Shown here: piece after piece, positions 1 to 64,000 of the stretch
Position numbering within the stretch: the stretch's first letter is position 1
Layout of the letters: each line of letters opens with the position of its first letter
Origin: an uncultured Parabacteroides sp.
GTDB taxonomy: Bacteria; Bacteroidota; Bacteroidia; Bacteroidales; Tannerellaceae
Assembly: GCA_944325335.1 (NCBI GenBank)
Contig: CALUZR010000012.1
Location: 5,860 to 69,859, forward strand
Length of the DNA: 64,000 bases
Direction: 5' to 3'
Notes under the pieces: generated by a model
Databases searched by the model: none
What the model was told of the DNA's origin: nothing
What the model saw: the letters and a program-made list of their open reading frames with translations, nothing else
Position numbers and translations under genes: made by a program

Positions 1-2195
1 CCTGTCCCGTCTGCCTGCTTTTCCAGACGCCAGCTACGCGATGGGTCTTGGAGCAGCTTTTTGATGTGCGTGGGGAAAGCATCTGCGCGACGGGCCTCTT
101 CCCAGGTGCGGATGACATTGAAAATCGCATACTTCTGTGGGCATTGTTCTACATCTTCTTGCCCGATGCGCAGGCTGTAGGTTGCTCCGTAGCCTATCGC
201 TGTCGCTTCGATATGTTCGTATTGTTCCACGGTCGAAGTTGCCGTAATTGGGAAGTTCCCCCCAAACGAGGAGGGGAAGAAGTTGGCATAGGTCACGTCC
301 CGTAAATCCTTGCCTTGGCTCGTGGTGCTACCCCAGAGCCGCTGGTCCGCGTCGTACATGTTGAGGCCGCCCCCCACGTTCCAAATACTCTGGTAATGCC
401 ATGAACCTTCTGAGAGCGTGGCGCCCGTAAACCGGATGTCTTCCAATCCATATTCCTTCGCCCGAGCAAACATCTGGCGGAAGAAACGCTTTACGGAATA
501 GGTTCCAAATCCGCTGTGGAAAAGGAACTCCTGTCCGTCGAGGTCGTAATAACTCACGCCGCTGTTCTTAGCGATATCCGCATAATGCCAGGCCAGCTGG
601 TCCTGTAATTCCAAGTTGGGCACGATCCCTTGATATCCCCAGCCTACCGTTACCTGTAGCTTGTCTACCGGATCCCCCTGGCGGTATGCAACCGGCTTGC
701 TATCCCAGTAGCCTCTTGTCACGTTTAGCAAACGATAGGGTTTCGTTTCCGAAACACCCAGGTAATGAATCAACTCTTTTCCAATCTTCACCATATTCAG
801 TTCGCGGCAGTGTCCTTCCCAGCACGCGATCTCATTTAAATAGGTTGGGTCATCTATATAGATTAACGTATCCGTAGCACTGAGGTCCTGGGCTAAATAG
901 CGACGATGCTGTATGCAGCAGCTGTCGGAGGGGAGGGGACTGCAGTCCATCGTCCCTGGCGCCATGGAGTTCGTAATCGTGGTGCGGCCGAAGCGCAAGC
1001 CATCCTTCGCCAAGACCTCCGCAAATTCACGATGCGACAAATTCCGGTCGCCCATGCGAAACGGTTTCCGCTCTTCCCCTTTTCCGTCGATAAAGCCCCC
1101 ATTCGCCCGGTCGGGATGCAGGAAACCTTGGTCGTAGGCCGAGATAACTTTCAAGCCCATCTGCTTTGTGTAGGAGGGGATACTGTCATAGCGGTTCCCG
1201 TAGGTTAATACGTCTGGCATAAAGTTCGTCGGGTCTTTCACCCATTTCCCCTCGAAGGTAGTATAGGGTAGTCCTTCATCGAGCACAATCGTCTGGATCA
1301 CGTCCATCAGGGCCGTACTGTCCGGACTACCCCAGAGGGCGATGGAGGAACCAATATAATCCACCCCAGGGACATCCTGCCGTTGCAAATGGTTCGGTTC
1401 GTTGTTGACAAAAATAGGCGTGCCTTCCGGCGAGTAGATCAAGTCCCCCTTGCGCCGGTCGCGCGACTGGTAGCGAATGTTAATCCTCCCATTTTCATCC
1501 ACCCCTGCCGTAGCGCCATAAACCATCCGGAAATAAGGCTCCTTCCGGTTGTAGAAGGCTACATCGCTTATCCCGTCCCCGCCGAGGGTGAGTTGTTGCC
1601 CTTCGTGCAGCTCCAGGGGTAGGGGATATTGTTTATGGTCCGGGCTATGGACGATATAACCACCCCAGCCCGTATCAGAGGTATACCTCGCTTCCCCACC
1701 GATGGTGTTATCATCGAGCGACAAGGCTCCGATCGCATAATTCACCTGCGCCGATGTATCTCGTGCGACGCCGATGATTTCCCCCAGCAGGTTGTCGATA
1801 TTGGTATAATAACTTCCCCATTGGATGGCATCGATGCCTTCCCGGTTTTCCAGCGCCTCCAGCGTCAGCTTGAAGTACTTCTCCTTTTCTTCGAGGCGGA
1901 TAGTTGCCACGGAGCCATTCTCATACTTCAACTGGTACGCCCCGTTTCCGTAGCGGGCCCGTTGCGGATAGTAATACTTCTTCAGTTGGCTATTGTATAG
2001 CGAAAGGAGTGGGGAAGGCTTGTCGGTAGGACTGAAGTTTCGATCCTCCTTTGTCTGATTCCACATACCTGTGATGTAGCCGCTTTCATCTATTTCTATT
2101 TTGAAATATTCCGTGCAGAACGTCTGCTTTCCTTTTCCACCGCAACTGCTCAACAGGATGAGGGCTGCGGCATACGACAATAATGCTCTTTTCAT
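1..2195 (-). CDS. Uncharacterised PUL lipoprotein, putative glycoside hydrolase. The 3' end runs off the window start. Paralog of 6341..8746 and 10395..12866.
   Basis: Manual minus-strand translation from the ATG at 2193-2195 (MKRALLSYAAALILLSSCGG, lipobox) stays open to position 1, so it is absent from the ORF track. It shares blocks with the paralogs: GLP(Y/H)..(F/I)(E/D)G(K/E)W, IG.ELI.Y, N.(F/M)P...G.F, and a (R/H)LEK tail. Confidence 0.75.
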   Translation of the reverse strand, partial: MKRALLSYAAALILLSSCGGKGKQTFCTEYFKIEIDESGYITGMWNQTKEDRNFSPTDKPSPLLSLYNSQLKKYYYPQRARYGNGAYQLKYENGSVATIRLEEKEKYFKLTLEALENREGIDAIQWGSYYTNIDNLLGEIIGVARDTSAQVNYAIGALSLDDNTIGGEARYTSDTGWGGYIVHSPDHKQYPLPLELHEGQQLTLGGDGISDVAFYNRKEPYFRMVYGATAGVDENGRINIRYQSRDRRKGDLIYSPEGTPIFVNNEPNHLQRQDVPGVDYIGSSIALWGSPDSTALMDVIQTIVLDEGLPYTTFEGKWVKDPTNFMPDVLTYGNRYDSIPSYTKQMGLKVISAYDQGFLHPDRANGGFIDGKGEERKPFRMGDRNLSHREFAEVLAKDGLRFGRTTITNSMAPGTMDCSPLPSDSCCIQHRRYLAQDLSATDTLIYIDDPTYLNEIACWEGHCRELNMVKIGKELIHYLGVSETKPYRLLNVTRGYWDSKPVAYRQGDPVDKLQVTVGWGYQGIVPNLELQDQLAWHYADIAKNSGVSYYDLDGQEFLFHSGFGTYSVKRFFRQMFARAKEYGLEDIRFTGATLSEGSWHYQSIWNVGGGLNMYDADQRLWGSTTSQGKDLRDVTYANFFPSSFGGNFPITATSTVEQYEHIEATAIGYGATYSLRIGQEDVEQCPQKYAIFNVIRTWEEARRADAFPTHIKKLLQDPSRSWRLEKQADGT

Positions 2196-2328
2196 GTGAT
2201 ATAAGTGTTTTCTTTATTCGTTTTTATCGGTTATCTGTTAAGTAAGACAACTCTCTTTCCATTTTGTACCTGGATTAGGGGGAATTTTCATATAAAATGG
2301 ATAATTCCCCCCTTGTTGGGCAGGCTTA

Positions 2329-4299
2329 TCAACGTATCTCTACTTGGAAACGGTAAGTCAGGGAGCCTTCATTCCACATCTGGAAGTTCGTCCCCCACAG
2401 GTTATTGCTGAGGTTGAAATGGACTCCTCCCCGTATGTCTGGGTAATCCAGGGAATAGTTGATGCCTTTCGCCTCACCAATATTGGCCAGGAACGCAGTC
2501 GGGCTCCAAATGCGGATGGTATCAGTGGCGGTGATTATATCGATATACCGGTCTATCCCGTGCATCTGGCGGTTGCCTTTCTCCACGACATCCATCACAT
2601 CAACCCGCGAACCTGTCTTTTCCGCAACGATACCTTGGATATTATCTGCGAGGAAAGAGAACCAATATGCCTCGGGCAGGCGGACGGCGGGTTTATTCCA
2701 GATCGTCACGGCAATCTCCGCTTGTTTCTGGTTGGGCGTCGTATGGACTTCTACATACAGCCGTTCTGGATAGACACGTGCATCAGCCTTACTCTGGGGC
2801 AACCGGAGCTCATAGGCCTGGTAAGTACCCATAGGTTCCTCCCGCACCTCTTGGCGGACCACTTCAGCCGGAATGGAAAGGCTCACAGCTCCTGAGCTCC
2901 CCAGTCCTGTCTTCCCTAAATCGTCCAGCGCCCAGCCGTAGCGTGCTCGTAGATATTGCGAGAGATAGGATTCGTAGTCGAGGCTGTCATACATCTGGTA
3001 AAGCACGCCACCGAGCTGTAGCTTCCCCTCCAGCAAAGATAAAGTCCACGGGCGAGGTGCGACAGTTTCCGCTTGATTGGTAAAGGTCGGCACCGACGGG
3101 TGGTCGATGGCATCAAGTACCACCCTTGCCTCTTGTTGCCGGGAAGAAGACAAATAGCAAATGGCTTGTTCCAGGTAATCATCGAGCTCTTCCCACGACT
3201 TTTCCGCCTTCCGGAAGGGTGAGGTAGAGCGGGCTGCTTGAAAAGCATCCATGTCATATTTGTCCCAGTTCCGCAGGTGGGTTTTGACGTCGACCCCTTG
3301 GGTATGCTCAGCAATCAACCCTAATTGCAAGGCAAACGACAAGGATTCGTCGCTATCCTGCTTCATGCCCTCCTTCAGCCATTTCGTGTAGAGGGCCGAA
3401 AGTGCGCGGAACTTCGCCATGCGGATGGGGGAGCTTCCATAGCCATAAATCCAAGTGTCCCCAATCTCTGAGGTCACGACAGGCAGGGTTTCCTTGATTG
3501 CCTCCAGCTCGTGGGCAATTTCATTGAAGGATGCAGGTATCAGTTGTGCCTGTGGATATTTCTTACGCAATTCGGCATAGATGGATTTAACCTGTGCATA
3601 CGAGTGGGGACCATGGTTATCTCCCGTGAAATTCACGGAGACAGCCATCTTCCCACCCGGGAGCAAACTCTCCGTGCCGTAGTCTTGTTGGTACATAAGG
3701 ATGACTTCCTCATTCGTGGCAGGGTCGCGCCATCGGCAGAACTCCGGCACAGCTGGCAGGGGCGAGGCCGGATTCACTCCGACATGGAGCAGGCGAATCC
3801 CGGCCTTTGCCAATAGGGGGACAATGCCTCGCGTGTGCCCGGGGACGTCGGTCATCTTCGCGGCCACTGTCTCTTTTCCGTAGCGCGCATCCAATTGCTT
3901 TGAGACAAGGAGACACGTACTAAAGAGGTCTTCCGTCATGGTTTCCGACTCTACCGTGTATGGGACACCATTCCATACTATGTCGCCACGTTTGATGGCT
4001 TCCTGCAGCCTGGCCTTTTCCTGAGGGGAGGCTTGCTGGAGATATGTCCAGATTAACCATGAACCTGTCGTCCATACATAGCGCTCATTTTCGCTTCCTT
4101 CTGCCCGTAGCTTCTCTGCCACGTCCAAGGCTTTCGGGATAAACTCCTTCATATACCTCTCTGTAACGATGGAGCTAAGGTCGGTGAACCCGACATCCAA
4201 ATGGGTTTTAAATACCACATACACTTTCTCTACGCTTTGGTCCTGCGCATACGCGGCAAAAGACAAAAGCAAACTGAGGATTCCCACAATCAATCGCAT
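2329..4299 (-). CDS. GH38-like (DUF5054-type, from memory) putative glycoside hydrolase, secreted
   Basis: 656-aa ORF with a signal peptide (LLLSFAAYAQ). N-terminal VVFKTHLDVGFTD resembles the GH38-type metal-binding start. Lies inside the PUL. Confidence 0.7.
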   Translation of the reverse strand: MRLIVGILSLLLSFAAYAQDQSVEKVYVVFKTHLDVGFTDLSSIVTERYMKEFIPKALDVAEKLRAEGSENERYVWTTGSWLIWTYLQQASPQEKARLQEAIKRGDIVWNGVPYTVESETMTEDLFSTCLLVSKQLDARYGKETVAAKMTDVPGHTRGIVPLLAKAGIRLLHVGVNPASPLPAVPEFCRWRDPATNEEVILMYQQDYGTESLLPGGKMAVSVNFTGDNHGPHSYAQVKSIYAELRKKYPQAQLIPASFNEIAHELEAIKETLPVVTSEIGDTWIYGYGSSPIRMAKFRALSALYTKWLKEGMKQDSDESLSFALQLGLIAEHTQGVDVKTHLRNWDKYDMDAFQAARSTSPFRKAEKSWEELDDYLEQAICYLSSSRQQEARVVLDAIDHPSVPTFTNQAETVAPRPWTLSLLEGKLQLGGVLYQMYDSLDYESYLSQYLRARYGWALDDLGKTGLGSSGAVSLSIPAEVVRQEVREEPMGTYQAYELRLPQSKADARVYPERLYVEVHTTPNQKQAEIAVTIWNKPAVRLPEAYWFSFLADNIQGIVAEKTGSRVDVMDVVEKGNRQMHGIDRYIDIITATDTIRIWSPTAFLANIGEAKGINYSLDYPDIRGGVHFNLSNNLWGTNFQMWNEGSLTYRFQVEIR

Positions 4300-4310
4300 A
4301 CTTTCCTGTT

Positions 4311-6239
4311 TTATCGGGTTATCTTCATGACAAATCCGCCACCTGCCTGGAGCTCCTGACGGAATTCCCCGCCCCCGCGGACGTGGGTTGTTTTCATTTC
4401 CAGGCTCCGGCGTTCGCCTGGCTTATCACATGCGATTTCGGCCTTGTACCGGCCCTTTGGCAAGAAGTCCAACTGACATTGGAAGGTCCTCGCCTCGCTG
4501 CCATTCAATACGGAGAGATACCACACCTCCCCTTTGCGCCGGGCAATGGCCGCAATCTCCCCGATGGCGCTCTCCGGCAGTGCGACAGTTTCATCCCAAG
4601 TGACCGGCACCTCCTCAATCATGCGGCGGGCGGGACAGTTCAACATATCCTCCATGTCTGCTGCGAAGATCAACATGGGCGATGTGAACATGTAAATCGT
4701 AGCCAGTTGATGGGCAAATGTCACTTCCTTGGGGCAAAATGCACGGAAATTGAGTGGCGTGTAGTCTGCCGGGCCTGCCAGCCATCGTGTGAAGGGGAGT
4801 ACGGTATTGTGATAGGTCCACGCGGGCCCGGGAGCCCATGAATTTTCTGCGCCGACGCTCTCCAGTCCCCGGACGGCTTCCTTGGCCAATAGATTCGGAT
4901 ACGTGTACGTGTCGCCCGTGGGTTTGTTCACTCCATGGAATATGACCATGAGGTGCGCTTTCGCAGCGTCCCGGAGGATGTCCTCCATCAGTGTGACGGT
5001 AAACAAGTTCTCTGAATGGAAGAAGTCGATCTTGAGACCCTTTACCCCGATCTCGGCACACTTCTCCATAAAGTGGCGACGCTCCTCATCGTCTATGAGA
5101 CCGATGTCCGTACGATTGCCGGCGCGAGGGGAAGATGGACGCCATACCCAGATGTCGACACCCTTTCCTTTCGCATAGGAAACCAACTCAGACAGCAGGT
5201 CCCATTTCGTGCGGCCTTGGGCGTTGGGCTCCGTGTCTGGCCAGAGTTCCCATCCGTCATCCACCACTACCGTCTCTATGCCAAGCTCTGCACATCCATC
5301 GACATACTTCATGTGGTTCTGTACACTCAACCTTTCCACCCCGCCTTCTACCAGCCAGGTGAAGACAGCTCGTCCGGGCTTTATCCACTCTGTCTGCGCC
5401 CCGTGGGGGAAGAGTTTCGGGTCGGGCTGGTCCGCTACTTCCTGTATGATCGAGTTGTTCACCAGGTCGTTGAGGCTGTTTGCCAGCATAAGGACCCGCC
5501 AAGGTGTCACGATCCCCTCGTCTGTGCCACGCGGGGAAATGATCCAGGGAACGTCCCTGACGACCTGTTGCGCGTACTTCATGGGTGGCATGCCTGTGAG
5601 GGTACCCGTCTCGAGATGCCCTTTATTTTCCACATATCCATACTGTACGCGATTGTCGCCTACTCCAAAGAGCACGGCCCCGTGGTAGTGGAAGAGGTTC
5701 GCTTCCGTCAGGGCAGCGTAAATTCCATCCGGCGTGAGGAACGTGGCGGGTGGGGCGAGGAGCTCACCCTCCAGGGCCTCGACCTTCCGATCTTGATAGG
5801 CTTGCACCCACCCGTATTGGAAGGGACCACTCGCGTACCATGTCCTGGTTCCCTGTGGGAATTGGTAACTGGTTTCCTCGCCATATATGCATACCGGCTT
5901 GCCGTCTGTGGGGATATGATAGCGTAGCGCCATCCCGTCGTCGAATACTTTTGTTTCGATTTGGAAGGCACGGTCGTCCCGCTGCTTCACGGTATAAAGG
6001 ATATGGTCCGCACTGAGTGTGTCCGCCTCCAGGGCGACTACCTCTTTCCCATAGGGCCTGTTATCGATGTTAAGTCCCAAGGGAGAGGTCCCAATCATGT
6101 GGCGACCTTCAAAGTCCACCTTGTAGACGACTTCTTCTTGTGCGTTGACCCACACACGCATTTGTACATTCTCCGCCGCAGCTGTATAGGCTGCCAGCAA
6201 GCATGGCATCATTGCCAGCCAAGTGTTTCGTTTTCTCAT
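4311..6239 (-). CDS. Glycoside hydrolase family 97 (alpha-glucosidase/alpha-galactosidase type)
   Basis: 642-aa ORF with a signal peptide. Carries GH97-like blocks VVDDGW, GLKIDFF and FHGVNKPTGDTYTYPNLLAKEAVRGLE. Confidence 0.85.
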   Translation of the reverse strand: MRKRNTWLAMMPCLLAAYTAAAENVQMRVWVNAQEEVVYKVDFEGRHMIGTSPLGLNIDNRPYGKEVVALEADTLSADHILYTVKQRDDRAFQIETKVFDDGMALRYHIPTDGKPVCIYGEETSYQFPQGTRTWYASGPFQYGWVQAYQDRKVEALEGELLAPPATFLTPDGIYAALTEANLFHYHGAVLFGVGDNRVQYGYVENKGHLETGTLTGMPPMKYAQQVVRDVPWIISPRGTDEGIVTPWRVLMLANSLNDLVNNSIIQEVADQPDPKLFPHGAQTEWIKPGRAVFTWLVEGGVERLSVQNHMKYVDGCAELGIETVVVDDGWELWPDTEPNAQGRTKWDLLSELVSYAKGKGVDIWVWRPSSPRAGNRTDIGLIDDEERRHFMEKCAEIGVKGLKIDFFHSENLFTVTLMEDILRDAAKAHLMVIFHGVNKPTGDTYTYPNLLAKEAVRGLESVGAENSWAPGPAWTYHNTVLPFTRWLAGPADYTPLNFRAFCPKEVTFAHQLATIYMFTSPMLIFAADMEDMLNCPARRMIEEVPVTWDETVALPESAIGEIAAIARRKGEVWYLSVLNGSEARTFQCQLDFLPKGRYKAEIACDKPGERRSLEMKTTHVRGGGEFRQELQAGGGFVMKITR

Positions 6240-6250
6240 CTGCTTTGTAG

Positions 6251-6308
6251 TTATAAAAAAGTTCCCGATAGATTGTCTACAAAGGTACGCAGACTTCTCT
6301 ATCGGGAG
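6251..6308 (-). terminator. Stem-loop plus U-run after gene 6341..8746. The loop carries the putative GH97 -7 box.
   Basis: 9-10-bp stem (CCCGATAGA/TCTATCGGG) followed on the minus strand by AACTTTTTT. Confidence 0.5.
6281..6288 (-). promoter_or_regulatory. -7 box for the GH97 gene
   Basis: The plus strand reads CAAAGGTA (minus-strand TACCTTTG), 42 bp upstream of the ATG at 6239. Confidence 0.35.
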
Positions 6309-6340
6309 AATGGATTATCTTTTTATATTGTTGGATTATC

Positions 6341-8746
6341 TTACGGTAATTGGAGCTTCTCGGGCGTACCTTTCGTGATGAAGCGTACCTCTACCTCTGG
6401 CAAGTCCTCCCCGTAGGGTTCACACGAGAAAGAGATGGCTGACCCTCCGGCTGGCACATTCGCCACACCCATGGGAGAGACCTCTTTCAACACGTTGTAG
6501 TTCCTGTCTGTGACGTAGGCTTTCTCGCCCGGTGTGTAGAGCAGGTACTGCCCTGCCTTGATTTCACAGGGGAATTTGATGGTTCCCGTAGGCGTGCGGA
6601 ACGAGGGATTCCGGATTTCGCCCTCCCATTCCACACGGAGACGGATCATGTATTCCCCGCCATAGGGAGATTGTAGCGTCCAGTCCGCCCCACCGGGTTG
6701 GCCGGGCTGCATCTCTCCCAGATTACAACGATATACGTCCGAAATGTGTAACGGGTACAAGTGGAAGTTTCTTTCATCCACTTTTTCCAACCGCCACTCC
6801 GTTTGAGGGTCTCTAAGTTGCTCACGCTGTTCCGCGGTAAACACGTGCGCCTCCCGGAGCTGATCCCAATTGCGTATCGCGTCCAGGAGCTTGTCAATCT
6901 GTCCATGTCGGCGCAAGGTACGCATGTTGATGGTCATCGCATAACCTGCATCGAATCCCGCGGACTCGGAGAGGGCCCATTCCAAATCTTCAAGTGTCGT
7001 ACACTCAAAACGACGGTCTGCCAGCCGGATTAAAAACCACCCGAGCATGCGCGGGAAGAGATTTCGCTCAAAGAAAGCCTGGTTTTTGATGCGGTTGGCT
7101 ACCTGGCCGACCCGCATCGCAGCCCCCCACGGCTCGCCCCAGTTCATGCGGGTATGTACGTGCCACAGGTAGTGGCTAAGGCGGCTGGCATCATTTAATA
7201 CGTTGTGATTGACCTGGTCGTAGAATCGGGTGACGAACCGCGCCGTCGCATAGTCGTCTTGCCCCGTGTACATGCATCCCTCAAGTCCATCGAATGAAAT
7301 TTGTGCCAACCCGGTCTTATTGTAAATCTCCCCCAGCCGGTCGGCCATTTCATCTTGCAAAGAAAGGTCTGGGAACAAGGTGCGGTAGGGATAATCCCAT
7401 AATTTATAGCATACCTCGCCAGCGGGATGGGCTGCAGCCTTCGTCCCAAACGCCCCACGCACGCAGTTGCGCAATACCAGCCAATCGCCTTCCTCCTCGT
7501 GCGTGCCATACGTAATCAATTCGTCCCCGATTTGGAGCATGTTCAGTGTCAAAGGTACCTCGAAGAGTTCCGACTTCCGCACGCGTAGCTCAGTCTGGCT
7601 GGCATCCAAGGCGCCCTCCACTTGTACCTGTCCCTGCTTCAGGAGATGTTTGGAAGGTACGGGGGTGACATAGGCGTCGTTCGTGGTAATAAAGTTGGTC
7701 AGCGTATGCACGCCCATCTTGATACCTCGTTTGGCCGCCTTCTCGACCATGAGGCGCACGCCCTCGTCGCCCTTGACGGTGAACGCGCTATCCCATTGGA
7801 AGTGCCCCCAGTCCCGGAAAGGCCCGGAATGATATAAATAGCGGAACCCAGCCCGCTCGGCCTTCTCCAGCGCAAAGTCGAGGTCGTCTTCCGAGAAATT
7901 ACTGATCAAATAAGAGCTCATGGCCTTTTGCGAGGTCTTTCCCCACTCTCCCTCGAAGAGGGGATGCGGCAAACCCTGTTCCACTTCGATCGCACCAATC
8001 CGCGAGAGCGCCTCGCTCGCCAGGCAACCGAACAGTGCCACCTTGGCCCCTTCCATATCTCCATCCTTCCCCTCCACGGGCAAGACAAGCGAACCTTTTA
8101 CCTGTTGCACCGTCCTGTACTCCTGGCGCGTCCGGTTGCGCACAGCGAACTGGAACCTCGTACCCCCGTCGATTTCCGTGGCAGCCAGACGGTATGCCGG
8201 GACCGAGCCGACCGATAATTCCGCCGGGGCGCCTTCCGCGGGATCGTGGGCGCTTACCACTTCAATATATTCCTCTGGCACGCCCGCGGTAGTCTTGATA
8301 TTCAAGGCTTGAACCCCGAACGCCATGCCTTGGCCCTGTGCTACGCCTACGACGTCGCCCACCACGTCATGGATGGAGACCGAGAGAGGTCCGAAGAGCA
8401 ACGCATCGTAGCCATCGGGTACTTTCACCACTTCAAGCGTCACACAGTGCTGCGACTCCTCATATTTCAGTTGCACCTGCTGCCGGTCGGGCATGAGGAG
8501 TTTGATTTTATTTCCAGAGGTTACCAGCTCCGTGGGATGCAATAACTTCCCCTCATCACAGGCCGTGACGAGCGGAGACGCTCCCTCTTTCAAAATCTCT
8601 TTCCCCTCCACCTGTATGGACGCATAATATCCCTTTTCATCCAGTGTAATCACCGTGTTTGCCGTCTTCAGGACCAAATCCTTAGCCCCACCCGACGCCG
8701 CGAAGAGCACCAGCCCTGCCAGCGACATCCAAATCTTGTGTTTCAT
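6341..8746 (-). CDS. Uncharacterised large secreted protein, putative glycoside hydrolase (paralog family)
   Basis: 801-aa ORF with a signal peptide. Alignable along most of its length with 10395..12866 and with the partial gene at 1..2195. Confidence 0.85.
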   Translation of the reverse strand: MKHKIWMSLAGLVLFAASGGAKDLVLKTANTVITLDEKGYYASIQVEGKEILKEGASPLVTACDEGKLLHPTELVTSGNKIKLLMPDRQQVQLKYEESQHCVTLEVVKVPDGYDALLFGPLSVSIHDVVGDVVGVAQGQGMAFGVQALNIKTTAGVPEEYIEVVSAHDPAEGAPAELSVGSVPAYRLAATEIDGGTRFQFAVRNRTRQEYRTVQQVKGSLVLPVEGKDGDMEGAKVALFGCLASEALSRIGAIEVEQGLPHPLFEGEWGKTSQKAMSSYLISNFSEDDLDFALEKAERAGFRYLYHSGPFRDWGHFQWDSAFTVKGDEGVRLMVEKAAKRGIKMGVHTLTNFITTNDAYVTPVPSKHLLKQGQVQVEGALDASQTELRVRKSELFEVPLTLNMLQIGDELITYGTHEEEGDWLVLRNCVRGAFGTKAAAHPAGEVCYKLWDYPYRTLFPDLSLQDEMADRLGEIYNKTGLAQISFDGLEGCMYTGQDDYATARFVTRFYDQVNHNVLNDASRLSHYLWHVHTRMNWGEPWGAAMRVGQVANRIKNQAFFERNLFPRMLGWFLIRLADRRFECTTLEDLEWALSESAGFDAGYAMTINMRTLRRHGQIDKLLDAIRNWDQLREAHVFTAEQREQLRDPQTEWRLEKVDERNFHLYPLHISDVYRCNLGEMQPGQPGGADWTLQSPYGGEYMIRLRVEWEGEIRNPSFRTPTGTIKFPCEIKAGQYLLYTPGEKAYVTDRNYNVLKEVSPMGVANVPAGGSAISFSCEPYGEDLPEVEVRFITKGTPEKLQLP

Positions 8747-8813
8747 ATCCGTTAAATCGTTTTTATAAGTTAGTTTCTACCTTTTCTGCTTCTCATTTTC
8801 CTTTCCATTCCCT

Positions 8814-8864
8814 AAAAAAGAAGCACCTGCCCTTCCTTTTTCCATTGCAAAGGACAGATGCTTC
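8814..8864 (-). terminator. Rho-independent terminator after the DUF4469-type gene
   Basis: On the minus strand, GAAGCATCTGTCCTT..loop..AAGGGCAGGTGCTTC is followed by TTTTTT. Confidence 0.7.
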
Positions 8865-8891
8865 CCATTTCCCCTTCCTCATCCAACAGGT

Positions 8892-10016
8892 TTATACCAA
8901 TTTGATGATTTTGGCATATTCCAGCGACAAGGGTTTCCCCTCGTGGTACGTTTCGATTCGTATTTTATAATTACCTTCCGCAAAATCGCGAATCATGATG
9001 AATTCACACCCCTTGTTAGACCTCGCCAGGATGTCTTCAGCCGGTACTACTTCCTCGATACTCGAGTTTTCAGCTATTACCACAATTTTACCCGGACCAT
9101 CACCCTTCTCGTTCACGAGTTCAAAGCCTCCAGTCCATTCCATCAGCGTCTCCTTGCCCCGTGTGATGCCCGTAGCATCATAGGGATCCTTCACTTTGGA
9201 ATAGACGGCTGTGATTTCTAGCTTGGCAGGCTCCTCGGGCGTACTTGGGGTCTCCGTTGTCTCCGTCTTAGTGCCCTGTCCACGCCGCGTGAGCTTATCG
9301 TTCACCTCGACAATCAGCGCGTTAATTTTGTCGATAATCCCACCCAACACGGTACGTGTTTCTTCATCTTTTTGGACCATCTCGTTGGCTTGGTACATCA
9401 CATTAATTGCGCTCACCAGCTCCAGGAAGGCTTCATCGACGTCCTGACGAATCTTTTGCATATTCGTTTGAACTTTACGACCATGTTTTTCCGACGAGCG
9501 GGCTTTGTAGGTCGTATTGAAGTCCGTATTCGCCTCCTCGAGAAGTTCCACGGCATAATCCAATTCCAATACCGTCACCGCGGCAGCATACTTTTCCAAC
9601 TTGAGGGTCTGCACCAGGTTGGTAATCTCTGCCGTAATCTCGGAATAGGACTTACTGTTCGCACGACGGTATGGTTTAATCGCATATTGCAACAAATCCG
9701 CCGCTTTGTACTTTTCCTCTTTCGGGCAGTACATGTAGGAATCGATAATACTCTTCAGGAACAAAAATAACCTGTTCCGCTTGTTGTTTTTGGTTGTAAT
9801 TTCCACCGTCGAGGCATACCCTTGGTTCTGTTTATACACCAGGTCTTCTTGCTCGAACATGCTCACGTATGCGGCATATTGCGTATCGAAATGATAGGTC
9901 TCCGCCACCTCTTGGGGCACATCTTCTATCACATCTTGGTTAAACTGGAAGTGTTCACCATTACGCAACAAACCGATTTGCGTAGCACACGTTAAAACTT
10001 TCTTTGTGTTTGTCAT
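8892..10016 (-). CDS. Hypothetical protein with a C-terminal DUF4469-type Ig-like module and a helical N-terminal domain of unknown function
   Basis: 374-aa ORF. Its C-terminus (FAEGNYKIRIETYHEGKP) aligns with the C-terminus of 46735..47487 (LAEGNYTLRIETYIGTNG). The N-terminal LRNGEHFQF region looks DUF6261-like (from memory, unverified). No signal peptide. Confidence 0.8.
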   Translation of the reverse strand: MTNTKKVLTCATQIGLLRNGEHFQFNQDVIEDVPQEVAETYHFDTQYAAYVSMFEQEDLVYKQNQGYASTVEITTKNNKRNRLFLFLKSIIDSYMYCPKEEKYKAADLLQYAIKPYRRANSKSYSEITAEITNLVQTLKLEKYAAAVTVLELDYAVELLEEANTDFNTTYKARSSEKHGRKVQTNMQKIRQDVDEAFLELVSAINVMYQANEMVQKDEETRTVLGGIIDKINALIVEVNDKLTRRGQGTKTETTETPSTPEEPAKLEITAVYSKVKDPYDATGITRGKETLMEWTGGFELVNEKGDGPGKIVVIAENSSIEEVVPAEDILARSNKGCEFIMIRDFAEGNYKIRIETYHEGKPLSLEYAKIIKLV

Positions 10017-10067
10017 TGTACCTATTTTAAAAATGAATAATAGTTATCTAAATACCTCTATTGATAT

Positions 10068-10298
10068 CCCACGCGTGTGGGACGCCTTCCAAGTCTCCCG
10101 GAAACCTTCCCGTTCCGTGTGTGATGCTTTCCAAGTCTCCCGGAAGCCTTCTCACACGTGTGTGACATTTTCCAAGTCTCCAGGAAACCTTCCCACACGT
10201 GTGGAATGCTTTCCAAGTCTCCCGGAAGCCTTCCCACGCGTGTGAGAGAGTTTCTAAGTCTACCGGAAACCGCCCCACGCGTGTGGGGGATTTTCCGG
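10068..10298. repeat. Tandem array, about 5.5 units of 41-42 bp, each with a CACGTG/CGCG-core dyad
   Basis: Units look like CCCAC(G/A)CGTGTGG-N-TTTCCAAGTCTCCCGGAA(A/G)CCTTC. Dyad centres lie near 10074, 10116 (degenerate), 10158, 10198, 10239 and 10280. Confidence 0.9.
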
Positions 10299-10335
10299 AT
10301 AGACCTGAGAGACTAATTTTTGGATGTTACGGGTA

Positions 10336-10343
10336 CAAATATA
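10336..10343 (-). promoter_or_regulatory. -7 box upstream of the 41-bp array and the DUF4469-type gene
   Basis: The plus strand reads CAAATATA (minus-strand TATATTTG). I saw no TAnnTTTG between the array and the ATG at 10016. Confidence 0.3.
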
Positions 10344-10394
10344 ATATTTTCATTTCAAAAATGCAAAAAATAGGCGATAATTATTTCCTTCTAC

Positions 10395-12866
10395 TTATTT
10401 TTTATTCATTTGTATCTTTTCCGGCTCACTAAGTGCCTTAAATTCGAACCGGATAGAAGGCGATTTGGCAGAAGAAAACGTACATTCTGCTATGACGTGA
10501 TTTTCACCCTTGCTCCATTGCGCTGTCTCAGGTACGTCGCACTGGGCAAATGGTTTCCAATACTCATCACAGGCAAAAAGATGCTTTCCGTCACAATAGA
10601 GTTTGTTTCCGGCTTTCAGTGTGGCCGGCAGGGTAAACTCCGTACCTCCTATTTGGAGCGTTGGGTTCTGGATGGTCGCATTCGGGTCTTCCCCCGCATC
10701 CACATAAGCATAAAATTGAACCGGTTGCTCCGCATACGGATTTTCGAAGTTGAATTTTCCCTGCAGCGGCTCTCCCGTCTGCACGGAGCGGTATTTAAAT
10801 ACATGATCTTCCTTCAATTTCACTTCATATAAATTCCAGGCACCCGTACCTGCTTTCTCCAGATGAAATTCGCGCTTAGGGTCTTTCATTTTCTCTCGCT
10901 GCGCGGATGTGAGGAGATCATTATTTCGGATGTATTGCCACTCTCGTATCGCCTCGAACAGTTCACTCTTAAATCCGTTCCTCTCGATACTTTCGTCGAC
11001 CCTTAAAAGGTAACCGGCGTCGAACCCGGCACTGCGTGCCTGGATCCATTCGATATCCTCAGGTCTATACGTTTGCTCGAGCTTAAACCAGCCCAACATA
11101 CCCGGCATCAGGTTGCGCTCGAAGTAACGCTGGTTCTCCAGACGGTAATTCACTTGGCTATCGCGAAGATTATCGTACCAAGGTTCCCCCCAATTCATGA
11201 ACGAGTAGATATGCCACCAATAATGGAAGGGCGACGAGCCGCAGGAGATGATTCCTTTATCCTTTAAACCTGCGTACCATTCCTGCAGGAACATAGAAGC
11301 GCCCATGACGCCATGCCCCGAGGGTGAGCCCCCATAATATCCATCGAAATCCATCAGCGCAATGCCGGTTTGGTTACAAACCTCCGCCAGACGCTTCGCA
11401 TAGGTGTATTGCAGCTCCAAGTTCGGAAAGAAACCGCTATAACAATTATTTACTGGTTTGTCAACCTGTTCCCCGGCTTCATGGGAAGCTGGTTTGGTGC
11501 CAAATTGCCCGCGCGTACATCCCACGAGCTTGTAGGGTTTCTCTTTCGTCACCGAACGGTACGCAATCAGTTCGTCGCCTATTCGTGCCGAATGGGTTTC
11601 TCCCAAATAGGTAAAATAGAAGTTATCGTCAATCTCGATTTCCGTGTCAGACGCGCTGATAGACTTCGAGAGCGTCGTACTGCCTGCATAGCAAAGGCTA
11701 TCGCTTGGGATGGGAGACACGTAAGGGTCGTGCGTAGAAGTGAACATCGTCAGGGTATGCACGCCGATCTGTTTTCCACGCGCGCGGGCTTTGTCAGTAA
11801 ACGCCTTAATCTCTTTCGCACCGCCTGGGAATCGTGAAGTGTGCAGGTCGAAGTGGCCCCAGCTCTTGAAGACATCCCCGATGTGAATCAAATCGAAATT
11901 GCAAGAATCTGCATAGTCCAGGGCGTGATCCAAGTCTCCGCTTTCATACAGCATATAGGCCGGGTTCACTTCCCGACGTGTTTTGATCCATTCTCCATCA
12001 ATCATGGGATGAGGCAAGCCTTCCGCCAGTTCGATTTTGCCTATCACATCCAACACCTCGTCTGAAGGCGTAGCAAAGAAGGCAATTGAGGAACCGATGA
12101 AATCCTGGTCGACTGCCGGGATGAATTGCTTGCGGCCATAGAGGTCTACAATTTTATCTTTTCGCCAATCCCGGGCGAAAAACTGGATGTCGCTCCCGTA
12201 TGGGCGGGCTACCGCGGCATTGCCACGTATCTGCCGGATGTATTCGGGGAGATCCCCTTCCCGATTGACATCAATATCCGTCACTTGGTGACCTATCTTG
12301 TCTTTCAGTTCATCTGGCACGCTTTGGCCGGGCAAAGGATTAATGTAAAATCCTCCCGTCGCGTCGTCTCCAAGGTGGGGGACTCCCTCGGTCGTGCTAA
12401 TTTCGAGCGGATGGACCCCAATGGCAAAGAGGGAATCCCTCACGACGCCCACCGTCTCGCCCACATATTGCGAGATGGTCGTAGAATAGGGTCCCCAGGC
12501 TATCGCTTCGATACTGTCGCGATGGCTCAGCGACTCGAGGCATAGGCGGATATATCCATCCTTCACCTCCTGTGTGACGACCGCTTCCGATTGGTTGGGG
12601 AACGTGAGCAGTAGCCGGTTCCCCTCCATTTCCAACCGGATAGGGTTGAGGTACCCCTTGCCATCATAAAGTGCCAACAGAGGCGAAAAATCCCGCTCCG
12701 GGATATAATTCTTTCCTGTACGATGGTCTATAATTTCACAAATAAAGCCTTCTTGGTTCAATTTGATATCCGCATATTGTGTGGAGAGCTCCGCCACATA
12801 GGATGGCGTGCACGACACGAGCCAGAGACCCATGCAAAGGCATCCTAAAAGGTTGTTTGTTTTCAT
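10395..12866 (-). CDS. Uncharacterised large lipoprotein, putative glycoside hydrolase (paralog family)
   Basis: 823-aa ORF with lipobox LVSC. Shares conserved blocks with 6341..8746: GLPHP.(F/I)(E/D)GEW, GVHTLT, FDG(L/Y), NWGEPW, FERNL(F/M)P.MLGWF. Confidence 0.85.
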   Translation of the reverse strand: MKTNNLLGCLCMGLWLVSCTPSYVAELSTQYADIKLNQEGFICEIIDHRTGKNYIPERDFSPLLALYDGKGYLNPIRLEMEGNRLLLTFPNQSEAVVTQEVKDGYIRLCLESLSHRDSIEAIAWGPYSTTISQYVGETVGVVRDSLFAIGVHPLEISTTEGVPHLGDDATGGFYINPLPGQSVPDELKDKIGHQVTDIDVNREGDLPEYIRQIRGNAAVARPYGSDIQFFARDWRKDKIVDLYGRKQFIPAVDQDFIGSSIAFFATPSDEVLDVIGKIELAEGLPHPMIDGEWIKTRREVNPAYMLYESGDLDHALDYADSCNFDLIHIGDVFKSWGHFDLHTSRFPGGAKEIKAFTDKARARGKQIGVHTLTMFTSTHDPYVSPIPSDSLCYAGSTTLSKSISASDTEIEIDDNFYFTYLGETHSARIGDELIAYRSVTKEKPYKLVGCTRGQFGTKPASHEAGEQVDKPVNNCYSGFFPNLELQYTYAKRLAEVCNQTGIALMDFDGYYGGSPSGHGVMGASMFLQEWYAGLKDKGIISCGSSPFHYWWHIYSFMNWGEPWYDNLRDSQVNYRLENQRYFERNLMPGMLGWFKLEQTYRPEDIEWIQARSAGFDAGYLLRVDESIERNGFKSELFEAIREWQYIRNNDLLTSAQREKMKDPKREFHLEKAGTGAWNLYEVKLKEDHVFKYRSVQTGEPLQGKFNFENPYAEQPVQFYAYVDAGEDPNATIQNPTLQIGGTEFTLPATLKAGNKLYCDGKHLFACDEYWKPFAQCDVPETAQWSKGENHVIAECTFSSAKSPSIRFEFKALSEPEKIQMNKK

Positions 12867-12954
12867 TTGAACTATTTTTTTATTATTTGATTAAGTCGTT
12901 ATTGAGAGGGCGGAGTTCCCCTGTCTGCTGGAAGAACTCCGCTTGCCTATTTGA

Positions 12955-14679
12955 TTATTCCAGGGCCGGATTGAAGGAGCCGCCCCAATCCACATTCTGT
13001 TCCAAGTTTGCATTTTGCTCTATCGAGCTCTGTTTGATAGGGAAGAAGTAATATGTATCAGGTACATGCATCTCCGTTTCGCCAGTCGTATAAACTTCTT
13101 GCACTGTATAGGTGAAATCTTCGGGTAAAAGTTCATACCGATTGGCTGCCTCTTGCACGTCAGACGTAATTTCTCCCTTGTATTCTCCCAAAATACCATA
13201 TTTATGCATTCCATCCAACACATAGAGCATCCGATTGCGTCGGAGATCCCAAAAACGTTGCCCTTCGAAGGCAAACTCGATACGCTTCTCATCTAAAAGA
13301 GCCTGGCGCATCTCGTCGGGAGTCAGGCCAGCTTCCAGGCCGTACATGTTGTCCTCGCCCGGTTCGATTCCTGCTCTCTGGCGGATTTGCTTTAGTACAT
13401 CGTAACCAATTTCCGTGTTCCCTTTCGCACAGGCAATCTCGGCGTAATTAAACATCACTTCCGCAAAGCGAATCTCCAGCCAATCGTAGCTATTGTTGGT
13501 TACTTCGGCTCTTGGATTGCTTTCCATGATGCCTTTGCGAGGGAAGAACCCGGTACGATTGTATGTCGTGGTGATATAGAACTCATCATCCACACGGGCA
13601 ATGTTATGCACGGTGTATTGACGACGTCCGGCAATGGCACTCAGTTCGAAAACGGCGCCGTTCCACACTTGGGATGCCTCGAAACGCGGGTCACGGTTCA
13701 TCCAATAGGTTTGGAGATCGTATGGATACTTCTCCGACTCGCCGATACGCTTTCCGTCCTTCATGGGATAGGCCTCGATGAGGTCCCAGATAGCTTGGTC
13801 TCCCCCGGTATTGTCCTTCGACTCCGAGAGAGGGCGACACATTTGCTCATTACGTCCGTCTTTCTTGTTGTTACCATCATAAACTACCGCGAGAACTGCC
13901 TCTTTGTGGCGTTCGGTCTCAAATACATCCGTGTAATTGTCCACCAAGCCGTAGCCGCGGGATAAAAGCGTCTCATAAGCCAGTTTATTCACTTCGAAAG
14001 CCTCGTCTACATACTGGTTGTCGTATCCGCTCTTCGGATTGAACTGTGGACTTGCCTTATAAAGGAGCACTTTGGCTTTTAGAGCCAATGCGGCCGAGCC
14101 GTCAATCCTCCCATAGTCTGTCCCACTATATTTTTCCGGAAGGGAAGCTATCGCATTGTCCAAATCTTGGATGATGAGGTCAAAACATTCCGCCGACGTG
14201 TTGCGGTGGACATATAAATCATCCACACCTTCTTCCTGCACGTTTGTGATATAAGGTATTCCTCCATGATAAATCAATGCTTTGAAATAGTGATAGGCAC
14301 GTAGGAAGAGTGCTTCTCCCCGCATTTCATTTTTAACTTCTTCTGTCAGGTCACCAGTTTCCAAGCCTTCCAGCATGACATTGATTTTGTAAATGGTCTC
14401 GTAAGGCCAATATTTGCAATTATCATTATTCGGTTGGACATAGTCGGATATTAAAATTCCACTTGTCTCATCGGCATATAAACCTCCGCAATTAATAGGC
14501 CAACCCGAGAAAGTTGAAGCGTAAATGTTCGTCAGGTAAGCTTCCGAAAGACTTTCGTCATTCCAAACGTCATCCGGACTATAATTGCTCATATCTTTAA
14601 TATCCAATACGTCCGAACAAGCTGTTATGCCACACAAAGCTGTAGCGAAACAAATATATTTAAACCAGTTTCTTTTCAT
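12955..14679 (-). CDS. susD: SusD/RagB-family nutrient-binding outer-membrane lipoprotein
   Basis: 574-aa ORF with lipobox GITAC. Lies immediately downstream of SusC. Typical SusD C-terminal blocks (R.E...EG.R..DL.R). Confidence 0.9.
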   Translation of the reverse strand: MKRNWFKYICFATALCGITACSDVLDIKDMSNYSPDDVWNDESLSEAYLTNIYASTFSGWPINCGGLYADETSGILISDYVQPNNDNCKYWPYETIYKINVMLEGLETGDLTEEVKNEMRGEALFLRAYHYFKALIYHGGIPYITNVQEEGVDDLYVHRNTSAECFDLIIQDLDNAIASLPEKYSGTDYGRIDGSAALALKAKVLLYKASPQFNPKSGYDNQYVDEAFEVNKLAYETLLSRGYGLVDNYTDVFETERHKEAVLAVVYDGNNKKDGRNEQMCRPLSESKDNTGGDQAIWDLIEAYPMKDGKRIGESEKYPYDLQTYWMNRDPRFEASQVWNGAVFELSAIAGRRQYTVHNIARVDDEFYITTTYNRTGFFPRKGIMESNPRAEVTNNSYDWLEIRFAEVMFNYAEIACAKGNTEIGYDVLKQIRQRAGIEPGEDNMYGLEAGLTPDEMRQALLDEKRIEFAFEGQRFWDLRRNRMLYVLDGMHKYGILGEYKGEITSDVQEAANRYELLPEDFTYTVQEVYTTGETEMHVPDTYYFFPIKQSSIEQNANLEQNVDWGGSFNPALE

Positions 14680-14690
14680 GTTACACTTTA

Positions 14691-17600
14691 TTAGAAGTTA
14701 ATATTCAAACCAACTGTAAAAGTACGCATGATTGGGTACGAATCCAACTTATCTTGTTCTGGATCCATCTCATCCATGCCGTCGATGCTAAAGAGATTCG
14801 TTCCATTTCCAAATACTTGCACCGAATTGACGCCCCAAGCCGAGTACCATTGCTTTGGCAACGTGTACGCGATGTTTAGATTCTTAAGTCGTAGATAGGC
14901 ACCATTGCGAATCCAGAAAGTAGAACCTGCGGCTCCATAATCAGCCGACCATTCGCCTGTGGCAGCCGGATATTTAGCATCTGGATTCTCGGGTGTCCAT
15001 ACGTCGCCTGTCCATAATTCAAAGTAGGGCCTGTCTTCCACTTGGAATACGCCGTCTCCATTATTTGTCTTAATCATCCGGTCGTATCCGCCCACTCCTT
15101 GGAAGAGGGCTTCGATGCTTAAGCCTTTCCATTCCACACTAAAGCCAAAACCATAGTTGATACGCGGATCGGCACGGCGTGATAGATAATCCCAGTCGTT
15201 CGCATCGACTTTTCCATCCGGTCCTTCTGATTCATTTTCCCCGCGGATATCTTTATAGAGCAATTGTCCTAACCGAGGTTCTTTCCCGAATTGCGTAAAA
15301 CCTTCGGGAAGTGCATCCAATTGTTCTTGCGTACGGATAATGCCTTCACAAATATAACCAGTCAAGTACCCATTGGGATGTCCTATACGACTTTTCCAGG
15401 CAGGAAGGTCCGTTGCTTCATCATATTTCACCCATTTATCCTTTACATAGCCTAAATTGGCATTGACAGAATAGTTGACTTCTCCGATATGGTTGCTATA
15501 TTGAAGCGATAATTCAAAACCATTCCAAGCTTGCTCTGCATAGTTTTCGGCAGCCTTACCTCTTCCATAAGTATCTGGAACCGATGCGACGCGTTGCTGC
15601 AATATGTCCGTTTTACGTTTGTGGAAGTAACTGAAGTCACCTACCAAGGTGTTATTGAAGAAACCAAAATCAAGTCCGGCATCATACAGTTTTAGCGTTG
15701 CCCAAGTCAGATAAGGATTGGGGGTGGAACCGACCGCAATACCGCTAAAATAGGTGTCGCCAAATAAATAACCGGTTGCACCTTGGAATTTATTTCTCCA
15801 TCCGAAGAGTGCTAAGTTCCCACTATCTACACTCATATCAGTATCGTCACCTGTCGTACCATACGAACCGCGTAATTTCAGGTTGCTTAACCAGTCGATT
15901 GATTTCATGAACTCTTCATTTGAAATACGCCATCCAAAAGATACAGAAGGGAAGAATCCCCAGCGATGTCCAGGACCAAATTTGGCATTGCCATCTTCAC
16001 GGAAAGAAAATTCGGCAATATAACGGTCGTCATAATTGTAATTAAAACGGCCTACCCAGGCAAGGCGTGCCATTTCTTCCTCGCTACCACCGAAATATTG
16101 ATGGATTACATCATCCGAAGCAACAAATATTTGGTCAATGGATGAAGTAAGCAAATCTTCAGCCGTTCCGCTTAAATATTTGGACTGAGACTCAGATATT
16201 TCGTAGGCAATCATACCCGAAATGTGGTGTTTACCAAAGGCACGATCATAATTCAACATCCAGTTGAACTGGTAAGATTGGTCCAGCCAAACATTTTCTT
16301 GGATATTTTCATACGCATGACCTAAATTATGCAGGTTGATTTGATTAGGATCTACAGGACCTGGAATAAATATGTTTTCAGTAGAAGCGCTTTGGAAAAT
16401 ATAGCTCCTATTGAATGTCGCAAAGCGTTTCCGGTTTTTATCCGATACATTATATTGACCAATTACGCTTGTACTTAAACCTTTTACGTATTTACTCAGA
16501 TCTAAATCCAAGCGTAAAATAGCTTCTATGTTACGAGCCTTTGTCTTTTCGTAATTATCTCCGAAGACCAATTCGCCAAAGTGAGATCCGCCGGTTACAA
16601 CTGGATAATCGGTCCTTGTATCGGAAGGATTCCCATTTTCGTCTACATACCACGGGCGAAGCTTTGAACCATTGAATGTAGTTCTATAGAAATCAGAAAG
16701 CGTCATACTTTCTGGGTCATAATCATAAGGCCAATAAAAACGTTTATAGTCACGTTCGTTTCCACTGACGTTGAAATTTACTTTAAACGCATCTGTGATT
16801 TTGGCCGTGATATCTGAACGGAAATTGTATCGATTGTAATTTGTGTTCTGGTAAGAACCTTCTTCTCCGTGATAACCTACCATCATATAATAGGTGATGC
16901 GATCGGTTCCTCCATTCACGCTTATGTTATGCTCCGTATTCCAAGGATTTTGCCAAATGATATCGTTCAGATTATATCCCTCCTTATCTCTAAAGTAGTC
17001 ATAATAATTATCGCCATAAGGAACTTGGAAATTGGGGTCAGGAGTAGCTAACATACTGTTTTTATAAGTAGCGACTCTATTTAAAAAAGTCAATTCATCG
17101 GTAGCTGTCCAATCTTGCAAATCGCGTGTTGGGCTGGCGGTTGTAAATGAACCTTTATATTGAAACATAGGTTTCTGGACTGTACCTTTCTTTGTCGTTA
17201 CCAAAACGACGCCGTTACCTGCTTTCGAACCATAAATAGAGGCGCTGGCTGCATCTTTTAAAATATTTATGCTCTCTACTTCATTGGGATCCAATGCATC
17301 GAAAGCTGTTTTGTCTCTAATAATACCATTAATGACGTACAACGGTTCTGCAAAACTACCACGGATACGGATAGATGAAGAAGCACCGGCAAATCCCGAA
17401 CTATTCGTGATTGTCACGCCAGGAGCACGTCCTGCCAAAGAATTAGACAAATTAGATACAGGTATATTTTCTAAATCAGATGTTTTAATAGCTGTAATAG
17501 CCCCCGTCAAATTAACCTTCTTCTGCGTTCCATATCCGACAACCACCACTTCTTCCAATTGCTTCGAGTCTTCCGACAGGGTGATGGCAAGGGTGCTCTC

Positions 17601-18137
17601 TTTCCCTACTCGTTGGGTTTGGGTCAGATAGCCGATGTAGGAGATTTCCAGTACATCGCCTTCGGATACTTCGAGGGAGAAATTACCGTCGAGGTCGGTA
17701 ATGGTGCCGTTTGTAGTGCCTTTTACCATCACGTTTGCTCCGATGATGGGAATGCCGCTTGCGTCGGTAATCGTACCTTTCACCCTTTTAGCCGGACCGG
17801 AAGGCGTGGATGCCCGGACTTCTGCACGGTTGAAGATGACAATGTTCTTTTCGGATTGCAGTTCGAAGTCCAGGCCAAGTGGATGCAAGGCATTGGCCAA
17901 TACTTGTTTGGTCGGGACGTTTCGTTCCGAAATCGTGACGTTCCCTTTTCCTTGCAAGACGATGTCGCGATAGGAAAAGCGGTAGGGAGTTTGCTTCTCG
18001 ATGGAAGAGAATAACTCCGTCAACGGCCGTTGCTTGAGGTCAACGGTGACTTTCTGTTCTTGGGCGAAGGCTGCGCTGGTTAGCCAAAAGCATATTGATG
18101 CAGGCAGGATCGCTCGTTTCATGATACTATTATTCAT
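14691..18137 (-). CDS. susC: SusC-type TonB-dependent receptor with an N-terminal STN signalling domain (trans-envelope signalling type)
   Basis: 1148-aa ORF. An STN-like segment (VTVDLKQRPLTELFSSIEKQT...) precedes the carboxypeptidase-regulatory-like domain (GANVMVKGTTNGTITDLDGNF) and the plug (VVVVGYGTQKK). Ends in an aromatic residue. Confidence 0.92.
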   Translation of the reverse strand: MNNSIMKRAILPASICFWLTSAAFAQEQKVTVDLKQRPLTELFSSIEKQTPYRFSYRDIVLQGKGNVTISERNVPTKQVLANALHPLGLDFELQSEKNIVIFNRAEVRASTPSGPAKRVKGTITDASGIPIIGANVMVKGTTNGTITDLDGNFSLEVSEGDVLEISYIGYLTQTQRVGKESTLAITLSEDSKQLEEVVVVGYGTQKKVNLTGAITAIKTSDLENIPVSNLSNSLAGRAPGVTITNSSGFAGASSSIRIRGSFAEPLYVINGIIRDKTAFDALDPNEVESINILKDAASASIYGSKAGNGVVLVTTKKGTVQKPMFQYKGSFTTASPTRDLQDWTATDELTFLNRVATYKNSMLATPDPNFQVPYGDNYYDYFRDKEGYNLNDIIWQNPWNTEHNISVNGGTDRITYYMMVGYHGEEGSYQNTNYNRYNFRSDITAKITDAFKVNFNVSGNERDYKRFYWPYDYDPESMTLSDFYRTTFNGSKLRPWYVDENGNPSDTRTDYPVVTGGSHFGELVFGDNYEKTKARNIEAILRLDLDLSKYVKGLSTSVIGQYNVSDKNRKRFATFNRSYIFQSASTENIFIPGPVDPNQINLHNLGHAYENIQENVWLDQSYQFNWMLNYDRAFGKHHISGMIAYEISESQSKYLSGTAEDLLTSSIDQIFVASDDVIHQYFGGSEEEMARLAWVGRFNYNYDDRYIAEFSFREDGNAKFGPGHRWGFFPSVSFGWRISNEEFMKSIDWLSNLKLRGSYGTTGDDTDMSVDSGNLALFGWRNKFQGATGYLFGDTYFSGIAVGSTPNPYLTWATLKLYDAGLDFGFFNNTLVGDFSYFHKRKTDILQQRVASVPDTYGRGKAAENYAEQAWNGFELSLQYSNHIGEVNYSVNANLGYVKDKWVKYDEATDLPAWKSRIGHPNGYLTGYICEGIIRTQEQLDALPEGFTQFGKEPRLGQLLYKDIRGENESEGPDGKVDANDWDYLSRRADPRINYGFGFSVEWKGLSIEALFQGVGGYDRMIKTNNGDGVFQVEDRPYFELWTGDVWTPENPDAKYPAATGEWSADYGAAGSTFWIRNGAYLRLKNLNIAYTLPKQWYSAWGVNSVQVFGNGTNLFSIDGMDEMDPEQDKLDSYPIMRTFTVGLNINF

Positions 18138-18256
18138 ACAACAAAGTTAATTTAAAGTTGTGCATCTAAAAACAAATTTCAATAGTAAAGACAAGCCCGG
18201 ATTCTTTTTGTACCTTGATTTCTTCATTTTTTTTCAAAAGATTCTTTCTTTTTTCT

Positions 18257-18264
18257 TACTTTTG
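18257..18264 (+). promoter_or_regulatory. Bacteroidetes-type -7 box (TAnnTTTG) for the ECF sigma gene
   Basis: TACTTTTG, 20 bp upstream of the ATG at 18284. Confidence 0.4.
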
Positions 18265-18283
18265 CCCTCGAGAAAGCAAGTTT

Positions 18284-18886
18284 ATGGGGCAAAACGAGTA
18301 CATAGAGCAACGATATATTCGCGAGTTAAAGGCGGATTCCCGGAAGGCGTTCAATGCGCTTTACCGGATGTATTGTGCCCGTCTGTATGCCTTTGCTTAC
18401 CAATATACGAAATCGAGGGAAGATGCGGAGGAGATCGTGCAAGATACGTTCACGAAGCTTTGGATGTATCGCGCAAGCATACGGCAGGAGGAATCGCTCA
18501 CCCGCTTTTTGTTCCAGATTACGAAGAATCTTCTCATCAATCGTTTTCATTCGGTGGTCAATTCGCCCTTGTTCGAAGAGTTTGTGACGGAATGCCACGA
18601 AGCGGCTTCGACCGAGAAGGAATCCGCCTCCAGCCGGTTGGAGTTCGAAGAGTTCCGGGAAATGTTGCTTTCGGTCATCCGCCAATTGCCCGCCACGCAG
18701 CAGAAGATCGTGCATTGCCGCCTGTTCGACGAATTGACCCCACCCGAGACGGCCCAGAAGCTCCAACTCAGCGAGCAGACCGTCCGCAACCAATTCTCCA
18801 TGGCCTTGAAGCATCTACGCCAGTTTTTGCTGGCCAAGAACTTGGCGTGGCTTTTCTTTTACCTCTTGTCTGTTATAAAAACATAA
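18284..18886 (+). CDS. ECF (sigma-70 family) RNA polymerase sigma factor
   Basis: Start chosen at MGQNEY, 20 bp downstream of a TACTTTTG box. Region 2 (DAEEIVQDTFTKLW) and a region 4 HTH are present. Divergent from the STN-SusC. Confidence 0.9.
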   Translation: MGQNEYIEQRYIRELKADSRKAFNALYRMYCARLYAFAYQYTKSREDAEEIVQDTFTKLWMYRASIRQEESLTRFLFQITKNLLINRFHSVVNSPLFEEFVTECHEAASTEKESASSRLEFEEFREMLLSVIRQLPATQQKIVHCRLFDELTPPETAQKLQLSEQTVRNQFSMALKHLRQFLLAKNLAWLFFYLLSVIKT

Positions 18887-18949
18887 ACTTACGCGGTGTT
18901 TAGGTACATTTTCTCAAATAAACTCTCTATGTATATATAAAGAAGAAAG

Positions 18950-19924
18950 ATGAAGGATTTGATTGAAAAATATAAACGGAATGAATTGACACCAGAGGAA
19001 CTTCACGCGCTTCAGACGAGGATAGCTACGGAAAGTCCGCTGGAATTGGAGAGAATCGTGCGGGAAGATTGGGAAAACTTCCAGGGCCAACGGTTGGAAA
19101 TGCCGGACAAAGAACCCGATTTTGACCGTATTTGGAAGGAAATAGAACGGAATACGGCCCAGAAAACCGTTATAAATTGGCGGAAGCTCCTGAGCTATGC
19201 GGCTATCCTTTTGCTTCCCATCCTGTTGTTTTCGACATTCTATTTCTACCGCGAAGCCAAAATAGTGGCTACGCAAGAGATGATTGTCCAAACCGGCGCG
19301 GGCGAACATGCCAATATTACCTTGCCAGATGGTACGTCTGTCAGCTTGAATGTCCGTTCGAAGCTCTCGTATAATCCAGCCGATTTCAACAAACAGACGC
19401 GTAATATCGGTTTTATGGGCGAGGGTTATTTTCAAGTGAAAAAGAATGAAGGCATCCCGTTTATCATCTCTTCACAAGCGATTCAATTGAAAGTCTTGGG
19501 GACGGAGTTCAACTTCCGTTCGCGTGAAAGCCAGGACGACATCGAGGTTATTTTAACGAAAGGGCACGTCTTGCTCTCGTCGTCCGATAAATATGTTGAA
19601 TTATTTGAAAACGAGACGGCTATTTACAATAAGCAAACCGGCACCTTTTCGATAGAAAAAAAGAAAGACGAGCCGATCCATTGGTTGCATAAAGAGCTTT
19701 ATTTCCAGAATACGCCTTTTGCCGAATTGGTGGAGACGCTCGAAGAAGAGTACGGTGTCCAGTTCGAATGGCAAGCGTGCGACCATTTGGCGTGCGACCG
19801 GTTCAGCGGTACGTTGCCCTCATCGAACCTGCGGGCTGTGCTGGATATCTTGCGCAAGAGTTATGGGTTGGAATACGAAGTCAATGCAAATCGTGTAATC
19901 CTTACTTGTACAAAATCAAATTGA
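18950..19924 (+). CDS. FecR-family anti-sigma factor
   Basis: 324-aa ORF with one TM segment (LLSYAAILLLPILLFSTFYF) and a FecR block (ITLPDGTSVSLNVRSKLSY). Follows the ECF sigma gene. Confidence 0.9.
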   Translation: MKDLIEKYKRNELTPEELHALQTRIATESPLELERIVREDWENFQGQRLEMPDKEPDFDRIWKEIERNTAQKTVINWRKLLSYAAILLLPILLFSTFYFYREAKIVATQEMIVQTGAGEHANITLPDGTSVSLNVRSKLSYNPADFNKQTRNIGFMGEGYFQVKKNEGIPFIISSQAIQLKVLGTEFNFRSRESQDDIEVILTKGHVLLSSSDKYVELFENETAIYNKQTGTFSIEKKKDEPIHWLHKELYFQNTPFAELVETLEEEYGVQFEWQACDHLACDRFSGTLPSSNLRAVLDILRKSYGLEYEVNANRVILTCTKSN

Positions 19925-19984
19925 CTTCGGAGGAAACTTCCTCTCATGCCGGAGGAAACTTTCTTACACAACGGGAATTTCTTC

Positions 19985-20098
19985 AAATATCGACGATGTT
20001 TGTATAAATATCGTCGATATTTTTGTATCTTTAGGCTAAAGATAAAGAAATATCGTCGATGCGTGAAGAAAAAATAGGCGGCGGGGCAAGTTTTCTCC
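19985..20098. repeat. Dispersed ~115-bp element, copy A (upstream of dnaE)
   Basis: Aligns without gaps to 31188-31300 over about 95 bp with about a dozen mismatches (manual alignment). Three ATCGnCGAT dyads are centred at 19993, 20014 and 20056. A 19-bp palindrome TATCTTTAGGCTAAAGATA lies at 20026-20044. Confidence 0.88.
20018..20025 (+). promoter_or_regulatory. -7 box inside repeat copy A, pointing at dnaE
   Basis: TATTTTTG. The dnaE ATG is about 150 bp downstream. Confidence 0.3.
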
Positions 20099-20173
20099 TT
20101 TAACATTCGAAATTTGCCCACCTTCGAAATATGTTGTACCTTTACCGACCGAAAAAATCAGGTTAAAGTAAAG

Positions 20174-23100
20174 ATGGAGCCTTTTATTCATTTGCATGTG
20201 CATACGCAATATTCGTTGCTGGACGGGCAGGCGTCGATCGATGCGCTGATCGACAAAGCCTACAAGGACGGGATGCGTGCGATTGCCGTGACCGACCATG
20301 GAAACATGTTCGGCATCAAGGAGTTTTTTAATAAAGTAAACAAGAAGAATGGCAAGATCCAAGGCGCGATCAAAGACTTACAAAAGGAGTTGGCGGCGTT
20401 GGACGGGGCGGAGGCGACGGACGAAACCGCGGCCCGGAAGGCGGAATTGGAGAAGCAATTGGCGGAAGCCAAGGGAAACCTCTTCAAGCCGATTTTGGGT
20501 TGCGAGTGTTATTGTGCCCGCGAAGGACGCTTCAAGCGCGATACGAAAGAGGACTTGAGCGGCTGGCACCTGATTGTGTTGGCAAAGAATAAACAAGGAT
20601 ATAAGAATCTGATTAAGATTGTGTCGCAAGCCTGGACGGAGGGCTTTTATGGCCGTCCGCGCATCGACAAGGAGTTGCTGGAGCAACATCGCGAAGGGTT
20701 GATTGTCTGTTCGGCTTGCCTCGGCGGGGAAGTGCCGCAAAAGATCATGAAAGGGAACTTGCGGGCGGCCGAGGAGGCGGTGCTTTGGTTTAAGAACCTC
20801 TTTGGGGAAGATTATTACCTGGAGATGCAACGCCACAAAACGACCCGCCCGGATGCCGACCAGTCGACTTACCAGCACCAAATGGAAGTGAATAAAGTAT
20901 TAGTCGAATTGGCGCATAAGCATCAGATTAAGCTGATTGCCACGAACGATGTGCATTTTGTGAACGAAGAAGACGCCGACGCGCACGACCGGCTGATCTG
21001 CCTCAGTACGGGCAAAGACCTGAACGACCCGACCCGCATGCGCTACACCAAGCAGGAGTGGCTCAAGACGACGGCTGAGATGAACCAAATCTTTGCGGAT
21101 ATCCCGGAAGCGCTTCGCAACACGCTCGAGATAGCCGACAAGGTGGAATATTATAGTATCGATAGCGGCCCGATCATGCCGACGTTCAACATCCCGGAAG
21201 ATTTCGGGACGGAAGAAAGCTATCGGGCGAAGTTTACCGAAAAGGACCTCTTCGACGAGTTCACGCAAGACGAACATGGGCAGGTCGTCATGAACCAAGA
21301 GGAGGCGGAGGCGAAAATCAAGAAGTTGGGCGGCTACGACAAGCTCTATCGCATCAAGCTCGAAGCCGATTATTTGGCGAAGCTGACCTACGAAGGGGCG
21401 AAGGAGCTTTATGGCGACCCCTTGTCGAAAGACGTGGCCGAGCGCCTGAACTTCGAATTGCACATCATGAAGACGATGGGTTTTCCTGGCTACTTCCTTA
21501 TTGTGCAGGACTTTATCCGGGCGGCACGCGAGGAATTGAACGTGTCGGTAGGACCGGGACGTGGTTCGGCGGCGGGTTCGGCGGTCGCTTATTGCTTGGG
21601 TATTACGAAAATCGACCCGATTAAATACGATTTGCTGTTCGAGCGTTTCTTGAATCCGGACCGAATCTCCTTGCCCGATATTGATACAGACTTCGATGAC
21701 GACGGGCGCGGTAAGGTATTGCAATGGGTGACAGATAAATATGGTGCTGAACGCGTGGCGCATATCATTACGTATGGCACGATGGCGACGAAATCGGCCA
21801 TTAAAGACGTGGCGCGTGTCGAGAAACTCCCCTTGGCGGAATCGAACCGCCTCGCCAAGCTGGTGCCGGATAAGATACCGGACATGAAGAAATTCAAACT
21901 CAAGGATGCCATCGAGTATGTGCCCGAATTGAAGGCTGCCGCGACAGGTCCCGACCCCTTGGCCCGCGATACGCTGAAGTACGCGCAAATGCTGGAAGGC
22001 AATGTGCGGAATACCGGTGTCCATGCCTGCGGCGTCATCATCGGGCGATATGATATTTCGGACGTGGTGCCCGTCAGCACGGCGAAAGATAAGGACACGG
22101 GCGAGGAAATGCTCGTGACCCAATACGAAGGTTCCGTCATTGAAGAGACCGGTTTGATTAAGATGGACTTCTTGGGCTTGAAGACGTTGTCGATCATCAA
22201 GGACGCCGTCGAGAATGTCAAACTGACTACGGGCGAGGACTTGGACATCGACCATGTGAGCCTGGAAGACCCGGCTACCTATAAGCTCTATTGCGAAGGG
22301 CGGACGACTGGCACGTTCCAGTTTGAGTCTGCCGGCATGCAAAAGTACCTGAAGGAGTTGCAACCCTCCAAGTTCGAGGACTTGATTGCCATGAACGCGC
22401 TCTATCGCCCCGGGCCGATGGATTATATTCCTTCGTTTATCAAGCGTAAACATGGCATTGAGCCGATTGAATATGATATTCCCGTGATGGAACGTTATCT
22501 AAAGGATACGTATGGCATCACGGTCTACCAAGAGCAGGTCATGCTCCTTTCACGCCTGTTGGCCAACTTTACACGAGGCGAGAGCGACACGTTGCGTAAA
22601 GCCATGGGTAAGAAATTGATCGACAAGATGAACGCCCTCAAAGAGAAGTTTATGAAGGGTGGACAAGCGAACGGTTACAAGCCCGAAACGTTGAACAAAA
22701 TATGGGCCGATTGGGAGAAGTTCGCCTCGTATGCGTTCAACAAGAGCCACGCCACGTGCTATTCGTGGGTCGCTTACCAGACGGCTTACCTCAAAGCGAA
22801 TTATCCTTCGGAATACATGGCGGCGGTGTTGAGCCGAAGCCTTTCGAACATTGTCGATATCACGAAGTTCATGGACGAGTGCAAGGCGATGGGCATCCAA
22901 GTATTAGGACCCGACGTGAACGAATCGCTCCTCAAGTTCAGTGTAGACACGCATAAGAATATCCGCTTCGGCTTAGGGGCAATCAAGGGCATTGGCGAGT
23001 CGGCGGTACAAAACATCATCCAAGAGCGGAAGAAGAACGGACGTTATCGCGACATATTCAATTTCGTGGAGCGGGTGAACCTCTCTTCGTGCAATAAGAA

Positions 23101-23971
23101 GGCGATCGAGTCGCTGGTCTTGGCGGGCGCGTTCGACGAATTAGGTGTGTCGCGCGAATCTTTCTTTGTCGATAATGGGAAAGGGGAGACGTTCCTTGAT
23201 ACGTTGGTGCGCTATGGCAATAAGTTCCAGCTCGACAAAGCCAGCACCGCCAATTCCCTTTTCGGCGACGAGGCTTTTGTGGCTATCGCCAAACCTGAAA
23301 TCCCGAAGGGCGAGCCTTGGAGCGACTTGGAGCGGCTCAACAAAGAGAAGGAATTGGTCGGCATCTATTTGTCGGCTCATCCGTTGGACGATTATCGCAT
23401 CATTCTTACCTATGTGTGCAACACCGGCATGGCCGAGCTGGAAGACAAAGATGCGCTGAATGGGCGTGAAATCTTGATGGGCGGCATTGTCACCGGCTTC
23501 CGCGAAGGCATGACGAAGACGGGCAAGCCCTACGGCATCTTGAAAGTCGAGGACTTTACGGGCAGTGGCGAGATTCCGCTCTTCGGGCAGGATTATATCG
23601 ACTATGCCAAGTACGGGAAAATGGGTATGTATCTCTTGATTAGCGGGAAAATGGAGCCTCGCAAGTATAACGCCGAAATCGTGGACTTGCGCATAAAATA
23701 CATCAAATTGCTACAAGATGAGCGGGACAAGCTCATCCAAAAGATAAGCATTACGATCCCAATCCATGAATTGGACGAAACGACCGTCGCGGTATTGACA
23801 TCGAAGATCAAGGAGCATCCGGGCAATTGCCTTTTGTATTTCCGCGTGATCGATGGGGAGAACAATATTTCGCTCAATCTCTTCTCGCCGGATACACGTT
23901 TGACGGTGACGAAAGATTTTGTGGACTATTTGAACGAGAATGAAAATATAGACTTCAAAATTAATGGGTAA
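20174..23971 (+). CDS. dnaE: DNA polymerase III alpha subunit
   Basis: Start at MEPFIHLHVHTQYSLLDG (PHP domain). Full-length alpha-subunit blocks are present (GRGSAAGS, PDID.DF). Confidence 0.95.
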   Translation: MEPFIHLHVHTQYSLLDGQASIDALIDKAYKDGMRAIAVTDHGNMFGIKEFFNKVNKKNGKIQGAIKDLQKELAALDGAEATDETAARKAELEKQLAEAKGNLFKPILGCECYCAREGRFKRDTKEDLSGWHLIVLAKNKQGYKNLIKIVSQAWTEGFYGRPRIDKELLEQHREGLIVCSACLGGEVPQKIMKGNLRAAEEAVLWFKNLFGEDYYLEMQRHKTTRPDADQSTYQHQMEVNKVLVELAHKHQIKLIATNDVHFVNEEDADAHDRLICLSTGKDLNDPTRMRYTKQEWLKTTAEMNQIFADIPEALRNTLEIADKVEYYSIDSGPIMPTFNIPEDFGTEESYRAKFTEKDLFDEFTQDEHGQVVMNQEEAEAKIKKLGGYDKLYRIKLEADYLAKLTYEGAKELYGDPLSKDVAERLNFELHIMKTMGFPGYFLIVQDFIRAAREELNVSVGPGRGSAAGSAVAYCLGITKIDPIKYDLLFERFLNPDRISLPDIDTDFDDDGRGKVLQWVTDKYGAERVAHIITYGTMATKSAIKDVARVEKLPLAESNRLAKLVPDKIPDMKKFKLKDAIEYVPELKAAATGPDPLARDTLKYAQMLEGNVRNTGVHACGVIIGRYDISDVVPVSTAKDKDTGEEMLVTQYEGSVIEETGLIKMDFLGLKTLSIIKDAVENVKLTTGEDLDIDHVSLEDPATYKLYCEGRTTGTFQFESAGMQKYLKELQPSKFEDLIAMNALYRPGPMDYIPSFIKRKHGIEPIEYDIPVMERYLKDTYGITVYQEQVMLLSRLLANFTRGESDTLRKAMGKKLIDKMNALKEKFMKGGQANGYKPETLNKIWADWEKFASYAFNKSHATCYSWVAYQTAYLKANYPSEYMAAVLSRSLSNIVDITKFMDECKAMGIQVLGPDVNESLLKFSVDTHKNIRFGLGAIKGIGESAVQNIIQERKKNGRYRDIFNFVERVNLSSCNKKAIESLVLAGAFDELGVSRESFFVDNGKGETFLDTLVRYGNKFQLDKASTANSLFGDEAFVAIAKPEIPKGEPWSDLERLNKEKELVGIYLSAHPLDDYRIILTYVCNTGMAELEDKDALNGREILMGGIVTGFREGMTKTGKPYGILKVEDFTGSGEIPLFGQDYIDYAKYGKMGMYLLISGKMEPRKYNAEIVDLRIKYIKLLQDERDKLIQKISITIPIHELDETTVAVLTSKIKEHPGNCLLYFRVIDGENNISLNLFSPDTRLTVTKDFVDYLNENENIDFKING

Positions 23972-23998
23972 AAGTTGGCTCCGCATCGCAAAAATTTG

Positions 23999-24006
23999 TA
24001 CTTTTG
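23999..24006 (+). promoter_or_regulatory. -7 box for trxA
   Basis: TACTTTTG, 47 bp upstream of the ATG. Confidence 0.4.
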
Positions 24007-24052
24007 TCCGCGGATTTAATCAGGAGAAATAATTATCAAATCATTATATAAT

Positions 24053-24367
24053 ATGGCTTTACAAATTACAGACTCAAACTTCAATGAGTATGCGAGTGCC
24101 GGAAAACTGATGGTGCTTGATTTCTGGGCTGAATGGTGCGGTCCGTGCCGCATGGTTTCTCCCATTATCGACGAATTGTCTAACGAATATGAAGGACGTG
24201 CGATTATTGGGAAGATGGATGTAGACAACAACGACGAGGTCGTATCGCAATTCGGCATCCGCAATATCCCGACTGTGCTCTTCTTGAAGGACGGACAGGT
24301 GGTGGATAAAATCGTAGGTGCCACGAGCAAAGACAAGTTCGTCGCTAAAATCGAAGCCCTGCTCTAA
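24053..24367 (+). CDS. trxA: Thioredoxin
   Basis: 104-aa ORF with the WCGPC active site. Confidence 0.95.
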   Translation: MALQITDSNFNEYASAGKLMVLDFWAEWCGPCRMVSPIIDELSNEYEGRAIIGKMDVDNNDEVVSQFGIRNIPTVLFLKDGQVVDKIVGATSKDKFVAKIEALL

Positions 24368-24383
24368 GAAGTTTTTCTTGCGT

Positions 24384-24421
24384 AAAAAAAGCGGATGTCC
24401 AGGAAAGACACCCGCTTTTCT
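24384..24421. terminator. Bidirectional terminator between convergent trxA and relA
   Basis: Stem GCGG(A)TGTC..GACA(C)CCGC flanked by A7 on one side and a T-run on the other. Confidence 0.55.
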
Positions 24422-24440
24422 TGTATAGGGCCGAAAGCAA

Positions 24441-26735
24441 TCAATCCGCAATGCGGGTGACGGATTGCAGGTTCTTGATCTTGGCCAGACGGATGCAAAG
24501 CTTCTGGATGTCTTCCACGTCGTGCACCTTCAACTTGACGCGCCCTTCGAACATGCCGTCGTTCGCCTCAATCAGGAAGCGCGTAATGTAGACGTTGAAC
24601 TCGCCCGATATCACGTCGATGATTTCATGCAAGACGCCCATCGAATCGATGCCCTTCATTTCCAGTGTGGCTTCGAATGTTGCGGTTTGATGGCTGCTCC
24701 ATACGGTGTTGAGGATACGTTCGCCGAAACTGCTCTTCAAGCGCATGGCGATTGGGCAGGAACGTTTATGCACCACCACGTTCCCGTCGTCGTTGATAAA
24801 GCCCAGCGATTCGTCGCCCGGAATCGGTTTACAGCAATCGGCAATGATGTAATTGCGCTGGAAAGCCTCTTCGCGTAGGACATAGGGTTTCTTTTTGTCG
24901 TAAACAGGCTTCGGCGTGGTAGGCACCGGCGTGTCGTCTGTCGTTTCTGATTTCGGCTTAGTAGCCATGCGGAGCGCTTGCTTCACGTACTTGAAGAGGA
25001 CGTTGTTGTCCTTGTCTTTTAATATTTTTTGGATGTTGTCGGGAATCGTCACTTCGCCTTTCTCGACCGAATAATAGAACTCCTCGCGCTTGTTGAAGCC
25101 GAAATACATGGCGAGGCGGTCCAGGTTCTGCGGTGAAGATTCGATGCCCGCATTTTGATAGGCTTCCAAGACTTTCGCCTCGCCCGCTTTGATGGTCTCG
25201 TTACGGTTCCGGCGGATCACGGCGGAAATCTTGGCGCGAGCGCGGGCCGTGGTAACGAAGTTCAGCCACTCGGGTTGTGGTGTTTGCGAGCGGGAAGTCA
25301 ACACCTCGACTTGGTCTCCGCTAGCGAGCTTATGGCTGAGCGGCACTAATTTGTGGTTCACTTTCGCTCCGATGCACTTGTTTCCGACGTCGGAGTGGAG
25401 CGCATAAGCGAAGTCGAGCGCCGTGGCGCCTTGTGGCAATGTCTTGATGTCACCTTTCGGGGTAAACACGAATATTTCGGATGAGAAGAGGTTCAGTTTG
25501 ATCGTATCCAGGAAATCCAGCGCGTTCGGGTCGGGATTCTCCAGGATTTCAGTAATCGTCTGCAGCCACTTGTCAAGTTCGGTGTCCTCTTCGACGTGGT
25601 GCTCTTTGTATTTCCAATGGGCGGCAAATCCCTTTTCGGCGATGTCGTCCATGCGGCGGCTGCGGATTTGGATTTCGACCCATTGTCCGTCGGGTCCCAT
25701 CACTGTCACGTGCAACGCCTGATAGCCGTTTGCCTTCGGGCGGCTCACCCAATCGCGGATGCGGTCGGGGCGGATGCGGTAAATGTCTGTGATGGCCGAG
25801 TAAATGTCCCAGCATTGGTTCTTCTCGTCCACGCCCGGCAGCGGGTCGAAGATGATGCGGACGGCGTAAATGTCGTAAATGTCTTCGAAGGGAACCTTCT
25901 TGGCCTCCATCTTGTTCCAAATCGAATAGACGGACTTGACGCGCGCCTTCATCTCGTATTTCAATCCCATCGCCTTCAGTTTGGCGTCCACTGGTTCGGC
26001 AAAATGCTGGAACAGGCGTTCGCGAATAGGTGCCGTCACTTCCAATTTCTTCGTGATGGCTTCGTATTCCTGCGGGTGTTCGTATTTGAAACTCAAATCC
26101 TCCAGCTCGGTCTTGATCGAGAACAGGCCGAGGCGGTGGGCCAACGGTGCGTAAAGATAAAGCGTTTCGCCCGCTATCTTGAATTGCTTTGCCGGCAACA
26201 TCGAGCCGAGCGTGCGCATGTTGTGCAAGCGGTCGGCTATTTTAATCAAAATCACGCGGATGTCGTCGCTCATTGTGAGCAGTAATTTGCGGAAATTCTC
26301 GGCTTGGGCGGATGCTTTCTCACCGAAAATCCCACCAGCGATCTTTGTCAATCCATCCACAATTTGCGCGATTTTGTCGCCAAACATATTGCGGATGTCC
26401 TCGACGGTGTATTCCGTGTCTTCCACCACATCGTGCAACAAAGCCGAGCAAATCGACGTGGAACCCAATCCCATCTCGCTGCAGACAATCTTTGCCACGG
26501 CAATGGGATGCAGGATATAGGGTTCGCCCGAACGTCGCTTCACGCCGTCGTGCGCCTGTTTGGCAAAATGAAAAGCTTTCGTAATACGCTCCACTTTACG
26601 CCGATGGTTCGAGTTCAAGTAGTCTTTCAACAGGTCGTCGAAAGCTTCCTGAATCATTCGTTCATCCGGCGATAAAGCAGCCAAGTCTACCGACTGTGGG
26701 TTTATCGTGTCTTGTTTTTCTTTTATATCTTCCAT
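24441..26735 (-). CDS. relA: Bifunctional (p)ppGpp synthetase/hydrolase, RelA/SpoT family
   Basis: 764-aa ORF with an HD hydrolase motif (HDVVEDT), a synthetase block (GYQALHVTV), and TGS and ACT-like C-terminal regions. Confidence 0.93.
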   Translation of the reverse strand: MEDIKEKQDTINPQSVDLAALSPDERMIQEAFDDLLKDYLNSNHRRKVERITKAFHFAKQAHDGVKRRSGEPYILHPIAVAKIVCSEMGLGSTSICSALLHDVVEDTEYTVEDIRNMFGDKIAQIVDGLTKIAGGIFGEKASAQAENFRKLLLTMSDDIRVILIKIADRLHNMRTLGSMLPAKQFKIAGETLYLYAPLAHRLGLFSIKTELEDLSFKYEHPQEYEAITKKLEVTAPIRERLFQHFAEPVDAKLKAMGLKYEMKARVKSVYSIWNKMEAKKVPFEDIYDIYAVRIIFDPLPGVDEKNQCWDIYSAITDIYRIRPDRIRDWVSRPKANGYQALHVTVMGPDGQWVEIQIRSRRMDDIAEKGFAAHWKYKEHHVEEDTELDKWLQTITEILENPDPNALDFLDTIKLNLFSSEIFVFTPKGDIKTLPQGATALDFAYALHSDVGNKCIGAKVNHKLVPLSHKLASGDQVEVLTSRSQTPQPEWLNFVTTARARAKISAVIRRNRNETIKAGEAKVLEAYQNAGIESSPQNLDRLAMYFGFNKREEFYYSVEKGEVTIPDNIQKILKDKDNNVLFKYVKQALRMATKPKSETTDDTPVPTTPKPVYDKKKPYVLREEAFQRNYIIADCCKPIPGDESLGFINDDGNVVVHKRSCPIAMRLKSSFGERILNTVWSSHQTATFEATLEMKGIDSMGVLHEIIDVISGEFNVYITRFLIEANDGMFEGRVKLKVHDVEDIQKLCIRLAKIKNLQSVTRIAD

Positions 26736-26766
26736 GGCGTAACCTCCTTAGAAATTTGTACCACTA

Positions 26767-26774
26767 CAAATGTA
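26767..26774 (-). promoter_or_regulatory. -7 box for relA
   Basis: The plus strand reads CAAATGTA (minus-strand TACATTTG), 32 bp upstream of the ATG. Confidence 0.4.
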
Positions 26775-26867
26775 GGAATTTTTCAGAAAGGGAAACGGCT
26801 TTTTATCGAAAAATCTTCTTTTCGGGGCTTATTTTAATAGAAAATGGCTTCCATCTATGGGCAGAAA

Positions 26868-26990
26868 GGTTTCGGAACACTTCCGAAAGTCCCGCTGGCA
26901 TCAGCGACGGTTTCGGAACACTTCCGAAAGTTCCGCTGGGTCCAGCGACGGTTTCAGAACACTTCCGAAAGTTCCGCTGGCACCAACGAC
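26868..26990. repeat. Tandem array, 3 units of exactly 41 bp
   Basis: Units at 26868-26908, 26909-26949 and 26950-26990. Each contains TTTCGGAAcacTTCCGAAA (8-3-8 dyad) and a GCTGG..CAGC element. Confidence 0.92.
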
Positions 26991-27014
26991 ATTTTCTAAA
27001 ACCTTTAGAATGGC

Positions 27015-28508
27015 TCAACCTCTCGGGATTTTCAGGACTTGCCCGGGCTGGATGGTCGTCGTGCGGAGCTTGTTGGCTTTCCGCAAGTCTTGCGCCGTAA
27101 TGCCCGGATATTTGGAGGCGATGGAATAGAGCGACTCGCCGGATTTCACCTTATGGGCGATGTATCCGTCCTGTTTCGCCGAGGGCGCATTGTTTTGCTT
27201 TGCCTTCGCGGCCGACTTTGAGCTCAAGAGGACGCCGCCGTTGTCGACGTAGAGCTTCAGGCGTTTGCCGCGCGGCAGGCGGTTCGACGAGAGGCGGTTC
27301 CACTTCTTGATGTCGCGCGCCGTGACGCCGTAGCGGTTCGCTATGGTGTAGATATTCTCATTTCGGAGGACGATATGCGTGATCTGCTCGCGGGTGGCGG
27401 CACCGGGTGTCGAACCTCCGCTGACGGTAATCATATAGTCGGGCAGGAGTTCCGCCTTGCGGTATGCATAGATGGAATCCTCGTGGTCGATGAAGGCGTA
27501 AGTCTGGGCGGCGGGGAGTTTCAAGACCGATTCCGTCGTATTGCCGGGGACGATGTCGCGCTTATACTGTGGATTCAGAGCGCGGAGCTGCGCGATGTCC
27601 ACGTGCAAGACGTCGGCCACTTGTTGCAAATGGAGGATTTTGTTGACGTGGATCGTATCGGTTGCCAGCGGGATGTCCGTTTCCAGCGGACAGAGATTAT
27701 GGTCGCAGTAATAGTTCATCACATAGTTGGCGGCGATGAAGAGCGGCACATAAGAACGCGTCTCTTTCGGCAGATAAGGGAAAATATCCCAGAAGTTTGT
27801 CTTTCCGCCCGAACGCTTGATGGCCTTGTTCACATTCCCCGGCCCGCAATTATAGGAAGCCATGACGAGGCTCCAATCCTTATAAATCGCGTACATGTCT
27901 TTGAAATATTCGCAGGCGGCTTCAGTGGCTTTCACCGGGTCGCGGCGGTCGTCGACGAGGCTGTTGATCGTCAGTCCATATTGTTTGCCTGTCGGGAGCA
28001 TGAATTGCCAGAGGCCGCAAGCCCCGACGCGGGAAAGGGCGACCGGATTCAAGGCGCTCTCTACGACGGCGAGGTATTTTAATTCCAATGGAAGCCCGTG
28101 TTTATCCAGTATCTTTTCGATGATTGGGAAATAATAATCCGCCATGCCCAGCATGTAGCGCACAAGGCCACGGCGACGCTCGGTATAGAGGTCGATGCAA
28201 TCCCGCACTACATTATTATAAGGCAACGGAATCATGGCCGGGAGGCGCGAGAGGCGGTCGGCATACACCGAGTCGGGGAAATAGACATTCTCTTCGTCGT
28301 CGTGGCAATAATCATCGCGCTTGGTGAAATACTGCACATGCCACGAACGCAGCAGGCTATCTACGTCGGCATCCAGGCTTTCGGGTATCAAGCCTACTTC
28401 CGCTTCTACAATCGAATCGGGCGGCAATGTCGTGTCTTCCTCTTCCGGAGCTGCCGACATCCAAATGCTGTTACTTATCAATAAACCGAAAAGAATAAGT
28501 TGTTTCAT
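27015..28508 (-). CDS. Lytic transglycosylase (SLT domain) with C-terminal LysM repeats (MltD-like)
   Basis: Start set at MKQLILFGLLISNS (signal peptide). SLT block AVVESALNP...GLWQFM is present, with two or three LysM-like repeats. The longer 647-aa ORF version overlaps the upstream gene and is rejected. Confidence 0.88.
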   Translation of the reverse strand: MKQLILFGLLISNSIWMSAAPEEEDTTLPPDSIVEAEVGLIPESLDADVDSLLRSWHVQYFTKRDDYCHDDEENVYFPDSVYADRLSRLPAMIPLPYNNVVRDCIDLYTERRRGLVRYMLGMADYYFPIIEKILDKHGLPLELKYLAVVESALNPVALSRVGACGLWQFMLPTGKQYGLTINSLVDDRRDPVKATEAACEYFKDMYAIYKDWSLVMASYNCGPGNVNKAIKRSGGKTNFWDIFPYLPKETRSYVPLFIAANYVMNYYCDHNLCPLETDIPLATDTIHVNKILHLQQVADVLHVDIAQLRALNPQYKRDIVPGNTTESVLKLPAAQTYAFIDHEDSIYAYRKAELLPDYMITVSGGSTPGAATREQITHIVLRNENIYTIANRYGVTARDIKKWNRLSSNRLPRGKRLKLYVDNGGVLLSSKSAAKAKQNNAPSAKQDGYIAHKVKSGESLYSIASKYPGITAQDLRKANKLRTTTIQPGQVLKIPRG

Positions 28509-28516
28509 CGTATCTG

Positions 28517-29218
28517 TTAGAATTTTAAACTCCAATTCACGCCATACATCCGCTCGCTGTAAGCCGTCCGGGGCGTCACCGTGGGCGACCAATGCATGGA
28601 CAAATCGGGGGAAATATCGAAATCGAATAGCTGGGCGTCGACATACGCGTCGATGATCGAAAGCGCATAAACACCCACCATGATAATAATGCTCAAGTCG
28701 CGATAACGGCGGTAACGGTCTTTTCCGCGTTTCAAAAGATCTTGGAAATTGTTGTTGTTGATGTAATCTTCCGGATTGGCGGTCGAACCGAGGAAGTTCT
28801 GCCAGCTTTCGTGCCATTCGTCTGGGTCGAGGCTGGGATCCATCGAGTCGTTCATAATATCGAAATAGGCTTGTGAATAATCCTGGTACGTTTTGTTGTT
28901 CCACGTAATCGCATACATACAGCCCATCAGTCCGCCATAGACAATGGGAAGTTTCCAAAACTTCCGGTTATAAATCTGCCCCAATCCCGGCACCAACGCC
29001 AAAAGTACCGCCTTCTTCGGGTCGGGCTTGAATGCCATCTCTATTTTATTCGGGTAAGGCAAGGAATCGGCCTGCTGCACGACCGAACGGACGGTTGAAT
29101 CAGCCGCCGTCTCCATTCGCGCCGAGTCCATGGCGAGGACTTGCAACTCCTTTTCCTGTGCTTGGCTCCATCTCGGGAGGCACATCAATAGCCCGATGAA
29201 CAGAATCCGGTATATCAT
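28517..29218 (-). CDS. DUF5683-type membrane protein
   Basis: Start at MIYRILFIGLL forms an ATGA overlap with the parB stop. Carries the block LVPGLGQIYNRKFWKLPIVYGG. Confidence 0.72.
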   Translation of the reverse strand: MIYRILFIGLLMCLPRWSQAQEKELQVLAMDSARMETAADSTVRSVVQQADSLPYPNKIEMAFKPDPKKAVLLALVPGLGQIYNRKFWKLPIVYGGLMGCMYAITWNNKTYQDYSQAYFDIMNDSMDPSLDPDEWHESWQNFLGSTANPEDYINNNNFQDLLKRGKDRYRRYRDLSIIIMVGVYALSIIDAYVDAQLFDFDISPDLSMHWSPTVTPRTAYSERMYGVNWSLKF

Positions 29219-30102
29219 TTGATTGTATCCAATAAGCTGATCAACTTTTCCAATTCCTCTTCGGAAGCGAATGGAATCGTGATTTTGCCTTTTCCTTTTT
29301 TGTTGCAAACCAAGTCTACTTTCGTCTGGAAGAAACGCGAGAGGTGTTCTTTCAGGAGGTTAAACTCTTCGGGGAGCGCCTCTTTCTTCGGCTTGGCTTC
29401 TGCCTTCGGTGTCTCGGGGAGTTCTCCGCCGTCGGCAATCGTGCGCACCAATTCTTCCACGTTGCGTACCGAGAGCCCTTCTTCCAGAATCTGCTCATAA
29501 AGGGCGAGCTGCACTTCCGGGTCTTCGACGGGAATCAGTGCCCGGGCGTGTCCCATGTCGATGCGCTTGTCCTTCAATCCCACCTGGATTTCGGCGGGGA
29601 GTTTCAAGAGGCGGAGGTAATTGGCGATCGTCGCGCGCTTCTTCCCGATACGTTCGCTCAGTTGTTCTTGCGTCAGGCCATAATTCTCAATCAGGCGTTG
29701 GTACGCCAAAGCAATTTCGATGGCATTCAAGTCCTCGCGCTGGATATTCTCGATAAGCGCCATTTCCACCACGTTGTCGTCGGCCGCCGTGCGGACATAA
29801 GCCGGGATCGACGAAAGTCCCGCCATCTTCGAAGCGCGGTAACGCCGCTCGCCGGAGATGATCATATATTGCTCCGGACCTGTTTCTTTGACCGTAATCG
29901 GCTGGATAACGCCCAACGCGCGGATAGAAGCAGCCAGTTCGCCGAGCGTCTCTTCATCAAACACCGCGCGCGGTTGCTCCGGATTGGGCTGGATTTTGTC
30001 CAGTTCAATCTCGTTAATAGACGACGAACCGCCCGTCTTCACGTCGTCCATCGTAATTAAAGCATCCAATCCTCGGCCCAGAGCCGATCTTTTCAATACC
30101 AT
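29215..30102 (-). CDS. parB: Chromosome partitioning protein ParB (Spo0J)
   Basis: 295-aa ORF with ALGRGLDALI, GERRYRA and an HTH region. Lies downstream of parA. Confidence 0.95.
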   Translation of the reverse strand: MVLKRSALGRGLDALITMDDVKTGGSSSINEIELDKIQPNPEQPRAVFDEETLGELAASIRALGVIQPITVKETGPEQYMIISGERRYRASKMAGLSSIPAYVRTAADDNVVEMALIENIQREDLNAIEIALAYQRLIENYGLTQEQLSERIGKKRATIANYLRLLKLPAEIQVGLKDKRIDMGHARALIPVEDPEVQLALYEQILEEGLSVRNVEELVRTIADGGELPETPKAEAKPKKEALPEEFNLLKEHLSRFFQTKVDLVCNKKGKGKITIPFASEEELEKLISLLDTIK

Positions 30103-30180
30103 ATTCTCAGTTAAAAATTAAAAGCTAAAAAGGAACGACGCCTTGCGTACGCCTCCTTTTTAATGGCTAATTATTAATTG

Positions 30181-30951
30181 TTAATTCCCTTTGTTCTTAT
30201 CAATCAGCTCTTGTGCCAATTGCATGTAATTAAGCGACCCTTTTGAGTCCGCGTCGTAAAGCAACACCGGCTTGCCATAGCTCGAGGCTTCGCTCAGCTT
30301 CACGTTGCGCTGGATGACGGTCGAGAAGACCATCTCCTGGAACGGGCGCTTCACCTCTTCGTATATCTGGTTGGCCAGGCGGAGGCGCGAATCGTACATC
30401 GTCAAGAGGAAGCCCTCAATCTCCAACGCGGGGTTCAGCTTCGACTTGATAATCTTGATCGTATTCAACAATTTGCTGATGCCTTCCAACGCGAAATATT
30501 CGCACTGGACGGGGATAATGACCGAATCCGCCGCCGTGAGCGCATTCACCGTAATCAATCCCAACGAGGGCGAGCAATCGATCAGGATATAATCGTAATC
30601 CCCCTTGAGCGGAACCAGCATCCGCTTCAATATCTGCTCGCGCCCTTGTATGTTCAACATCTCGATTTCAGCCCCTACGAGGTCGATGTGCGAAGGCATG
30701 ACGTCCAACCCGTCCACCTCGGTATGCACAATCGCATCCTCCGGCTTTTCGCCATTAATCAGGCATTCATAAATGGAAAGTTCTACATTCCGGATATCAA
30801 TTCCCAGGCCAGATGAGGCATTCGCCTGCGGGTCTGCGTCAACAACCAGTACTTTCTTTTCCAAAGCGGCCAGCGATGCGGCCAAGTTGATAGCTGTAGT
30901 CGTCTTGCCTACGCCGCCTTTCTGATTTGCTAAAGCGATAATCTTTCCCAT
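30181..30951 (-). CDS. parA: Chromosome partitioning ATPase ParA (Soj)
   Basis: 256-aa ORF with the deviant Walker A motif KGGVGKTT. Confidence 0.95.
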   Translation of the reverse strand: MGKIIALANQKGGVGKTTTAINLAASLAALEKKVLVVDADPQANASSGLGIDIRNVELSIYECLINGEKPEDAIVHTEVDGLDVMPSHIDLVGAEIEMLNIQGREQILKRMLVPLKGDYDYILIDCSPSLGLITVNALTAADSVIIPVQCEYFALEGISKLLNTIKIIKSKLNPALEIEGFLLTMYDSRLRLANQIYEEVKRPFQEMVFSTVIQRNVKLSEASSYGKPVLLYDADSKGSLNYMQLAQELIDKNKGN

Positions 30952-30982
30952 ATATTTTGTTAACCCTAATTTATTCAGGGTG

Positions 30983-30990
30983 CAAAGCTA
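30983..30990 (-). promoter_or_regulatory. -7 box for parA
   Basis: The plus strand reads CAAAGCTA (minus-strand TAGCTTTG), 32 bp upstream of the ATG. Confidence 0.4.
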
Positions 30991-31001
30991 ATCAATTAAA
31001 A

Positions 31002-31172
31002 CCAAAACCGCGTGCTTTGGTTGAAAACTTATCGGCTTTGTTGATAACTTGCCTGAACTGTTGAAAACGTGCAAATATACAACTTTTCTTGTTCATAACT
31101 TGTGAATAGCGGTTCAAAACTTCTAAACTCCCCTCCAAAACTTGCAAATAAGGCGAGAAAAGTTTCGAAAAC
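31002..31172. repeat. Array of 7-8 GTT(G/C)A(A/T)AAC(TT)-like motifs at roughly 20-21-bp phasing
   Basis: Motifs start at 31020, 31040, 31060, 31091 and 31112. Weaker copies lie at 31002, 31134 and 31164. Confidence 0.75.
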
Positions 31173-31187
31173 AACGAATAATTCTTT

Positions 31188-31300
31188 GCGTATCGTCGAT
31201 GTTTGTACAAATATCGTCGATATTTTTATATCTTTAGGCTAAAGATACACAAATATCGACGATACGTAAAGAAAAGATAGGCGGAAAAGAAAGTTTTCCT
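31188..31300. repeat. Dispersed ~115-bp element, copy B (between the parA upstream region and the OMP gene terminator)
   Basis: Same plus-strand orientation as copy A. Dyads are centred at 31196, 31217 and 31259 (same 21/42-bp spacing). The palindrome lies at 31229-31247. Confidence 0.88.
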
Positions 31301-31335
31301 GCCTATGTCGGGAAGTTTTCCTCGGGCTTGGCACT

Positions 31336-31368
31336 AAAAAAAGCCGCCTCTTTCCACGAAGAGACGGC
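31336..31368 (-). terminator. Rho-independent terminator after the OMP gene
   Basis: 10-bp stem with one mismatch (GCCGCCTCTT/AAGAGACGGC), followed by T7 on the minus strand. Confidence 0.7.
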
Positions 31369-31406
31369 TCGTACTCAACTAAATATTACCAAAGCTATAA
31401 AACTCG

Positions 31407-32060
31407 CTAAAAGCGATATCCTAAATTGATCTGCAAGACGCTGTTGCGGAACGAGTCATTCCATCCTTCCCATTCGTCGGCATCGATGCCCAAGTCCGAG
31501 AAGTCGCCTTGCTTTATGGCATGTGTCAGTCCGATGTTATAGTTGATGGCGATGTTCAATCCCATATCAAACTGATAACCTGCGCCGATACCGATCGAGA
31601 AATCGAACGTGTTTACCGCATCTTTGATGTCGATATCGTCGCCCGAACCTTCGAAATCGCGCGCATCTACATTGACGCTGCTATGCACATTGAATCCAAA
31701 TTGCGGACCGGCAAAGAGGTGGAAGCCTTCGTAGACGTAGTATTTCGCGTAAATTGGGATATTGATGTAATCCATATCAAAGGTTACATCGCCTCCGACA
31801 CGCATATCGCCCATGCCGACATAAGAGGACGACCGTGTGCCTTGCATCGAATAATAGACACCAGGTTCGATAGAAAAACTATCAAATACAGGGAATTCGG
31901 CCGCCACGCCAATATTCAATCCCGGCGCCATCTTGCCTTCCGAGTTCGTCAGATTGGCGAAACTCATACCCACTTTCGGCATGAAGTGGAACTCTTGCGC
32001 TTGTGCGAAAGGAAACGCAAGGGTGGCCAATAATAAGATCAAAAACTTTTTCATACGCAT
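31407..32060 (-). CDS. Small outer-membrane beta-barrel (porin-family) protein
   Basis: 217-aa ORF with a signal peptide (LLLATLAFPFAQAQ), an alternating beta-strand pattern, and a C-terminal YRF. Confidence 0.8.
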   Translation of the reverse strand: MRMKKFLILLLATLAFPFAQAQEFHFMPKVGMSFANLTNSEGKMAPGLNIGVAAEFPVFDSFSIEPGVYYSMQGTRSSSYVGMGDMRVGGDVTFDMDYINIPIYAKYYVYEGFHLFAGPQFGFNVHSSVNVDARDFEGSGDDIDIKDAVNTFDFSIGIGAGYQFDMGLNIAINYNIGLTHAIKQGDFSDLGIDADEWEGWNDSFRNSVLQINLGYRF

Positions 32061-32113
32061 TCTTCTTTAAAACCGTTTGCCTATATAACAACCGAAGTCC
32101 GCAAATGGTTCGG

Positions 32114-32674
32114 TCATTCTTCTGCGTCTTCGTCCAGCGAGTTGAAAACATCGCCGAAAAGTTGCTCGGCAAAGAAGTAAGTCGCATCGCAAAAGAGGCG
32201 CGGATTCTTGATGTGGGCGATCTGATTGCCCTTACCTTCATTGGCAATCACCTCTTCGGCCGGGATATTTCGATACTTTTTCTCCCCGTTCGGGTCGTAT
32301 TGATAGGTAATGTCGGTGAGTGTCGCCTTGTATTTTCCCTCTTCGCAAAGGATAGAGAGTTTATAACTGACGATGGTTTTATCCGTATCGTTCAGCAACA
32401 ATTCGACTTTCGAGCTTACAAATACTGTCTTTTTCTTTTTATTCGTCACGACGTTCGAAAGGAAAATGTCCTTCGCATAGTTCTTCTTTGCCCAGCGGCT
32501 AATGCCTTCGTAGATCTTTTTCTGGCTCATGCCATCCATATCTACTTCGTCGACGTAGCAAATCTTGCCGTCCACCATCGGCGCACATCCGCTGGCTTGG
32601 CCTTTGCTCCCTTGTGCCATAGCCAGCGCAGGGAGCAAAAGCATACCTATATATAATATAAGCGTCCGCATCAT
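32114..32674 (-). CDS. DUF4468-type (TBP-like fold) secreted protein
   Basis: 186-aa ORF with a signal peptide. Similar in pattern to the N-terminal half of the adjacent 32681..33688 gene. Confidence 0.7.
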   Translation of the reverse strand: MMRTLILYIGMLLLPALAMAQGSKGQASGCAPMVDGKICYVDEVDMDGMSQKKIYEGISRWAKKNYAKDIFLSNVVTNKKKKTVFVSSKVELLLNDTDKTIVSYKLSILCEEGKYKATLTDITYQYDPNGEKKYRNIPAEEVIANEGKGNQIAHIKNPRLFCDATYFFAEQLFGDVFNSLDEDAEE

Positions 32675-32680
32675 CCGTGA

Positions 32681-33688
32681 TTATTTGACCCAGACGTGGA
32701 GCACTTCGCCGACGATGGTCGTTCGTCCGCCCTCTTGCGTCTCGCCTTGTTTGCTACATTCAATGATCATCCAGACGGCATCGTCCGACGAGAATTGGAG
32801 CGTATATGTTTCTCCGTCTTTCACTTGTTGGCTAAATTCGCCCTTTGCATCGGTTGATATGGAGGCGATGTTCTTGCCAAACATATTGCCAAAACCTTTC
32901 CATTCTGCGCTGGAATCGGTGATGTTGTTGTCCGCCATCTTGATGCGCAAGGTGCTCTTCGGCATCAATTGCTTCAGGGTAGAAGGGATGCTTTCCACAT
33001 CCATAGCGGTAAATCCTTCGGGTGATGCCTGTGAAGCGTTCGGTTTATCGTTGTGTTTGGATTCATTTACCGTTGTATTTGCCGGAGCTGGTGCGGGAGT
33101 GGCCTCTGCTTTCGGCGTGGGTTGCACTTGTTTGTCCGATTGTCCGAACGCTTGGGCGGCGCTTTGGAAAAGCGCATCGGCGAAGTCTATCGTTTTGCGG
33201 CGGAACTTGCCCGTAATGCGGTTCAGCTTCTTTTCGTTGCGTAGCGCATATTTGTCCGTAATCCATTCTTCGGCGATATAGCGTTCAGGGTCACGCTGGT
33301 AAGAGACGTTGTATTCGTAACGGATATTGGTTAATTCAATCCGGCAAAGCCGCTCTTGGGCATAAATCCGCACTTGATACGACATCAACGAACGGTCTAA
33401 TGAAAGCACCGTATTGGAGAAAACAATGTATTCTTCCCCGATAGCCGCAAGTTCGCCCGTTTCCGGATTTTGGTAAGCCACCCGCATATCTTCGCCGGTG
33501 AAGCGTTCGTTTGCCCAAGCCAGTGCGGTATCATACACTTGTTGCTTCGATTGATTAGGTACTTGAATCTCTTTCGAGAATACGACTTTGCCGTTTTCGA
33601 CCGGCACTGCGCCCGCCAGATATTTCTCATCATCTTGAGCCCAAAGCAATAAGGGGCATAAGGCGAGTAATAATAATAGCTGTTTCAT
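32681..33688 (-). CDS. DUF4468-type secreted protein with a low-complexity linker and a C-terminal extension
   Basis: 335-aa ORF with a signal peptide. The block YLAGAVPVENGKVVFSKE is followed by a Pro/Ala/Thr-rich linker. Confidence 0.7.
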   Translation of the reverse strand: MKQLLLLLALCPLLLWAQDDEKYLAGAVPVENGKVVFSKEIQVPNQSKQQVYDTALAWANERFTGEDMRVAYQNPETGELAAIGEEYIVFSNTVLSLDRSLMSYQVRIYAQERLCRIELTNIRYEYNVSYQRDPERYIAEEWITDKYALRNEKKLNRITGKFRRKTIDFADALFQSAAQAFGQSDKQVQPTPKAEATPAPAPANTTVNESKHNDKPNASQASPEGFTAMDVESIPSTLKQLMPKSTLRIKMADNNITDSSAEWKGFGNMFGKNIASISTDAKGEFSQQVKDGETYTLQFSSDDAVWMIIECSKQGETQEGGRTTIVGEVLHVWVK

Positions 33689-33796
33689 GAAATAATATGA
33701 TTAAATTTTTCGCCAAAGATAAATATTTGATTCCTGAATGAAGCACATATTTGGGAAATAATTATTCTAATTACTCTTAATCAGGAAAAAAAACTC

Positions 33797-33804
33797 TATC
33801 TTTG
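33797..33804 (+). promoter_or_regulatory. -7 box for secDF
   Basis: TATCTTTG, 55 bp upstream of the ATG. Confidence 0.4.
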
Positions 33805-33858
33805 CACCCTGAGAAAAAAGGCGAACAAAATAAGTAATAACAAAAATAATAAGTTCAG

Positions 33859-36800
33859 ATGCAAAACAAAGGATTTGTGAAGGTCTTCTCCGTGCTGCTG
33901 ACGCTTGTTTGCTTATTCTACTTATCGTTTTCGTTCATAACGAATTGGTATAATAAGAAAGCGGCTGATTATGCCGGTGGAGACCCTGTGAAAGAGAGTC
34001 AATATTTAGACTCGCTATCTACTGAAAAGGTATGGTTGGGCTACACGCTCAAAGAATGCCGAGAGATGGAAATTAGTTTAGGTTTGGACCTGAAAGGTGG
34101 TATGAACGTCGTTTTGGAACTGAGTGTTCCGGACGTGGTCCGCTCGTTGTCCGACAATAACCCAGACGAAAATTTCAACAAGGCGTTGGATTTGGCGTAT
34201 GCACATCAAGCCACCAGCCAAAAGGATTTTATCGATTTGTTTGCCGACGAATACCGGGCATTGGTGCCGGGCGGTCGGTTGGCGACTATTTTCAGTACAT
34301 TTGATTTAAAGGATAAAATTACGCCGCAGAGTACCGATGCGCAAGTAATCTCTGTCTTGAAGGAGGAATTGCAGAGTGCGATCGACAATTCATTTAATGT
34401 ATTGCGTACGCGTATCGACCGCTTTGGTGTGGTTGCACCGAACATCCAACGTTTGGAAACGGCCGGACGTATCTTGGTCGAGCTTCCGGGTGTGAAAGAA
34501 CCGGAGCGTGTGCGTAAATTGTTGCAAGGTAGTGCGAACTTGGAGTTCTGGGAGACTTATAAGTTGCCGGAAATCTACCAGCAATTGATTGCGGCCGATG
34601 CAGCTTTGGCCAATGTCTTGTCGGCAAGGGAAGAGGCTGATTCTACCAAGACGCTTGTGGCAGAAGCGGATTCCGTAGCCGCTCCGAAAGAGGCAAGCGA
34701 GGCGACCAGCGAAACGGATTCGTTGTTAGCGCAAATCCAAGACTCGCCGGAAGCTGCCCAGCAAGACCAAACGGCGGAAGAGTTCGCGAAAGAACACCCG
34801 TTGTTTGCCGTATTGCAACTCAATCAGTATAACGGACAATTGGTTCCCAGCCCGATCGTAGGCTATGTGAAGTCTTCGGATATGGCGAAGGTAACGGAAT
34901 ACCTCAGCATGAAGCAGGTGAAAGACGCCCTGCCTCGCAACCTTTCGTTGAAGTTCGGCGTGAAGGCGGTGGATGAGAAGGGGCAGTTCTTCGAATTGTA
35001 TGCCTTGAAGGTGACGAACCGCGATGGCTCTCCAGCGTTGGGCGGTGATGTCGTAACCGATGCACGTGCCGACTTTAGCCAGCAACCGGGACGTACGGAG
35101 CAGGTCGTTAGCATGACGATGAATGCCGAAGGCGCCAAAGCCTGGGCTCGCTTGACGAAAGAAAACGTGGGCAATGCCATTGCAATCGTATTGGACGGTA
35201 TGGTGTATTCCGCACCGAACGTACAGGGTGAAATCCCGAACGGACAATCTTCTATTACTGGCCACTTCACCCCTGAAGAGGCAAAAGACTTGGCGAATGT
35301 GTTGAAGTCAGGTAAAATGGCAGCCTCTGTCCATATCGTACAGGAGGATGTCGTAGGTCCGTCGCTGGGTCAGGAAGCCATCAATGCCGGTTTCATTTCG
35401 TTTGCGATTGCCTTGGTCTTGTTGATGGTCTATATGTGTGCCTTCTACGGCGTGCTCCCCGGTTTGATTGCCGACGGTGCGCTGGTATTGAATATCTTCT
35501 TCACGATGGGTATCTTGGCGTCGTTCCAAGCCGTATTGACGTTGCCGGGTATCGCCGGTATGGTGCTTACGCTGGGTATGGCGGTCGATGCCAACGTGTT
35601 GATCTACGAACGTACGAAAGAGGAACTCCGGGCGGGCAAAGGTTTGAACCGCGCGATTGCCGATGGTTATAGCAATGCCTTCTCGGCTATCTTCGACTCC
35701 AACTTGACGTCTATCATTACGGGTATCGTCCTCTTCTACTTCGGTACAGGTCCTATCCGTGGTTTTGCCACGACGTTGATTATCGGTTTGTTGGCAAACT
35801 TCTTGACGGCTGTGTTCTTGACGCGTATCGTCTACGAATCGCTCTTGGCGAAGAATAAGCTGAACCATGTGACATTTGTGACCAGCATTACGAAGAACTT
35901 GCTCCGCAACCCGAAGGTGAACTTCCTCGGCGCGCGCAAGGTGGGTTATTTGATTCCGGTAGGTATCATCGTATTGGGTGCCATCTCGATGGCCACGGTC
36001 GGTTTGAACAATGGTATCGACTTCACGGGAGGTCGTAACTACATCGTCCGCTTCGACCAGAACGTGAATACGGAAGAGGTCCGCAATATGTTGGAACCGC
36101 AGTTGGACGGCGCAGTGAGCGTCATCACGATCGGTACGCCCGACCAAGTCCGCATCTCGACCAACTACCGCATCGCCGATACCGACCCGAACGTAGACCA
36201 AGATATCGAGTCGAAACTCTACGAAGGCTTGAAGCCGCTCTTGGGCGACGGTGTGACGCTCGACCAGTTCACGGGCGATTACGTACAAAGCTCGCAAAAG
36301 GTAGGTCCGTCGATGGCGGATGATATCAAGAATGCGGCCTTCCTGGCGGTTATCTTCGCCATGATCTGTATGGCGGCTTATATCTTGTTGCGTTTCCGCG
36401 ACGTGTCGTTCTCGGTCGGCGCTTTCGTTTCTGTAGCGGTGGCTACGCTTTGTATCATCGCGTTCTACACGCTGTTGTGGAAGTTCATGCCGTTCTCGAT
36501 GGAGGTAGACCAGACGTTCATCGCGGCTATCTTGACAATTATCGGTTATTCGATCAACGATACCGTGGTGGTGTTCGACCGTATCCGCGAGACCATCCAG
36601 CTCTATCCGAAGCGCGACCGTTATCGGGTAATCAACGATGCCTTGAACTCGACGCTTTCGCGTACGTTCAATACCTCGCTTACGACCCTCATTGTGGTGC
36701 TTTGTATTTTCATTTTGGGTGGTAGCACGATCCGTAGCTTTACGTTTGCTATCTTGCTGGGTATCATTATCGGTACCTACTCGACGTTGTTTATCGCTAC

Positions 36801-36879
36801 GCCGATTGCATACGAAATCCAGAAGCACCGTATCAAGAAGCTGGGCGACAAAGCGGGCGTAACGGCAAACGAAGAATAA
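33859..36879 (+). CDS. secDF: Protein translocase subunit SecDF (fused)
   Basis: 1006-aa ORF with SecD and SecF halves, each having six TM segments (GLDLKGG, DANVLIYER). Confidence 0.95.
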   Translation: MQNKGFVKVFSVLLTLVCLFYLSFSFITNWYNKKAADYAGGDPVKESQYLDSLSTEKVWLGYTLKECREMEISLGLDLKGGMNVVLELSVPDVVRSLSDNNPDENFNKALDLAYAHQATSQKDFIDLFADEYRALVPGGRLATIFSTFDLKDKITPQSTDAQVISVLKEELQSAIDNSFNVLRTRIDRFGVVAPNIQRLETAGRILVELPGVKEPERVRKLLQGSANLEFWETYKLPEIYQQLIAADAALANVLSAREEADSTKTLVAEADSVAAPKEASEATSETDSLLAQIQDSPEAAQQDQTAEEFAKEHPLFAVLQLNQYNGQLVPSPIVGYVKSSDMAKVTEYLSMKQVKDALPRNLSLKFGVKAVDEKGQFFELYALKVTNRDGSPALGGDVVTDARADFSQQPGRTEQVVSMTMNAEGAKAWARLTKENVGNAIAIVLDGMVYSAPNVQGEIPNGQSSITGHFTPEEAKDLANVLKSGKMAASVHIVQEDVVGPSLGQEAINAGFISFAIALVLLMVYMCAFYGVLPGLIADGALVLNIFFTMGILASFQAVLTLPGIAGMVLTLGMAVDANVLIYERTKEELRAGKGLNRAIADGYSNAFSAIFDSNLTSIITGIVLFYFGTGPIRGFATTLIIGLLANFLTAVFLTRIVYESLLAKNKLNHVTFVTSITKNLLRNPKVNFLGARKVGYLIPVGIIVLGAISMATVGLNNGIDFTGGRNYIVRFDQNVNTEEVRNMLEPQLDGAVSVITIGTPDQVRISTNYRIADTDPNVDQDIESKLYEGLKPLLGDGVTLDQFTGDYVQSSQKVGPSMADDIKNAAFLAVIFAMICMAAYILLRFRDVSFSVGAFVSVAVATLCIIAFYTLLWKFMPFSMEVDQTFIAAILTIIGYSINDTVVVFDRIRETIQLYPKRDRYRVINDALNSTLSRTFNTSLTTLIVVLCIFILGGSTIRSFTFAILLGIIIGTYSTLFIATPIAYEIQKHRIKKLGDKAGVTANEE

Positions 36880-36923
36880 GGAATTTTTTATTGTTTTCTT
36901 AACACAAAAATATATAACCCTTT

Positions 36924-36959
36924 GGGCTGCGCACCTGTGAAGGACCGCAGCCCTTTTTT
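36924..36959 (+). terminator. Rho-independent terminator after secDF
   Basis: GGGCTGCG..loop..CGCAGCCC followed by TTTTTT. Confidence 0.8.
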
Positions 36960-36962
36960 ATT

Positions 36963-37102
36963 GCGCCGCTCGGCGCAATACCTTTACGGCGTACGGCGCA
37001 ATACCTTTACGCCGCTCGGCGTAATACCTTTACGGCGTACGGCGCAATACCTTTACACCGCCCGGTGTAATACCTTTGCAGCGTACGGTGCAATACGCTT
37101 CC
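36963..37102. repeat. Tandem array, 6 units of 23-25 bp alternating between two subtypes (3 x 46 bp)
   Basis: Units end in AATACCTTTAC. Subtype A starts GCCGCTCGGCG and subtype B starts GGCGTACGGCG. The last two units are degenerate. Confidence 0.9.
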
Positions 37103-37163
37103 AGGTAGCGGAGGAAAGGTGCACTTATCCGGCTTGAGCGTTTCATATTCCAATTTTTCTCCC

Positions 37164-37171
37164 TACCTTTG
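37164..37171 (+). promoter_or_regulatory. -7 box for znuA
   Basis: TACCTTTG, 21 bp upstream of the ATG at 37192. Confidence 0.4.
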
Positions 37172-37191
37172 CGCGAAAGGATTTGGACGAA

Positions 37192-38061
37192 ATGAAGTAT
37201 TTATATGTATTTATGGGGATGTTAGGTCTGTGGACGGCATTGACTTCGTGCCGCACGACTTCATCCGAGGAGCCGTTGATTTCGGTGACAATCGAACCGC
37301 AACGTTATTTTGTCGAGCAGATAGCAGGTGAGACGTTCCAGGTGAATTGCCTTACGCCGTCGGGGCAAAGCCCTGAGACGTACGACCCTACGCCGCAACA
37401 ACTCATGGACGTGGGGCGGAGCGTGGCTTATTTCCGCATCGGATACATCGGGTTCGAACAAGCATGGATGCCGCGGCTGGAAGAACAGAATCCGCAGATG
37501 CAGGTATTCGACCTTTCTGCCGGCATGGATTTGCTCGAAAACCAAGAAACGCATGAAGCGGAGGGGCATCCTCACGGGGCGATTGACCCGCACGTATGGA
37601 CCTCTTTCGGCGGGGCGCGGGCGATAGCGGCCAACGTTCGCGAAGCCTTGACGGCGTTGGCTCCCGAGCATCAAGCGCTTTATCAGCAGCGGTATGATTC
37701 GCTTATGGTCGATATGGCGCAGACGGAAGCGGAGGTGCGGCAAATGCTGGCACCGTTGCGCGGGACGGCGTTCATCATCTACCATCCGGCCCTTACCTAT
37801 TTCGCGCACGAATTCGGGTTGACGCAGCTTTGCATCGAGTTGGACGGGAAAGAACCTTCGCCCGCCCAGTTGGCTACGCTGATCGAGACGGCCCGCGAGC
37901 AGCAGGTGCGGGTCGTGTTTATCCAACAGGAGTTTGACCAAAAGAACGCAGAACTGATTGCGGAGGAGACGGGTTGCCGCCTGGTGCGCATCAATCCGCT
38001 GGCCTACGATTGGAAGAAAGGTATGGTTCAACTGGCTAAAGCATTGGCAGGAAATGAATAA
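37192..38061 (+). CDS. znuA: Metal (zinc-type) ABC transporter substrate-binding lipoprotein
   Basis: Start at MKYLYVFMGMLGLWTALTSC (lipobox). His/acidic-rich loop ETHEAEGHPHGAIDPHVW. Confidence 0.85.
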   Translation: MKYLYVFMGMLGLWTALTSCRTTSSEEPLISVTIEPQRYFVEQIAGETFQVNCLTPSGQSPETYDPTPQQLMDVGRSVAYFRIGYIGFEQAWMPRLEEQNPQMQVFDLSAGMDLLENQETHEAEGHPHGAIDPHVWTSFGGARAIAANVREALTALAPEHQALYQQRYDSLMVDMAQTEAEVRQMLAPLRGTAFIIYHPALTYFAHEFGLTQLCIELDGKEPSPAQLATLIETAREQQVRVVFIQQEFDQKNAELIAEETGCRLVRINPLAYDWKKGMVQLAKALAGNE

Positions 38062-38809
38062 GTTGATAGGACTGACGCACGTGACAGCCGGATACGAGCG
38101 CAAGACCGTCCTGCGGGACGTCTCGCTGACGGTCTACGAACGGGACTTCCTGGGCATTATCGGTCCGAACGGGGGCGGGAAGACCACCTTGCTGCGGGTC
38201 ATCTTGGGGCTGTTGGCGCCTCAAGCGGGCGAAGTCTGTCGGAAAGAAGGACTGAAAATAGGCTATTTGCCCCAGATGAGCCAGATCGACCGCCGCTTCC
38301 CGATATCGGTGTACGAAGTCATTGCCTCCGGGCTGGCCGCCGAGAAGCCTCGTTTCCGAGGATACAATGCCGCCCAACGGCAACGCATCGAGGAAGTCGC
38401 CCGCCAAATGGGGTTGGAGGAGCTGGTACATCGTTCGGTAGCGGAACTCTCTGGCGGCCAGTTGCAACGCGTGTTGTTGGGGCGTTCGATTGTCTCCCGT
38501 CCGGAAGTGCTGATATTGGACGAACCTAACTCGTATGTAGACAAGCGGTTCGAATCTAAATTCTATCAGTTGCTGGAGGAAATCAACCACGAAAGCGCGG
38601 TCGTATTGGTCTCGCACGATATAGGCACGGTCTTGTCGATGGTTAAGAACATCGCTTGCGTCAACGAGACGCTCCATTACCATGCCGGGACGGACATTGC
38701 CGCGGATTGGCTGGACCAGAACTACGCTTGTCCCATCGAATTGGTCGGGCATGGCAACCTGCCCCATCGCGTATTGAAGAATCATCCCTCCACACCGCAC
38801 GAACCATGA
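38054..38809 (+). CDS. znuC: Metal ABC transporter ATP-binding protein
   Basis: Start at MNKLIGL overlaps the znuA stop. Has Walker A (GPNGGGKTT), LSGGQ and Walker B (ILDEP). Confidence 0.9.
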   Translation: MNKLIGLTHVTAGYERKTVLRDVSLTVYERDFLGIIGPNGGGKTTLLRVILGLLAPQAGEVCRKEGLKIGYLPQMSQIDRRFPISVYEVIASGLAAEKPRFRGYNAAQRQRIEEVARQMGLEELVHRSVAELSGGQLQRVLLGRSIVSRPEVLILDEPNSYVDKRFESKFYQLLEEINHESAVVLVSHDIGTVLSMVKNIACVNETLHYHAGTDIAADWLDQNYACPIELVGHGNLPHRVLKNHPSTPHEP

Positions 38810-39018
38810 CCACGCCGCTTGTTTTCATCGGATTGCCCGAGGTGGGGTATATTGTCGGGATTGCCGTGATCTTGTTTGGATGCAAGGCGGTCTCGCAGAA
38901 CCCCTTCATCAGCAAGAAGCAGAAATTGCTATGGATGCTGACGATTGTCGTCCTCAACTGGGTCGGGTTGCTGTGGTATTATTACATCTATTATATAAGG
39001 AATAAAGAAGAAGAATGA
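38806..39018 (+). CDS. Small two-TM membrane protein (PLD-nuclease-N-like motif)
   Basis: 70 aa from MTTPLVF. ATGA overlap with the znuC stop and with the next gene. Carries the motif LLWMLTIVVLNWVGLLWYYYIY. Confidence 0.5.
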   Translation: MTTPLVFIGLPEVGYIVGIAVILFGCKAVSQNPFISKKQKLLWMLTIVVLNWVGLLWYYYIYYIRNKEEE

Positions 39019-40034
39019 ACACGGAAAAGAAGATATTGATTACAGGCGCCAGTGGTTTCATTGGCGGCTTTTTGGTAGACGAAGCCTTGAAACGGGGCTA
39101 CGAGGTGTGGGCAGGCGTACGGGCACATAGCAGCCGGGCGCATTTGCAAGACCCGCGTATCCATTTCATCGAGTTGGATTATAAGGAAGAGGCGGTGTTA
39201 GCGCGACAGTTGGCTGCGTTTCGCGAGGCGCATGGCAATTGGGATTATGTACTCCATAATGCCGGTCTGACCAAGACGCCCGACAAGCGCCAGTTCTTCG
39301 AAGTGAATGCTGAAAATACGCGCCGCTTCCTGGATGCGTTGGCTAAGGCATGTCCGCCCCGGAAGTTCCTATTGATAAGTAGTCTGAGCAGTTTCGGTAT
39401 GGGAGACGAAGCAAACTTCACGCCCATCCGCCTGACCGACGAGCCCCGTCCGAACACCGCCTATGGGAAGAGCAAGCTCCTGGCCGAGCAATATGTCCGT
39501 CGGCAAACCGCATTCCCTTACGTTATCTTGCGCCCGACGGGCGTGTATGGTCCGGGCGAGCGGGATTATTTCCTCGAAATCCAAAGCATCCAGGCGGGGT
39601 TTGATTTTACCGTAGGAATGACGCCGCAACGCATTACCTTCATCTATGTGAAGGACTTGGCGCGCGTCGCTCTCGATGCTTTAGAACAGGAGGAAATCCG
39701 CAACCGGGAATATTTCGTAGCGGATGGCGATGTGCATACCGACGCTTCGTTCGCCCGGCTTATCCAAGAGCTGTTGCCAAAGCGGCATGTGTGGCACGCC
39801 CGCATCCCGATGCCTTTGGTGCATATCGCCTGCATCATGTTGGAGCAGATCGGGAACTGGATGCACAAAAGCGTCACGCTCAATTCAGACAAGTATTATA
39901 TCTTGAAGCAGCGCAACTGGATATGCGACATCGCTCCGCTCCAGCGCGACCTTCACTTCCAAGCTGAATATGACCTACGCAAAGGACTGACGGAAACCCT
40001 TGCCTGGTATCGGGCGCAAGGTTGGCTCAAATAA
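39015..40034 (+). CDS. NAD-dependent epimerase/dehydratase family protein
   Basis: 339-aa ORF with a Rossmann motif (TGASGFIGG) and a Y...K catalytic pair (YGKSK). Confidence 0.88.
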   Translation: MNTEKKILITGASGFIGGFLVDEALKRGYEVWAGVRAHSSRAHLQDPRIHFIELDYKEEAVLARQLAAFREAHGNWDYVLHNAGLTKTPDKRQFFEVNAENTRRFLDALAKACPPRKFLLISSLSSFGMGDEANFTPIRLTDEPRPNTAYGKSKLLAEQYVRRQTAFPYVILRPTGVYGPGERDYFLEIQSIQAGFDFTVGMTPQRITFIYVKDLARVALDALEQEEIRNREYFVADGDVHTDASFARLIQELLPKRHVWHARIPMPLVHIACIMLEQIGNWMHKSVTLNSDKYYILKQRNWICDIAPLQRDLHFQAEYDLRKGLTETLAWYRAQGWLK

Positions 40035-40221
40035 GCGTTCCCCTCGCGCGCGTACATATATATTATATATAGGGAGAGGAAAGGCGTTTCCGGGCGTCGC
40101 CTTAATAGTTGAAGTGTTAAATTTGCGTAGCTTTAGGTATAAAAGAGGTGGGTTCAGAGAAAATTTTTACTTCGCAGTAATATTTTTTCGATTTCATGCT
40201 TGTTTTTAAGAAAAGAATACG

Positions 40222-40229
40222 TACATTTG
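40222..40229 (+). promoter_or_regulatory. -7 box for the second susC (implies a ~140-nt leader)
   Basis: TACATTTG. Confidence 0.35.
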
Positions 40230-40377
40230 TAGCGTTTCTAATGCGAATCGCGGTTATACCGATAGAGCCTTGAAGAAGACCCGGTCGGAAACAAAAAGCA
40301 CAAGTGGGCTAACCTGTTGATTCCGTTACAACAAGAAGAAAGTTAATTTTAAATATAAACACAATAAAGAATTATTT

Positions 40378-43300
40378 ATGCCAAACAAGACAACAAATTC
40401 CATTTGTTTGCTATTAGTGGCAGCTGCATTGAGCGTTACAGGTAACGTGTATGCAGAAATTGCCCCGGCAAACCCGAGTGCCCTCCGTGCTCAGCAGGAC
40501 GGTACAGTGACGGGTAACGTAGTGGATGCTTACGGTCCAGTCATCGGCGCATCCGTAATCATCAAAGGCACCACCACAGGTTGTATTACCGACATGGACG
40601 GTAACTTCACCTTGGAAGGCGTAAAGAACGGCGATGTAATCCAAATCTCGTACATTGGGTACAAGACGCAGGAAATCCCCTACACCGGCCAGCCGTCTCT
40701 CAACGTCACCATGGCGGAAGATTCCGAGCAACTTGAAGAGGTAGTCGTAACCGCCTTGGGTATCAAGAAAGACGCCAAGAAGTTGGGTTACGCCGTTAGT
40801 ACGATCTCTGCCGAAGATTTGAACAAGACCGGTAGCTCTTCGATTGCGACAGGCTTGTATGGTAAAGCAGCTGGTGTACGTATTAACTCGGCTCCCGGTG
40901 GTGGTACGGGGTCTATCTCTATCTCCGTGCGTGGTCTCTCTTCTATTACCGGTAACACGCAGCCGTTAATCATCATGGATGGTGTGCCCATCCGTAACGG
41001 TAACGCCAACAACAATGGTTATTGGGACAATCAGCGTGTCCAATCTAATGGTATGGTGGATATCAACCCGGAGGATATCGAAAACATCTCCATCTTGAAA
41101 GGTGCTGCCGCTTCGGCCCTCTACGGTTCGGAAGCTGCCAACGGTGTCGTCATGATTACCACGAAGAAGGGTAAAGCTGGTTCAGGTACCAAGATTGACT
41201 TCAGTGCCAACGTTTCTTTTGACAAAGTAGCGTACATGCCGGAAATCCAAAAACAATATGGTATGGGACTTGATAACTCATCTTTTACAAACGATGACCC
41301 CAAGGCATTGACAGGTTTTAGTAATACAACTTACTTCGACCGAAATGGCAATGCACTTTACACTCCTAACTCTGCAACTTATGATGGTTGGGGCGCTAAA
41401 TTTGATCCCAGCATAACAGTGACAGATTTCAATGGACTACAGCGTGCATGGGAGCCAATCGACCACAACCAATGGGCGGATATCTTCCGTACTGGTGTGA
41501 CGCAAACGTACAACCTTTCTATCACAAATGCCACAGAAAAGAATAATGTACGTTTCTCGTACACGTTCAACGACAACAAGCCGATGCAGTATAATTCGCG
41601 CAACAATAAGCACGTGTTCAGCTTGAACGGTACTTTCAATGTAACCGACAAGATCAAGTTGAATTACAACGCGAACTATACAACGCAGTACATTAAGAAC
41701 CGTCCGTATCGTATCAGTCGTTTGGTAACGAACTTTACCGGTATGTTCAATGGCTTTACGGATGTAGCATGGATTCGTGACCATACTATGACAAGTTTGG
41801 GTTACCTAAACTCAATAGCAGCTGTGAATGGTGGAACGCTTGATACCCTGACTCCAGACGAACAATTCCTTTATGATTCAGGTTCTTCAAGTATGATGAG
41901 TGAATATTTCTGGAATATCTTTGGTAAAGTACAGGAAGAAAATCACGAACGTTTCATTGGATCTGTCAACCCAACTTGGGATATCATTCCGGGCTTGACA
42001 TTGAGCGGACGTATCGCTACCGACTTGACCATCGATAAGATTGAAAATAAAAATAATGCGGAAAATGCACATATTTTCTCTACGAATGGACAATATAGCG
42101 ATTCTTACGGATTACAGAATAGCCGTTATTCGATTGTCTATGGCGATGTAATGTTGATGTTCGACAAGACCTTTGGTGAGAAACACAACGTAACCGCCAA
42201 TTTGGGTTGGAATGCGCGCCAGGAATCTTACTATTTGTCAAATGTTAGTACTTCACAAGGTTTGACACAGGAAAACTGGTTCCACTTGAATGCGTCTGTG
42301 GGTACGAAGAATGCCAGCATGACGAAACAGGAATTGCTCCGTACGGGTGCCTTCTTGACAGCCAGCTACGGCTACGACAGCTGGGGCTATGTAGAAGGAT
42401 CTATTCGTCAGGAAAAGACTTCTACCTTGAGCCATGGCAACAACGCTTTCTGGTACCCATCTGGTAGCTTAAGCGTATTATATACAGAGTTGTTGAAAGA
42501 CAAGAATCCGAGTTGGTGGAATTATGGTAAGATTCGTTTCTCGTATGGTGTCGTTGGTAATGCGCCGGAAATCTATTTGGCCAATATGGCATATGAGCAA
42601 AAATCATATACGCGCGGCGAAACCTTTGTTACAAACGGAGTACCGACTACCATTGGTAATGAAACCATCAAACCTGAAAAGAAATATGAATTTGAGTTAG
42701 GTATTGAAAATAAATTCTTGAACAACCGCTTGGGCATGGAGTTCAACTTCTATTCGAATACTATCAAAGACCAGATTCTGACAGCTACAGCAGCTACTAC
42801 GATGGGGGCTCAAGGCATGTTAATGAATGTCGGTGAGTTGGAAAACAAGGGTGTCGAATTAAATGTATATGGTACGCCGATTGAGACGAAAGACTGGCAT
42901 TGGGATTTACGTGCCAATGTAGCTTGGAACAAGAACCAAGTGAATAAGCTGGCTGACGGTTTGGATATGCTGAACCATACAAACGTAGACGGTGGTGCTG
43001 CCACGTTGGAATCTCATGTAGGACAACCAATGGGTGACTGGTATACTTATGTTTATGAAACCGACGAAAACGGTAACTATATTGTAGGTGAAAACGGATT
43101 GTATACTCGTTCCGCAGAGCGTCAAAAAGTAGGTAATGCTATGCCTAAAGTAACAGGTGGTTTTGGTACCAGCTTGAGTTATAAAAACTTGTCGTTGGAT
43201 GTGCAGTTTGATTTCCGCTTTGGTGGTGATGTGTTGAATACACCTTGGCAATATATGATGTCGGCAGGTAATATTGAAGATGCTGTAGGCGTTCGCGATG

Positions 43301-43830
43301 CAGAAACCGGAGGTATCTTTTATTATAGTACCACAGAAGACGTAACTGATAAGGCTTCTCTTCACCGCTTAACGGATGCTGAAATTGCTTCTTTAGGAAC
43401 TTATAAACGTGGAGAAACCATGTTGAATGGCCATTACGTATATGATAATGGTTTGATTCTGCCGGGTGTAAAAGCTGATGGAACGCCTAATGATATTATC
43501 GTAACGCAAGCCGAAGCAAATGCCCGTCAATATGGTTGGGGAACAGGCAATCCAGCAAGAACTTATATGGAAGCTGTACAAAAGAACAACTATATCAAGT
43601 GCCGTGAAATCAACTTGGGTTATACGTTACCTAAGGCATGGACCGAAAAGTTCGCTTGCAGCCGTTTGCAGGTTTCCGCATTTGTACGTAACCCGTTCTA
43701 TATATATCGTTCTTTGAAACTGTTCGATTCAGAAACATCGGATGGTACAAACTGGATCTACCAAGCACAGGTAGGTGGTTCTACGGCCAGTGCTCGTACG
43801 TTCGGTTTCTCACTTCGTGCAAGTTTCTAA
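40378..43830 (+). CDS. susC: SusC-type TonB-dependent receptor (no STN domain)
   Basis: 1150-aa ORF with a signal peptide, a carboxypeptidase-regulatory-like domain (GASVIIKGTTTGCITDMDGNF), a plug, and a terminal F. Confidence 0.92.
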   Translation: MPNKTTNSICLLLVAAALSVTGNVYAEIAPANPSALRAQQDGTVTGNVVDAYGPVIGASVIIKGTTTGCITDMDGNFTLEGVKNGDVIQISYIGYKTQEIPYTGQPSLNVTMAEDSEQLEEVVVTALGIKKDAKKLGYAVSTISAEDLNKTGSSSIATGLYGKAAGVRINSAPGGGTGSISISVRGLSSITGNTQPLIIMDGVPIRNGNANNNGYWDNQRVQSNGMVDINPEDIENISILKGAAASALYGSEAANGVVMITTKKGKAGSGTKIDFSANVSFDKVAYMPEIQKQYGMGLDNSSFTNDDPKALTGFSNTTYFDRNGNALYTPNSATYDGWGAKFDPSITVTDFNGLQRAWEPIDHNQWADIFRTGVTQTYNLSITNATEKNNVRFSYTFNDNKPMQYNSRNNKHVFSLNGTFNVTDKIKLNYNANYTTQYIKNRPYRISRLVTNFTGMFNGFTDVAWIRDHTMTSLGYLNSIAAVNGGTLDTLTPDEQFLYDSGSSSMMSEYFWNIFGKVQEENHERFIGSVNPTWDIIPGLTLSGRIATDLTIDKIENKNNAENAHIFSTNGQYSDSYGLQNSRYSIVYGDVMLMFDKTFGEKHNVTANLGWNARQESYYLSNVSTSQGLTQENWFHLNASVGTKNASMTKQELLRTGAFLTASYGYDSWGYVEGSIRQEKTSTLSHGNNAFWYPSGSLSVLYTELLKDKNPSWWNYGKIRFSYGVVGNAPEIYLANMAYEQKSYTRGETFVTNGVPTTIGNETIKPEKKYEFELGIENKFLNNRLGMEFNFYSNTIKDQILTATAATTMGAQGMLMNVGELENKGVELNVYGTPIETKDWHWDLRANVAWNKNQVNKLADGLDMLNHTNVDGGAATLESHVGQPMGDWYTYVYETDENGNYIVGENGLYTRSAERQKVGNAMPKVTGGFGTSLSYKNLSLDVQFDFRFGGDVLNTPWQYMMSAGNIEDAVGVRDAETGGIFYYSTTEDVTDKASLHRLTDAEIASLGTYKRGETMLNGHYVYDNGLILPGVKADGTPNDIIVTQAEANARQYGWGTGNPARTYMEAVQKNNYIKCREINLGYTLPKAWTEKFACSRLQVSAFVRNPFYIYRSLKLFDSETSDGTNWIYQAQVGGSTASARTFGFSLRASF

Positions 43831-43877
43831 ACGATTTAATTAGTTAGATTTAAAAAACAGATATAAATAAAGAAAGT

Positions 43878-45608
43878 ATGAAAAAGATACTATCATCGTT
43901 ATTGATCGGAGCAGCCCTTGTCTCTGGCATATCTTGTTCCGATTCGAGTTATGACGACAAATATATTGATCCTTCTAAGACGACAACGGTGGGTGTACCG
44001 CAAGTCTTCACGAAAGTGCTCTATCAAGCCAGAGAATGGACGGATTTAATGTATTACCGTTATTATGTACAGTGTGCATCTGAAGGTGTTTTTGCCGGAG
44101 TTGTAGGTGAGAGTAACGGTAATGGACGTTTCCAAGGCCCGGGTGTCAGCTATTATGACAGCCGATGGAAGAGTTTCTATTTGGTGGTAACAAACTTCCG
44201 TTTATTGGAAGAAACCTATAATAACTTGGACGATTTGGAAAAACCGGCCAATGAAGTATTCTACCATTTGGCACGTGTGGTAACCTATGCTCAGTTACAT
44301 GAAGTTCTTTCATTATGGGGAGATGTGCCTTTCAATGGAGCCGGTACGCTTTGGAAAGACGGAGACTATGACCGTGCGAAGCGTGAAAGTGTTTATGAAG
44401 ATGACGTAGAATTGTATCGCCAAATATTAAACGATTTGAAAGAAACGGGCGATTATTTGGCAAATGGTGTAGATGACGCCAGTCGTGTCTCTTTAGGACG
44501 TCAAGATTATACTGTGGCTGCTGGAGATACAGAAATGTGGCGTAAATATACAAATTCTTTGCGTTTACGCATTGCTTTACACTTGGCAACCAATGGAGAT
44601 TTAACATCAGAGGCTCGCGCGGCTATTGCTGAGATTTTGAACAATCCGGGTCAATATCCGCTTATCGAAAGCAACTCGGAAAACATGGGGGTAATGCCGT
44701 CAACGCAGCTTGATGATTTCAACTATGGCAAGTCTTTGTCGCAAGGATTACGTACTGGTTCTTATGCAGTAGGTTCGGCAACAATTCTTGATGTAATGAA
44801 TGTACCGGAAAACGGTATACCCGATGCCAATACCGACCCGCGTATTCAAGCGATGTATGACCCCAATCCCGATGGTGAATATGTTTCTTACGATATTACC
44901 TTGACCGATGCTCAAAATGCCAGCGTGGCAGAACAGAAGAATCAGGAATATGTAAGCAGAGGTATTACGACTGCCAATTATTGGTGCCAGATAGATACGC
45001 TTGCTATAGCTGGTTGGGCTGAATACCAAGGTAATGAAAACATCTTCTCTCTTTGGTTAAGTGCAGCTGAAGTAAGTCTTAGCAAAGCTGAAGCCTATTT
45101 GATGGGTTATGGCGTAACAGCAAATGAAAGTACTGCTAAGCAAAACTTTATTAATGGTGTAGTACAATCTTCTGAATATTTCTGGGATAATAAAAACACA
45201 ACCTCTCTTTACGAAGCAGGTAATGATAGTTATCGTGGTTATCGCGAACTTATCACACCTGAAACTGCCGACTTCCAAGCATACGCAGAAAGCATTTGGA
45301 ATCCTACTCAGGAAACTATCTGCGAACAGTTGTGGTTGAACTTCAGTTTCATGAACATGTTGGAGGCTTGGAATGTGACTCGTCGTACAGGTTATCCAAG
45401 AGTAACCTTCGCACGTGACTTCCAGAACCCGAATTATCCGACACCTCCTAATCGCCTTCCGTATGTGAATGATGAACTGGATTATAACAGTGATAACGTA
45501 CAACAGGCAATTGCTACAAACTGTGGTGGCGATAATGTGATAGGAGGCTATTATACACCTCTCTTCTGGGCTAAGAGTGATTATTATAATATAATTGATA
45601 TTCATTAA
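43878..45608 (+). CDS. susD: SusD-like nutrient-binding outer-membrane lipoprotein (SusD-like_2 type)
   Basis: 576-aa ORF with lipobox GISCS. Lies directly downstream of SusC. Confidence 0.88.
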   Translation: MKKILSSLLIGAALVSGISCSDSSYDDKYIDPSKTTTVGVPQVFTKVLYQAREWTDLMYYRYYVQCASEGVFAGVVGESNGNGRFQGPGVSYYDSRWKSFYLVVTNFRLLEETYNNLDDLEKPANEVFYHLARVVTYAQLHEVLSLWGDVPFNGAGTLWKDGDYDRAKRESVYEDDVELYRQILNDLKETGDYLANGVDDASRVSLGRQDYTVAAGDTEMWRKYTNSLRLRIALHLATNGDLTSEARAAIAEILNNPGQYPLIESNSENMGVMPSTQLDDFNYGKSLSQGLRTGSYAVGSATILDVMNVPENGIPDANTDPRIQAMYDPNPDGEYVSYDITLTDAQNASVAEQKNQEYVSRGITTANYWCQIDTLAIAGWAEYQGNENIFSLWLSAAEVSLSKAEAYLMGYGVTANESTAKQNFINGVVQSSEYFWDNKNTTSLYEAGNDSYRGYRELITPETADFQAYAESIWNPTQETICEQLWLNFSFMNMLEAWNVTRRTGYPRVTFARDFQNPNYPTPPNRLPYVNDELDYNSDNVQQAIATNCGGDNVIGGYYTPLFWAKSDYYNIIDIH

Positions 45609-45627
45609 TTAGCTATAGACTTTAAAA

Positions 45628-45649
45628 GCCGGGGGCGAAAGCCCTCGGC
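45628..45649 (+). other. GC-rich stem-loop with a GAAA tetraloop just after susD
   Basis: GCCGGGGGC-GAAA-GCCCTCGGC (9 bp including one G:U). No U-run follows. Confidence 0.55.
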
Positions 45650-45691
45650 ATATATAACAAAACAATCAACAAATCTTTAAACACGATAAAC

Positions 45692-45787
45692 ATGAAAAAG
45701 ACATTAACAATGGTAGCTTTAATAGCTGGGGCTATGTGCATGACAGGTAATACAGCTATGGCAACAGAAAATATAGAAATAATATGA
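45692..45787 (+). CDS. Possible 31-aa signal-peptide-like small ORF, or the remnant of a lost lipoprotein gene
   Basis: Manual translation gives MKKTLTMVALIAGAMCMTGNTAMATENIEII. Too short for the ORF track. No other support. Confidence 0.2.
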   Translation: MKKTLTMVALIAGAMCMTGNTAMATENIEII

Positions 45788-45883
45788 CATACATATATTA
45801 TATAAGTGTCTTGATTGACATCTATATAACCAACGGGGAAACCCGAAGCGATCTTTATTTCATAGAAAGGACAAGTGTAAGCG

Positions 45884-46099
45884 GGACGGTGAAACCGTCC
45901 AACCATGCTTAACCGCGGGTGACGCGTCAGCGTTACCTGCGGTAGTGGAATCCACCTCCATCCCGACCCCAAGGGGGTCGAACAGGGGGAACGAAGCAGT
46001 TCGACCCCTTCGAGGTCGAGGGGGATAGGGAGGCAGCCTCCCCGCAGGTAACGCTACGCGTCACCCGCGGTTAAGCATCGTTAGACGGCTTTGCCGTCT
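45884..46099. repeat. Long inverted repeat (arms of about 59 nt, spacer 99 nt), GC-rich
   Basis: The manual reverse complement of 46042-46099 matches 45884-45942. The inner 38 nt are perfect except for one 1-nt indel; the outer 21 nt have 6 mismatches. The spacer contains its own 10-bp stem (GGGGTCGAAC..GTTCGACCCC). Confidence 0.9.
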
Positions 46100-46193
46100 G
46101 GAGGCGAGCATCGCCTCGTTTCTACATTATCCAGATTCCTTATGTCGTCCTACGTATCCCGACTGCAGCGGAGGGATATCTCGACAAGCTCGA

Positions 46194-46341
46194 GATGACG
46201 TATGAGGTGTTCAGAGACCCTTCGACTTTGCTCAGGGTGACGTAGGAATAAAACAGGATGACGTAAGAGTAAAAACAGGGCAACGTTGAAGTAAAACAGT
46301 GACGTAAGTGTAAAGCTGGATGACGTAGATATAGAAACAAA
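46194..46341. repeat. 21-bp-phased array with a TGACGTA core (iteron-like)
   Basis: TGACGTA at 46196, 46238, 46259, 46300 and 46321, plus degenerate CAACGTT at about 46281. The unit is roughly GATGACGTAAGAGTAAAAACAG. Confidence 0.85.
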
Positions 46342-46593
46342 CGACAATAGAGACAACATACAACAAACAAAATAACAATAAATTGTTTCTAATCCCTGAT
46401 ATAGTGGATTCGACAGAAGAATGCTTACTTTGGCTGCAGGGATTGCACCCCGTAAGCTGTTATGAAATGTGTTTTTAGAGGGGGGCGGAATACGCATCCC
46501 GTCCCCTTCTTTTCCCAGCACGGCGGGGAAGCATTCTTTTGTGGGATTCCCTTTGTCTGAGGGAGGCTGCAGACGCCCTATAGGAAGGGTTTC

Positions 46594-46681
46594 GACACTT
46601 CTTATAGGTGTCGGTGACACTTCTTATAAGTGTCGGTGACACTTCTTATAGGTGTCCGAGACACTTCTTATAAGTGTCGAC
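46594..46681. repeat. Tandem array, 4 units of 22 bp, equivalent to 8 alternating heptad half-sites GACACTT / AAGTGTC
   Basis: Units at 46594, 46616, 46638 and 46660. Half-sites are separated alternately by 5 and 3 bp, so they recur about every 11 bp. Confidence 0.92.
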
Positions 46682-46734
46682 AGCTTGTTTGAGATTAATT
46701 CTATTAATTGTATAACTTCTTAAATTACAACATT

Positions 46735-47487
46735 ATGCCGATTTTCAAGGCCGTATACAAAAAGATGTCAAAGCTGTGGTATCCACAGGCGGTGACGATC
46801 GGTTCGCCCGTTTCGATGGACGAATTGTGTAAGCAAATCGCCATGATGACGACGGTCAGCACGCCGGATGCAAAGGCGGCGATCGAAGCTATGGGCATGG
46901 TGATGGGCGGTTTTATGAACTCGGGCCGTAGCGTACAAGTCGACGGGCTGGATACCTTCTATTATACTTGTACTTCTAAAGGACAAGGTGTGAGTACTGC
47001 TGACGAGGTGAGCGCGAAGCAAATCGCAGGCACGCGCGTTCGTTTTGTTCCCGAATCAAGCCGGAAGGGTAACACGATAAAACGCACTTTGATTAGCGAA
47101 GATTTGGTATGGACAAATATTAAGGAGATTAGCACGCTGGACGGTACGGGCGTTACTTCGAGCTTTACCGGCATCACGTGTGGCGCGACGGGACAGACGA
47201 ACGGGCACCTGAAGCGCGGCGCCATCGCTTTTGCCAATGGTAATGGCATTGAATGCAAGGACGCGACGGGCGAAGGGTTTGGCAAGGGCTATTTGCGGAA
47301 CGAGTTTGAGGTGGACGAGGAACTTGAAATCAGGTTGTCGACCAACGATTCGCTGGTTTTCGTCGTGCCCATCGATTTGGCAGAGGGCAACTATACGCTC
47401 CGCATCGAAACGTATATCGGTACGAACGGCAAGTTGCAAACCGAACCGCGCACCATCGAGTACCCAAGTCCTTTGGTATTAGAATAA
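46735..47487 (+). CDS. HU-like DNA-binding domain protein with a C-terminal DUF4469-type Ig-like module
   Basis: Start at MPIFKAVYKK (typical HU-like N-terminus), chosen over the TTG at 46708. The C-terminus LAEGNYTLRIETY matches the 8892..10016 protein. Confidence 0.85.
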   Translation: MPIFKAVYKKMSKLWYPQAVTIGSPVSMDELCKQIAMMTTVSTPDAKAAIEAMGMVMGGFMNSGRSVQVDGLDTFYYTCTSKGQGVSTADEVSAKQIAGTRVRFVPESSRKGNTIKRTLISEDLVWTNIKEISTLDGTGVTSSFTGITCGATGQTNGHLKRGAIAFANGNGIECKDATGEGFGKGYLRNEFEVDEELEIRLSTNDSLVFVVPIDLAEGNYTLRIETYIGTNGKLQTEPRTIEYPSPLVLE

Positions 47488-47651
47488 ATATAGATTTAAA
47501 GATAGATATCTACCTAAAAAGGCCGCAGGGATGCGCCCGAGTGGATTTTGTACAGTTACCATACTTCAAACGATTGGACATCTTCTCCGGTTCTTTTCTT
47601 TATTTCATCCTTCATTTCTTGTTGGATGGATTCGATAAGTTCCTTTCTGTG

Positions 47652-48914
47652 CTACAGGTATTCTTTCCATTTCCTTATCCAATCTTCCCGTTTTGCCTCT
47701 TGCGCGTCTTGCATTTTTACCAAAATATAAGCCCAATAACCCGTCTCTGCGTGAACGGGGCAGAGGTTCAGGTAACCCTGCGTGATGCGTTGGCCTTGGA
47801 GCTGGAGGGGATGGCGTTGGCACATCTCGCGATGCCGCGCAAGGGCTTCGCCGGGCTCTTTGTGGAAAGAGAGGGAGAAAACACCCTGTGTCGCAGGGGC
47901 CAGGTAGTGTTCCGAGAGATGGAGGGCCAGGCCGCCCATCGTCTGCCGCATGTTGATTTCCACGCAGGGATGGATGCGGAGCGGAGCTGCTGCCGCCGGG
48001 CGATAGAGGAACATATCCACGCCAAGCGGACCTTGATAGGCGGTGCCATAGAGGGAGGCAAGCACTTGGCATACCGCCTCTTTCGTCCGCTCGAAAGCCG
48101 GGAGGCTGATATATGCCTCCAATTGCTGGAGGCGATAGGCCTCCGTCCCCAAGAGATTACCTGAATAGGCGCCCGTGCGTACGGTCTGAAACAGCGAGAG
48201 GCCGCGATAGGCCACTTGCCCTTTCCCGTCGGAATAAAATTCCATCGCGAAGTCTTTTACCTTATCATAGAGGGGCTCGATGCTCACCGCGCCCTGTTTC
48301 CGGATGACGGCTGCCGCCCATTGTTGCTTTTTCTCGTCCCATCCGGTGGCCGGGAAGGACAACAGGCCGCGGCCGGACGAAGAGAAGGGTGCTTTCAGCA
48401 GGAATGTCCCCTGCTTACCGTCGAGCCAATGGTTGAGGGCGTCGAGCGACGTGGCAAAGAAGGGAAGCGAGGGCAGTTCCTCCGGAGGCAATAACGCATG
48501 AAGGGACGCCAACGCCTGGCGTGCCGTCTCCCGGCTGGCCAACCGGCGATAGGTCTCCGTCCACACGGGTACCTCGAGGGGCAAGCGGTATTGCTTGGCC
48601 ATGCGTTCGAACTGGGCCAACACGTTCGGCGCCAGTCCCCAAGGCGCTGCTACGAAACGCGGCTCGGAAAAGAGCCGGCGCGGAGAGGCCAGGCGGGGCA
48701 AATGGGGAAACAGTTCCCTCATGCGCTCCGCGTAGGTCTCGTCTGCCGGTGATTCGGCCCAGACGACATCTTCGGAATTTCCGTACCAGAGCGGGAGGCA
48801 AGCCAATTCCATCCCCATGCGGCGCACAGAAAAAGCCGGCGTATAATTGCGCCGGCTGATACCTATCGCCTCCTCGTTTCCCGGATTGAAATAGATAAAA
48901 GAAGCGGGTGGCAT
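47652..48914 (-). CDS. Conserved hypothetical protein, possibly ATP-grasp-like
   Basis: 420-aa ORF that directly abuts the DUF349 stop (operon). The block LLKAPFSSSGRGL suggests an ATP-grasp fold. The product call is weak. Confidence 0.7.
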   Translation of the reverse strand: MPPASFIYFNPGNEEAIGISRRNYTPAFSVRRMGMELACLPLWYGNSEDVVWAESPADETYAERMRELFPHLPRLASPRRLFSEPRFVAAPWGLAPNVLAQFERMAKQYRLPLEVPVWTETYRRLASRETARQALASLHALLPPEELPSLPFFATSLDALNHWLDGKQGTFLLKAPFSSSGRGLLSFPATGWDEKKQQWAAAVIRKQGAVSIEPLYDKVKDFAMEFYSDGKGQVAYRGLSLFQTVRTGAYSGNLLGTEAYRLQQLEAYISLPAFERTKEAVCQVLASLYGTAYQGPLGVDMFLYRPAAAAPLRIHPCVEINMRQTMGGLALHLSEHYLAPATQGVFSLSFHKEPGEALARHREMCQRHPLQLQGQRITQGYLNLCPVHAETGYWAYILVKMQDAQEAKREDWIRKWKEYL

Positions 48915-50756
48915 TTATTCTAAGTTTTCATCAATGGCTTCGATCTTTTGCACGATCAGGTTCATCTCTTCGCGCAAGGTCGCGATCTTGCGTTCCAATT
49001 CTTTGACGAGCCCGCCTCCACCTTTTGAAGCGACACTCAAGAACCCGATATTGTTCTCGTAAGTTTGGAGCTCGTTCTTCATCCGTTCGTAGTTGCGCAT
49101 CAGTTTCTCGCGCTCGGTATACAATTTGCCTTTGCCCTTGCCCGCCATTTCGCTGAGGTTCGAGCGGAACGAACGGATCCGGCGGTCCTGACGGTCCACC
49201 TTCAAGCGGTCGAACTGCGCGTCGATGGCCGTATGGAACGCGTTGTATATTTTGTCTTTCTCTTTGAACGGGACGAAACCGATGGTGTTCCATTCCGCCA
49301 TGTACTCTTTCAAGAGGTTGATGGCCTCGTCCGGGTCGAGCGATTCGTCGAGCGACTTCACCTTTTCGATCAGTTCCTTCTTGGCTTTGAGATTCTCTTG
49401 CTCTTCGTTTTTCTGCGAGGCGAAAGCCTTCTCCTTTTGCTCGAAGAAATAATCGCACGCGGTGATGAAGCGTTTCCAGATGGCATCGGAATGGCGGAAC
49501 TGTACTTGCCCGACAGCCTTCCATTCTTTCTGCAGCTCTACGAATTTGTCGGTCGTCTCTTTCCAATCCGTACTATCTTTCATGGCTTCCGCCCGTTCGC
49601 AGAGTTTCCGTTTCTTCTCGAGGTTCTTTTCCATTTCCGCTTTCATGGTCTTGTAGAACTCGATTTTCTTCTTAAAGAAGATATCGCATGCGGAGCGGAA
49701 ACGTTCGAATATCTTGGTGTTGTATTTCTTCGGCGTGAAACCGATGGTGCGCCAACGCTTTTGCAACTCAATCACCTCTGTATTCTTTTTATCCCAATCT
49801 TTGAAAGTCTTGAGCTTCGTATAATCGATGGCCTCCACCTGTTCGCAGATAGCGGTCTTGGCCACCAGGTTGTCTTGCTCTTTCGCCTTCATGTCTTCGA
49901 AATATTGCTGGTGGCGCTTATTGATGACGGTCGAGGCCGCTTTGAAGCGAGCCCATAAATCCTCGCGCAAATCCTTGGCCACCGGACCAATCTCGCGCCA
50001 TTGCTGGTGCAGTTTCTGAAGTTGGTGGAAAGCCGAAATCACATCCGGTTCGTTTTCGAGCTTCTCTACGGTTTCGCAAAGCGCGGTCTTCAATTCGAGG
50101 TTCTTCTTGAAGTCGTAATCGCGGAACTGATTGTTTATCTTAATCAAATCGTAGAATTGCTCGCTGTACGTCTGGTATTCGTGCCAAAGTTCGTTGGCAT
50201 GTTCTTCGGGTACCTGTTTGATCTCTTTCCATTTTTGTTGGATAGCCTTGAACTCGTTGTAGAGTTTGTTGAAGTCTTCCTGGCTGGCACAGAGCGCCTT
50301 CAGCTGGTCGATGAGTTGGAGTTTCAGCGTATAGTTCGCCTCCTTTTGTTTCTCCTCTTCGGCAAGCAGGGCGGCCTTTTTCTCCTTATAGATGGCCAGC
50401 AAGTCCTTCAGTTCGGCTTCCGAAGTATCTTCCGGAATTGCAAAATCCTCTTCTGCGCCACCCTGGCTGAGGAACGCGTTCTTTTGCGCTTCGACCTCGT
50501 TATGGCGAATCTTATAGTAAGCCTGTTTGAGCGACTCGACTTCGCTGCGCACGTTTTCCACCGGCGCTTCGACAAGCGACTTCAACCGACTTAGGATTTC
50601 GTCTTTGGTTAATTTACCCGCAGATTCTACCTCTGCCTCGTTTGTTTCCGTAGCTACCTCCGCCGCTTGTGGGGTGGCCGTTGCTACTTGTTCTTTAGTT
50701 TCGTTCAATTCGACGGTATTTTCGCCCGTCAAATTCGTTTCAAGAGTGTCCTTCAT
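48915..50756 (-). CDS. DUF349 repeat protein
   Basis: 613-aa ORF with repeated W.(E/T)IG(P/F)(V/T)P..-type helical repeats. Highly charged. Confidence 0.85.
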   Translation of the reverse strand: MKDTLETNLTGENTVELNETKEQVATATPQAAEVATETNEAEVESAGKLTKDEILSRLKSLVEAPVENVRSEVESLKQAYYKIRHNEVEAQKNAFLSQGGAEEDFAIPEDTSEAELKDLLAIYKEKKAALLAEEEKQKEANYTLKLQLIDQLKALCASQEDFNKLYNEFKAIQQKWKEIKQVPEEHANELWHEYQTYSEQFYDLIKINNQFRDYDFKKNLELKTALCETVEKLENEPDVISAFHQLQKLHQQWREIGPVAKDLREDLWARFKAASTVINKRHQQYFEDMKAKEQDNLVAKTAICEQVEAIDYTKLKTFKDWDKKNTEVIELQKRWRTIGFTPKKYNTKIFERFRSACDIFFKKKIEFYKTMKAEMEKNLEKKRKLCERAEAMKDSTDWKETTDKFVELQKEWKAVGQVQFRHSDAIWKRFITACDYFFEQKEKAFASQKNEEQENLKAKKELIEKVKSLDESLDPDEAINLLKEYMAEWNTIGFVPFKEKDKIYNAFHTAIDAQFDRLKVDRQDRRIRSFRSNLSEMAGKGKGKLYTEREKLMRNYERMKNELQTYENNIGFLSVASKGGGGLVKELERKIATLREEMNLIVQKIEAIDENLE

Positions 50757-50899
50757 ACTTTATCGTTTTAGAGAGGATTGTTACATTTCCTGTTCTTGCT
50801 TTCAAATCAAATACAAATTAAGCTAAATAATTTTTTATAACCATACATTTGGCCGTTTTTTTTCGTAAAAATCGCTAAAGGAGAACAAGCGTCTTTCTG

Positions 50900-50984
50900 A
50901 AAAATACAGAGACACGGAGGCGTGGAGCTTTTTATTTGATTGATTCTCAAATCAAATCCTCCGCATCTCCGTGCCTCCGTGTTC
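50900..50984 (-). terminator. Long imperfect hairpin plus U-run after the phosphoesterase gene
   Basis: On the minus strand, GAACACGGAGGCACGGAG pairs with CTCCACGCCTCCGTGTCTC (two mismatches), then TGTATTTTT. Confidence 0.5.
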
Positions 50985-50986
50985 AA

Positions 50987-52192
50987 TTACAACTCAAGCT
51001 TCAATTTTTCGCTTCCATCCGTCGCGAGGACTTGGAGCGTGAGCTGCTCTCCCTGCTTCCTGAGTACCATCATGTAGGCATCTTCCGGTTTATAGCCGCC
51101 TCCAATCACGACGGGGAAAGGATTCCCCGCTTCCTGTGCCGGATAATAGGTGAAATGATGCCAGTGGGCATTCAGGGATACATCGAACGGCGCGCTTTGG
51201 AGGAGCGGGTTCCAGAGGTCGAAGCACGGATTGTAATGCACCTTCCGCGTGCTATAAATCGGAATGTGATGCACCAAAATATGCCGTTGGGCCGATTTGA
51301 ACGCTTCGCTTGCCAGCTCTTCCTTTAGGAAATCCACCTGGTCTTTGCGGAATTGTTCGAAATCGTTCAACCCGTAATACACCCACGTGCTATCCGGCTT
51401 ATCCTCCCCGCAATCGAGCGTCACGAAGCGCGTATCGCCCCACGAGAAAGCTCCGTAGGTCGTTTCGTCTATATAATCGAACAACTGGCGCATCTCGATG
51501 GAATACGCGCCGCGGATTTCATGATTCCCACGCAGGAAGAAGCAAGGCTTATCGGACGCATCCGCCAACGCATTGAGGTGGTTCAGGATTTCAATCGCGC
51601 GTGCCTCTTCGTCTACATCGTCGATGCAATCGCCATTAAAGATGACAAAATCATACGCGATACCTTGCTTTTGAATCACATCGGCAAACAAATCCATGGT
51701 CTTGAACTGGCTATGCAAGTCGTTGAAAAGAAGCGCCGTGAAATCGGTCGTCTCTTTCGTGGGCAACGTAAAGGTATGCACGTCTGAGTAAGCCGTATTT
51801 CCAAATTCTTTCTTATAAGGTTGATAGAGGGTGATTTCGCGCGAACAAACACGATAGCTATACGTCTCGCCCGCCTCCAGCCCGTCCAAACGGAAATGAT
51901 GCCGCGTGTTGTTGCAGATCATCTGTCCGTCTGCATACAAGTATTTCTTTTGGTCCAGTTTCCCGTCTTTCCCATATTCGACCCACGCCACCACCGGCAC
52001 GTTCGTCTCCCAACAAATGGTAATTTCATCGCCTATCGGGCGTTGCAAATAGGGTTGCGTACGGAATATTTGCTCCACCGGCGTAACCGTTTGTTCTTTT
52101 TTTACCTCCTCCGCTCCGGTTTGGGCGGATACGCACATCGGGCTAAGCATCCACAAAGCCACGACCATTCCAATCCAATAACGTGTTTTCAT
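50987..52192 (-). CDS. Metallophosphoesterase, purple-acid-phosphatase-like, secreted
   Basis: 401-aa ORF with a signal peptide. PAP N-domain start (TQPYLQRP) and calcineurin-like motifs (GDCIDD, LRGNHE). Confidence 0.85.
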   Translation of the reverse strand: MKTRYWIGMVVALWMLSPMCVSAQTGAEEVKKEQTVTPVEQIFRTQPYLQRPIGDEITICWETNVPVVAWVEYGKDGKLDQKKYLYADGQMICNNTRHHFRLDGLEAGETYSYRVCSREITLYQPYKKEFGNTAYSDVHTFTLPTKETTDFTALLFNDLHSQFKTMDLFADVIQKQGIAYDFVIFNGDCIDDVDEEARAIEILNHLNALADASDKPCFFLRGNHEIRGAYSIEMRQLFDYIDETTYGAFSWGDTRFVTLDCGEDKPDSTWVYYGLNDFEQFRKDQVDFLKEELASEAFKSAQRHILVHHIPIYSTRKVHYNPCFDLWNPLLQSAPFDVSLNAHWHHFTYYPAQEAGNPFPVVIGGGYKPEDAYMMVLRKQGEQLTLQVLATDGSEKLKLEL

Positions 52193-52435
52193 CTCCTATT
52201 ATATATAATGTATATTCATTCCGTCCACACGAACGGACGGACAAATATAGCAAATTATTTCCTTTCTTCCCATCATCCGCCCCAAAGCACGCCTTCTTTT
52301 CCGGAGAACATAGGCATGATCGGCGGCGATTATCGTTATCTTTTGGGGAGGTTATAGGCATAAACGAAAGAAGCGATAAAGGGGACATGTGCCCCTTTTC
52401 CGCTCCCATATAGATGATTCAAATAGAACAAATAA

Positions 52436-53929
52436 TTAGTACCCTGGATTCTGCTCTAACTTCTTGTTGTTGTTCATTTCGCTCGTCGGAATAGGGAATA
52501 ATAATTCCTTCTCGCTCAACGACGGGCCATAGGTGAATTTATGTCCTACGAAATCATCAAAACCGCCTGTTGTCAAGTTCAATACTTTGCGTGTACGCAC
52601 CATGTCAAACCAAATCTTATTCTCAAAAGCCAATTCATGATAGCGTTCTTTCCAAACAGCTTCGCGGAATTGATTTTGCGATAAGCCAGCCAATGGTTGT
52701 AAATTAGCACGCTGGCGAATTTGATTGACTGCATTATATGCACTTTCCGATGGTGCCCCTTCCGCTTCATTAGCCGCTTCAGCATAAAGCAATAAGACGT
52801 CTGCATAGCGAAGGAGTGGCCAGTTCAAGCTACTTTGCGCCGTATTCTCTTGCGCGTCAACATCAAACATCTTAAATATAAAATGGCTTGGGAATGTAAC
52901 CACCTGCGAACGATCATTATTTGAAGTATAGCTTGTGTAATAGAATTGATGGTCTTCCGTACGTTTATCACCTTCTTCGTATGAGTCGATAAACTCTTGA
53001 AGCGCATAAATAGAGCCTGTCTCAGTTGAGTATGCCGAGATGTCCATATTGAAAGGACAATAGAGGTACTGCCATCCATTCGCCGTTACGCCTGCTTGGT
53101 ATTGGATCATAAACATGTGTTCACCTTGATTTTCATAGGCTACGTCATGGAGTTTATCATACGAATCAAAAAGACTATACGTACCATTGTCTATTACCTC
53201 TTTGGATTTGGATGCAGCAAGTTGATAGTACTCGTTGCCACGCTGAAGTGGATAACCAGCCATTGTCATGTACACTTGGGCTAACAAAGATTTTACTACA
53301 CCCATTGTTACGCGACCGCTGGCATCATCCCATGGCAAACCACTATTCTCTGCGGCTTGCAAGTCTGACACGATTTGGTTATAAACCTCTTCCACAGAAG
53401 CCTGAGAAGGATAAAGTTCCTCTGAAGAGGCATCTACCGGATTCAGAATCAGAGGAACTGCTCCGAAAATACGTACCAGATTGAAATAGTTATAGGCACG
53501 AAGCGCATACGCTTCACCTAAGCATCGGTTCTTTGCACTTTCTTCCATTTCATCAATAGTCGGGATATGGGCAATGGCCAAATTTGCATTTGCAATAGCC
53601 CGATACGGACGGTTCCACCACGAACGGCTATATTCATTATCCGAGTCGTTGGTGCAATTCCGGATTTTATTGATTTGCTGGTTCTGTCCTACATACGTAC
53701 CAGCCAATCCCGTGGCAAAGTCTGTCATGAAGTACGGATTACCTCCATAATCATTATTTGCGGACATCTGCAAATCATAATAGATCGCATTCACGACAGA
53801 TTGTGCATGCTCTTCCGTCTGGAAATAATTTTCCTGTGTAAAATTAGACGGATCGGACTCATCCAAAAAATTTGTACAACTGCCCAATAAAACCAATGAT
53901 ACAACGGGCAATATATATTTTATTCTCAT
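52436..53929 (-). CDS. susD: SusD/RagB-family nutrient-binding outer-membrane lipoprotein
   Basis: Start at MRIKYILPVVSLVLLGSC (lipobox), chosen over the upstream ATG at 53983, which would overlap susC. Confidence 0.9.
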   Translation of the reverse strand: MRIKYILPVVSLVLLGSCTNFLDESDPSNFTQENYFQTEEHAQSVVNAIYYDLQMSANNDYGGNPYFMTDFATGLAGTYVGQNQQINKIRNCTNDSDNEYSRSWWNRPYRAIANANLAIAHIPTIDEMEESAKNRCLGEAYALRAYNYFNLVRIFGAVPLILNPVDASSEELYPSQASVEEVYNQIVSDLQAAENSGLPWDDASGRVTMGVVKSLLAQVYMTMAGYPLQRGNEYYQLAASKSKEVIDNGTYSLFDSYDKLHDVAYENQGEHMFMIQYQAGVTANGWQYLYCPFNMDISAYSTETGSIYALQEFIDSYEEGDKRTEDHQFYYTSYTSNNDRSQVVTFPSHFIFKMFDVDAQENTAQSSLNWPLLRYADVLLLYAEAANEAEGAPSESAYNAVNQIRQRANLQPLAGLSQNQFREAVWKERYHELAFENKIWFDMVRTRKVLNLTTGGFDDFVGHKFTYGPSLSEKELLFPIPTSEMNNNKKLEQNPGY

Positions 53930-53969
53930 AATTGTTCGATTTAAATAATTAGAATTAAGCTTTAACTGA

Positions 53970-56900
53970 TTAGAATGTAACATTCAGACCGATAGTAAAC
54001 GTGCGGGGCTTTGGATAGCCAAACACCGTAATGCCTTGCGCAAAAGTTTCGGTTGCATCCGAAACCTCAGGATCATAACCAGAATATTTCGTTATCAAGA
54101 AGAAGTTTTGCACACTGGCATAAACCCGTAAATGCTTTAAGTGGATCTTCTGGATCATTTCGCGTGGAAATGTGTATCCCAACACAATGTTTTTACCTCG
54201 CAAAAACGAACCGTCTTCCACAAAGTGCGAATCAATATTGGTTGTATAACCGGCGCCTGTTGGGCGGATCTGGGCAATCATGGTGTTTTGATTTTCGGGT
54301 GTCCATGCGTCCAATACGGTTGCATAACTATTGGCAATACCCGTACGGTCTTCTGCGGTATGCTTGGAGATGTCTAACACATCATTCCCGAACGAATACT
54401 GCAAATCTACAACCAAATCGAAGTTCTTGTAGCGGAATGTATTCGAGAATGTTCCATAACCATCTGGAATTCCTTTACCGATAATCGTTCGGTCAAGGTC
54501 ATTTATTTGTCCGTCATTGTTGCGGTCCTCTAATTTCAAATCTCCTGGGAGCGCGCCATAGCGGGCTGCCTCCTCCGCCTCATGAGTACCCCATGTACCT
54601 AAGCGGACATAGCCATAGAATGAACCAACAGGTTCTCCGACACGGATGATATTATTACTTGCCGACAAAATATCAGGTCCGGGGAAGATGTCATCATTTC
54701 CTTCACCTAAAGCTAATACTTTGTTCTTGTTGAATGAGATGTTAAACGTCGATTCCCAGCTGAAGTCGCGTGTGCTAATGTTTATTGTATTAATGGAGAA
54801 CTCTATACCTTTGTTTTCCATGCTTCCGATATTACTAATGATAGACGTGTAGCCACTGGAAGCAGGTACAGGCGCATCCAGCAACATGTCGGTCGTTTTC
54901 TTATAATACCAATCGAATTCCATATTCACACGGCTATCGAACAAACCGATATCAAGTCCTGCGTTCACTTGAGAAGTCTTTTCCCATTTTAATTCAGGAT
55001 TAGCTAATGTCGATACACCGATACCTGTAGCTTTTGAGTCACTGAATACTAAGGTGTAGTTTCCTAAGGCTCCTTGTGACGCATAAGCATCTGTCTCCGA
55101 GTTCCCGGTCAAACCCCAACTGGCACGTAATTTCAAGTTCGAGAATACCGATGAAACATTTTCCATAAATTTCTCTTGCGAGATACGCCAGGCGGCTCCT
55201 ACGGACGGGAAAAAGGCATATCGGTTCGACGAACCAAATTTCGACGACCCATCAGCACGTGCCGTAGCAGTCAGCAAATAGCGATCATCATATCCGTAGT
55301 TCACACGGGCGAAATAGGAGTTCAATCCGTATGCATTTGCCGCCGATGAGATCTGGGGCGAGGTAGCTACGCCTAAATTGTTGTACTGGAAGTAGTCGTC
55401 TTCGAATCCGGTTCCATACGCAGTCGACGACGAATTGTCTACATGTTGCCACGAAATTCCGGCCATTGCCGTCAGTGAATGTTTATTCGCAAAATCTTTA
55501 GAATAGGTCAAATAATTCTCGAATTGCCAGGAATTATTCCGATTGTTATAGACTTCGCCCACGCCGTTAGGTGATGAAATCCAAACGAGGTCTCGTCCAG
55601 CATAGTAGCTCAATCTTTGGTTAATAATATTTGCCCCGATCGACGAACGAAGTGTTAAACCTGGCAAAAAGGTTATCTCTGCATACGCATTACCTAACAT
55701 ATTTTGCGTTTCCAAGCGGTTGTTCCGGTCCGTAGCAACTTGCACTGGACTATTACCTCCTTCCATGCCCGGATAGTCGGCGTTTCCACCCCAAGTCCCA
55801 TCTGGATAGCGCAATGGGATAATGGGTAATTCTTCGATTATCTGGCGTCCTACCGTAATACCTCCATCGCTCATCGAGTCCGTCTGGCGTTCTGCCTGAT
55901 AGGTATAATTCAAACTACCTCCAACCTTCAGCCATTTATTCACCTGGCTGTCGATGAAGAAGCGTCCGGAGTAGCGTTTTAACCAGGATTCTACAATCAA
56001 GCCATTTTCCCCGCGGAACCCAACTGATAATCCATAATTGTTCTTCCCGTCTGAATTGGACACTGAGATTTGATGTGTTTGCGAGAACGCATTGCGTATA
56101 GCCTCATCTTGCCAATCCGTATCGTATAATGGCTTGCCATTTGAGTCAAACAGTCGTGGGTCTGTCCGTTTCAATTTCGGGTCAGTATAGTTTCCAGCCG
56201 CCCATCCTTCAGGGTCGAACTTCGCGGCATTCTGGTAGGCTAAATCTTCAGTTGCCAGAAACTGCTCTGCATTCAGTACGTCCAACTTTTTAGGTAACAC
56301 ACCTACACCGAAGTCTGTCGAATAAGAAACCGAAGGTCCCCTACCTTCTGCGCGTTTGGTCTGGATTAAAATGACGCCGTTTGCGCCGCGGGCTCCATAA
56401 ATCGCCGTAGCTGAGGCATCCTTCAATACCTCAACAGACTCGATGTCCGCTGGATTCAAATAATCAATCGGCGAAGTTCCATTTTGCAAAGTGGCTACGT
56501 TCAGTATAACTCCATCTACTACATATAACGGGTCATTCGTCACACTGATGGATGAATTACCACGGATTCGGATCGAAGTACGTCCACCCGGGCGTCCAGA
56601 ATTGGTCGAAATACTTACACCGGATACGCGTCCTGAGAGGGCTTGCCCAAATGAAGTCACTGTCCGTTGTCCCAGCACCTCATCCTTTACCGAAGCCGAA
56701 GATCCTGTCAAATCGCTCTTTTTCATCGTACCATAACCTACGACAACCAGTTCGTCCAAGCGTTGGGTATCTTCGTGCAGTTGAATGTTGAACGTCGTCT
56801 CGTTTCCTACTGGAATTTCTTTTGTGTGGTATCCAATGTACGAAACCTGCAAAGATGCGCCTTCTGGTACTTCCAGGGCGAACCGGCCATTCATATCTGT

Positions 56901-57128
56901 AATTGTTCCGTTCGTCGTGCCTTTGACAATTACATTTGCGCCGATAATCGGGCTTCCCGTCTCATCCAGAATAACACCTGTGATTTTTTTGCCAGTCTGC
57001 TGCATTTCAGTTACACTAAAAACAGGATGATCTGCCGTATTCGCATACGACAAGAAAGGAATTCCTGTACAACCTGCCAACAGTGCGCATAGAAGCACTT
57101 TGGGATACGAATGTCTCTTACTTTCCAT
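53970..57128 (-). CDS. susC: SusC-type TonB-dependent receptor (no STN domain)
   Basis: 1052-aa ORF with GANVIVKGTTNGTITDMNGRF, a plug (VVVGYGTMKK), and a terminal F. Confidence 0.92.
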   Translation of the reverse strand: MESKRHSYPKVLLCALLAGCTGIPFLSYANTADHPVFSVTEMQQTGKKITGVILDETGSPIIGANVIVKGTTNGTITDMNGRFALEVPEGASLQVSYIGYHTKEIPVGNETTFNIQLHEDTQRLDELVVVGYGTMKKSDLTGSSASVKDEVLGQRTVTSFGQALSGRVSGVSISTNSGRPGGRTSIRIRGNSSISVTNDPLYVVDGVILNVATLQNGTSPIDYLNPADIESVEVLKDASATAIYGARGANGVILIQTKRAEGRGPSVSYSTDFGVGVLPKKLDVLNAEQFLATEDLAYQNAAKFDPEGWAAGNYTDPKLKRTDPRLFDSNGKPLYDTDWQDEAIRNAFSQTHQISVSNSDGKNNYGLSVGFRGENGLIVESWLKRYSGRFFIDSQVNKWLKVGGSLNYTYQAERQTDSMSDGGITVGRQIIEELPIIPLRYPDGTWGGNADYPGMEGGNSPVQVATDRNNRLETQNMLGNAYAEITFLPGLTLRSSIGANIINQRLSYYAGRDLVWISSPNGVGEVYNNRNNSWQFENYLTYSKDFANKHSLTAMAGISWQHVDNSSSTAYGTGFEDDYFQYNNLGVATSPQISSAANAYGLNSYFARVNYGYDDRYLLTATARADGSSKFGSSNRYAFFPSVGAAWRISQEKFMENVSSVFSNLKLRASWGLTGNSETDAYASQGALGNYTLVFSDSKATGIGVSTLANPELKWEKTSQVNAGLDIGLFDSRVNMEFDWYYKKTTDMLLDAPVPASSGYTSIISNIGSMENKGIEFSINTINISTRDFSWESTFNISFNKNKVLALGEGNDDIFPGPDILSASNNIIRVGEPVGSFYGYVRLGTWGTHEAEEAARYGALPGDLKLEDRNNDGQINDLDRTIIGKGIPDGYGTFSNTFRYKNFDLVVDLQYSFGNDVLDISKHTAEDRTGIANSYATVLDAWTPENQNTMIAQIRPTGAGYTTNIDSHFVEDGSFLRGKNIVLGYTFPREMIQKIHLKHLRVYASVQNFFLITKYSGYDPEVSDATETFAQGITVFGYPKPRTFTIGLNVTF

Positions 57129-57242
57129 GTTACACTTATTTAAGATTAGTAATTATAAGATTGTTTGTAAATAAATTCAGATCTGATTAATTTTGCAGAA
57201 GAGATTTGCCTTTCTGGAAAATATCATTCGCTGATGTGCTTA

Positions 57243-57250
57243 CAAAGTTA
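57243..57250 (-). promoter_or_regulatory. -7 box for the third susC
   Basis: The plus strand reads CAAAGTTA (minus-strand TAACTTTG), about 115 bp upstream of the ATG at 57128. Confidence 0.3.
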
Positions 57251-57484
57251 CGCGCAATAAATATAAGAAAAAAAGATTTGCAATATAAATTTTGTTAACA
57301 ATGTAAGGGAAATTGTAGAAATACAATTTTCGTATTTCCTGGTATCCTGTTTTTAGTCTAAAAAAGGTTCAGAGTAATTGACGAGACCCAAGAGCCGGTG
57401 TCTCTTACCTTTTTTTTGTGCAGAGAGCAGGAGTCGGCACTGGTATAATTTGCATTCAGTAGAATTTTAAATTATTCATGATGG

Positions 57485-57510
57485 AGAGACACGGTTTCGT
57501 GTCTCTTTTT
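57485..57510 (+). terminator. Orphan rho-independent terminator in the susC-tamB intergenic region
   Basis: Perfect 9-bp stem AGAGACACG-GTTT-CGTGTCTCT followed by TTTT. No plus-strand CDS upstream. Confidence 0.6.
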
Positions 57511-57575
57511 GTAGGTAAATCGCATGTCCTGTCACTTTAAGACAGAAAAAAGAGACATCGTTGGCTTTTTTGTCT

Positions 57576-57583
57576 TACCTTTG
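57576..57583 (+). promoter_or_regulatory. -7 box for tamB
   Basis: TACCTTTG, 29 bp upstream of the ATG at 57612. Confidence 0.4.
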
Positions 57584-57611
57584 TAGATGTATATCGAAAC
57601 GATTGGTCTGG

Positions 57612-60600
57612 ATGAATGTATGGGTTAAAAGAATCGGATGGATATTGGCAGTACCTTTTTTATTGGTATTACTGCTTTCAGTGATGCTCTATGTACCAGC
57701 TGTGCAGGATTTGGCTGTCCGGCAAGCTACGCAGTACGCCAGTCAAGCTACTGGTATGCAAATTCACATCGAGCGTATCCGGCTATCTTTCCCATTGCGG
57801 CTTAACGTACATGGCGTCGAGGTCGTGCAAGCTGAAGCGGATACGTTATTATCCCTCGGTGAGTTGGATGTACACGTCCGTCCTTGGCCGCTCTTCAGCC
57901 AGGAGGTATTGGTAGAAGCTATCCAATTAAGCGATATGCAAGTGGATACGCGCGAATTGCTCGACGGACTAACCATCAAAGGGCACATCCATGAACTCTA
58001 TGCGCATGCCGACCGGATTAGTCTCGCCTCCGAACGGGCTACTTTGAACCAGTTCTCCCTTTCCGACGCTGCCGTGACCTTGCTTTTGACCGATACCACC
58101 TCGCAACCCGACACGGTTACGACTGCTCCCCTCCATTGGATATTGTCGCTCGAACAAATCGAGTTAAAACGAGTAGCCGTAGCGCTGCAAATGCCACTGG
58201 ATACACTCCAGATGGCCGGATTTATAACCGATGCCCACCTACAAGGGGGATTAGTCGATTTAGGTCAGGCCCGCTACGAAGCAGAGTCGTTCCATCTCGA
58301 AGCGCCTTTCTTCCGTTATGCCGCAAGCGAACAACCTGCTTTATCTGGTTTTGATCCGGCTCATATCACCCTGTCTGATGTGCAAGCTGATCTTTCCTCG
58401 CTCGCGTATGATAGTACTACGCTCCAGGCACACATTTTGCAACTAACAGCTAAGGAACGTTCCGGATTAACAGTCCGCCAGTTTCGCGGAGATGTCGGAG
58501 GAAGTCCGAATCACCTTCTCCTGCCCGGTATCCAGTTGGAAACACTCCATTCCCATGTCCATTTGCAAGCTGACATTCCGCTCGAAGCTTTTTCCGAGCA
58601 ACCCGCCGAAACAGAGATGAAGGTGCAACTCGAAGGCTCCATTGGTAAACCTGACGTGCTGGCCTTTGTTGGAGGATTGCCCCAGTCTGCCATCAACGCT
58701 TATCCCGATAAAAACATCGAACTCAAGGCCGCGCTGAAGGGTAATATGGATTTTCTGAGGTTGGAAAAGATCGACATCCAGTTGTCAGACCTATTTCAGT
58801 TTCGCACCCATGGGGAGGCGAGGGCTCTCTTGGACGAGAAAAAGCGCAAGGGCTCGCTGGAGTTGGAAGCCCAGACCGGCGATTTGACATTCCTCCTGGA
58901 TATGCTGCCAGACGAAACGCGGCAAAACCTCGCCATCCCGCCACGGATGACACTCAAAGGCAAAGCTGATATGGAAGGCCCGCAATATCGAACCAATCTG
59001 TTATGGCAAGAAGCATCCGGGAAAATGCAGCTGATAGGAAACTACGACCAAAAGAATGCTTCCTATCGCGTACATTTAAATATAGATAGCCTCGAACCGC
59101 ATCATTTCCTCCCGAAGGATTCTCTCTATTTTGTAAATGCGGATCTCCGTGCGGAAGGGGAGGGTTTCAATCCTTTCGATTCATTAGCCCATGCCCGCGT
59201 TGAGGCTCGGATTTCCAATTTACAATATGGCGTGCACGACTTTTCCGATATCATTTTAAAAGGAAGCTTACACGAGCAAGTGGCGCAACTGGATTTTATC
59301 AGTCGCGACCCGCTGGCGCAGGTAGATATCTCGCTCAATGCCCTATTAAAGGAACAAGACGTGAAGGGGAAGCTGATAGCCGACGTCCAGCAGGTTGATT
59401 TGCATGGGCTACACGTCAGCGACAAAACTTTATCCACTTCTTTCCAACTTTTTGCTGAATTAGAAACGGATCTGAAACAACGATACCGGGCGGATTTAAC
59501 GTTGGGTGAATGGGAAATTCGTACCGCCAAGCAGACCGTCCACCCCAAATCCTTGATGTTAACGGCTCGGACTTCCGAAGATTCCACCTTCCTCTCTTTC
59601 GAGGCAGGCGATTTGAGTCTCCAATTAACAGGAAATAAAGGTCCGCAAGGCTTAGGCCAGCACTTCGGGCTTATCTCCAAAGAAATGGAAAGGCAAATGG
59701 AGCAGGATTCCATCATCCGCTTAGCCTTGGTAAGGCCCATGCTCCCCGAGATGCATTTAGAAATGAACGCGAGAAAGGACAATCCGATTTACAACTTCCT
59801 GCAATTTTACGGTATGAATTTCCAGCGAATGAACGTCAATGCTTACACCTCGCCGGAAACGGGCATACGCATGGACGGGCAGGTGTTTCAGCTCATGCGC
59901 GATACCTTCCTGGTCGATACGATCCAGTTACATGTGTGGCAAGATACGGTCGGTATTTTCTACGAAGCGGGAGTCGTGAAAAACAAGTTTCAAAAGCAAG
60001 CCCCCTTTTCAGTCGACGTCAGTGGACAGTTACAAACCGGATTCATGGATGCGCTCCTCCACTTCCGAAATGGGCAAGGACAAACCGGAATCCTTTTAGG
60101 CGCACGTGTAAGCAAGGAAGAAGAGGGCGGTATGCGGATCCACCTCTTCCCGGACGAGCCGATTTTAGCTTTTTCAACCTTTTCTGTCAATCCGGACAAT
60201 TATATCATCTATCAAGATGAGAAAAACATCCGGGCAGACTTGCTTCTTCAGGAAAAAGCCGGGGCTTATCTCCGGGTTTATCATGATACCCCGGATAGTA
60301 CGCAAAGGCGTATCCAGGCTGAATTAGGTGAAATCGACTTGCGCGCCATCTCGAGCGCGTTCTCTTCTTATTTGCCCCCGATCGGCGGGAAGCTGTACGC
60401 GGACGTGCAATATGTGCCGTCGGATAGCTCCTTCATGTTAACTGCCAATATGAATGCCGATTCGCTCTCGTATGCGGATGGATTGGTGGGCAATTTGTTG
60501 TTCAGCTCGGTCTATTTGCCGGTCTCGAAAGATGAGCATCAAGTCGACCTGCATTTGTTCCACAATACGCAAGAGATCTTAACCTCGTCGCTCTTTTACC

Positions 60601-62240
60601 AGGGTGGCGAGGCCGAGGAGATAGAGGGCACATTGTCGGTCATGCAAATGCCGCTGTCGATGACGAACCCCTTCATTCCGGACGGCCTGGCTCGCTTGGG
60701 CGGAACCTTCTCGGGCGAGGTGGCGTTGGCGGGTTCTGTCTCGAAACCGTTGATAGACGGCTCCTTTCGGTTTGATTCCACGCAAATATACGTCTCGCCG
60801 GCGAATACCTACATTCGTTTAGAAGAAAAACCGATTGAAATCCAACGCAACCATATCCGTTTTAACCAATACAAGCTTTATGCGAATGGCGATAATCCGT
60901 TTGTAATCGATGGAGACATTGACCTTGATCTCGCCATGATGCAAACCAATTTGACCTTGACCGCGCAGAACATGCAATTACTCAATACGAAGCGGGATAA
61001 GACCAGCTTGGTCTACGGTAAGATGTTTGTCAATTTGGCTTCCCGCATTAATGGACCACTCAACGCCCTGACCATGCGCGGGGATTTGGATTTGTTGGGC
61101 GGGACGAATGTCACTTATATCTTGCAGGATTCCCCCTTGACGGTCCAGGACCGCCTGTCCGGACTCGTATCTTTCACTTCTTTCGACGAGGATACCCTTC
61201 TCATACGCCGTCCGCGACGGCAATCGCTCCCGCTGGGAGGGATGGATATGCTGCTTACAATCCATATCGACCAGGCGGTGCAGATGAATGTAGACTTGAC
61301 ACCCGATCAATCGAGTCATGTCAACCTGGAAGGTGGCGGGGACCTGTCTTTCCAGTATACGCCGATGGGCGAGATGATCCTGAATGGCCGGTACACGCTC
61401 TCGAGCGGGACGTTCAAATACGCCTTGCCCGTCATTCCGCTCAAAGAATTTCATGTGGAAAACGGTAGTTATATACAATGGAATGGAAATCCGATGGACC
61501 CCTTACTGAATATAACGGCTACGGAACGCATCCGGACTTCAGTTGCGTTGGATGAGCAAAGCTCGCGCATGGTCAATTTTGACGTGGGTATCGAGCTCAC
61601 ACAGCGTCTCGAGAATTTAGGGCTGAAGTTCATCTTGGAAGCACCGGAAGATGCGACCATGCAAGAAGAACTCGCCCGGATGGGAGAGGAAGAACGCGCC
61701 AAGCAGGCAGTCAGTATGCTGGTGACGGGCATGTATTTGGGGGGCGGAACAACGACGGGGAAGGCCAACCTCGATATGGGCGCCGCCCTGAACAGCTTCT
61801 TGCAGAACGAAATCAACAACCTGGCCGGCTCGCTGAAGGGTGTCGACCTGAACTTCGGCATGGAAAGCTACGATGAAGATGGCGACGGCAGCAAGCGGAC
61901 CGATTATTCGTTTCGTTTTGCAAAGCGTTTTTACAATGATCGCATCCGGATCGTCTTGGGCGGGAGGATCTCAACCGGGGCGGACATCAACCAGGGCCAG
62001 GCGCAGCCCTTTATCGACAATGTTTCAATCGAATACCGCCTCGACCCGAGCGGTACACGCTACGTGAAGATATTCCATAACAAAGATTACGAGAGCCTAT
62101 TAGAGGGCGAATTGACTGAAACAGGTGCGGGCATCGTGTTACACAAGAAAATGCAGCACCTCAGAGAACTTTTCATATTTAAAAAAAACAGAATAAAACC
62201 GGTAAATGAAGAGCAACAGGATGAAAACAAAAATGATTGA
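57612..62240 (+). CDS. tamB: Translocation and assembly module protein TamB (DUF490)
   Basis: Start set at MNVWVKRIGWILAVPFLL (N-terminal anchor), 29 bp after a TACCTTTG box. Very long beta-rich protein. Confidence 0.88.
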   Translation: MNVWVKRIGWILAVPFLLVLLLSVMLYVPAVQDLAVRQATQYASQATGMQIHIERIRLSFPLRLNVHGVEVVQAEADTLLSLGELDVHVRPWPLFSQEVLVEAIQLSDMQVDTRELLDGLTIKGHIHELYAHADRISLASERATLNQFSLSDAAVTLLLTDTTSQPDTVTTAPLHWILSLEQIELKRVAVALQMPLDTLQMAGFITDAHLQGGLVDLGQARYEAESFHLEAPFFRYAASEQPALSGFDPAHITLSDVQADLSSLAYDSTTLQAHILQLTAKERSGLTVRQFRGDVGGSPNHLLLPGIQLETLHSHVHLQADIPLEAFSEQPAETEMKVQLEGSIGKPDVLAFVGGLPQSAINAYPDKNIELKAALKGNMDFLRLEKIDIQLSDLFQFRTHGEARALLDEKKRKGSLELEAQTGDLTFLLDMLPDETRQNLAIPPRMTLKGKADMEGPQYRTNLLWQEASGKMQLIGNYDQKNASYRVHLNIDSLEPHHFLPKDSLYFVNADLRAEGEGFNPFDSLAHARVEARISNLQYGVHDFSDIILKGSLHEQVAQLDFISRDPLAQVDISLNALLKEQDVKGKLIADVQQVDLHGLHVSDKTLSTSFQLFAELETDLKQRYRADLTLGEWEIRTAKQTVHPKSLMLTARTSEDSTFLSFEAGDLSLQLTGNKGPQGLGQHFGLISKEMERQMEQDSIIRLALVRPMLPEMHLEMNARKDNPIYNFLQFYGMNFQRMNVNAYTSPETGIRMDGQVFQLMRDTFLVDTIQLHVWQDTVGIFYEAGVVKNKFQKQAPFSVDVSGQLQTGFMDALLHFRNGQGQTGILLGARVSKEEEGGMRIHLFPDEPILAFSTFSVNPDNYIIYQDEKNIRADLLLQEKAGAYLRVYHDTPDSTQRRIQAELGEIDLRAISSAFSSYLPPIGGKLYADVQYVPSDSSFMLTANMNADSLSYADGLVGNLLFSSVYLPVSKDEHQVDLHLFHNTQEILTSSLFYQGGEAEEIEGTLSVMQMPLSMTNPFIPDGLARLGGTFSGEVALAGSVSKPLIDGSFRFDSTQIYVSPANTYIRLEEKPIEIQRNHIRFNQYKLYANGDNPFVIDGDIDLDLAMMQTNLTLTAQNMQLLNTKRDKTSLVYGKMFVNLASRINGPLNALTMRGDLDLLGGTNVTYILQDSPLTVQDRLSGLVSFTSFDEDTLLIRRPRRQSLPLGGMDMLLTIHIDQAVQMNVDLTPDQSSHVNLEGGGDLSFQYTPMGEMILNGRYTLSSGTFKYALPVIPLKEFHVENGSYIQWNGNPMDPLLNITATERIRTSVALDEQSSRMVNFDVGIELTQRLENLGLKFILEAPEDATMQEELARMGEEERAKQAVSMLVTGMYLGGGTTTGKANLDMGAALNSFLQNEINNLAGSLKGVDLNFGMESYDEDGDGSKRTDYSFRFAKRFYNDRIRIVLGGRISTGADINQGQAQPFIDNVSIEYRLDPSGTRYVKIFHNKDYESLLEGELTETGAGIVLHKKMQHLRELFIFKKNRIKPVNEEQQDENKND

Positions 62241-64000
62241 CTTTTGTACAAAATCCCTTGCCTGTCTTTTCCTTTTATGTTTGGTAGCTTGCTCCGTCAC
62301 TAAAAACTTACCCGACGAAGAACTCCTTTACACAGGCATCGAGGATATTATCATCGAACAAAGAGACTCAACCGCGGCAGGCGAAAACACGCTGACCGAA
62401 ATCCGGGCAGCTTTAGACTATCCTCCGAATAACGCTTTCCTGGGAAGTTCATCTGTGCGGATTCCTTTCCCATTCGGGCTTTGGATGTATAACGCCCTCA
62501 TCCATAAGGAAGGGAAGCTCGGGCGATGGATGTTCGACAAGCTGGCGGCGAAGCCGGTGCTTATCTCCACGGTCAATCCGGAAGTCCGCGTGAAAGTGGC
62601 AGAGAACCTCTTGCGGGAGTATGGTTATTTCCAGGGCCGGGCATCGTATGAACTGGTTCATAACCCCTCAGACTCCCTCCAGGCCAAGGTGTTATACCAC
62701 ATCTCCATGCGTACTCCCTATACCTACGACAGCATTCGCTACATGCAGCGACGTCATCGCACGGATACGATTGTCCGCCAGCATAAGGTGCAGTCCCTCC
62801 TGAAGAAGGGGGACAACTTCAACGTCGTGCAGCTCGAGGCCGAGCGGCAGCGCATCAGCACCTTGCTCCGCAACAACGGATTTTATTATTTCCGCCCGGA
62901 ATATATTTCTTACCAGGCAGATACGACCCGCACCCCGGGGAAGGTCTGGCTCCGCATCATCCCCTCTCCTGGCATGCCGCGCGAGGCGCTCCGCCCCTGG
63001 AGATTGGGTGATATCACCGTCGCGCTACGCGGTTATAACAATGAGCCGCCTACCGACACGCTCCGCTACAAGGACTTAACCATCCTCTACGAGGGTAAAC
63101 TGCGCGTCCGGCCGGCCGTCCTCCACCGGAAAATCCAATTCCGACCCGGCGACCGTTACGCTTACACGGCGCAAGAGGCTACGCAGACGGCCCTTTCCCG
63201 CTTGGGTATTTTTAAATATACCGAGATGCAATATACGCCGCAGGATACCTCGCTGCGTGGGCGCCGTACGCTGGACGTCCGCATCAATGCCGCCTACGAT
63301 TTGCCGCTCGACGGCGAACTGGAGTTCAACGTCACCACGAAAAGCAACGACCAGACCGGTCCCGGCGCCATCTTCAGCGTCACAAGGCGGAATATTTTCG
63401 GGGGCGGGGAGACCTTTGGCGTCCAGCTGAAGGGTTCCTACGAATGGCAAACAGGCAATCGGGTGGAAGGTAGTAAGTCCCTCATGAACAGCTACGAGCT
63501 GGGCATAAGCAGTACATTGATACTTCCGCAGCTCCTCTTCCCCGGTTACCTGAGGCGAAACCTGCAATACCCTTCGAGCACGACTTTCCGCATCTATGCC
63601 GACCAGATGAACCGCGCCAAATTCTTCAAGATGCTCTCGTTTGGAGGGAGCGCCACGCTGGATTTCCAGAGCTCCGCCACGAGTCATCACTCCGTGGTCC
63701 CCTTCAAGTTGGCATACAACAAATTGCAACATACCACCGCCACGTTCGACTCCATTACTACCGTCAATCAAGCCTTGTATCTGAGCTTGAAGGACCAGTT
63801 CGTCCCCTCGATGAGCTATACTTACACCTACGATGATAGTCCGCTTACCGACAAGCGCCATCACCTGTGGTGGCAAACATCCATTACGCAGTCGGGTAAT
63901 ATCTTGAGCGGGATCTACGCCTTGGCCGGCCAAGGGTTCAAAAAGCAAAACAAGGAACTGTTTGGCAATGTGTTCGCGCAGTTTGTGAAGGTCAGTTCCG
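62221..64000 (+). CDS. tamL: TamA-like Omp85-family outer-membrane protein, lipoprotein form (TamL). The 3' end runs off the window.
   Basis: Manual translation from the ATG at 62221 (MKTKMIDFCTKSLACLFLLCLVACS, lipobox) stays open to 64000, so it is absent from the ORF track. Overlaps the tamB stop by 20 nt. Confidence 0.8.
   Translation, partial: MKTKMIDFCTKSLACLFLLCLVACSVTKNLPDEELLYTGIEDIIIEQRDSTAAGENTLTEIRAALDYPPNNAFLGSSSVRIPFPFGLWMYNALIHKEGKLGRWMFDKLAAKPVLISTVNPEVRVKVAENLLREYGYFQGRASYELVHNPSDSLQAKVLYHISMRTPYTYDSIRYMQRRHRTDTIVRQHKVQSLLKKGDNFNVVQLEAERQRISTLLRNNGFYYFRPEYISYQADTTRTPGKVWLRIIPSPGMPREALRPWRLGDITVALRGYNNEPPTDTLRYKDLTILYEGKLRVRPAVLHRKIQFRPGDRYAYTAQEATQTALSRLGIFKYTEMQYTPQDTSLRGRRTLDVRINAAYDLPLDGELEFNVTTKSNDQTGPGAIFSVTRRNIFGGGETFGVQLKGSYEWQTGNRVEGSKSLMNSYELGISSTLILPQLLFPGYLRRNLQYPSSTTFRIYADQMNRAKFFKMLSFGGSATLDFQSSATSHHSVVPFKLAYNKLQHTTATFDSITTVNQALYLSLKDQFVPSMSYTYTYDDSPLTDKRHHLWWQTSITQSGNILSGIYALAGQGFKKQNKELFGNVFAQFVKVSS

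What the first reader, a model, noticed from the sequence alone, without database searches (positions are those of the whole stretch)
10068..10298. 5.5 x 41-42-bp dyad-containing tandem array in the leader/upstream region of the other DUF4469-type gene
Units combine a strong dyad (CCCACGCGTGTGGG, TCACACGTGTGTGA or TTCCCACACGTGTGGAA) with a TTCC..GGAA-type element. The period is 41-42 bp (4 helical turns). The only canonical minus-strand -7 box I see (10336-10343) lies distal to the array. The array may therefore be transcribed as a ~310-nt 5' leader with five or six short hairpins, or it may act as an operator array. This is the second DUF4469-domain gene in the window and the second one preceded by a dyad-symmetric tandem array of unrelated sequence. 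From memory, Porphyromonas gingivalis carries a MITE-like minisatellite (BrickBuilt) made of roughly 41-bp tandem repeats with promoter activity. I cannot verify the details or any sequence relationship here.
Basis: partly seen in the sequence, partly recalled or inferred. Interest (0 to 1): 0.65.

Follow-up and report, generated by a model that had tools for sequence, protein, structure and literature searches.

The report
Hairpin repeat array leading a gene
A run of about five and a half 41-base repeats, each carrying two small palindromes, sits between a promoter and a gene of unknown function in a chicken-gut Bacteroidales bacterium; nine of eleven distant relatives of that gene carry an array of the same period, size and place but different sequence, so it is probably a conserved control element rather than junk DNA.

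Summary
Window 10067-10296 holds 5 good and 1 degenerate unit of 41 (once 42) nt. Each unit has two dyads, an 8-bp stem with a 3-nt loop and a 5-bp stem with a 4-nt loop. A full Bacteroidetes promoter, TTTG-N20-TATATTTG at 10336-10367 (-), lies just distal, so the array fills a predicted leader of about 314 nt of gene 8892-10016 (-). That gene has a DUF6261 helical domain and a weak DUF4469-like Ig domain.

The new result is that 9 of 11 distinct homologues (20-65% N-domain identity, unrelated neighbourhoods) carry a 41-43-nt array of 4.6-6.6 units in the same place. Their sequences are mostly unalignable. No other such array occurs in 75 kb of flanks. Three alignable arrays keep both stems through compensatory changes. 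One strain changed 10% of the array against 1.2% of the gene without changing copy number.

The array is not BrickBuilt, which has a 23-nt repeat. The 41-nt repeat in P. gingivalis belongs to MITE464/PgRS, whose other defining features are absent here.

Best reading (0.4): a transcribed chain of leader hairpins acting in cis. RNA versus DNA action is unresolved. The architecture resembles type III toxin-antitoxin loci, but the protein does not fit them.

The parts
10067..10296 (-). Tandem array of 41-nt units (one spacing of 42), with 5 good and 1 degenerate unit and an 82-nt higher-order alternation
   Evidence: TRF; the repeat finder; motif count; covariance-model hits
10233..10273 (-). Unit 1 (promoter-proximal full unit), with stem 1 weakened
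   Evidence: CM hit of 44.5 bits; unit rows
10192..10232 (-). Unit 2: AAGG-CTTCCGGG-AGA-CTTGGAAA-GCAT-TCCAC-ACGT-GTGGG (stem 1 8 bp/3-nt loop with two G.U pairs on the gene strand; stem 2 5 bp/4-nt loop)
   Evidence: CM hit of 51 bits; pair counts
10151..10191 (-). Unit 3
   Evidence: CM hit of 51.2 bits
10115..10150 (-). Unit 4, with a broken second dyad and one extra base (the 42-nt spacing). In strain X11 the dyad is intact and the unit is 41 nt
   Evidence: CM hit of 31.3 bits
10068..10108 (-). Unit 5 (gene-proximal)
   Evidence: CM hit of 54.1 bits
10274..10320 (-). Degenerate first (half) unit next to the predicted transcription start
   Evidence: CM hit of 14.7 bits, E 0.054; sequence
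10336..10367 (-). Bacteroidetes-type promoter: -33 TTTG (10364-10367), 20-nt spacer, -7 TATATTTG (10336-10343)
   Evidence: the DNA search (3 matches in 64 kb, about 1 expected); a TAnnTTTG box lies just 5' of the array or leader in 9 of the 12 upstream regions scanned
10017..10330 (-). Predicted 5' leader of about 314 nt. The start is inferred from the -7 box and is not mapped. The last 48 nt before the ATG are AT-rich and unstructured
   Evidence: no terminator-like site on the minus strand
8892..10016 (-). Gene of 374 aa: helical DUF6261 N-domain (variable across the family) plus a DUF4469-like Ig C-domain (nearly invariant). Both domains are acidic and there is no signal peptide
26866..26988 (+). 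Second array of the same unit family (41 nt x 3, plus a partial fourth unit to about 27013). It lies between the stop of an mltD-like gene and the relA/spoT promoter and is not next to a DUF6261 gene
   Evidence: TRF; sequence; alignment A2; pair counts; presence/absence variant

Best explanation
The array forms most of a transcribed leader of about 314 nt belonging to a DUF6261-DUF4469 gene. RNA polymerase starts a few bases downstream of the TATATTTG box and immediately transcribes five to six 41-nt units. Each unit folds into two short hairpins, 8 bp with a 3-nt loop and 5 bp with a 4-nt loop. The mRNA therefore begins with a chain of about ten hairpins followed by an unstructured AT-rich stretch of 48 nt and the ATG. 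I propose that this chain acts in cis on the mRNA. It could protect the 5' end, set translation or processing, or offer many equivalent sites to a structure-reading binder, and so set the level of the protein. Shown: the array is real; a strong promoter match lies distal to it; an array of the same period, size and position is a family-wide feature; both dyads are kept by compensatory changes; the array turns over fast without changing copy number. Inferred: that it is transcribed from that promoter, that the hairpins form in RNA, and what they do.
For: (1) Promoter. TTTG-N20-TATATTTG at 10336-10367 (-) is one of three full matches in 64 kb. There is no terminator-like site on the minus strand between the upstream gene, the array and the ATG. 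(2) Family-wide feature. Of 11 distinct homologues, 9 carry a 41-43-nt array (82 nt in L051) of 4.6-6.6 units ending 28-125 nt before the ATG: the window, L040, L043, L044, L047, L048, L049, L050 and L051. In 75 kb of their flanks there is no other array of 3 or more copies. In 6 of the 9 a TAnnTTTG box lies 10-35 nt 5' of the array. (3) Where the repeats have decayed (L041, L039/L042) the leader stays 280-320 nt long and rich in hairpins. L041 keeps one relic unit (23.7 bits). (4) Covariation. 17 units from three alignable arrays form standard pairs in 93% of cells, against 79% in shuffles (0/500) and at most 61% when the partner is slid. 5 of 13 pairs change on both sides. Pair 10:18 runs A-U (L040), G.U (window), G-C (strain X11 and the relA array), with the wobble on the gene strand. 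(5) Dynamics. Strains X6, X7 and X8 have 2 substitutions in the array. Strain X11 has 22 substitutions plus a 1-nt deletion in 230 nt, against 5 in 417 nt of coding sequence and none in 10297-10420. Several of these changes restore pairing. Copy number is the same in all contigs that span the array. (6) The local fold of the gene strand is more stable than that of the opposite strand in the window (-74.5 vs -56.4 kcal/mol) and in L040, L043, L044, L041, L039 and L042.
Against: There is no RNA evidence. The only 'metatranscriptome' holding the locus covers 20 kb evenly on genes of both strands and is probably DNA. The strand preference largely disappears once base composition is controlled: z-scores are -7.98 vs -7.90 for the whole leader, and local z-scores and G.U counts are mixed across 8 arrays. 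In 3 of 9 arrays (L047, L048, L049) the only promoter-like box (TAnnTTCG) lies between the array and the ATG, so those arrays may not be in the leader. The related array at 26866-26988 lies upstream of the relA promoter and appears to point the other way. The second dyad is a spacerless palindrome (CACGTG/CACGCGTG), and dyad centres fall every 20.5 bp, about two helical turns, which suits protein dimers on DNA. No Rfam family matches.
Confidence: 0.4

Rival explanations
1. The array works on DNA as an operator or architectural array. It offers phased dyads, one every 20.5 bp (two helical turns), each bound by a protein dimer. The resulting nucleoprotein block represses or tunes the adjacent promoter from either side. 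Candidate binders are the HU-HIG paralogues of the same genomes or the gene's own product.
For: A period of 41-42 bp is four helical turns, and dyad centres are spaced 20.5 bp in the window, L040, L047, L048, L050 and the relA array. The array lies downstream of the promoter in 6 loci and upstream of the only promoter-like box in 3, and it also occurs upstream of relA. DNA action tolerates this but RNA action does not. Several dyads are spacerless palindromes. L048 contains units in both orientations. The 22-nt array before the HU-HIG gene keeps its stem sequence GACACTT/AAGTGTC from chicken-gut to human-gut species, while the loop is found in both orientations, as expected of a sequence-specific dimer site. 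The array co-varies with the variable N-domain: L050 and L052 share both, while different alleles at the same site differ in both.
Against: Two unlike dyads per unit would need two specificities or a structure-reading protein. Stem sequences change freely by compensatory steps, including G.U intermediates that are mismatches in duplex DNA and persist in all window units. Orthologues without repeats keep a long hairpin-rich leader made of unrelated hairpins. The encoded protein is acidic in both domains (N pI about 5.3, C pI about 4.5) and has no known DNA-binding fold. In 4FMR the DUF4469 Ig domain occupies the HU DNA cleft (PMC5499826).
Confidence: 0.25
2. The locus is a type III-like RNA-protein module. 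The repeats are transcribed and cut to unit length, and each 41-nt RNA binds and neutralises or regulates the protein encoded just downstream. Each paralogue has its own private repeat.
For: The architecture matches ToxIN: 5.5 direct repeats (36 nt in ToxI; 31-62 nt and 1.9-5.6 copies across the families) lie directly upstream of the protein gene and downstream of a promoter placed at the start of the array (PMC3401426). Here the period and copy number are kept while the sequence diverges with the variable protein domain. The genes are scattered, multi-allelic at one site, and expanded in the way of conflict systems (PMC5499826 for the sister HU-HIG family).
Against: The protein has no sequence or fold similarity to ToxN, CptN, TenpN or AbiQ, and there is no PADLOC, PHROG or NCBIfam hit. 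It is twice as long as those toxins and acidic. No terminator lies between the array and the gene in the window. The units are self-contained hairpins rather than pseudoknot precursors. Three arrays lie upstream of the only promoter-like box.
Confidence: 0.08
3. The array is a selfish or neutral minisatellite. It is either a MITE-borne repeat of the P. gingivalis PgRS/BrickBuilt kind or a slippage product of a hairpin-prone region, and it merely travels with the gene.
For: P. gingivalis carries 41-, 23- and 22-nt tandem direct repeats, the 41-nt one inside MITE464/PgRS (PMC4596501, PMC2575886). The window has arrays of 41, 41, 23, 22 and 21 nt. A related array near relA is absent from one contig of run X11 (a 183-nt presence/absence difference), and similar units with other flanks occur in the metagenomes. 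The array shows rapid concerted turnover.
Against: The exact unit core is found nowhere else: only single chance hits among 185,579 species genomes, no extra contigs in the source metagenomes, and no other copy in the window apart from the diverged relA array. No terminal inverted repeats or conserved flanks are seen beyond one AT-rich 14-nt match. Copy number is fixed among strains and stays within 4.6-6.6 across the family, whereas BrickBuilt ranges from 1 to 22.8 and PgRS up to 14. Period and position are kept over complete sequence turnover. Dyads are kept by compensatory change. Enrichment is 9 of 11 family genes, against none in the 75 kb flanking them (roughly 65 other intergenic regions) and 1 (relA) in the window.
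Confidence: 0.12
4. The array is a recombination substrate. It marks the 5' edge of a variable cassette (array plus N-domain) that is exchanged between loci or alleles, with the conserved C-domain as the 3' anchor.
For: The same gene (N 98%, C 100% identical) lies in two different neighbourhoods (L050, L052). Different alleles occupy one chromosomal site: L049 vs L052 (N 31%, C 96%) and L047 vs L051 (N 21%, C 94%). C-domain DNA is shared by several contigs in one metagenome (depth spike at 8947-9017).
Against: Arrays of different family members are not alike, so they cannot pair with each other. No recombinase gene and no inverted-repeat boundaries were found. This idea would not explain the conserved period or the dyads.
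Confidence: 0.05

Closest known systems
MITE464 / MITEPgRS of Porphyromonas gingivalis (41-nt tandem 'Repeat C')
   Same: It is a Bacteroidales element, intergenic, with tandem direct repeats of 41 nt. P. gingivalis also has 23- and 22-nt tandem repeats, the same periods seen elsewhere in this window (PMC4596501, PMC2575886).
   Different: PgRS has ISPg1-type terminal inverted repeats, flanking Repeats A and B, about 20 near-identical copies per genome and up to 14 repeats with variable number. Here there are no such ends or flanks, the unit sequence is private to the locus, copy number is fixed, and the array is tied to one gene family.
BrickBuilt MITE of P. gingivalis
   Same: It is an intergenic minisatellite in a Bacteroidales genome, predicted to fold into stem-loops, lying near gene starts, with promoter activity reported for its flanks (PMC4596501).
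   Different: Its repeat is 23 nt, not 41. It has leader and tail segments with terminal inverted repeats, 19 copies per genome, 1-22.8 repeats, and expansion and contraction between strains. None of this holds here.
Type III toxin-antitoxin loci (ToxIN, CptIN, TenpIN)
   Same: The order is promoter, then a tandem array of 31-62-nt direct repeats (ToxI: 5.5 x 36 nt), then a protein gene. Repeats are private to each system. The loci are scattered and conflict-like (PMC3401426).
   Different: The protein here is not a ToxN-type endoribonuclease by sequence or fold, is about 374 aa and acidic. There is no terminator between array and gene in the window. The units are two stable hairpins. Some family members have the array upstream of the only promoter-like box.
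Iteron and operator arrays such as plasmid iterons and ParR-parC centromeres (from my own knowledge)
   Same: They are direct repeats spaced by whole helical turns next to the promoter of the gene whose product often binds them, and they co-evolve with the binding protein.
   Different: No DNA-binding fold is recognisable in the encoded protein. There are two unlike dyads per unit. The sequence drifts by compensatory change rather than being fixed by a recognition code.
REP/BIME elements of enterobacteria (from my own knowledge)
   Same: They are clusters of imperfect palindromes in intergenic, often intra-operon, positions, with effects on mRNA stability.
   Different: BIMEs alternate orientation, occur in hundreds of near-identical copies, and lie mostly 3' of genes. 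This array is head-to-tail, essentially single-locus, and sits in a 5' leader.

Membership tests
BrickBuilt MITE | Tandem direct repeat of 23 nt | tested here: not met
   The period is 41 (42) nt. BrickBuilt's repeat is 23 nt (PMC4596501).
BrickBuilt MITE | Conserved leader and tail segments ending in terminal inverted repeats like those of ISPg1 | tested here: not met
   Only a 14-nt AT-rich inverted match (10024-10037 / 10349-10362, 86%) flanks the array. Flanks are not shared with the orthologous loci L039-L042.
BrickBuilt MITE | Many dispersed copies per genome (about 19) | tested here: not met
   All close matches to the 17-mer core in the 64 kb lie in the array; the only other hit has 3 mismatches. 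No extra contigs map on the array in the source metagenomes. There are 38 single chance hits and no array in 185,579 species genomes.
BrickBuilt MITE | Repeat number expands and contracts between strains | tested here: not met
   Contigs of runs X1, X4, X6, X7 and X11 span the array with no 41-nt gain or loss.
MITE464 / MITEPgRS | Tandem 41-nt internal repeat | tested here: met
   The period is 41. This concerns the period only; sequence similarity to Repeat C was not testable.
MITE464 / MITEPgRS | ISPg1-type terminal inverted repeats and flanking Repeats A and B | tested here: not met
   No repeated flanks or inverted termini were found. The array abuts a promoter on one side and the AT-rich start region on the other.
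MITE464 / MITEPgRS | About 20 similar copies per genome | tested here: inconclusive
   Only one diverged relative (26866-26988) occurs in 64 kb. That one shows a 183-nt presence/absence variant and related units with other flanks in metagenomes. The whole genome was not available.
Type III toxin-antitoxin locus | Tandem array of direct repeats (31-62 nt, about 2-5.6 copies) directly upstream of the protein gene | tested here: met
   The array is 41 nt x about 5.5 and ends 50 nt before the ATG. Ranges are from PMC3401426.
Type III toxin-antitoxin locus | Short palindromic terminator between array and toxin gene | tested here: not met
   There is no terminator-like site on the minus strand in 8700-10700. 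Short palindromes without clear T-runs follow the arrays of L043 and L051.
Type III toxin-antitoxin locus | Toxin of the ToxN/CptN/TenpN/AbiQ endoribonuclease fold | tested here: not met
   Pfam gives only DUF6261. PADLOC, PHROGs and NCBIfam give nothing. The PDB fold search returns 4FMR's Ig domain and no ToxN-type chain among the 50 best matches listed. The PDB profile search gives nothing.
Type III toxin-antitoxin locus | Repeat RNA processed to unit length and bound by the protein | not testable with these tools
   No usable RNA data exist.
Structured 5' leader (cis-regulatory RNA) | Lies between the transcription start and the start codon | tested here: inconclusive
   The promoter motif is distal to the array here and in 5 other arrays. 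In 3 arrays the only box is proximal. No start site has been mapped.
Structured 5' leader (cis-regulatory RNA) | Secondary structure kept by covariation | tested here: met
   93% of cells are paired against 79% in shuffles, and 5 of 13 pairs are compensatory across three arrays. Caveats: only 3-4 independent lineages are represented, and dyad-symmetric DNA sites would show the same pattern.
Structured 5' leader (cis-regulatory RNA) | Strand-specific signal (G.U tolerated on the transcribed strand only) | tested here: inconclusive
   Two fixed G.U pairs lie on the gene strand in the window's stem 1. However, z-scores and G.U counts are mixed across 8 arrays.
Structured 5' leader (cis-regulatory RNA) | Member of a described RNA family | tested here: not met
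   The Rfam 15 scan at E up to 10 gave only spurious miRNA/snoRNA matches far below their gathering scores.
CRISPR array | Repeats separated by unique spacers | tested here: not met
   Units are contiguous with no spacers.

The most novel reading that the evidence does not exclude
Each DUF6261-DUF4469 gene carries its own private 41-nt repeat. This repeat is transcribed and engages a protein partner repeat by repeat. The partner could be the gene's own variable N-domain, as in type III toxin-antitoxin pairs, or an HU-HIG paralogue whose cleft the acidic DUF4469 domain mimics. On this reading, array plus variable domain form a matched, fast-evolving specificity module of a so far undescribed Bacteroidales conflict or regulatory system.
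Probability: 0.12. Interest if true: 0.85.

Novelty: new variant of a known kind. Interest (0 to 1): 0.62.

Why it matters
DUF6261 and DUF4469/HU-HIG proteins are expanded, fast-evolving families of gut Bacteroidales with no known function and, according to the literature, no conserved gene neighbours (PMC5499826). This work gives them a conserved neighbour after all, but a non-coding one: a repeat array whose period, length and place are kept while its sequence is replaced. That is a concrete experimental handle. The array can be deleted, swapped or counted in a reporter, and it points to a repeat-by-repeat interaction, as in type III toxin-antitoxin systems or iteron arrays. It also gives a simple rule for finding such loci in metagenomes (a PF19775 gene plus a 41-nt array upstream). 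It warns that gene callers put spurious ORFs on these arrays and that assemblies break there. Finally, it suggests that the long-noted 41-, 23- and 22-nt tandem repeats of P. gingivalis may belong to a wider Bacteroidales phenomenon.

Tried and rejected
(1) An exact-core scan of 185,579 species genomes with TTCCAAGTCTCCCGGAA gave 38 single hits and no array. About 70 hits are expected by chance for a 17-mer in 596 Gb on both strands. The unit is therefore not a dispersed repeat at this stringency, but this used the only genome scan.
(2) Protein-guided scans found no relative in metagenome contigs, viral contigs or PLSDB plasmids.
(3) Rfam gave nothing meaningful.
(4) RNA evidence failed. Only one 'metatranscriptome' (X9) holds the locus, as contigs, and it covers 20 kb evenly, so it is probably DNA. 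Low-depth runs break inside the array.
(5) Sense-versus-antisense folding and G.U counts as a test of RNA versus DNA gave mixed results once composition was controlled.
(6) Autoregulation by the encoded protein looked attractive because the N-domain co-varies with the array, but it is weakened by the protein's acidity and lack of any nucleic-acid-binding fold.
(7) An invertible promoter in the 'class B' loci: no flanking inverted repeats were found.
(8) A universal TTCC-N-GGAA motif is present in only 4 of 10 arrays; others are of the TTGCAA type.
(9) The equal 20.5-nt spacing of dyads is partly a geometric consequence of a palindromic unit repeated in tandem, so I do not count it as independent evidence for DNA phasing.
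(10) A coding role is rejected, because 41 is not a multiple of 3 and the overlapping ORFs are artefacts.
(11) CRISPR is rejected, because there are no spacers.
Full report
WHAT IS THERE. Window 10067-10296 is a head-to-tail array. Tandem Repeats Finder reports period 41 (5.1 copies, 80% matches) and a better-scoring period of 82 (2.7 copies). Gap-free registration gives spacings of 42, 41, 41 and 41 nt. The 17-nt core occurs five times in the array, against 0.16 matches expected in the whole window. Read on the minus (gene) strand, a typical unit is AAGG-CTTCCGGG-AGA-CTTGGAAA-GCAT-TCCAC-ACGT-GTGGG. That is two dyads: an 8-bp stem with a 3-nt loop and a 5-bp stem with a 4-nt loop. The period is not a multiple of three, so the small ORFs that overlap the array are artefacts.

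SURROUNDINGS. The array lies inside a polysaccharide utilisation locus, all on the minus strand:
- SusC-like gene, 14691-18137
- SusD-like gene, 12955-14679
- an 823-aa protein, 10395-12866
- the array
- a 374-aa gene, 8892-10016
- an 801-aa protein, 6341-8746
- GH97, 4311-6239
- a GH38/DUF5054-type protein, 2329-4299

The 374-aa protein scores DUF6261 (E 1.6e-31). Its last 115 residues hit DUF4469 only weakly (E 0.013, below the cut-off). However, 62 of 64 homologues have DUF4469 hits on record. An AlphaFold model (mean pLDDT 85.7) shows a ten-helix N-domain and a beta-sandwich C-domain, whose best PDB match is the Ig domain of 4FMR, the HU-HIG/DUF4469 structure.

Twenty-eight bases after the stop of the upstream gene, a full Bacteroidetes promoter begins: TTTG (10364-10367), 20 nt, TATATTTG (10336-10343). 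It is one of three such matches in the 64 kb. No terminator-like site lies on the minus strand anywhere between the upstream gene and the ATG. The predicted leader is therefore about 314 nt. It consists of the array plus a 48-nt AT-rich tail. The source is a chicken-gut metagenome organism.

THE MAIN NEW RESULT. I fetched the neighbourhoods of homologues covering 39-98% overall identity (20-65% in the N-domain) and ran TRF on their upstream regions. Of 11 distinct genes, 9 carry an array:

- window: 41 nt x 5.3
- L040: 41 x 5.6
- L043: 41 x 6.1
- L044: 41 x 6.6
- L047: 41 x 5.0
- L048: 43/42 x 5.4
- L049: 41 x 4.6
- L050: 41 x 6.5
- L051: 82 x 2.4, made of two alternating 41-nt halves

Every array ends 28-125 nt before the ATG. 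A twelfth locus (L052) starts inside such an array at a contig end. The unit sequences are mostly unalignable with one another. The genes sit in unrelated neighbourhoods: a PUL, next to carB, next to a peptidase M3 gene, and others. In the 75 kb of these loci there is no other array of three or more copies. The two genes without an array are close orthologues of the window gene. L039/L042 keep about two degenerate units. L041 keeps one relic unit that a covariance model still recognises (23.7 bits). Both keep a long (280-320 nt), hairpin-rich leader. Presence, period, copy number and position have thus outlived complete turnover of the sequence. With units diverged beyond recognition, indels should have shifted the period if length were free. 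That 8 of 9 arrays are exactly 41 or 82 nt is, by inference, a length constraint.

THE DYADS ARE SELECTED. Three arrays are alignable: the window (with its strain variants), L040, and a second array in the window at 26866-26988. On 17 units the two-stem structure pairs 93% of cells, against 79% in column shuffles (0 of 500 reach the observed value) and at most 61% when partners are slid. Five of 13 pairs change on both sides, for example C-G / U-A / G-C at pair 9:19, and A-U / U-A and C-G / G-C in stem 2. The caveat is that only three or four independent lineages are represented.

DYNAMICS. Runs X1 and X4 carry the window sequence exactly. Runs X6, X7 and X8 differ by 2 substitutions in the array. 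The strain in run X11 differs at 22 positions plus a 1-nt deletion within the 230-nt array. It differs at 5 positions in the 417 nt of coding sequence laid and at none in the 124 nt distal to the array. The deletion turns the odd 42-nt unit into 41 nt and, together with four adjacent substitutions, rebuilds its broken dyad. Several other changes turn mismatches or G.U into standard pairs. No contig that spans the array shows a gain or loss of a unit. This pattern is concerted evolution under constraint, not a free-running VNTR. One caveat is that these are Logan contigs, so mis-threading among units cannot be fully excluded.

RNA OR DNA? The points in favour of RNA are these:
- The promoter is distal to the array here and in five other arrays (L040, L043, L044, L050, L051), and the array begins at or just after the predicted start.
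- L047 has a decayed box (CTGTAAATTCT) that, by eye, matches L051's CTGTATCTTTG at the same place. This is my inference.
- Structure persists without repeats in L041 and L039.
- Pair 10:18 follows the series A-U, G.U, G-C, and two G.U pairs are fixed on the gene strand in all good window units.

The points against RNA are these:
- Whole-leader z-scores are the same on both strands (-7.98 and -7.90).
- Local z-scores and G.U counts over eight arrays are mixed.
- In L047, L048 and L049 the only promoter-like box (TAnnTTCG, sharing the context ATGCCTAnnTTyG with the boxes of L043 and L044) lies between the array and the ATG.
- The relA-side array lies upstream of relA's own -7 box (CAAATGTA on the plus strand, 26767-26774). 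By unit similarity to L040 (27/41 matches against 22/41, counted by hand) it points the other way.
- Dyad centres fall every 20.5 bp. This is partly a geometric consequence of repeating a palindromic unit.
- No RNA data could be used.

I therefore commit to the leader-hairpin reading at 0.4 and keep a DNA operator or architectural array at 0.25.

THE PROTEIN AND THE MODULE. Across the family the N-domain is 18-65% identical, while the C-domain is 70-100% identical (53-62% for L041). L050 and L052 encode the same protein (N 98%, C 100%) with the same unit in different neighbourhoods. L049 and L052 occupy the same chromosomal site with N-domains 31% identical and C-domains 96% identical, and L047 and L051 likewise (21% and 94%). 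The array and the N-domain therefore form a variable module next to a constant C-domain. C-domain DNA is shared by several contigs in one metagenome (depth spike at 8947-9017). Both domains are acidic (median pI 5.3 and 4.5). No defence, phage or NCBI family model matches, and neither does any PDB sequence. This evolutionary style matches what Burroughs et al. described for the sister HU-HIG family: lineage-specific expansion, rapid divergence, and no conserved operons (PMC5499826). That paper does not report upstream repeats in the passages I read.

COMPARISON WITH WHAT IS KNOWN. BrickBuilt is a MITE with a 23-nt repeat, leader and tail segments with inverted termini, 19 copies per genome, and 1-22.8 repeats that vary between strains (PMC4596501). 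All four features were tested here and none is met. Only the period is shared. [quoted passage not shown] The closest architectural analogue is the type III toxin-antitoxin locus: promoter, then 5.5 x 36-nt ToxI repeats, then a terminator, then toxN, with family ranges of 31-62 nt and 1.9-5.6 copies (PMC3401426). The array fits those ranges, but the protein is not ToxN-like, it is acidic, and no terminator is present. This is therefore a resemblance in layout, not membership.

SUPPORTING SIDE RESULT. The window's true HU-HIG+DUF4469 gene (46735-47487) is preceded by a 22-nt x 3.9 hairpin array (46594-46679). Among 80 human-gut loci of its homologues, 12 of 16 distinct upstream groups carry a 22-nt array of 2.7-4.3 units at -50 to -160. 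These arrays have the same stem, GACACTT/AAGTGTC, and a loop that appears in either orientation. One group has lost the array by a clean deletion. Hairpin arrays before genes of these two related families are thus a recurrent feature. In the HU-HIG case the array is sequence-conserved, whereas in the DUF6261 case only the structure and period are conserved.

VERDICT. The feature is real and non-random. It is not BrickBuilt, not a PgRS member and not a described RNA family. It is a conserved, fast-evolving, 41-nt-periodic hairpin array tied to DUF6261-DUF4469 genes. It most likely acts in cis on expression, and whether it acts at the RNA or the DNA level is still open.

Noticed in passing
window 26836-27018 (array 26866-26988, + strand): A second 41-nt x 3 array belongs to the same unit family and is closer to L040's units (27/41) than to the window's own DUF6261 array (16/41), by hand count. 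It lies between the stop of an mltD-like gene (27015-27017) and the relA/spoT promoter. One contig in run X11 joins 26835 to 27019, skipping 183 nt. The skipped piece is bounded by the near-repeat AGAA(A)ATGGCT and includes the mltD-like stop codon. Contigs with similar units but other flanks occur in the same metagenomes.
   Followed up: partly
window 46594-46679 and gene 46735-47487 (+); loci L053-L132: A 22-nt x 3.9 hairpin array (GACACTT-CTTAT-AAGTGTC) lies 55 nt before an HU-HIG+DUF4469 gene. In human-gut homologues, 12 of 16 upstream groups have the same 22-nt array with a conserved stem and a loop in either orientation. L088 lacks it through a clean deletion. No canonical TAnnTTTG lies upstream. 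A conserved ATGTTTnACTTAAA motif sits about 22 nt before the ATG.
   Followed up: partly
window 36964-37096 (+): A 23-nt x 5.5 (46-nt x 2.9) array lies between secDF and a znuA-like gene. Every unit carries TACCTTTA, one base off the Bacteroidetes -7 box TAnnTTTG. The period is the same as that of BrickBuilt.
   Followed up: no
window 46233-46328 (+): A loose 21-nt x 4.6 array (69% matches; consensus unit CAGGATGACGTAGGAGTAAAA) lies in the roughly 1-kb gap upstream of the HU-HIG gene.
   Followed up: no
window 8947-9017 (-), C-terminal domain of the DUF6261 gene: Metagenome depth rises about 8- to 10-fold in runs X1 and X4 (less in X6 and X9), and many short contigs with other flanks map here. 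The C-domain DNA is therefore shared by several paralogues or species. Protein P0020 has a C-domain 96% identical but an N-domain only 23% identical to the window protein.
   Followed up: partly
L050 vs L052; L049 vs L052; L047 vs L051: The same gene and array (N 98%, C 100%) occur in two different neighbourhoods. Very different alleles (N 21-31%, C 94-96%) with different arrays occupy the same chromosomal site in other samples. This looks like cassette replacement of the array plus N-domain.
   Followed up: partly
L048 2529-2594 and 2829-2894: The array of this homologue contains about two units in inverted orientation ahead of about six direct ones (66-nt inverted repeat, 83% complementary).
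   Followed up: no
L043 2543-2974, L044 2556-2753, L047 2612-2911; window 10006-10278: Gene callers placed ORFs of 65-143 aa with no Pfam hit on the arrays. Contigs also tend to end inside arrays (L052; runs X9, X10, X13, X14). Both are annotation and assembly artefacts caused by the repeats.
   Followed up: no
window 10395-12866 vs L039-L042: The gene just upstream of the array differs among orthologous PULs. It is an 823-aa protein with no family above threshold here, a GH95-like 769-aa protein in L039/L042, and SusD directly in L040/L041. The array and promoter therefore sit at a synteny breakpoint inside the PUL.
   Followed up: no
window 4001-24000, run X9: A run labelled metatranscriptomic covers 20 kb, including genes on both strands, at an even depth of 5-15x. 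It therefore behaves like DNA and should not be used as expression evidence.
   Followed up: yes

Follow-up and report, generated by a model that had tools for sequence, protein, structure and literature searches.

Genes and features of the locus

The window (the whole stretch of DNA analysed, 64 kb) carries an HU-HIG/DUF4469 gene of 250 aa on the forward strand (46735..47487), separated from the upstream susD gene by the interval 45609-46734. The family profile of the encoded protein matches solved HU structures, and the protein belongs to both PF18291 (54.0 bits; cut-off 26.2) and PF14734 (34.6 bits; cut-off 22.6). Its most variable patch comprises residues 79-82, which follow a conserved FYYT motif; comparison with the HU fold would put them at the foot of the beta-arm that contacts DNA. 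A Pfam scan of the flanking ORFs (39015-53983) returned an epimerase, susC, susD, DUF349, a phosphoesterase and a SusD-family protein, or no match. The locus has a chromosomal, syntenic setting: in several relatives it is found between susC/susD and a DUF349 gene, as seen in Parabacteroides sp. An277 (L004) and in metagenome contigs of up to 126 kb, and its orientation is identical in five out of five relatives. Homology to all relatives ends sharply at about 47547, and the flanks beyond this boundary differ between relatives; the downstream flank is a hot spot of toxin-antitoxin-like inserts. The block that travels with the gene closes at its 3' end with a GNRA-loop hairpin (GGCCGCA-GGGA-TGCGCCC; 47521..47538, forward strand), which in L004 is duplicated around an insert of ~110 bp and has a GCGA loop. 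The gene itself is broken in two relatives, by a 17-bp duplication in L019 and by a deletion of ~98 bp in L018.

On this clade, Burroughs et al. 2017 (PMC5499826) report as many as 22 HU-HIG copies in a single genome without conserved gene linkage, speculate on a role in mobile-element conflicts and argue that the proteins are unlikely to be sequence-specific transcription factors. The window gene is a member of the clade, whose genes are described there as stand-alone, fast-diverging and loss-prone, with conflict-type neighbourhoods; in our analysis, such neighbourhoods contain toxin-antitoxin and integrase genes. No HU-HIG relative was confirmed in IMG/VR.

The interval 45609-46734 is non-coding. 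A minus-strand ORF of 156 aa has no Pfam match, and the minus-strand frames shift among close relatives through indels that are not multiples of three. On these two grounds a decayed gene was rejected, and the description of the region as ORF-free and highly structured in the initial annotation is borne out, each of the listed structures being found at the position given or a few bases off. An Rfam covariance-model scan of the whole 64-kb window yielded no match at the gathering score, in agreement with the initial annotation, in which the region could not be matched to an RNA family.

A mosaic of unrelated repeat modules

Alignment of relatives sharing the same locus shows that the modules of the interval are gained and lost independently. 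The interval is a patchwork of unrelated repeat modules, not one device. The ordered series had initially been read as a single grammar, that of an origin or centromere, which is not supported, as the module histories are independent: L018 and L004 lack the ORF block, and L004 also lacks the combined TGACGTA and A-rich block and has a duplicated palindrome. A check on whether the region travels with the HU-DUF4469 gene, as proposed initially, shows linkage for the gene-proximal ~340 bp (46393-46734) only. The interval may be regarded as an intergenic hot spot in which at least five unrelated non-coding modules would have accumulated, from left to right a susD terminator, a lineage-specific block with a tiny ORF, a palindromic element of ~300 bp, a REP-like insertion and the control region of the HU-like gene. 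In this scheme, the insertion would combine REP-like short repeats, a degenerate 21-bp array and an A-rich tail, and the control region (46393-46734) would be the sole module functionally belonging to the HU-like gene.

The first module is a terminator-like hairpin with a GAAA loop (GCCGGGGGC-GAAA-GCCCTCGGC; 45628..45649, forward strand), read directly from the sequence at the 3' end of susD. A homologous hairpin follows susD in L004, and the module is part of the PUL operon upstream and not of the HU-like gene. It is followed on the same strand by a lineage-specific block of 134 bp (45665..45798) with a signal-peptide-like ORF of 31 codons (45692-45787). This block is identical in L014 and L019, with zero substitutions between the copies, and absent from L018 and L004. 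The conserved palindrome-containing element of ~300 bp is opened by a small inverted repeat without strand assignment (TATATAAGTGTC-N6-GACATCTATATA; 45798..45829), of which the pairing is kept in the alignment by a compensatory change in L004 (GTGTC/GACAT to GTGCC/GGCAT) and by G-T wobbles in L018.

The most conspicuous module is a GC-rich palindrome of 214 bp with a branched centre (45885..46098), delineated by inverted-repeat search and folding, with arms of 43 nt at 88% and 14 nt at 100%. The small hairpins that had been described as flanking it are mostly parts of its arms, the sole separate one being located at 46099-46118. As RNA, the palindrome would fold with -162.5 kcal/mol (z = -13); folding is equal on both strands and the arm mismatches have no strand bias. 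In L004, the palindrome is 83% conserved with a replaced central loop, and a second, rearranged copy with exchanged arms lies downstream of the gene (5062-5265). The HU gene of L004 is bracketed by inverted palindrome arms with a perfect core of 35 nt, and each arm matches its distant partner more closely than its own. Copies elsewhere were not found: a metagenome scan gave one chance 20-mer without further similarity, a viral scan gave none, and a protein database search with a spurious ORF of 42 aa returned only its own cluster. With respect to a MITE, long inverted arms are present, inspection of the flanks revealed no direct repeat, and the only other copy seen is the rearranged one of L004. 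Judged from these comparisons, the palindrome is a DNA-level repeat element limited to this lineage.

Two known structures were considered for the palindrome and rejected. Its centre (AGGGGGAACGAAGCAG) resembles helix 8 of the SRP RNA, and Metazoa_SRP is the best sub-threshold match (29 bits versus a threshold of 70). An SRP identity was dismissed because this SRP-like centre is replaced in L004 and no match reaches the gathering score. The arms contain GCTTAAC and GTTAAGC, which fit the R''/R' consensus of integron attC sites. However, these motifs lie ~25 bp inside the palindrome, its span exceeds that of a typical attC, no integrase is found nearby and the L004 breakpoints do not fall at the G/TT position, and the match is treated as chance.

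The insertion/deletion block that follows (46099..46392, forward strand) comprises the short hairpin at 46099-46118, a REP-like inverted pair, a degenerate TGACGTA array and an A-rich tract. The REP-like motif of ~30 nt occurs as an inverted pair at about 46144-46182 and 46212-46246 and scores above 499 of 500 shuffles. The reported array of six TGACGTA repeats phased by 21 bp is present, but it contains five exact copies, all on the forward strand (46196, 46238, 46259, 46300 and 46321), and one degenerate copy near 46281, while the first copy stands 42 bp from the next. Nine copies of TGACGTA occur in the 64-kb window, five of them inside these 132 bp. The 21-bp array is degenerate (46233-46339; TRF: 46233-46328, period 21, 4.6 copies, 69% matches), and the A-rich tract has an AT skew of 0.34. 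The whole of the TGACGTA and A-rich block is absent from L004. An 88-nt part of it recurs at an unrelated locus (L021; 81%), shorter parts are found in L003 and L026, and the motif CCTTCGACTNNGCTCAGGGTGAC has exact matches in 17 viral-contig stretches, two of which carry 21-nt tandem GCTCAGGGTGACA repeats. Like REP/REPIN-type repeats, the block is composed of a dispersed intergenic motif of ~25-30 nt, sometimes in inverted pairs or short tandem runs, and this short motif is scattered over many unrelated intergenic sites in unrelated contigs. Unlike these repeats, it is weakly palindromic, and it is not tied to HU-HIG genes. Hairpin RNAs of REP325 reportedly work with E. coli HU. The interpretation of the TGACGTA repeats as iterons is not supported; they form the least conserved module, and iteron-like behaviour is instead found in what had been called the heptad array.

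The gene-proximal region and its array

In the ~340 bp linked to the gene, a GC-rich segment with extensive structure precedes four repeats of 22 bp, which are followed by an AT-rich leader. The GC-rich segment (46393..46592, forward strand) was delineated by folding and comparison of relatives as a long closing stem around two GC hairpins. The long-range complement that the initial annotation had noted in this segment is indeed present, between 46398-46426 and 46529-46557. The segment is kept in five out of five relatives, with 78% identity in L004. Its consensus fold has 64 pairs, three of which show compensatory changes, and the closing stem is retained in L004, where the segment folds with z = -4.5. 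Folding in the window is stronger on the forward strand (-86.4 kcal/mol, z = -5.0) than on the reverse strand (-64.5 kcal/mol, z = -2.9), which makes the segment a candidate leader RNA of the HU-like gene.

Four tandem units of 22 bp follow on the forward strand (46594..46679; TRF score 144, 90% matches). Each unit has the form GACACTTCTTATA(A/G)GTGTC plus a 3-nt linker and contains the inverted heptads GACACTT/AAGTGTC. What had been described as eight alternating heptads ending 53 bp before the start codon is a genuine array, but one of four direct repeats that ends 55 nt before the ATG at 46735. Shuffling of the window gives 0.01 matches compared to 6 observed. Copy number varies among close relatives, with four units in L018, five in L019 and about six in L014. 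The array is separated from the gene by an AT-rich spacer or leader of 55 nt (46680..46734, forward strand), in which TTTG-N19-TATAAC is conserved in the alignment with L004 and L014. No canonical TAnnTTTG box, and no promoter defined as such a box with a -33 TTG, occurs within 45600-46735. The geometry of this gene-adjacent part is iteron-like, and a long structured leader, as suggested initially, may include it.

Arrays homologous or analogous to this one were found upstream of HU-HIG-type genes in 12 out of 15 lineages sampled, which represent different genera and genomic contexts; the other three have no upstream array. The arrays have a period of 22-23 bp, contain 2-11 units and end 28-79 nt before the ATG (52-57 nt in seven of the 12 lineages measured). 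Period, position and orientation are kept while the unit sequence varies between lineages, and this conservation spans HU-domain identities down to 23-35% and unrelated genomic contexts. Only three other arrays of similar period occur in the ~287 kb examined, and the upstream arrays therefore share a single constant neighbour, the HU-HIG gene. Nonetheless, a similar 23-bp array at 36971-37096 of the window has no adjoining HU-HIG gene. GACAC-type arrays were absent from the viral contigs. A literature search on HU-HIG/DUF4469/PF18291 and on tandem or direct repeats in Bacteroides gave no description of such arrays, and a search of Burroughs et al. 2017 (PMC5499826) likewise gave no sign of the upstream repeats found here.

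The association with HU-HIG genes is observed across the family; the pattern of sequence conservation differs between its clades. Clade A, in which HU-domain identity is 61-94%, has conserved half-sites (GAYACTT/AAGTRTC) but a variable 5-nt centre and variable 3-nt linkers, and some units are inverted, a pattern as would be expected for sites bound by a dimeric protein. The half-sites are conserved where the neighbouring non-coding DNA can no longer be aligned. Between L027 and L057 the arrays are homologous, with compensatory differences in the arms (TGAGG/CCTCA versus CTTAG/CTAAG). L027 and L006 have unrelated units although their HU domains are 86% identical, and therefore specificity would reside in very few residues, unless another factor is the binder. 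Co-evolution of the unit sequence with overall HU-domain identity thus holds in clade A and fails in clade B (L027/L006), and it is not used as strong evidence. At the same chromosomal locus, P0024 combines an HU domain that is ~23% identical with a different 23-bp array of 11 units, while its C-terminal domain aligns near-identically (about 90%, read from the alignment). Dyad symmetry of the units is significant in some lineages only. A canonical or near-canonical Bacteroides promoter (TTG...TAnnTTTG) is located upstream of the array in L007, L010, L011, L027 and L057, and a weak one in L054. In L055, a related gene without an array, the promoter is found at the usual -36. Taken together, the 22-bp array is probably, on these sequence comparisons, a control site of HU-like genes in gut Bacteroidales.

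Candidate functions of the array

The best explanation, which we hold with somewhat less than even confidence, is that the HU-HIG protein, encoded by the gene downstream, binds the array as an iteron-like operator. Dimers of this protein would bind successive 22-bp units. Because the units are two helical turns apart, the dimers would be positioned on one face of the DNA and would form a compact nucleoprotein block. Situated between promoter and start codon, such a block would set the expression of the HU-HIG gene itself; both the adjacent protein as binder and autoregulation as outcome are what we infer from the sequences. Counted for the operator are the independence of the modules, the arrays in 12 of 15 lineages and their rarity elsewhere, the clade A half-sites, the L027/L057 compensation, the variability of residues 79-82, the P0024 swap and the promoters. 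Counted against it are the L027/L006 pair, the partial dyad symmetry, the three lineages without array, the orphan array at 36971-37096, the missing window promoter and the argument of Burroughs et al. 2017 (PMC5499826) that the proteins are improbable as sequence-specific transcription factors. In addition, the arrays would be transcribed where a promoter is recognizable and so could act as RNA.

In an unlikely alternative, the array of 22-bp units would act as RNA together with the GC-rich segment, as a long 5' leader whose tandem hairpins control the stability or translation of the HU-like mRNA, possibly with the HU-HIG protein itself bound to it. The location of the promoter 5' of the arrays in five or six lineages, the markedly better sense-strand folding of 46393-46592 with a closing stem kept in L004, and the constrained distance between array and ATG are in line with such a leader, as is the A/G alternation in the window's units, which preserves U-A or U-G pairing on the sense strand. 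The arrays themselves, however, fold about equally on both strands, and the sense strand of L011 folds no better than shuffles (z = -0.7). Hairpins are impossible in some units of L006, L020 and L054, with arms only 0-2 nt apart, sense-strand C-A mismatches occur in some units of L030 and L033, and the stems are conserved in sequence while the loops vary, the opposite of the usual pattern in RNA hairpins. A comparably low probability is given to the view that the whole interval is functionless for the cell, with selfish or slippage repeats at a recombination hot spot and the HU-HIG arrays as hitch-hikers. Relatives do differ in the modules they carry and in array copy number, the TGACGTA block is made from a widely dispersed short motif, and the broken HU genes of L018 and L019 and the insert-rich downstream flank fit the same picture. 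Yet such an accumulation does not account for a period, position and orientation kept at HU-domain identities of 23-35% in unrelated contexts, nor for half-sites conserved amid unalignable non-coding DNA and compensatory arm changes. The palindrome and the TGACGTA block may plausibly lack a function, but this reading does not extend to the proximal array. Still less probable is a role of arrays or palindromes in recombination, as sites at which HU-HIG gene cassettes are moved or inverted. HU-HIG genes do occur in many unrelated contexts, adjoining tyrosine integrases or Mob genes in L057-L060; inverted arms with their perfect 35-nt core enclose the L004 gene and bear signs of arm exchange, in P0024 the array has been exchanged together with the HU domain, and the conserved block of the window's locus has its sharp 3' boundary at about 47547. 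Against this, Pfam detects no integrase among the ORFs neighbouring the window's locus, the five relatives share one orientation and no inverted isoform was found, and outside this lineage no array was seen alongside the palindrome.

The initial suggestion of a replication origin (plasmid or phage) or partition centromere, prompted by iterons together with a large palindrome, an AT-rich tract and the gene of an architectural protein, is by now very improbable and largely refuted. The plasmid pPS10 has four 22-bp iterons adjoining repA, R6K likewise has 22-bp iterons, and the initiator gene of such systems is autoregulated. The geometry here resembles that of pPS10-type origins, in that a DNA-binding protein gene adjoins direct repeats of 22 bp and an A-rich tract lies nearby, and tandem direct repeats in the 17-22 bp range are indeed present (22 bp in four copies and a degenerate 21 bp in 4.6 copies). 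Nevertheless, the Pfam-scanned neighbours (39015-53983) include no Rep, Par or Mob gene and, with respect to a centromere, no ParA/ParM NTPase gene. DnaA boxes are not enriched (17 DnaA-box-like 9-mers in the window versus 14.2 expected, only one of which lies in the interval) and there is no skew switch, which also led us to reject a chromosomal origin. A blastn search of 72,556 plasmid and 50,697 phage records gave no match, and the locus has neither an adjacent Rep gene, nor DnaA boxes with an essential AT-rich element, nor a plasmid or phage location, its setting being chromosomal, with synteny in several relatives, Parabacteroides sp. An277 among them. The A-rich tract and TGACGTA repeats are dispensable, as they are absent in L004. 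Moreover, up to 22 HU-HIG copies in a single genome, as given by Burroughs et al. 2017 (PMC5499826), are difficult to square with an origin function of every array.

The comparison with such systems is informative for the operator reading as well. As in the iteron arrays of pPS10 and R6K, tandem direct repeats of ~22 bp, or two helical turns, occur in 3-11 copies directly 5' of a gene for a small DNA-binding protein, with an element-specific unit sequence and a variable copy number. The adjacent protein, however, has an HU/IHF fold instead of a winged-helix Rep fold, and HU-HIG loci are chromosomal and multi-copy per genome, without a DnaA-box cluster or a needed unwinding element, given that the A-rich tract is absent in L004. 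The ParR-parC system and the heptad arrays of the omega repressor (pSM19035) are cooperative operators in which arrays are bound by small dimeric repressors. They share with the HU-HIG arrays contiguous short repeats, direct or inverted, upstream of the gene of the binder (here putative), but their units measure 7-11 bp compared to 22-23 bp, the fold differs and no ParA/ParM partner is found among the scanned neighbours of the HU-HIG gene.

For this locus, these results correct the reading as a cryptic replicon and illustrate that striking palindromes and "iterons" in intergenic regions of Bacteroidales may turn out to be hitch-hiking repeats of unrelated kinds. In gut Bacteroidales, few DNA-binding families are as expanded or as poorly understood as the HU-HIG proteins, and a conserved array in cis, fixed in period and position and lineage-specific in sequence, provides the first concrete, testable handle on this family. 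A further idea, which goes beyond the operator and is more doubtful, is that each Bacteroidales HU-HIG paralog has a private, specifically recognized array of 22-23 bp, so that arm and array would co-diversify and the paralogs would act as self-addressed modules that leave orthogonal nucleoprotein marks. If true, private arrays would be the HU-fold counterpart of Rep-iteron or ParR-parC pairs, and their marks would serve paralog-specific regulation, or act as sensors or decoys in mobile-DNA conflicts.

A patchwork of modules between susD and the HU-like gene

The interval 45609-46734 is preceded by susC (40378-43830) and susD (43878-45608) and followed by a HU-like gene (46735-47487), all on the plus strand; the 250-aa product of the latter matches HU-HIG (PF18291) and DUF4469 (PF14734) above cut-offs. 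All structures listed in the initial annotation were found in the interval, and its description as ORF-free was borne out: the interval is non-coding, in that a 156-aa minus-strand ORF has no Pfam match and the minus-strand frames are shifted from one close relative to another. An Rfam scan, a check that the annotation had proposed, returned no family at its threshold. SRP RNA was considered for the palindrome and rejected, as the motif behind a weak SRP-like match is replaced in a relative; the match is put down to chance.

Metagenome contigs (L001, L002 and L014-L019) carry the same locus, as does Parabacteroides sp. An277 (L004), where the HU-like protein is 87% identical. Gene order is shared by all recovered loci: susC, susD, the intergenic region, the HU-like gene, a 400-420-aa ORF and DUF349. 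The last two lie on the minus strand in the window. Its GC-rich 420-aa ORF (47652-48914) has a GC content of 58-68% against roughly 45% in the surroundings, and a Pfam scan of it gave no match; every relative of the locus keeps an ORF of 400-420 aa beside DUF349.

The interval is a patchwork of modules, and its proximal ~340 bp are the upstream region of the HU-like gene itself. The susD terminator hairpin is common to the compared relatives. The window, L014 and L019 have a 134-bp block that contains the 31-codon ORF; L018 and An277 lack it. An element of ~300 bp, composed of a small hairpin, a flank of ~55 nt and a 214-bp palindrome, occurs in all five compared loci. A further block of ~300 bp (46099-46392), carrying the TGACGTA repeats and the A-rich tract, is missing from An277, which has about 65 unrelated bases instead. 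Segment 46393-46734, present in all five compared loci, travels with the HU-like gene; the 134-bp block and 46099-46392 are absent from some. The gene itself is disrupted in two relatives, by a 17-bp tandem duplication (ATTGTGTAAGCAAATCG x2, at 3962-3995) that splits the ORF in L019 and by a deletion of ~98 bp within the DUF4469 region (around 4524) in L018; the 22-bp array upstream is kept in both.

On the other side, homology to every relative ends at a GNRA hairpin (about 47547), ~60 nt 3' of the stop codon. The genes beyond differ: a PIN toxin-antitoxin pair (L003), SocA/Panacea (L021) or DUF6169 (L020, L023). The DNA directly 3' of the hairpin is a hot spot for toxin-antitoxin-like cassettes. 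A GNRA-loop hairpin, GGCCGCA-G(G/C)GA-TGCGCCC, recurs on both sides of the HU-like gene (window 46431-46452 and 47521-47538; An277 3709-3730, 4787-4806 and 4897-4916). Two of the An277 copies surround an insert of ~110 bp and resemble a duplicated target site.

Repeats, palindrome and the replicon reading

Repeats, an AT-rich tract and a palindrome next to a DNA-binding protein gene had been taken to resemble an origin or centromere. No replicon test was positive: Rep, Par and Mob genes are absent among the scanned neighbours, DnaA boxes are not enriched, no skew switch is seen and the interval has no similarity to plasmid and phage records. The interval is very unlikely to be an origin or centromere.

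The presumed iterons form a TGACGTA array that does exist but is degenerate (69% matches). Exact matches to its core motif, CCTTCGACTNNGCTCAGGGTGAC, occur in 17 viral-contig stretches, mostly AT-rich intergenic spacers, two of which contain 21-nt tandem runs of GCTCAGGGTGACA. An 88-nt piece of the block is also found at the unrelated locus L021 (81%), with shorter pieces in L003 and L026, and the block encloses an inverted pair of the core motif. Because the motif is dispersed, pieces recur at other loci and an inverted pair lies inside, the repeats and the A-rich tract are read as a dispensable REP-like insertion. A motif of ~25 nt, (G/A)CCCTTCGACTNCGCTCAGGGTGACA (46218-46242), stands as a solitary GC-rich island in AT-rich intergenic spacers of many unrelated viral contigs (L036-L052), often a few bases 5' of a start codon and several times per contig in L040, L043, L047 and L052.

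The palindrome folds very strongly and equally on either strand (-162.5 and -173.7 kcal/mol), its arm mismatches have no strand bias, and we regard it as a DNA-level element. The small hairpins reported to flank it are present; they belong to its arms, except for a separate hairpin at 46099-46118. In An277, the arms are conserved (83%) and the central loop is replaced. A second, rearranged copy (right half, then flank, then the start of a left arm) lies downstream of the HU gene, so that the copies at 3409-3621 and 5062-5265 bracket it. The left arm of the upstream copy is closer to the right arm of the downstream copy (86%, 35-nt perfect core) than to its own right arm (79%). The gene in that strain thus sits between long inverted repeats with signs of sequence exchange, which suggests arm exchange or an invertible segment of ~1.65 kb. 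No further copies were found in metagenome and viral scans or in a protein-database search. The most economical reading of the TGACGTA block and the palindrome is that they are selfish or neutral repeats.

Tandem arrays upstream of HU-HIG genes

The supposed array of alternating heptads (46594-46679) is real, and consists of four 22-bp direct repeats, each with inverted heptads GACACTT/AAGTGTC inside; it ends 55 nt before the ATG by recount, and not 53. Upstream regions were examined for HU-HIG relatives from other genera and genomic contexts. In every locus listed here, a tandem array with a period of 22 or 23 ends shortly 5' of the start codon: L006 (Phocaeicola coprophilus; CAAAGGTCTGACCTTTAACTAA, ~3 copies), L007 (Ca. 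Bacteroides merdipullorum; AAAAGTCCCCACCTTTTCCCAC, 3.2), L010/L011 (uncultured Bacteroides sp. contigs; CTCATACGCCGTAAGAGGGTAC, 3), the phage-labelled contig L054 (AGGTAGCTACCAAGCCGATCCCG, 2.5-3), and the metagenome contigs L020-L023 (protein P0024; a 23-bp unit, ~11), L024-L026 (P0039; GACACTTCTGATAGGTGTC, 4), L027-L029 (P0051; CCGGACGTGAGCCTACCTCACC, 3), L030-L032 (P0035; GACACTTAGCACAAGTATC, 4), L033-L035 (P0017; GACACTTCCCATAAGTGTC, 4-5, the last inverted), L057/L058 (P0098; CCTAAGTTCCGGACTTAGATAC, 2-3) and L059/L060 (P0104; unit as in L030, ~3.4-4). An upstream array thus occurs in 12 of the 15 HU-HIG-type lineages sampled. The exceptions are L012, whose array is on the 3' side of the gene, L053 (an amidase-linked HU gene in a B. 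finegoldii record of a plasmid collection) and L055 (a HU gene of a different family, PF14848, fused to DUF4469). The arrays stop 28-79 nt short of the ATG; of the 12 lineages measured, 7 have a gap of 52-57 nt. Besides these, a TRF scan of ~287 kb turned up just three arrays of similar period, namely the TGACGTA array, an array inside a coding region and another at window 36971-37096. The window's 22-bp array is the local example of a signature that runs through the HU-HIG family.

Copy number varies among near-identical strains (4, 5 and about 6). In clade A (HU domains 61-94% identical), the half-sites GAYACTT/AAGTRTC are conserved, the 5-nt centre (CTTAT, CCCAT, CTGAT, AGCAC) and the linkers are variable and units are occasionally inverted. 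Clade B (64-86%) has several unit types. Only some lineages have a statistically clear dyad symmetry in the unit, so that the universal features are direct repetition, period and position.

The array at 36971-37096 (23-bp unit CGGCGCAATACCTTTACGGCGTA, 5.5 copies, 81% matches) has the secDF terminator on one side and the znuA promoter (a perfect TACCTTTG box at 37164-37171) on the other. No HU-HIG gene is near. The array is possibly an orphan, and in reverse complement it bears some resemblance to the L010/L011 unit (common TACGCCGTAA).

P0024 is encoded at the same chromosomal locus as the window's HU-like gene; the C-terminal DUF4469 domains are near-identical (about 90% by eye), the HU domains are about 23% identical, and P0024, a mosaic protein, has a different 23-bp array of 11 units. 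Two widespread array-bearing HU-HIG genes (L057-L060) adjoin a tyrosine integrase, and the HU-HIG gene of L057/L058 also lies directly 5' of a Mob_Pre relaxase gene, which suggests that some family members ride on integrative mobilisable elements.

Possible function of the arrays

We tentatively propose, at somewhat less than even odds, that the 22-bp array serves as an iteron-like operator for the product of the downstream gene. This HU-HIG protein would bind the units as dimers, the spacing of two helical turns would place these on one face of the DNA, and autoregulation would be exerted between promoter and start codon. Canonical or near-canonical Bacteroides promoters (TTG...TAnnTTTG, as given in PMC7366714) lie roughly 30-95 nt 5' of the array in L007, L010, L011, L027 and L057, and with a predicted promoter upstream the array would be within transcribed leader DNA. 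L054 has a weak candidate 5' of its array, and the array-less L055 has TATATTTG at -36. No canonical promoter is recognisable in 45609-46734; the 55-nt spacer offers only TTTG-N19-TATAAC, conserved in An277 and L014. The most variable patch of the proteins, residues 79-82, directly follows a conserved FYYT motif and, by likeness to the HU fold, would lie at the base of the DNA-binding arm. The arrays of L027 and L057 are homologous, with compensatory changes in their arms. Against the operator reading, unit types and protein tree disagree in clade B (L027 and L006 have 86% identical HU domains and unrelated units), and the possible orphan array has no HU-HIG gene beside it.

The main rival, that the array and its associated upstream sequences form a structured RNA leader, seems unlikely to us. 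The 200 nt just 5' of the array (46393-46592) are conserved, their sense strand folds better (z = -5.0 vs -2.9) and the closing stem is kept in An277, all of which hints at a transcribed, structured leader. The arrays themselves fold about as well on one strand as on the other, and sometimes no better than shuffles.

Burroughs et al. 2017 (PMC5499826) describe the expansion and rapid divergence of HU-HIG, find its genes almost entirely devoid of conserved operonic linkage, argue against a sequence-specific role and note, a further caveat to the operator reading, that the Ig domain of Ig-fused members may occlude the DNA site; the terms searched in that paper gave no sign of upstream repeats. 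Arrays upstream of HU-HIG genes were not described in the literature covered by a full-text search. The autoregulation proposed here would be of the known kind exerted through operator or iteron arrays, and the pairing of such arrays with a HU-fold family across Bacteroidales appears to be new.

Follow-up and report, generated by a model that had tools for sequence, protein, structure and literature searches.

A GC-rich quasi-palindrome in a Parabacteroides chromosome is probably a stranded copy of a dispersed foldback repeat family

Why should a stretch of almost perfectly self-complementary DNA lie between two protein-coding genes of a gut Parabacteroides? The stretch in question is a GC-rich quasi-palindrome of 216 bp at positions 45884-46099 of a 64,000-nt segment from an uncultured Parabacteroides sp. 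(hereafter the window, whose numbering is used unless another contig is named). It lies within the 1.1-kb gap between a SusD gene (43878-45608) and a HU-HIG/DUF4469 gene (46735-47487), and its GC content is 57%, compared to 33-45% in the flanks. The window is ordinary Bacteroidales chromosome, with PULs containing SusC/SusD and with DnaE, RelA/SpoT, ParA/ParB, SecDF, and TamB. A preliminary description of the locus had proposed four explanations, namely a structured ncRNA, a DNA hairpin resembling a single-strand origin (sso) or oriT, a MITE, and an invertible switch.

The palindrome is real, and its fold is far beyond chance. A repeat finder paired 45885-45927 with 46056-46098 (43 nt, 88%) and 45929-45942 with 46042-46055 (14 nt, 100%), with a 99-nt spacer between the arms. 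Direct reading agreed: the reverse complement of 46042-46077 equals 45906-45942 but for one extra C at 45928. The preliminary description was therefore accurate on the reverse-complementary arms (45884-45942 and 46042-46099), on the 99-nt spacer, and on the near-perfect inner arm with a single 1-nt indel. The smaller structures that it listed are also present, including the self-folding spacer (GGGGTCGAAC at 45974-45983 and GTTCGACCCC at 45999-46008), the spacer dyads GTGGA-A-TCCAC (45946-45956) and GGAGGC-A-GCCTCC (46029-46041), and the end hairpins GGACGG(T)-GAA-(A)CCGTCC (45884-45900) and AGACGGC-TTT-GCCGTCT (46083-46099). Folding of both strands, which had been suggested as a check, gave energies far outside those of shuffled controls: -164 kcal/mol for RNA of the + strand (z = -13.9), -174 kcal/mol for RNA of the - strand (z = -16.6), and -87 kcal/mol for DNA (z = -13.3), with 0 of 200 shuffles as good in each case.

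The question of other copies, for which a BLASTN search had been proposed, was answered by several kinds of search. Parabacteroides sp. An277 had matches to an 18-mer from the arm on five contigs; the few other matches, in GC-rich genomes, were due to chance. BLAST and nhmmer placed five full copies and one half copy in An277, so the element is multi-copy there; these copies are 78-81% identical to the window copy, with homology extending from 45884 to 46101-46102. A pattern anchored on the basal stem (ATGCTTAACCG N140-170 CGGTTAAGCAT) retrieved 33 more loci from metagenome collections, mostly labeled as human gut and often several per assembly, and a further relative was located on a 93-kb Segatella copri replicon. 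This replicon was the sole match in the plasmid collection and was obtained with a relative as the query. BLAST searches of phage and plasmid collections with the window copy gave no match, and three scans of viral contigs yielded nothing. No ORF is conserved across the copies, and a profile built from the reading frame that is open through the left half retrieved no protein at E <= 0.001. Judged by these sequence comparisons, the palindrome is one copy of a family of ~215-bp quasi-palindromic foldback repeats dispersed in gut Bacteroidales. We found no description of this repeat family in the literature; it appears to be undescribed and may be contained within bulk MITE catalogues such as PMC11602168.

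The surroundings of the copies show little in common. No alignment between the window and An277 flanks extended beyond the core, and the only flanking match was one of 31 nt (E = 0.004). The flanks of the An277 copies are mosaic, and one tandem pair of cores occurs among them. Three An277 copies begin 3 nt after the stop codons of paralogous surface-protein genes, in the orientation of those genes, which implies that segmental duplication or recombination, and not transposition, spread some of the copies. In the family at large, copies occur in both orientations relative to adjoining genes.

All copies follow a common plan, which reads H1, AAC, left arm, variable stretch, H2, AAC, loop, GTT, H3, variable stretch, right arm, GTT, and H4. 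In the window copy, these parts and the hairpin that flanks them are as follows.

45884..45900 (+), H1, the end hairpin GGACGGT-GAA-ACCGTCC, identified from the sequence and the DNA fold
45901..45903 (+), AAC tail after H1; alignments show AAT here in strain L008 and most of the An277 copies
45904..45942 (+), left arm, CATGCTTAACCGCGGGTGACGCGTCAGCGTTACCTGCGG, detected as inverted repeats I1 and I4; no other stretch is as well conserved in the family
45943..45963 (+), left variable segment containing GTGGA-A-TCCAC, a dyad specific to the lineage; unconserved in An277 and other clades
45964..45983 (+), H2, the hairpin CGACCCC-AAG-GGGGTCG, with its AAC tail
45984..45998 (+), apical loop, AGGGGGAACGAAGCA, the source of a spurious SRP-like match
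45999..46018 (+), GTT and H3, the hairpin CGACC(CC)-TTC-(GA)GGTCG, which mirrors H2
46019..46041 (+), right variable segment containing GGAGGC-A-GCCTCC, also a lineage-specific dyad; An277 has unrelated sequence in its place
46042..46079 (+), right arm, the reverse complement of the left arm minus one base
46080..46099 (+), GTT and H4, the end hairpin AGACGGC-TTT-GCCGTCT
46101..46117 (+), flanking hairpin GAGGCGA-GCA-TCGCCTC, with the tail GTTTCT to 46123; outside the family unit

The last of these parts had been described as terminator-like. The hairpin exists, but its tail is weak, and it was not reported by a scan for terminators. In strains L008 and L011, the tail is GTCTCT, which is weaker still than GTTTCT. 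Family homology detected by nhmmer stops at 46101-46102, and the flanking hairpin is absent beside the other copies. A role for it as a terminator is doubtful.

Read from the outside in, each half-unit consists of a 7-bp hairpin with a GAA-type triloop, AAC, an arm of ~40 nt beginning ATGCTTAACCGC, a second hairpin, and AAC. The two halves are inverted copies of each other, so that one strand can fold into four small hairpins and one long arm helix. The earlier suggestion to look for compensatory mutations was borne out by this model of four hairpins plus arms, in which 94.1% of cells pair across the family and 31 of the 63 pairs have changed on both sides. The covariation score is 0.267 compared to 0.102 in shuffles (0 of 500 as high), and only 35-39% of cells pair in slid controls. 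The stem of H1 illustrates the extent of change: it reads GGACGG/CCGTCC, CGTCCCC/GGGGGCG, GCCATC/GATGGC, or GGCGG/CCGCC depending on the clade, and pairing is kept in each. Both end hairpins have 5 of 7 pairs changed on both sides, and 95.5% of the cells of H1 pair. In H2, 97.7% of cells pair, 4 pairs have changed on both sides, and the loop occurs as AAG, AAC, GCC, AGC, or GAA. Pairing in the arm helices reaches 94-98% of cells, and 12 of their pairs have changed on both sides; compared to the An277 copies, the left arm is identical but for 1-2 positions. The apical loop is free in both length and sequence across the family, and it carries the changes C45992T and C45997A in strains L008 and L011.

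By contrast, a model of the full rod pairs in 86.9% of cells, and its long-range H1:H4 pairs are mostly broken. The preliminary description of an almost fully helical rod of ~215 nt thus does not hold for the family: across relatives, both end hairpins fold locally rather than with each other, which implies that the conserved shape is four hairpins and one long helix. The DNA fold of the window copy and RNAalifold gave the same four-hairpin picture.

The non-standard pairs of the hairpins differ between the two halves. On the + strand, H1 and H2 contain 61 G.T and 5 A.C cells (13:4 position-by-clade events), whereas H3 and H4 contain 6 G.T and 66 A.C cells (6:14 events). The non-standard pairs of H3, for example, are A.C on the + strand and hence G.T on the - strand. 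Wobble events in the arms are balanced (19:16). In each half, the "best" strand is the one on which the unit runs inward as 5'-hairpin-AAC-3'. Such two-fold symmetry implies that the element is made of two inverted half-units and speaks against a single full-length RNA. Because the events are few in number and not independent of one another, the strand bias is only suggestive of a half-unit that was once selected on one strand, either as ssDNA or as an inward-reading transcript.

The arms of the window copy are unusually perfect. Its right arm shows ~6 differences from the An277 right arms; each of them makes a Watson-Crick pair with the left arm and replaces a mismatch, bulge, or wobble seen in An277. 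The arms also vary among assemblies of the same locus, with partial compensation, as in L008, where a one-base bulge has become a continuous stem with one G.T. We infer that this perfection reflects arm-to-arm correction; selection for pairing is the alternative. Such concerted evolution could proceed through hairpin-templated repair or gene conversion and would not call for selection of an RNA rod. Across bacterial families it is the core that is conserved, not the terminal repeats, and compensatory change has kept its local hairpins. Decay of a simple MITE would give the reverse, and the pattern hints at a separate function for the core.

Among the four original options, the MITE comes closest to the evidence, in that the family is multi-copy and relatives have both terminal inverted repeats (TIRs) and target-site duplications. 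In the largest clade, the core lies inside units of ~300 bp that begin GGTTCATCCGCA and end TGCGGATGAACC. Of 24 TIR-bounded units examined, 10 have perfect 8/8 target-site duplications and 2 have 7/8, in different flanking sequences. The terminal inverted repeats and 8-bp duplications imply that the copies of this clade are bona fide MITEs. The window copy matches part of this pattern: it is 216 bp long, non-coding, and has arms that are inverted from the first to the last base. However, it has no outer terminal repeats and no target-site duplication, and it is single in the 64-kb window, where nhmmer searches with two profiles found no further copy; its relatives in An277 and the metagenomes are multi-copy. 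The An277 copies likewise show no clear flanking direct repeat. The core therefore occurs in three outer contexts, which are the GGTTCATCCGCA terminal repeat, an AAGTTTCGCAAGTA inverted repeat (S. copri), and none (An277 and the window), and the same terminal-repeat shell also holds unrelated palindromic cores. Neither the fetched loci nor the viral contigs yielded an autonomous element whose ends match. Pairs of terminal repeats 0.45-4 kb apart were considered as a possible autonomous partner and rejected, since they enclose acyl-CoA dehydrogenase, GH115, and MraW and no transposase. No transposase gene lies next to any examined copy, and none was found among the window proteins scanned (64 kb), nor was any integrase, Rep, relaxase, or recombinase.

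The GGTTCATCCGCA units are often inserted in another hairpin repeat, of the AAAAGGCCGTCTTTT type. The metagenome genomes L030-L059 are crowded with this repeat in alternating orientation (e.g., L057 2330-2460 and L038 660-800). It is the preferred target of the GGTTCATCCGCA MITEs, and the duplications include CCTTTCGC, CCTTTTAC, and GTAAAAGG. In some units, a third module (CCCCGAAGGGGTAAAACCGCTTCGCGGAAATTAACAATTAACAATG...) is joined with the core, giving BIME-like mosaics.

We conclude that the window palindrome is most likely a solitary copy of the foldback family, a relic of mobile DNA without a dedicated host function, and we put the probability of this reading at about 0.6. Membership in a dispersed repeat family implies that the palindrome is most likely stranded mobile DNA rather than a unique RNA gene or switch. 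The major-clade copies were inserted by a transposase supplied in trans, and the window copy would have arrived as, or would descend from, such mobile DNA. Because it lacks outer repeats and a duplication, it has probably become immobile. If it affects the host today, it would do so incidentally, possibly by impeding read-through between the SusC/SusD operon and the HU-HIG gene.

Several known repeats resemble the family. Like Correia/NEMIS elements of Neisseria and ERIC/IRU elements of enterobacteria, its members are 100-300 bp long, non-coding, intergenic, multi-copy, able to form a long hairpin, and often located just downstream of genes; the likeness includes the terminal repeats and fixed-length duplications of the relatives, which the window and An277 copies lack. 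IS6-family elements generate 8-bp duplications, as seen in the major clade. The terminal repeat of that clade, GGTTCATCCGCAAATCT, agrees with the IS257 inverted repeat GGTTCTGTTGCAAAGTT (PMC4856351) at 11 of 17 positions, among them the initial GGTTC and a GCAAA block, a likeness to IS6/IS26 that is a lead only, as one IS end was compared and the match concerns relatives rather than the window copy. In a large MITE census, most MITE clusters are genus-specific (PMC11602168). Compared to palindromic MITEs, the present family differs in that an internal four-hairpin core is kept across Parabacteroides and Segatella while the terminal repeats differ.

At the locus itself, ten metagenome assemblies that span the element (L001, L002, and L004-L011) all carry it and are collinear at 93-100% identity, and three additional spanning assemblies (L061, L062, and L065) likewise carry it with the spacer in the same orientation. 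One contig (L013) breaks off 30 nt into the element. We found no clean empty site, and every strain with this version of the locus has the element, which we infer to be fixed in such strains. A strain type without the palindrome, L066, has a DUF349 neighbor that is 98% identical, but its SusD and HU-HIG proteins are only 22% and 48% identical, respectively. The whole SusC/SusD-to-HU-HIG block has thus been replaced in L066, which implies that this block is strain-variable and that L066 does not provide a clean empty site.

The strain-variable block extends over ~40378-47487 in the window and corresponds to L066 1-5777; L066 is apparently of the same species. Its block contains another SusC/SusD pair, two extra small genes, and an HU-HIG paralogue. 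Assemblies L003 and L067 have the same HU-HIG proteins with other downstream neighbors. The HU-HIG gene seems to mark a recombination boundary.

The alternative that survives best is that the core is a REPIN- or BIME-like module recognized as ssDNA, in which each hairpin with its AAC would be a binding or cleavage site for a putative HUH/RAYT-type transposase or tyrosine recombinase. Such an enzyme would move the core alone, into various MITE shells or to bare positions beside genes. This possibility is unlikely, but it and an RNA-level function are kept in play by the conservation of the four-hairpin core across bacterial families and shells. It would account for local hairpins that are kept by covariation while their stem sequences are wholly different between clades, for the AAC tail behind every hairpin, and for wobbles that favor the 5'-hairpin-AAC-3' strand in both halves. 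The triloops, GAA, GCA, or AAA closed by C-G or T-A, also fit and are of the very stable GNA mini-hairpin type of DNA. Further support comes from the occurrence of the same core in three outer contexts, from the unrelated palindromic cores in the same shell, and from the tandem core pair and mosaic flanks in An277. However, no Y1/HUH or recombinase gene was found in the window or beside any examined copy, and the symmetry could be inherited passively from a foldback duplication.

The family does share features with REP, BIME, and REPIN sequences, including a small hairpin followed by a short single-stranded tail, units paired head to head that fold either on their own or together as one long stem-loop, mosaic clusters with other repeats, and, in the major clade, hairpins that begin CGTC. 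It differs in having two hairpins per half joined by a conserved 40-nt arm and in that no RAYT gene was seen, including in the 64-kb window. In contrast to REPs mobilized by RAYT, relatives of the window copy carry 8-bp duplications, which RAYT-type mobility is not known to produce. The hairpin dimensions are also outside the published definitions of CGTC- and GTAG-tagged REPs, which have stems of 8-9 bp and loops of 4-5 nt, with CCA as the tail of the CGTC class (Di Nocera et al., 2013, PMC3733652). Membership in the CGTC type was rejected, as the stems here are 7 bp, the loops 3 nt, and the tail AAC, and a CGTC head occurs only in the major clade.

A broader version of this idea, that the four-hairpin core is a functional module read by a putative enzyme on the inward-facing strand of each half, as ssDNA or RNA, we regard as doubtful. 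If it were true, a functional core would account for compensatory conservation across Tannerellaceae and Prevotellaceae and across different terminal-repeat shells, and the bare cores located after surface-protein genes and upstream of HU-HIG/DUF6261 genes could be sites of recombination or cassette exchange.

It is also improbable that the element is a cis-acting or small structured RNA, such as a 3'-UTR stabilizer, a bidirectional terminator, or the 5' leader of a transposase mRNA kept in foldback form. The covariation of the hairpins is strong and tolerates G.U, the window copy lies between the end of an operon and the next gene, and in An277 the element follows three genes at 3 nt past their stop codons and in their orientation. 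The wobble bias of the half-units would fit transcripts entering from either side. However, the wobbles are two-fold symmetric instead of being confined to one strand, so that half of the hairpins contain A.C mismatches on either single strand, and copies occur in both orientations relative to neighboring genes. The element also contains a perfect duplex of 37 bp, which is unusual for a stable bacterial RNA. A scan for sigma-70-type sequences, which was not tuned to Bacteroidales, detected no promoter or terminator consensus in the flanks. Finally, no Rfam family matches at threshold: Rfam 15 at gathering score gave zero hits in the window and, in eight related loci, only an unrelated tRNA and a cobalamin riboswitch.

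An invertible switch, in which the 58-bp arms would act as recombination sites and the 99-bp spacer would flip and alter expression of the HU-HIG gene, is very unlikely. The locus does have inverted repeats around a short asymmetric spacer, and it is strain-variable. But the ten spanning assemblies and L061, L062, and L065 are all collinear across the spacer, which was never found inverted, and no invertase or recombinase was found in the 64 kb. In addition, the spacer is itself nearly palindromic and has no promoter-like motif, and the element is a dispersed repeat rather than a device specific to this locus. The switch suggested in the preliminary description can therefore be set aside.

We give almost no weight to a divergent SRP RNA, a single-strand origin, an oriT, or an integron attC site. 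The best sub-threshold Rfam hit was Metazoa_SRP, at 29 bits compared to a gathering score of 70 (E = 2.4e-5 in a 1.3-kb search), but the matching AGCAG loop is mutated in L008 and L011, and two relatives tested gave no SRP hit. Polymorphism of this loop within the species and the lack of a hit in relatives imply that the match is spurious. The earlier idea of an sso- or oriT-like hairpin finds no Rep, relaxase, or mobilization genes in the window and no phage or plasmid match to the window copy. Integron attC sites have an R''(RYYYAAC)/R'(GTTRRRY) arrangement, span 57-141 bp, and lie near an integrase or in a cassette array. The window copy does match the heptamers (GTCCAAC ... GTTAGAC), but at the family level GGCGAAC and GTCGAAT depart from the consensus, the 190-nt span exceeds known sizes, and there is no IntI.

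On the likeliest reading, a solitary repeat copy, a false lead is removed, since the striking rod is a member of a repeat family and not a new RNA gene or DNA switch. Elements of this family break assemblies, as in contig L013, and can seed false predictions of ncRNA, and they mark strain-variable PUL and surface-protein loci in gut Bacteroidales. An oddity is that the part conserved across bacterial families is an internal structured core and not the transposon ends.

Other features of the locus were noted during this analysis. Between the palindrome and the HU-HIG gene lies a periodic array with a 21-nt unit (46233-46328, extending over ~46190-46340; 4.6 copies by TRF), whose TGACGTA cores are spaced by about two helical turns. 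One An277 copy is followed by a short motif related to this array (CTTCGACTTYGCTCAG..TGACGTA; L016 3640-3670). Just upstream of the HU-HIG gene, at positions 46594-46679, a 22-nt unit with dyad symmetry of its own (GACACTTCTTATAAGTGTC) is repeated 3.9 times in tandem, and the number of copies depends on the strain, with one more in L007 and L011 and one fewer in L008. L066 (4643-4912; 23 nt x ~12) and An277 (L016 2980-3240; ~60-nt units) have tandem arrays of unrelated sequence in this position, upstream of paralogous genes.

On the other side of the element, a 31-codon ORF at 45694-45789 resembles an isolated signal peptide (MKKTLTMVALIAGAMCMTGNTAMATENIEII) and is possibly left over from a degraded gene for a secreted protein; a 122-bp deletion in L008 and L011 removes it. 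An upstream pseudogene related to the An277 surface-protein genes was considered and rejected, as the resemblance between the translation ahead of the element (...DIYITNGETRSDLYF...) and the An277 C-terminal sequence (...GIYIVRVGEKVFKLKN) is faint and too weak to claim. Elsewhere in the window, a DUF6261 gene (8892-10016, - strand) belongs to the same family as genes downstream of the element in An277 (L016 and L023), and its 378-nt upstream gap contains no copy of the element. A 420-aa ORF at 47652-48914 (- strand) has no Pfam match and a GC content of ~60%, well above its surroundings; it is 400 aa long in some strains and is conserved beside the DUF349 gene. Lastly, a small hairpin, CGGG-GAAA-CCCG, is present at 45833-45846, 40 nt upstream of the element, and shows a compensatory change of C-G to T-A in L008 and L011.

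Follow-up and report, generated by a model that had tools for sequence, protein, structure and literature searches.

Within a 64,000-nucleotide stretch of DNA from an uncultured Parabacteroides sp. (hereafter designated the window), a tandem array of short palindromic units lies directly upstream of a gene encoding an HU-like protein, in a 1.1-kb intergenic region 3' of a SusC/SusD pair. The locus raises the question of whether this array is a protein-binding site and, if so, which protein reads it.

Tandem dyads and the putative promoter of an HU-HIG gene

Direct reading of the window gave four in-phase, head-to-tail 22-bp units at 46594-46678, each composed of GACACTT-N5-A(A/G)GTGTC and a 3-nt linker (unit formula, GACACTTCTTATA(G/A)GTGTC + 3 nt), with the letters running, unit by unit, GACACTTCTTATAGGTGTCggt / GACACTTCTTATAAGTGTCggt / GACACTTCTTATAGGTGTCcga / GACACTTCTTATAAGTGTCgac (46594-46679). 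The array, its flanks, and the downstream gene comprise the following features.

46572..46593, no strand: decayed fifth unit ahead of the array, 62% unit-like, from repeat comparison
46594..46612, no strand: unit 1, dyad GACACTT-cttat-AGGTGTC, linker ggt, from sequence reading
46616..46634, no strand: unit 2, dyad GACACTT-cttat-AAGTGTC, linker ggt, from sequence reading
46638..46656, no strand: unit 3, dyad GACACTT-cttat-AGGTGTC, linker cga, from sequence reading
46660..46678, no strand: unit 4, dyad GACACTT-cttat-AAGTGTC, promoter-proximal, from sequence reading
46688..46691, + strand: TTTG, candidate -33 element, 9 nt past the array, inferred by eye
46713..46720, + strand: TAACTTCT, candidate -7 box (TAnnTTTG-like), 21 nt past TTTG and 14 nt before the ATG, inferred by eye
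46735..47487, + strand: gene for an HU-HIG + DUF4469 Ig-like protein of 250 aa, the proposed trans factor, from Pfam and a PDB fold match
47156, no strand: breakpoint of recombination within the gene, where the HU and Ig domains meet, from alignment with locus L015

The four-unit, 22-bp structure upstream of the HU-like/DUF4469 gene, as described in an earlier interpretation of the letters only (the sequence-only reading), was confirmed by the sequence, by TRF (period 22, 3.9 copies, 90% matches, score 144), and by shuffling, the 19-mer GACACTTCTTATARGTGTC occurring four times in the window against 0.00 expected (100 shuffles). Each unit is a 7+7 dyad with a 5-nt centre, a second dyad spans the unit junctions, and the spacing between half-site centres alternates between 12 and 10 bp, in agreement with that reading, which had placed dyads both in the unit interior and across the junctions, with half-sites recurring every ~10-12 bp. 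Its G/A alternation is likewise real (AGG in units 1 and 3, AAG in units 2 and 4), but the 44-bp super-unit drawn from it is absent in the Parabacteroides sp. An277 ortholog and in the other arrays, which argues for duplication history rather than function. The end of unit 4 (46678) is 56 nt from the ATG (46735), and not 53 bp as had been given. The flank 'ccctataggaagggt' of the decayed unit is kept beside two arrays of An277 (L005 and L014).

Promoter motifs were called by eye with the Bacteroides -33/-7 consensus, and the TTTG and TAnnTTTG-like boxes at 46688-46720 presumably match the Bacteroidetes -33/-7 promoter type. TTTG likewise follows the array in An277, and TAACTT, TTACTT, or TCACTT stands ~20-25 nt before the ATG in most loci with arrays of the same half-sites (GACAC/GTGTC, hereafter type 1). 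At locus L086, the upstream gene ends just 30 nt before the array. This narrow gap, together with the -33/-7-like motifs, places the array most likely at about -47 to -132 from a transcription start predicted at about 46722-46727, adjoining the -33 region of the putative HU-HIG promoter. A sigma-70 promoter scan gave nothing near the array, the sigma-70 model not being applicable to Bacteroidetes. In three metatranscriptomes, the locus was represented only by short, low-depth Logan contigs, which break at the repeat.

The window protein is clearly a member of the HU-HIG clade as judged by its two defining domains, PF18291 (HU-HIG; residues 13-114, E = 2e-14) and PF14734 (DUF4469; residues 148-241, E = 2e-8) in Pfam. 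Its top PDB fold match is 4FMR (BVU_2165; E = 1e-7), the one solved Ig-type HU-HIG structure, and an AF2 model, which is poor (pLDDT 61), has a hairpin at residues 3-20, two helices, and then beta arms. In an alignment read by eye, the tip of the beta arm is acidic and lacks the intercalating proline of HU. The ATG at 46735 is the correct start, because homologs begin with MPIFK or MAFFK. Neighbours are SusC/SusD, a 420-aa protein without assigned function, and DUF349. An identical gene with its array was found in chicken-gut metagenome contigs, and the nearest isolate genome is that of An277, with ~80% DNA identity over the gene and array.

According to Burroughs et al. 2017 (PMC5499826), HU-HIG proteins diversify fast in variable contexts, with extra strands in the HU-HIG domain and a C-terminal Ig or Gly-rich tail; the genes lack conserved operon partners, the canonical DNA cleft of 4FMR is filled by its Ig domain, and the proteins were inferred to be unlikely sequence-specific transcription factors, with no cis elements reported for them. 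The gene studied here shows the same rapid diversification and variable contexts. A T. denticola paper merely mentions an HU+DUF4469 gene, and searches of the literature on HU-HIG/DUF4469 proteins and on Bacteroides tandem or palindromic repeats gave no description of such arrays.

Distribution of the arrays and conservation of their units

When one genome per species was scanned, An277, with three loci, and three MAGs carrying the label uncultured Bacteroides were the only genomes with unit arrays, and the remaining single-unit matches equalled the number expected by chance. The An277 array at the HU-HIG ortholog (L005) has four units, the distal one being flipped; a second array lies between dapF and an LL-DAP-aminotransferase-like gene (dapL), 78 nt from the ATG of the latter and in the opposite orientation; and a third follows a copy of the long hairpin element that is also present at window 45885-46098. 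The two orphan arrays of this isolate (L008 and L014) coexist with its type-1 HU-HIG gene (L005), the product of which would be available to them in trans.

Scanning of metagenomes for a two-unit pattern gave 47 loci, and 44 of them proved to be true arrays. Downstream of 40 of these, an HU-HIG-type start (MAFFKPIYKK...) follows at 53 or 75-77 nt, 32 being followed by intact or contig-truncated HU-HIG genes and eight by an HU-HIG remnant of ~15 codons that fronts a 673-aa secreted GH-like ORF; among the other four, three were uninformative (two at contig edges) and one precedes an unrelated 1824-aa secreted protein. Type-1 arrays, with 2-5 units and a strict 22-bp period, are found in chicken-gut Parabacteroides and in human-gut contigs.

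At the eight remnant loci (L042, L047, L048, L054, L059, L066, L073, and L074; human-gut), the array, the promoter, and ~15 codons (MAFFKSIYKSISGTW...) are left, the array half-sites are intact, and the GH-like gene behind the remnant is within a PUL-like cluster; as far as their sequence goes, the L042-type loci would be apparent cases of promoter/operator capture after deletion of the HU-HIG gene. In runs X12, X7, X1, X5, and X6, some contigs have one more unit ahead of 46594 or connect 46678 with 46593, and other contigs of those runs pass from array units into unrelated flanks (e.g. ...CCTGTCCGGACCTTGCCTTAGGAGG...); copy-number variation at this locus, or more array loci in the same or related genomes, could account for both. 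Contigs of the DNA runs also break within the array, and they revealed other loci sharing the unit.

In a count over 102 units (28 distinct arrays), the GACAC of positions 1-5 is conserved at 96% or more, and T7, A13, G15, T16, and T18 are each conserved at 97%, whereas the 5-nt centre falls into four unrelated classes (CTTAT, AGCAC, CCYAT, and CTGAT), the linker is free, and the orientation of the asymmetric centre relative to the gene flips between loci. Position 17 varies (G63/A28/C11), while its partner, position 3, stays C (96%), and no compensatory stem changes were found among these 102 units. Such retention of the half-sites with free centre, linker, and orientation, and with no compensation, suggests that the half-sites are recognized in duplex DNA by a symmetric dimer, rather than being conserved as a hairpin.

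Eight further HU-HIG proteins were then picked by protein similarity only, and their contigs were inspected. All eight (P0024, P0012, P0051, P0054, P0070, P0039, P0035, and P0050) have a palindrome array upstream with a 22-23-bp period, ending ~45-130 nt before the start codon and built from the following units.

P0012, P0035, and P0039 (64-77% N-domain identity to the window protein): GACAC/GTGTC half-sites
P0051: CCTCA-N9-TGAGG, three times
P0050: AACAGTAT-A-ATACTGTT, four times
P0024: about 12 CTGAGGTCAG-type units
P0054: GACATACGTATGTC, five times
P0070 (Bacteroides sp. KG156): CTCTATAGAG, five times

The survey of regions upstream of HU-DUF4469 homologs was thus strongly positive, with a phased dyad array at every HU-HIG lineage inspected. 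The description of one half-site per helical turn given in the sequence-only reading holds for the long palindrome of the window lineage, but what recurs across the family is a single dyad every two turns (22-23 bp). N-domain pairs that are at least 64% identical (64-82%) share GACAC/GTGTC half-sites, whereas pairs with at most 60% identity have different palindromes, and this match between array type and N-domain holds across unrelated neighbourhoods and with both kinds of C-terminus (Ig or Gly-rich). Common descent of the HU-HIG lineages could account for their all having an array, but not for the sequence of each array. TRF analysis of ten unique protein-selected loci (8 HU-HIG and 2 DUF6261-DUF4469; 44 kb with ~47 other genes) detected no other intergenic array with a period of 15-60, and in 484 kb of non-window loci, such arrays are essentially confined to HU-HIG upstream regions.

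Downstream of 47718, locus L015 matches the window at 97% identity. Identity is 87.5% over 47156-47547, the Ig-domain region, and to the left of 47156 the two are unrelated, L015 having a different HU domain, array, and PUL there. The array thus differs although the downstream neighbours are 97% identical, but this 'swap' of array and HU domain argues only weakly for a functional link, because the whole left flank differs as part of a much larger replaced segment. HU-HIG genes were also seen at boundaries of variable DNA (window 47156, L015, L016, and L003), L003 and L016 having the same genes with other downstream neighbours (PIN toxin-antitoxin; SocA_Panacea).

Arrays are not restricted to genes with an HU-like domain. 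Array A (window 10067-10296) consists of five 41-bp units (82-bp super-unit) in which two palindromes, CCCACACGTGTGGGA-like and TTTCC-N9-GGAAA-like, alternate, and it ends ~50 bp upstream of a gene on the - strand (8892-10016) encoding DUF6261 with a C-terminal DUF4469 Ig-like domain. The homologs P0101 (L090) and P0134 (L091), with 39-47% identity, have their own, different arrays of ~41-42 bp at the equivalent place. The modelled DUF6261-DUF4469 protein has an all-helical N-domain and a 4FMR-like Ig domain. Because these genes, whose N-domain is not of the HU type, carry lineage-specific arrays, the reader of an array could differ from the product of the downstream gene.

Candidate readers of the arrays

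The array is quite probably a protein-bound operator of some kind, and we lean, if only slightly, towards its being read by the dimeric HU-HIG protein encoded downstream, as a cooperative operator for autoregulation. In the proposed mechanism, the four dyad sites (GACACTT-N5-AAGTGTC), spaced exactly two helical turns, would form a promoter-proximal operator in which each dyad takes one dimer of a sequence-specific protein. The 22-bp phasing would set all the dimers on one face of the DNA, making cooperative binding possible, and with the array abutting the -33 region, its occupancy would control HU-HIG transcription. The binder would be the gene's own product, acting via the HU-like N-terminal dimer, and for the resulting autoregulation a negative sign is our guess, given that 9 nt separate the last half-site from the -33 TTTG. 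The orphan arrays (before dapL, the 1824-aa secreted protein, and the GH gene behind a deleted HU-HIG gene) would then be additional targets in trans.

Several lines of evidence point to this reader. The palindrome changes from lineage to lineage, and no other linked gene offers itself as a candidate, since the downstream neighbours stay 97% identical in L015 with its different array and HU-HIG genes lack conserved operon partners; the HU-HIG protein is therefore the parsimonious choice. The loopless palindromes of several lineages (CTCTATAGAG and GACATACGTATGTC) argue for protein sites in duplex DNA rather than hairpins. As judged from sequence comparison, the fixed 22-23-bp dyads, the conservation of half-sites beside drifting centres and linkers, and the tracking of HU-domain type by array type would fit an operator for cooperative small dimers, with the adjacent HU-like protein as the best candidate. 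Self-recognition is opposed by the Ig domain of 4FMR, which occludes the canonical cleft, by the acidic beta-arm tip without the HU-type intercalating proline, by a 22-bp spacing tighter than the IHF footprint of ~35 bp, and by the DUF6261-DUF4469 family, which is not HU-like and carries arrays too. Nevertheless, the lineage-specific upstream arrays suggest the opposite of the published view that HU-HIG proteins lack sequence specificity. More tentatively, the HU-HIG proteins of Bacteroidales with their lineage-specific expansions, and perhaps DUF6261-DUF4469 proteins, may form many orthogonal protein/tandem-operator pairs that co-diversify rapidly, each with a private palindrome every two turns and acting at its own promoter and at a few captured ones (PUL glycosidases, dapL, relA, and znuA), and would then be a new class of sequence-specific HU-fold regulators; we regard this wider scheme as possible rather than probable.

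If the reader were an unlinked factor (an HU-HIG paralog, a wHTH-type member, or an unrelated dimeric regulator), the arrays would be genuine operators or enhancers and the HU-HIG + DUF4469 genes only the regulated class. Such a factor would accommodate the private arrays of the DUF6261-DUF4469 genes, the orphan arrays before dapL, the GH gene, and the large secreted protein, the window arrays B and C before relA/spoT and znuA, and the occluded cleft of 4FMR. We nevertheless consider it unlikely, since every lineage would need its own co-diversifying unlinked regulator, the array type follows the HU N-domain from one unrelated neighbourhood to another, and there is no conserved neighbour. Alternatively, the array might be a dispersed minisatellite, neutral or selfish, or an element of the REP/BIME kind, carried along with HU-HIG duplicates and without a regulatory role: intergenic tandem arrays and structured repeats abound in the genome, the 1.1-kb intergenic region contains other dispersed elements, the unit number varies from 2 to 5, and assemblies break at the array, the unit being common to other loci in the same metagenomes. 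This is made improbable by the conservation of the half-sites only across differently labelled genera, with centres, linkers, and flanks diverging, by a period kept strictly at 22-23 bp in unrelated sequence families, by the fixed distance to the ATG (53 or ~76 nt), by the near-exclusive position upstream of HU-HIG genes in human-gut loci, and by the intactness of the array after HU-HIG gene deletion. Moreover, unlike REP/BIME-REPIN elements, the array occurs at only ~3 loci per genome, overwhelmingly 5' of one gene family and without compensatory changes, and no transposase was found among the scanned window ORFs.

A role at the RNA or single-strand level, with four tandem 5'-leader hairpins, or with a terminator or insulator against read-through from the SusC/D operon, appears very unlikely. 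The + strand does fold strongly (z = -5.3), pairing survives in the A/G variant as U.G on the window's + strand, and contigs from two metatranscriptomes span 46606-46752. However, the - strand folds almost equally well, which is expected of any palindromic DNA, so that strong folding on both strands is uninformative; position 17 varies against a fixed partner 3, which is not covariation; L012 has a C6/A14 mismatch on the sense strand; and the unit flips its orientation relative to the gene. Nor could the loopless 10- and 14-bp palindromes of other lineages form RNA hairpins, a U-tract is missing, and the 30-nt gap in L086 leaves no room for a promoter upstream of the array. A structured RNA is also at variance with the lack of covarying stems and of a covariance-model match, Rfam giving zero matches at the gathering threshold over the whole window; a tRNA scan of the window was empty as well. 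The remaining alternative, a centromere (parC/sopC-like) or the replication-origin iterons of a mobile element with the HU-like protein as adaptor or initiator, recalls the iterons of P1, F, and pSC101 and the parC of pSK41 in that 4-5 repeats of ~22 bp immediately precede a gene encoding a small DNA-binding protein, but we give it hardly any credence. The context is chromosomal, with housekeeping genes and a PUL, no partner NTPase, Rep gene, DnaA boxes, or AT-rich unwinding element is adjacent, IMG/VR, PLSDB, and INPHARED yielded zero matches, and the An277 chromosome has several arrays.

Relation to known systems and other repeats of the window

The sequence-only reading had likened the array to centromere or operator sites of the plasmid ParR or omega type. 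ParR/parC (R1 and pSK41) and the omega heptads (pSM19035) are phased short repeats in 4-10 copies, bound cooperatively by small dimers of the ribbon-helix-helix fold, and, since they overlap or adjoin the promoter of the binder's operon, also serve as its autoregulatory operators; the omega heptads are contiguous at 7 bp, and the units of R1 parC are 11 bp. The array resembles them in its helically phased repeats near the putative promoter of the candidate binder's gene and differs in having one 19-bp dyad per 22 bp. No ribbon-helix-helix protein is encoded near the array, the adjacent protein having an HU-superfamily fold, and no ParM/ParA partner is linked, the only ParA-like gene being 16 kb away (30181-30951). 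This assignment as a centromere did not hold, as the locus is chromosomal, without a nearby NTPase, and absent from plasmid, phage, and viral collections. An origin from mobile elements was also rejected, because the two-unit pattern gave 0 matches in IMG/VR and BLAST of the array region against PLSDB and INPHARED gave no match.

Iteron replicons (P1 RepA, F RepE, and R6K pi) have 19-22-bp iterons upstream of rep and are autorepressed, the iterons being asymmetric direct repeats bound by monomers. The ~22-bp period, the 4-5 copies right upstream of the presumed binder gene, and the proposed autoregulation are common to both, whereas the units here are palindromic, the fold is that of HU and not of Rep, and several loci occur per chromosome; reading of the array flanks showed no AT-rich unwinding element, DnaA boxes, or adjacent Rep gene. 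The sopC site of the F plasmid has 12 repeats of 43 bp, each with a 16-bp inverted repeat, and is bound by the ParB-family protein SopB, which works with SopA in partition. Its tandem dyad units are similar, especially to the 41-bp two-palindrome arrays before DUF6261-DUF4469 genes, but partition machinery is not linked here. In the HU/IHF superfamily, IHF, Hbb, and TF1 are sequence-specific, and Fis and IHF are autoregulated via multiple sites at their own promoters. The IHF site is single and asymmetric, with the consensus WATCAANNNNTTR of ~13 bp within a ~35-bp wrap, whereas the array, although adjacent to a gene of the same superfamily, has symmetric dyads repeated every 22-23 bp and is not a site of the IHF type. 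By analogy, the array may work like ParR/parC, omega, SopB/sopC, and iteron-Rep systems, from all of which it departs in fold, partner genes, and replicon context.

Few DNA-binding-like families of gut Bacteroidales are as expanded, or as poorly understood, as the HU-HIG proteins, whose functions have so far been guessed, and an array at a set distance upstream of the start codon in each inspected lineage offers a concrete predicted DNA ligand per protein. If the binding is true, HU-fold proteins can evolve many orthogonal dyad specificities, and the diversification and expansion of HU-HIG would reflect co-diversification of protein and array. They would then also be a natural source of orthogonal repressor-operator pairs for synthetic biology in Bacteroides, and orphan arrays before GH, dapL, and other genes would mark promoter capture.

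The window contains further palindromic arrays. Array B (26868-26990) has three 41-bp units and is 133 nt upstream of a RelA/SpoT gene, and array C (36964-37096) has 5.5 units of 23/46 bp before znuA, flanked by a terminator-like hairpin after secDF and by a perfect TAccTTTG -7 box (37164-37171) before znuA; both may be orphan operator arrays for other paralogs.

Other repeats lie in the intergenic region itself. The long, near-perfect hairpin element at 45885-46098 has 43-nt arms with inner inverted repeats, follows a conserved leader that has a terminal inverted repeat of its own (45798-45829), and is present in at least 3 copies in An277 loci (L005 ~589-792 and 2233-2444; L014 ~4240-4450), so that it looks MITE- or REP-like. 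The pair at 45804-45824, which had been taken as related half-sites, was rejected as part of the array system: it is an inverted repeat that forms the end of another dispersed element, its An277 copy reads TATAGATGCC-ttgatt-GGTATCTATA at the equivalent place, and GACACTT is not enriched outside the array (3 further matches against 5.7 expected over the whole window). A degenerate 21-bp array at 46233-46339 (five units, TGACGTA core) has TGACGT-repeat relatives in L003 (1915-2010) and L016 (4451-4536) and represents another dispersed repeat family. Between this array and the dyad array, a 74-nt stretch (46391-46466) is skipped in DNA runs X6 and X7 and in RNA run X10, with ~71 other letters in X6 and X7, and this difference is a strain-level substitution.
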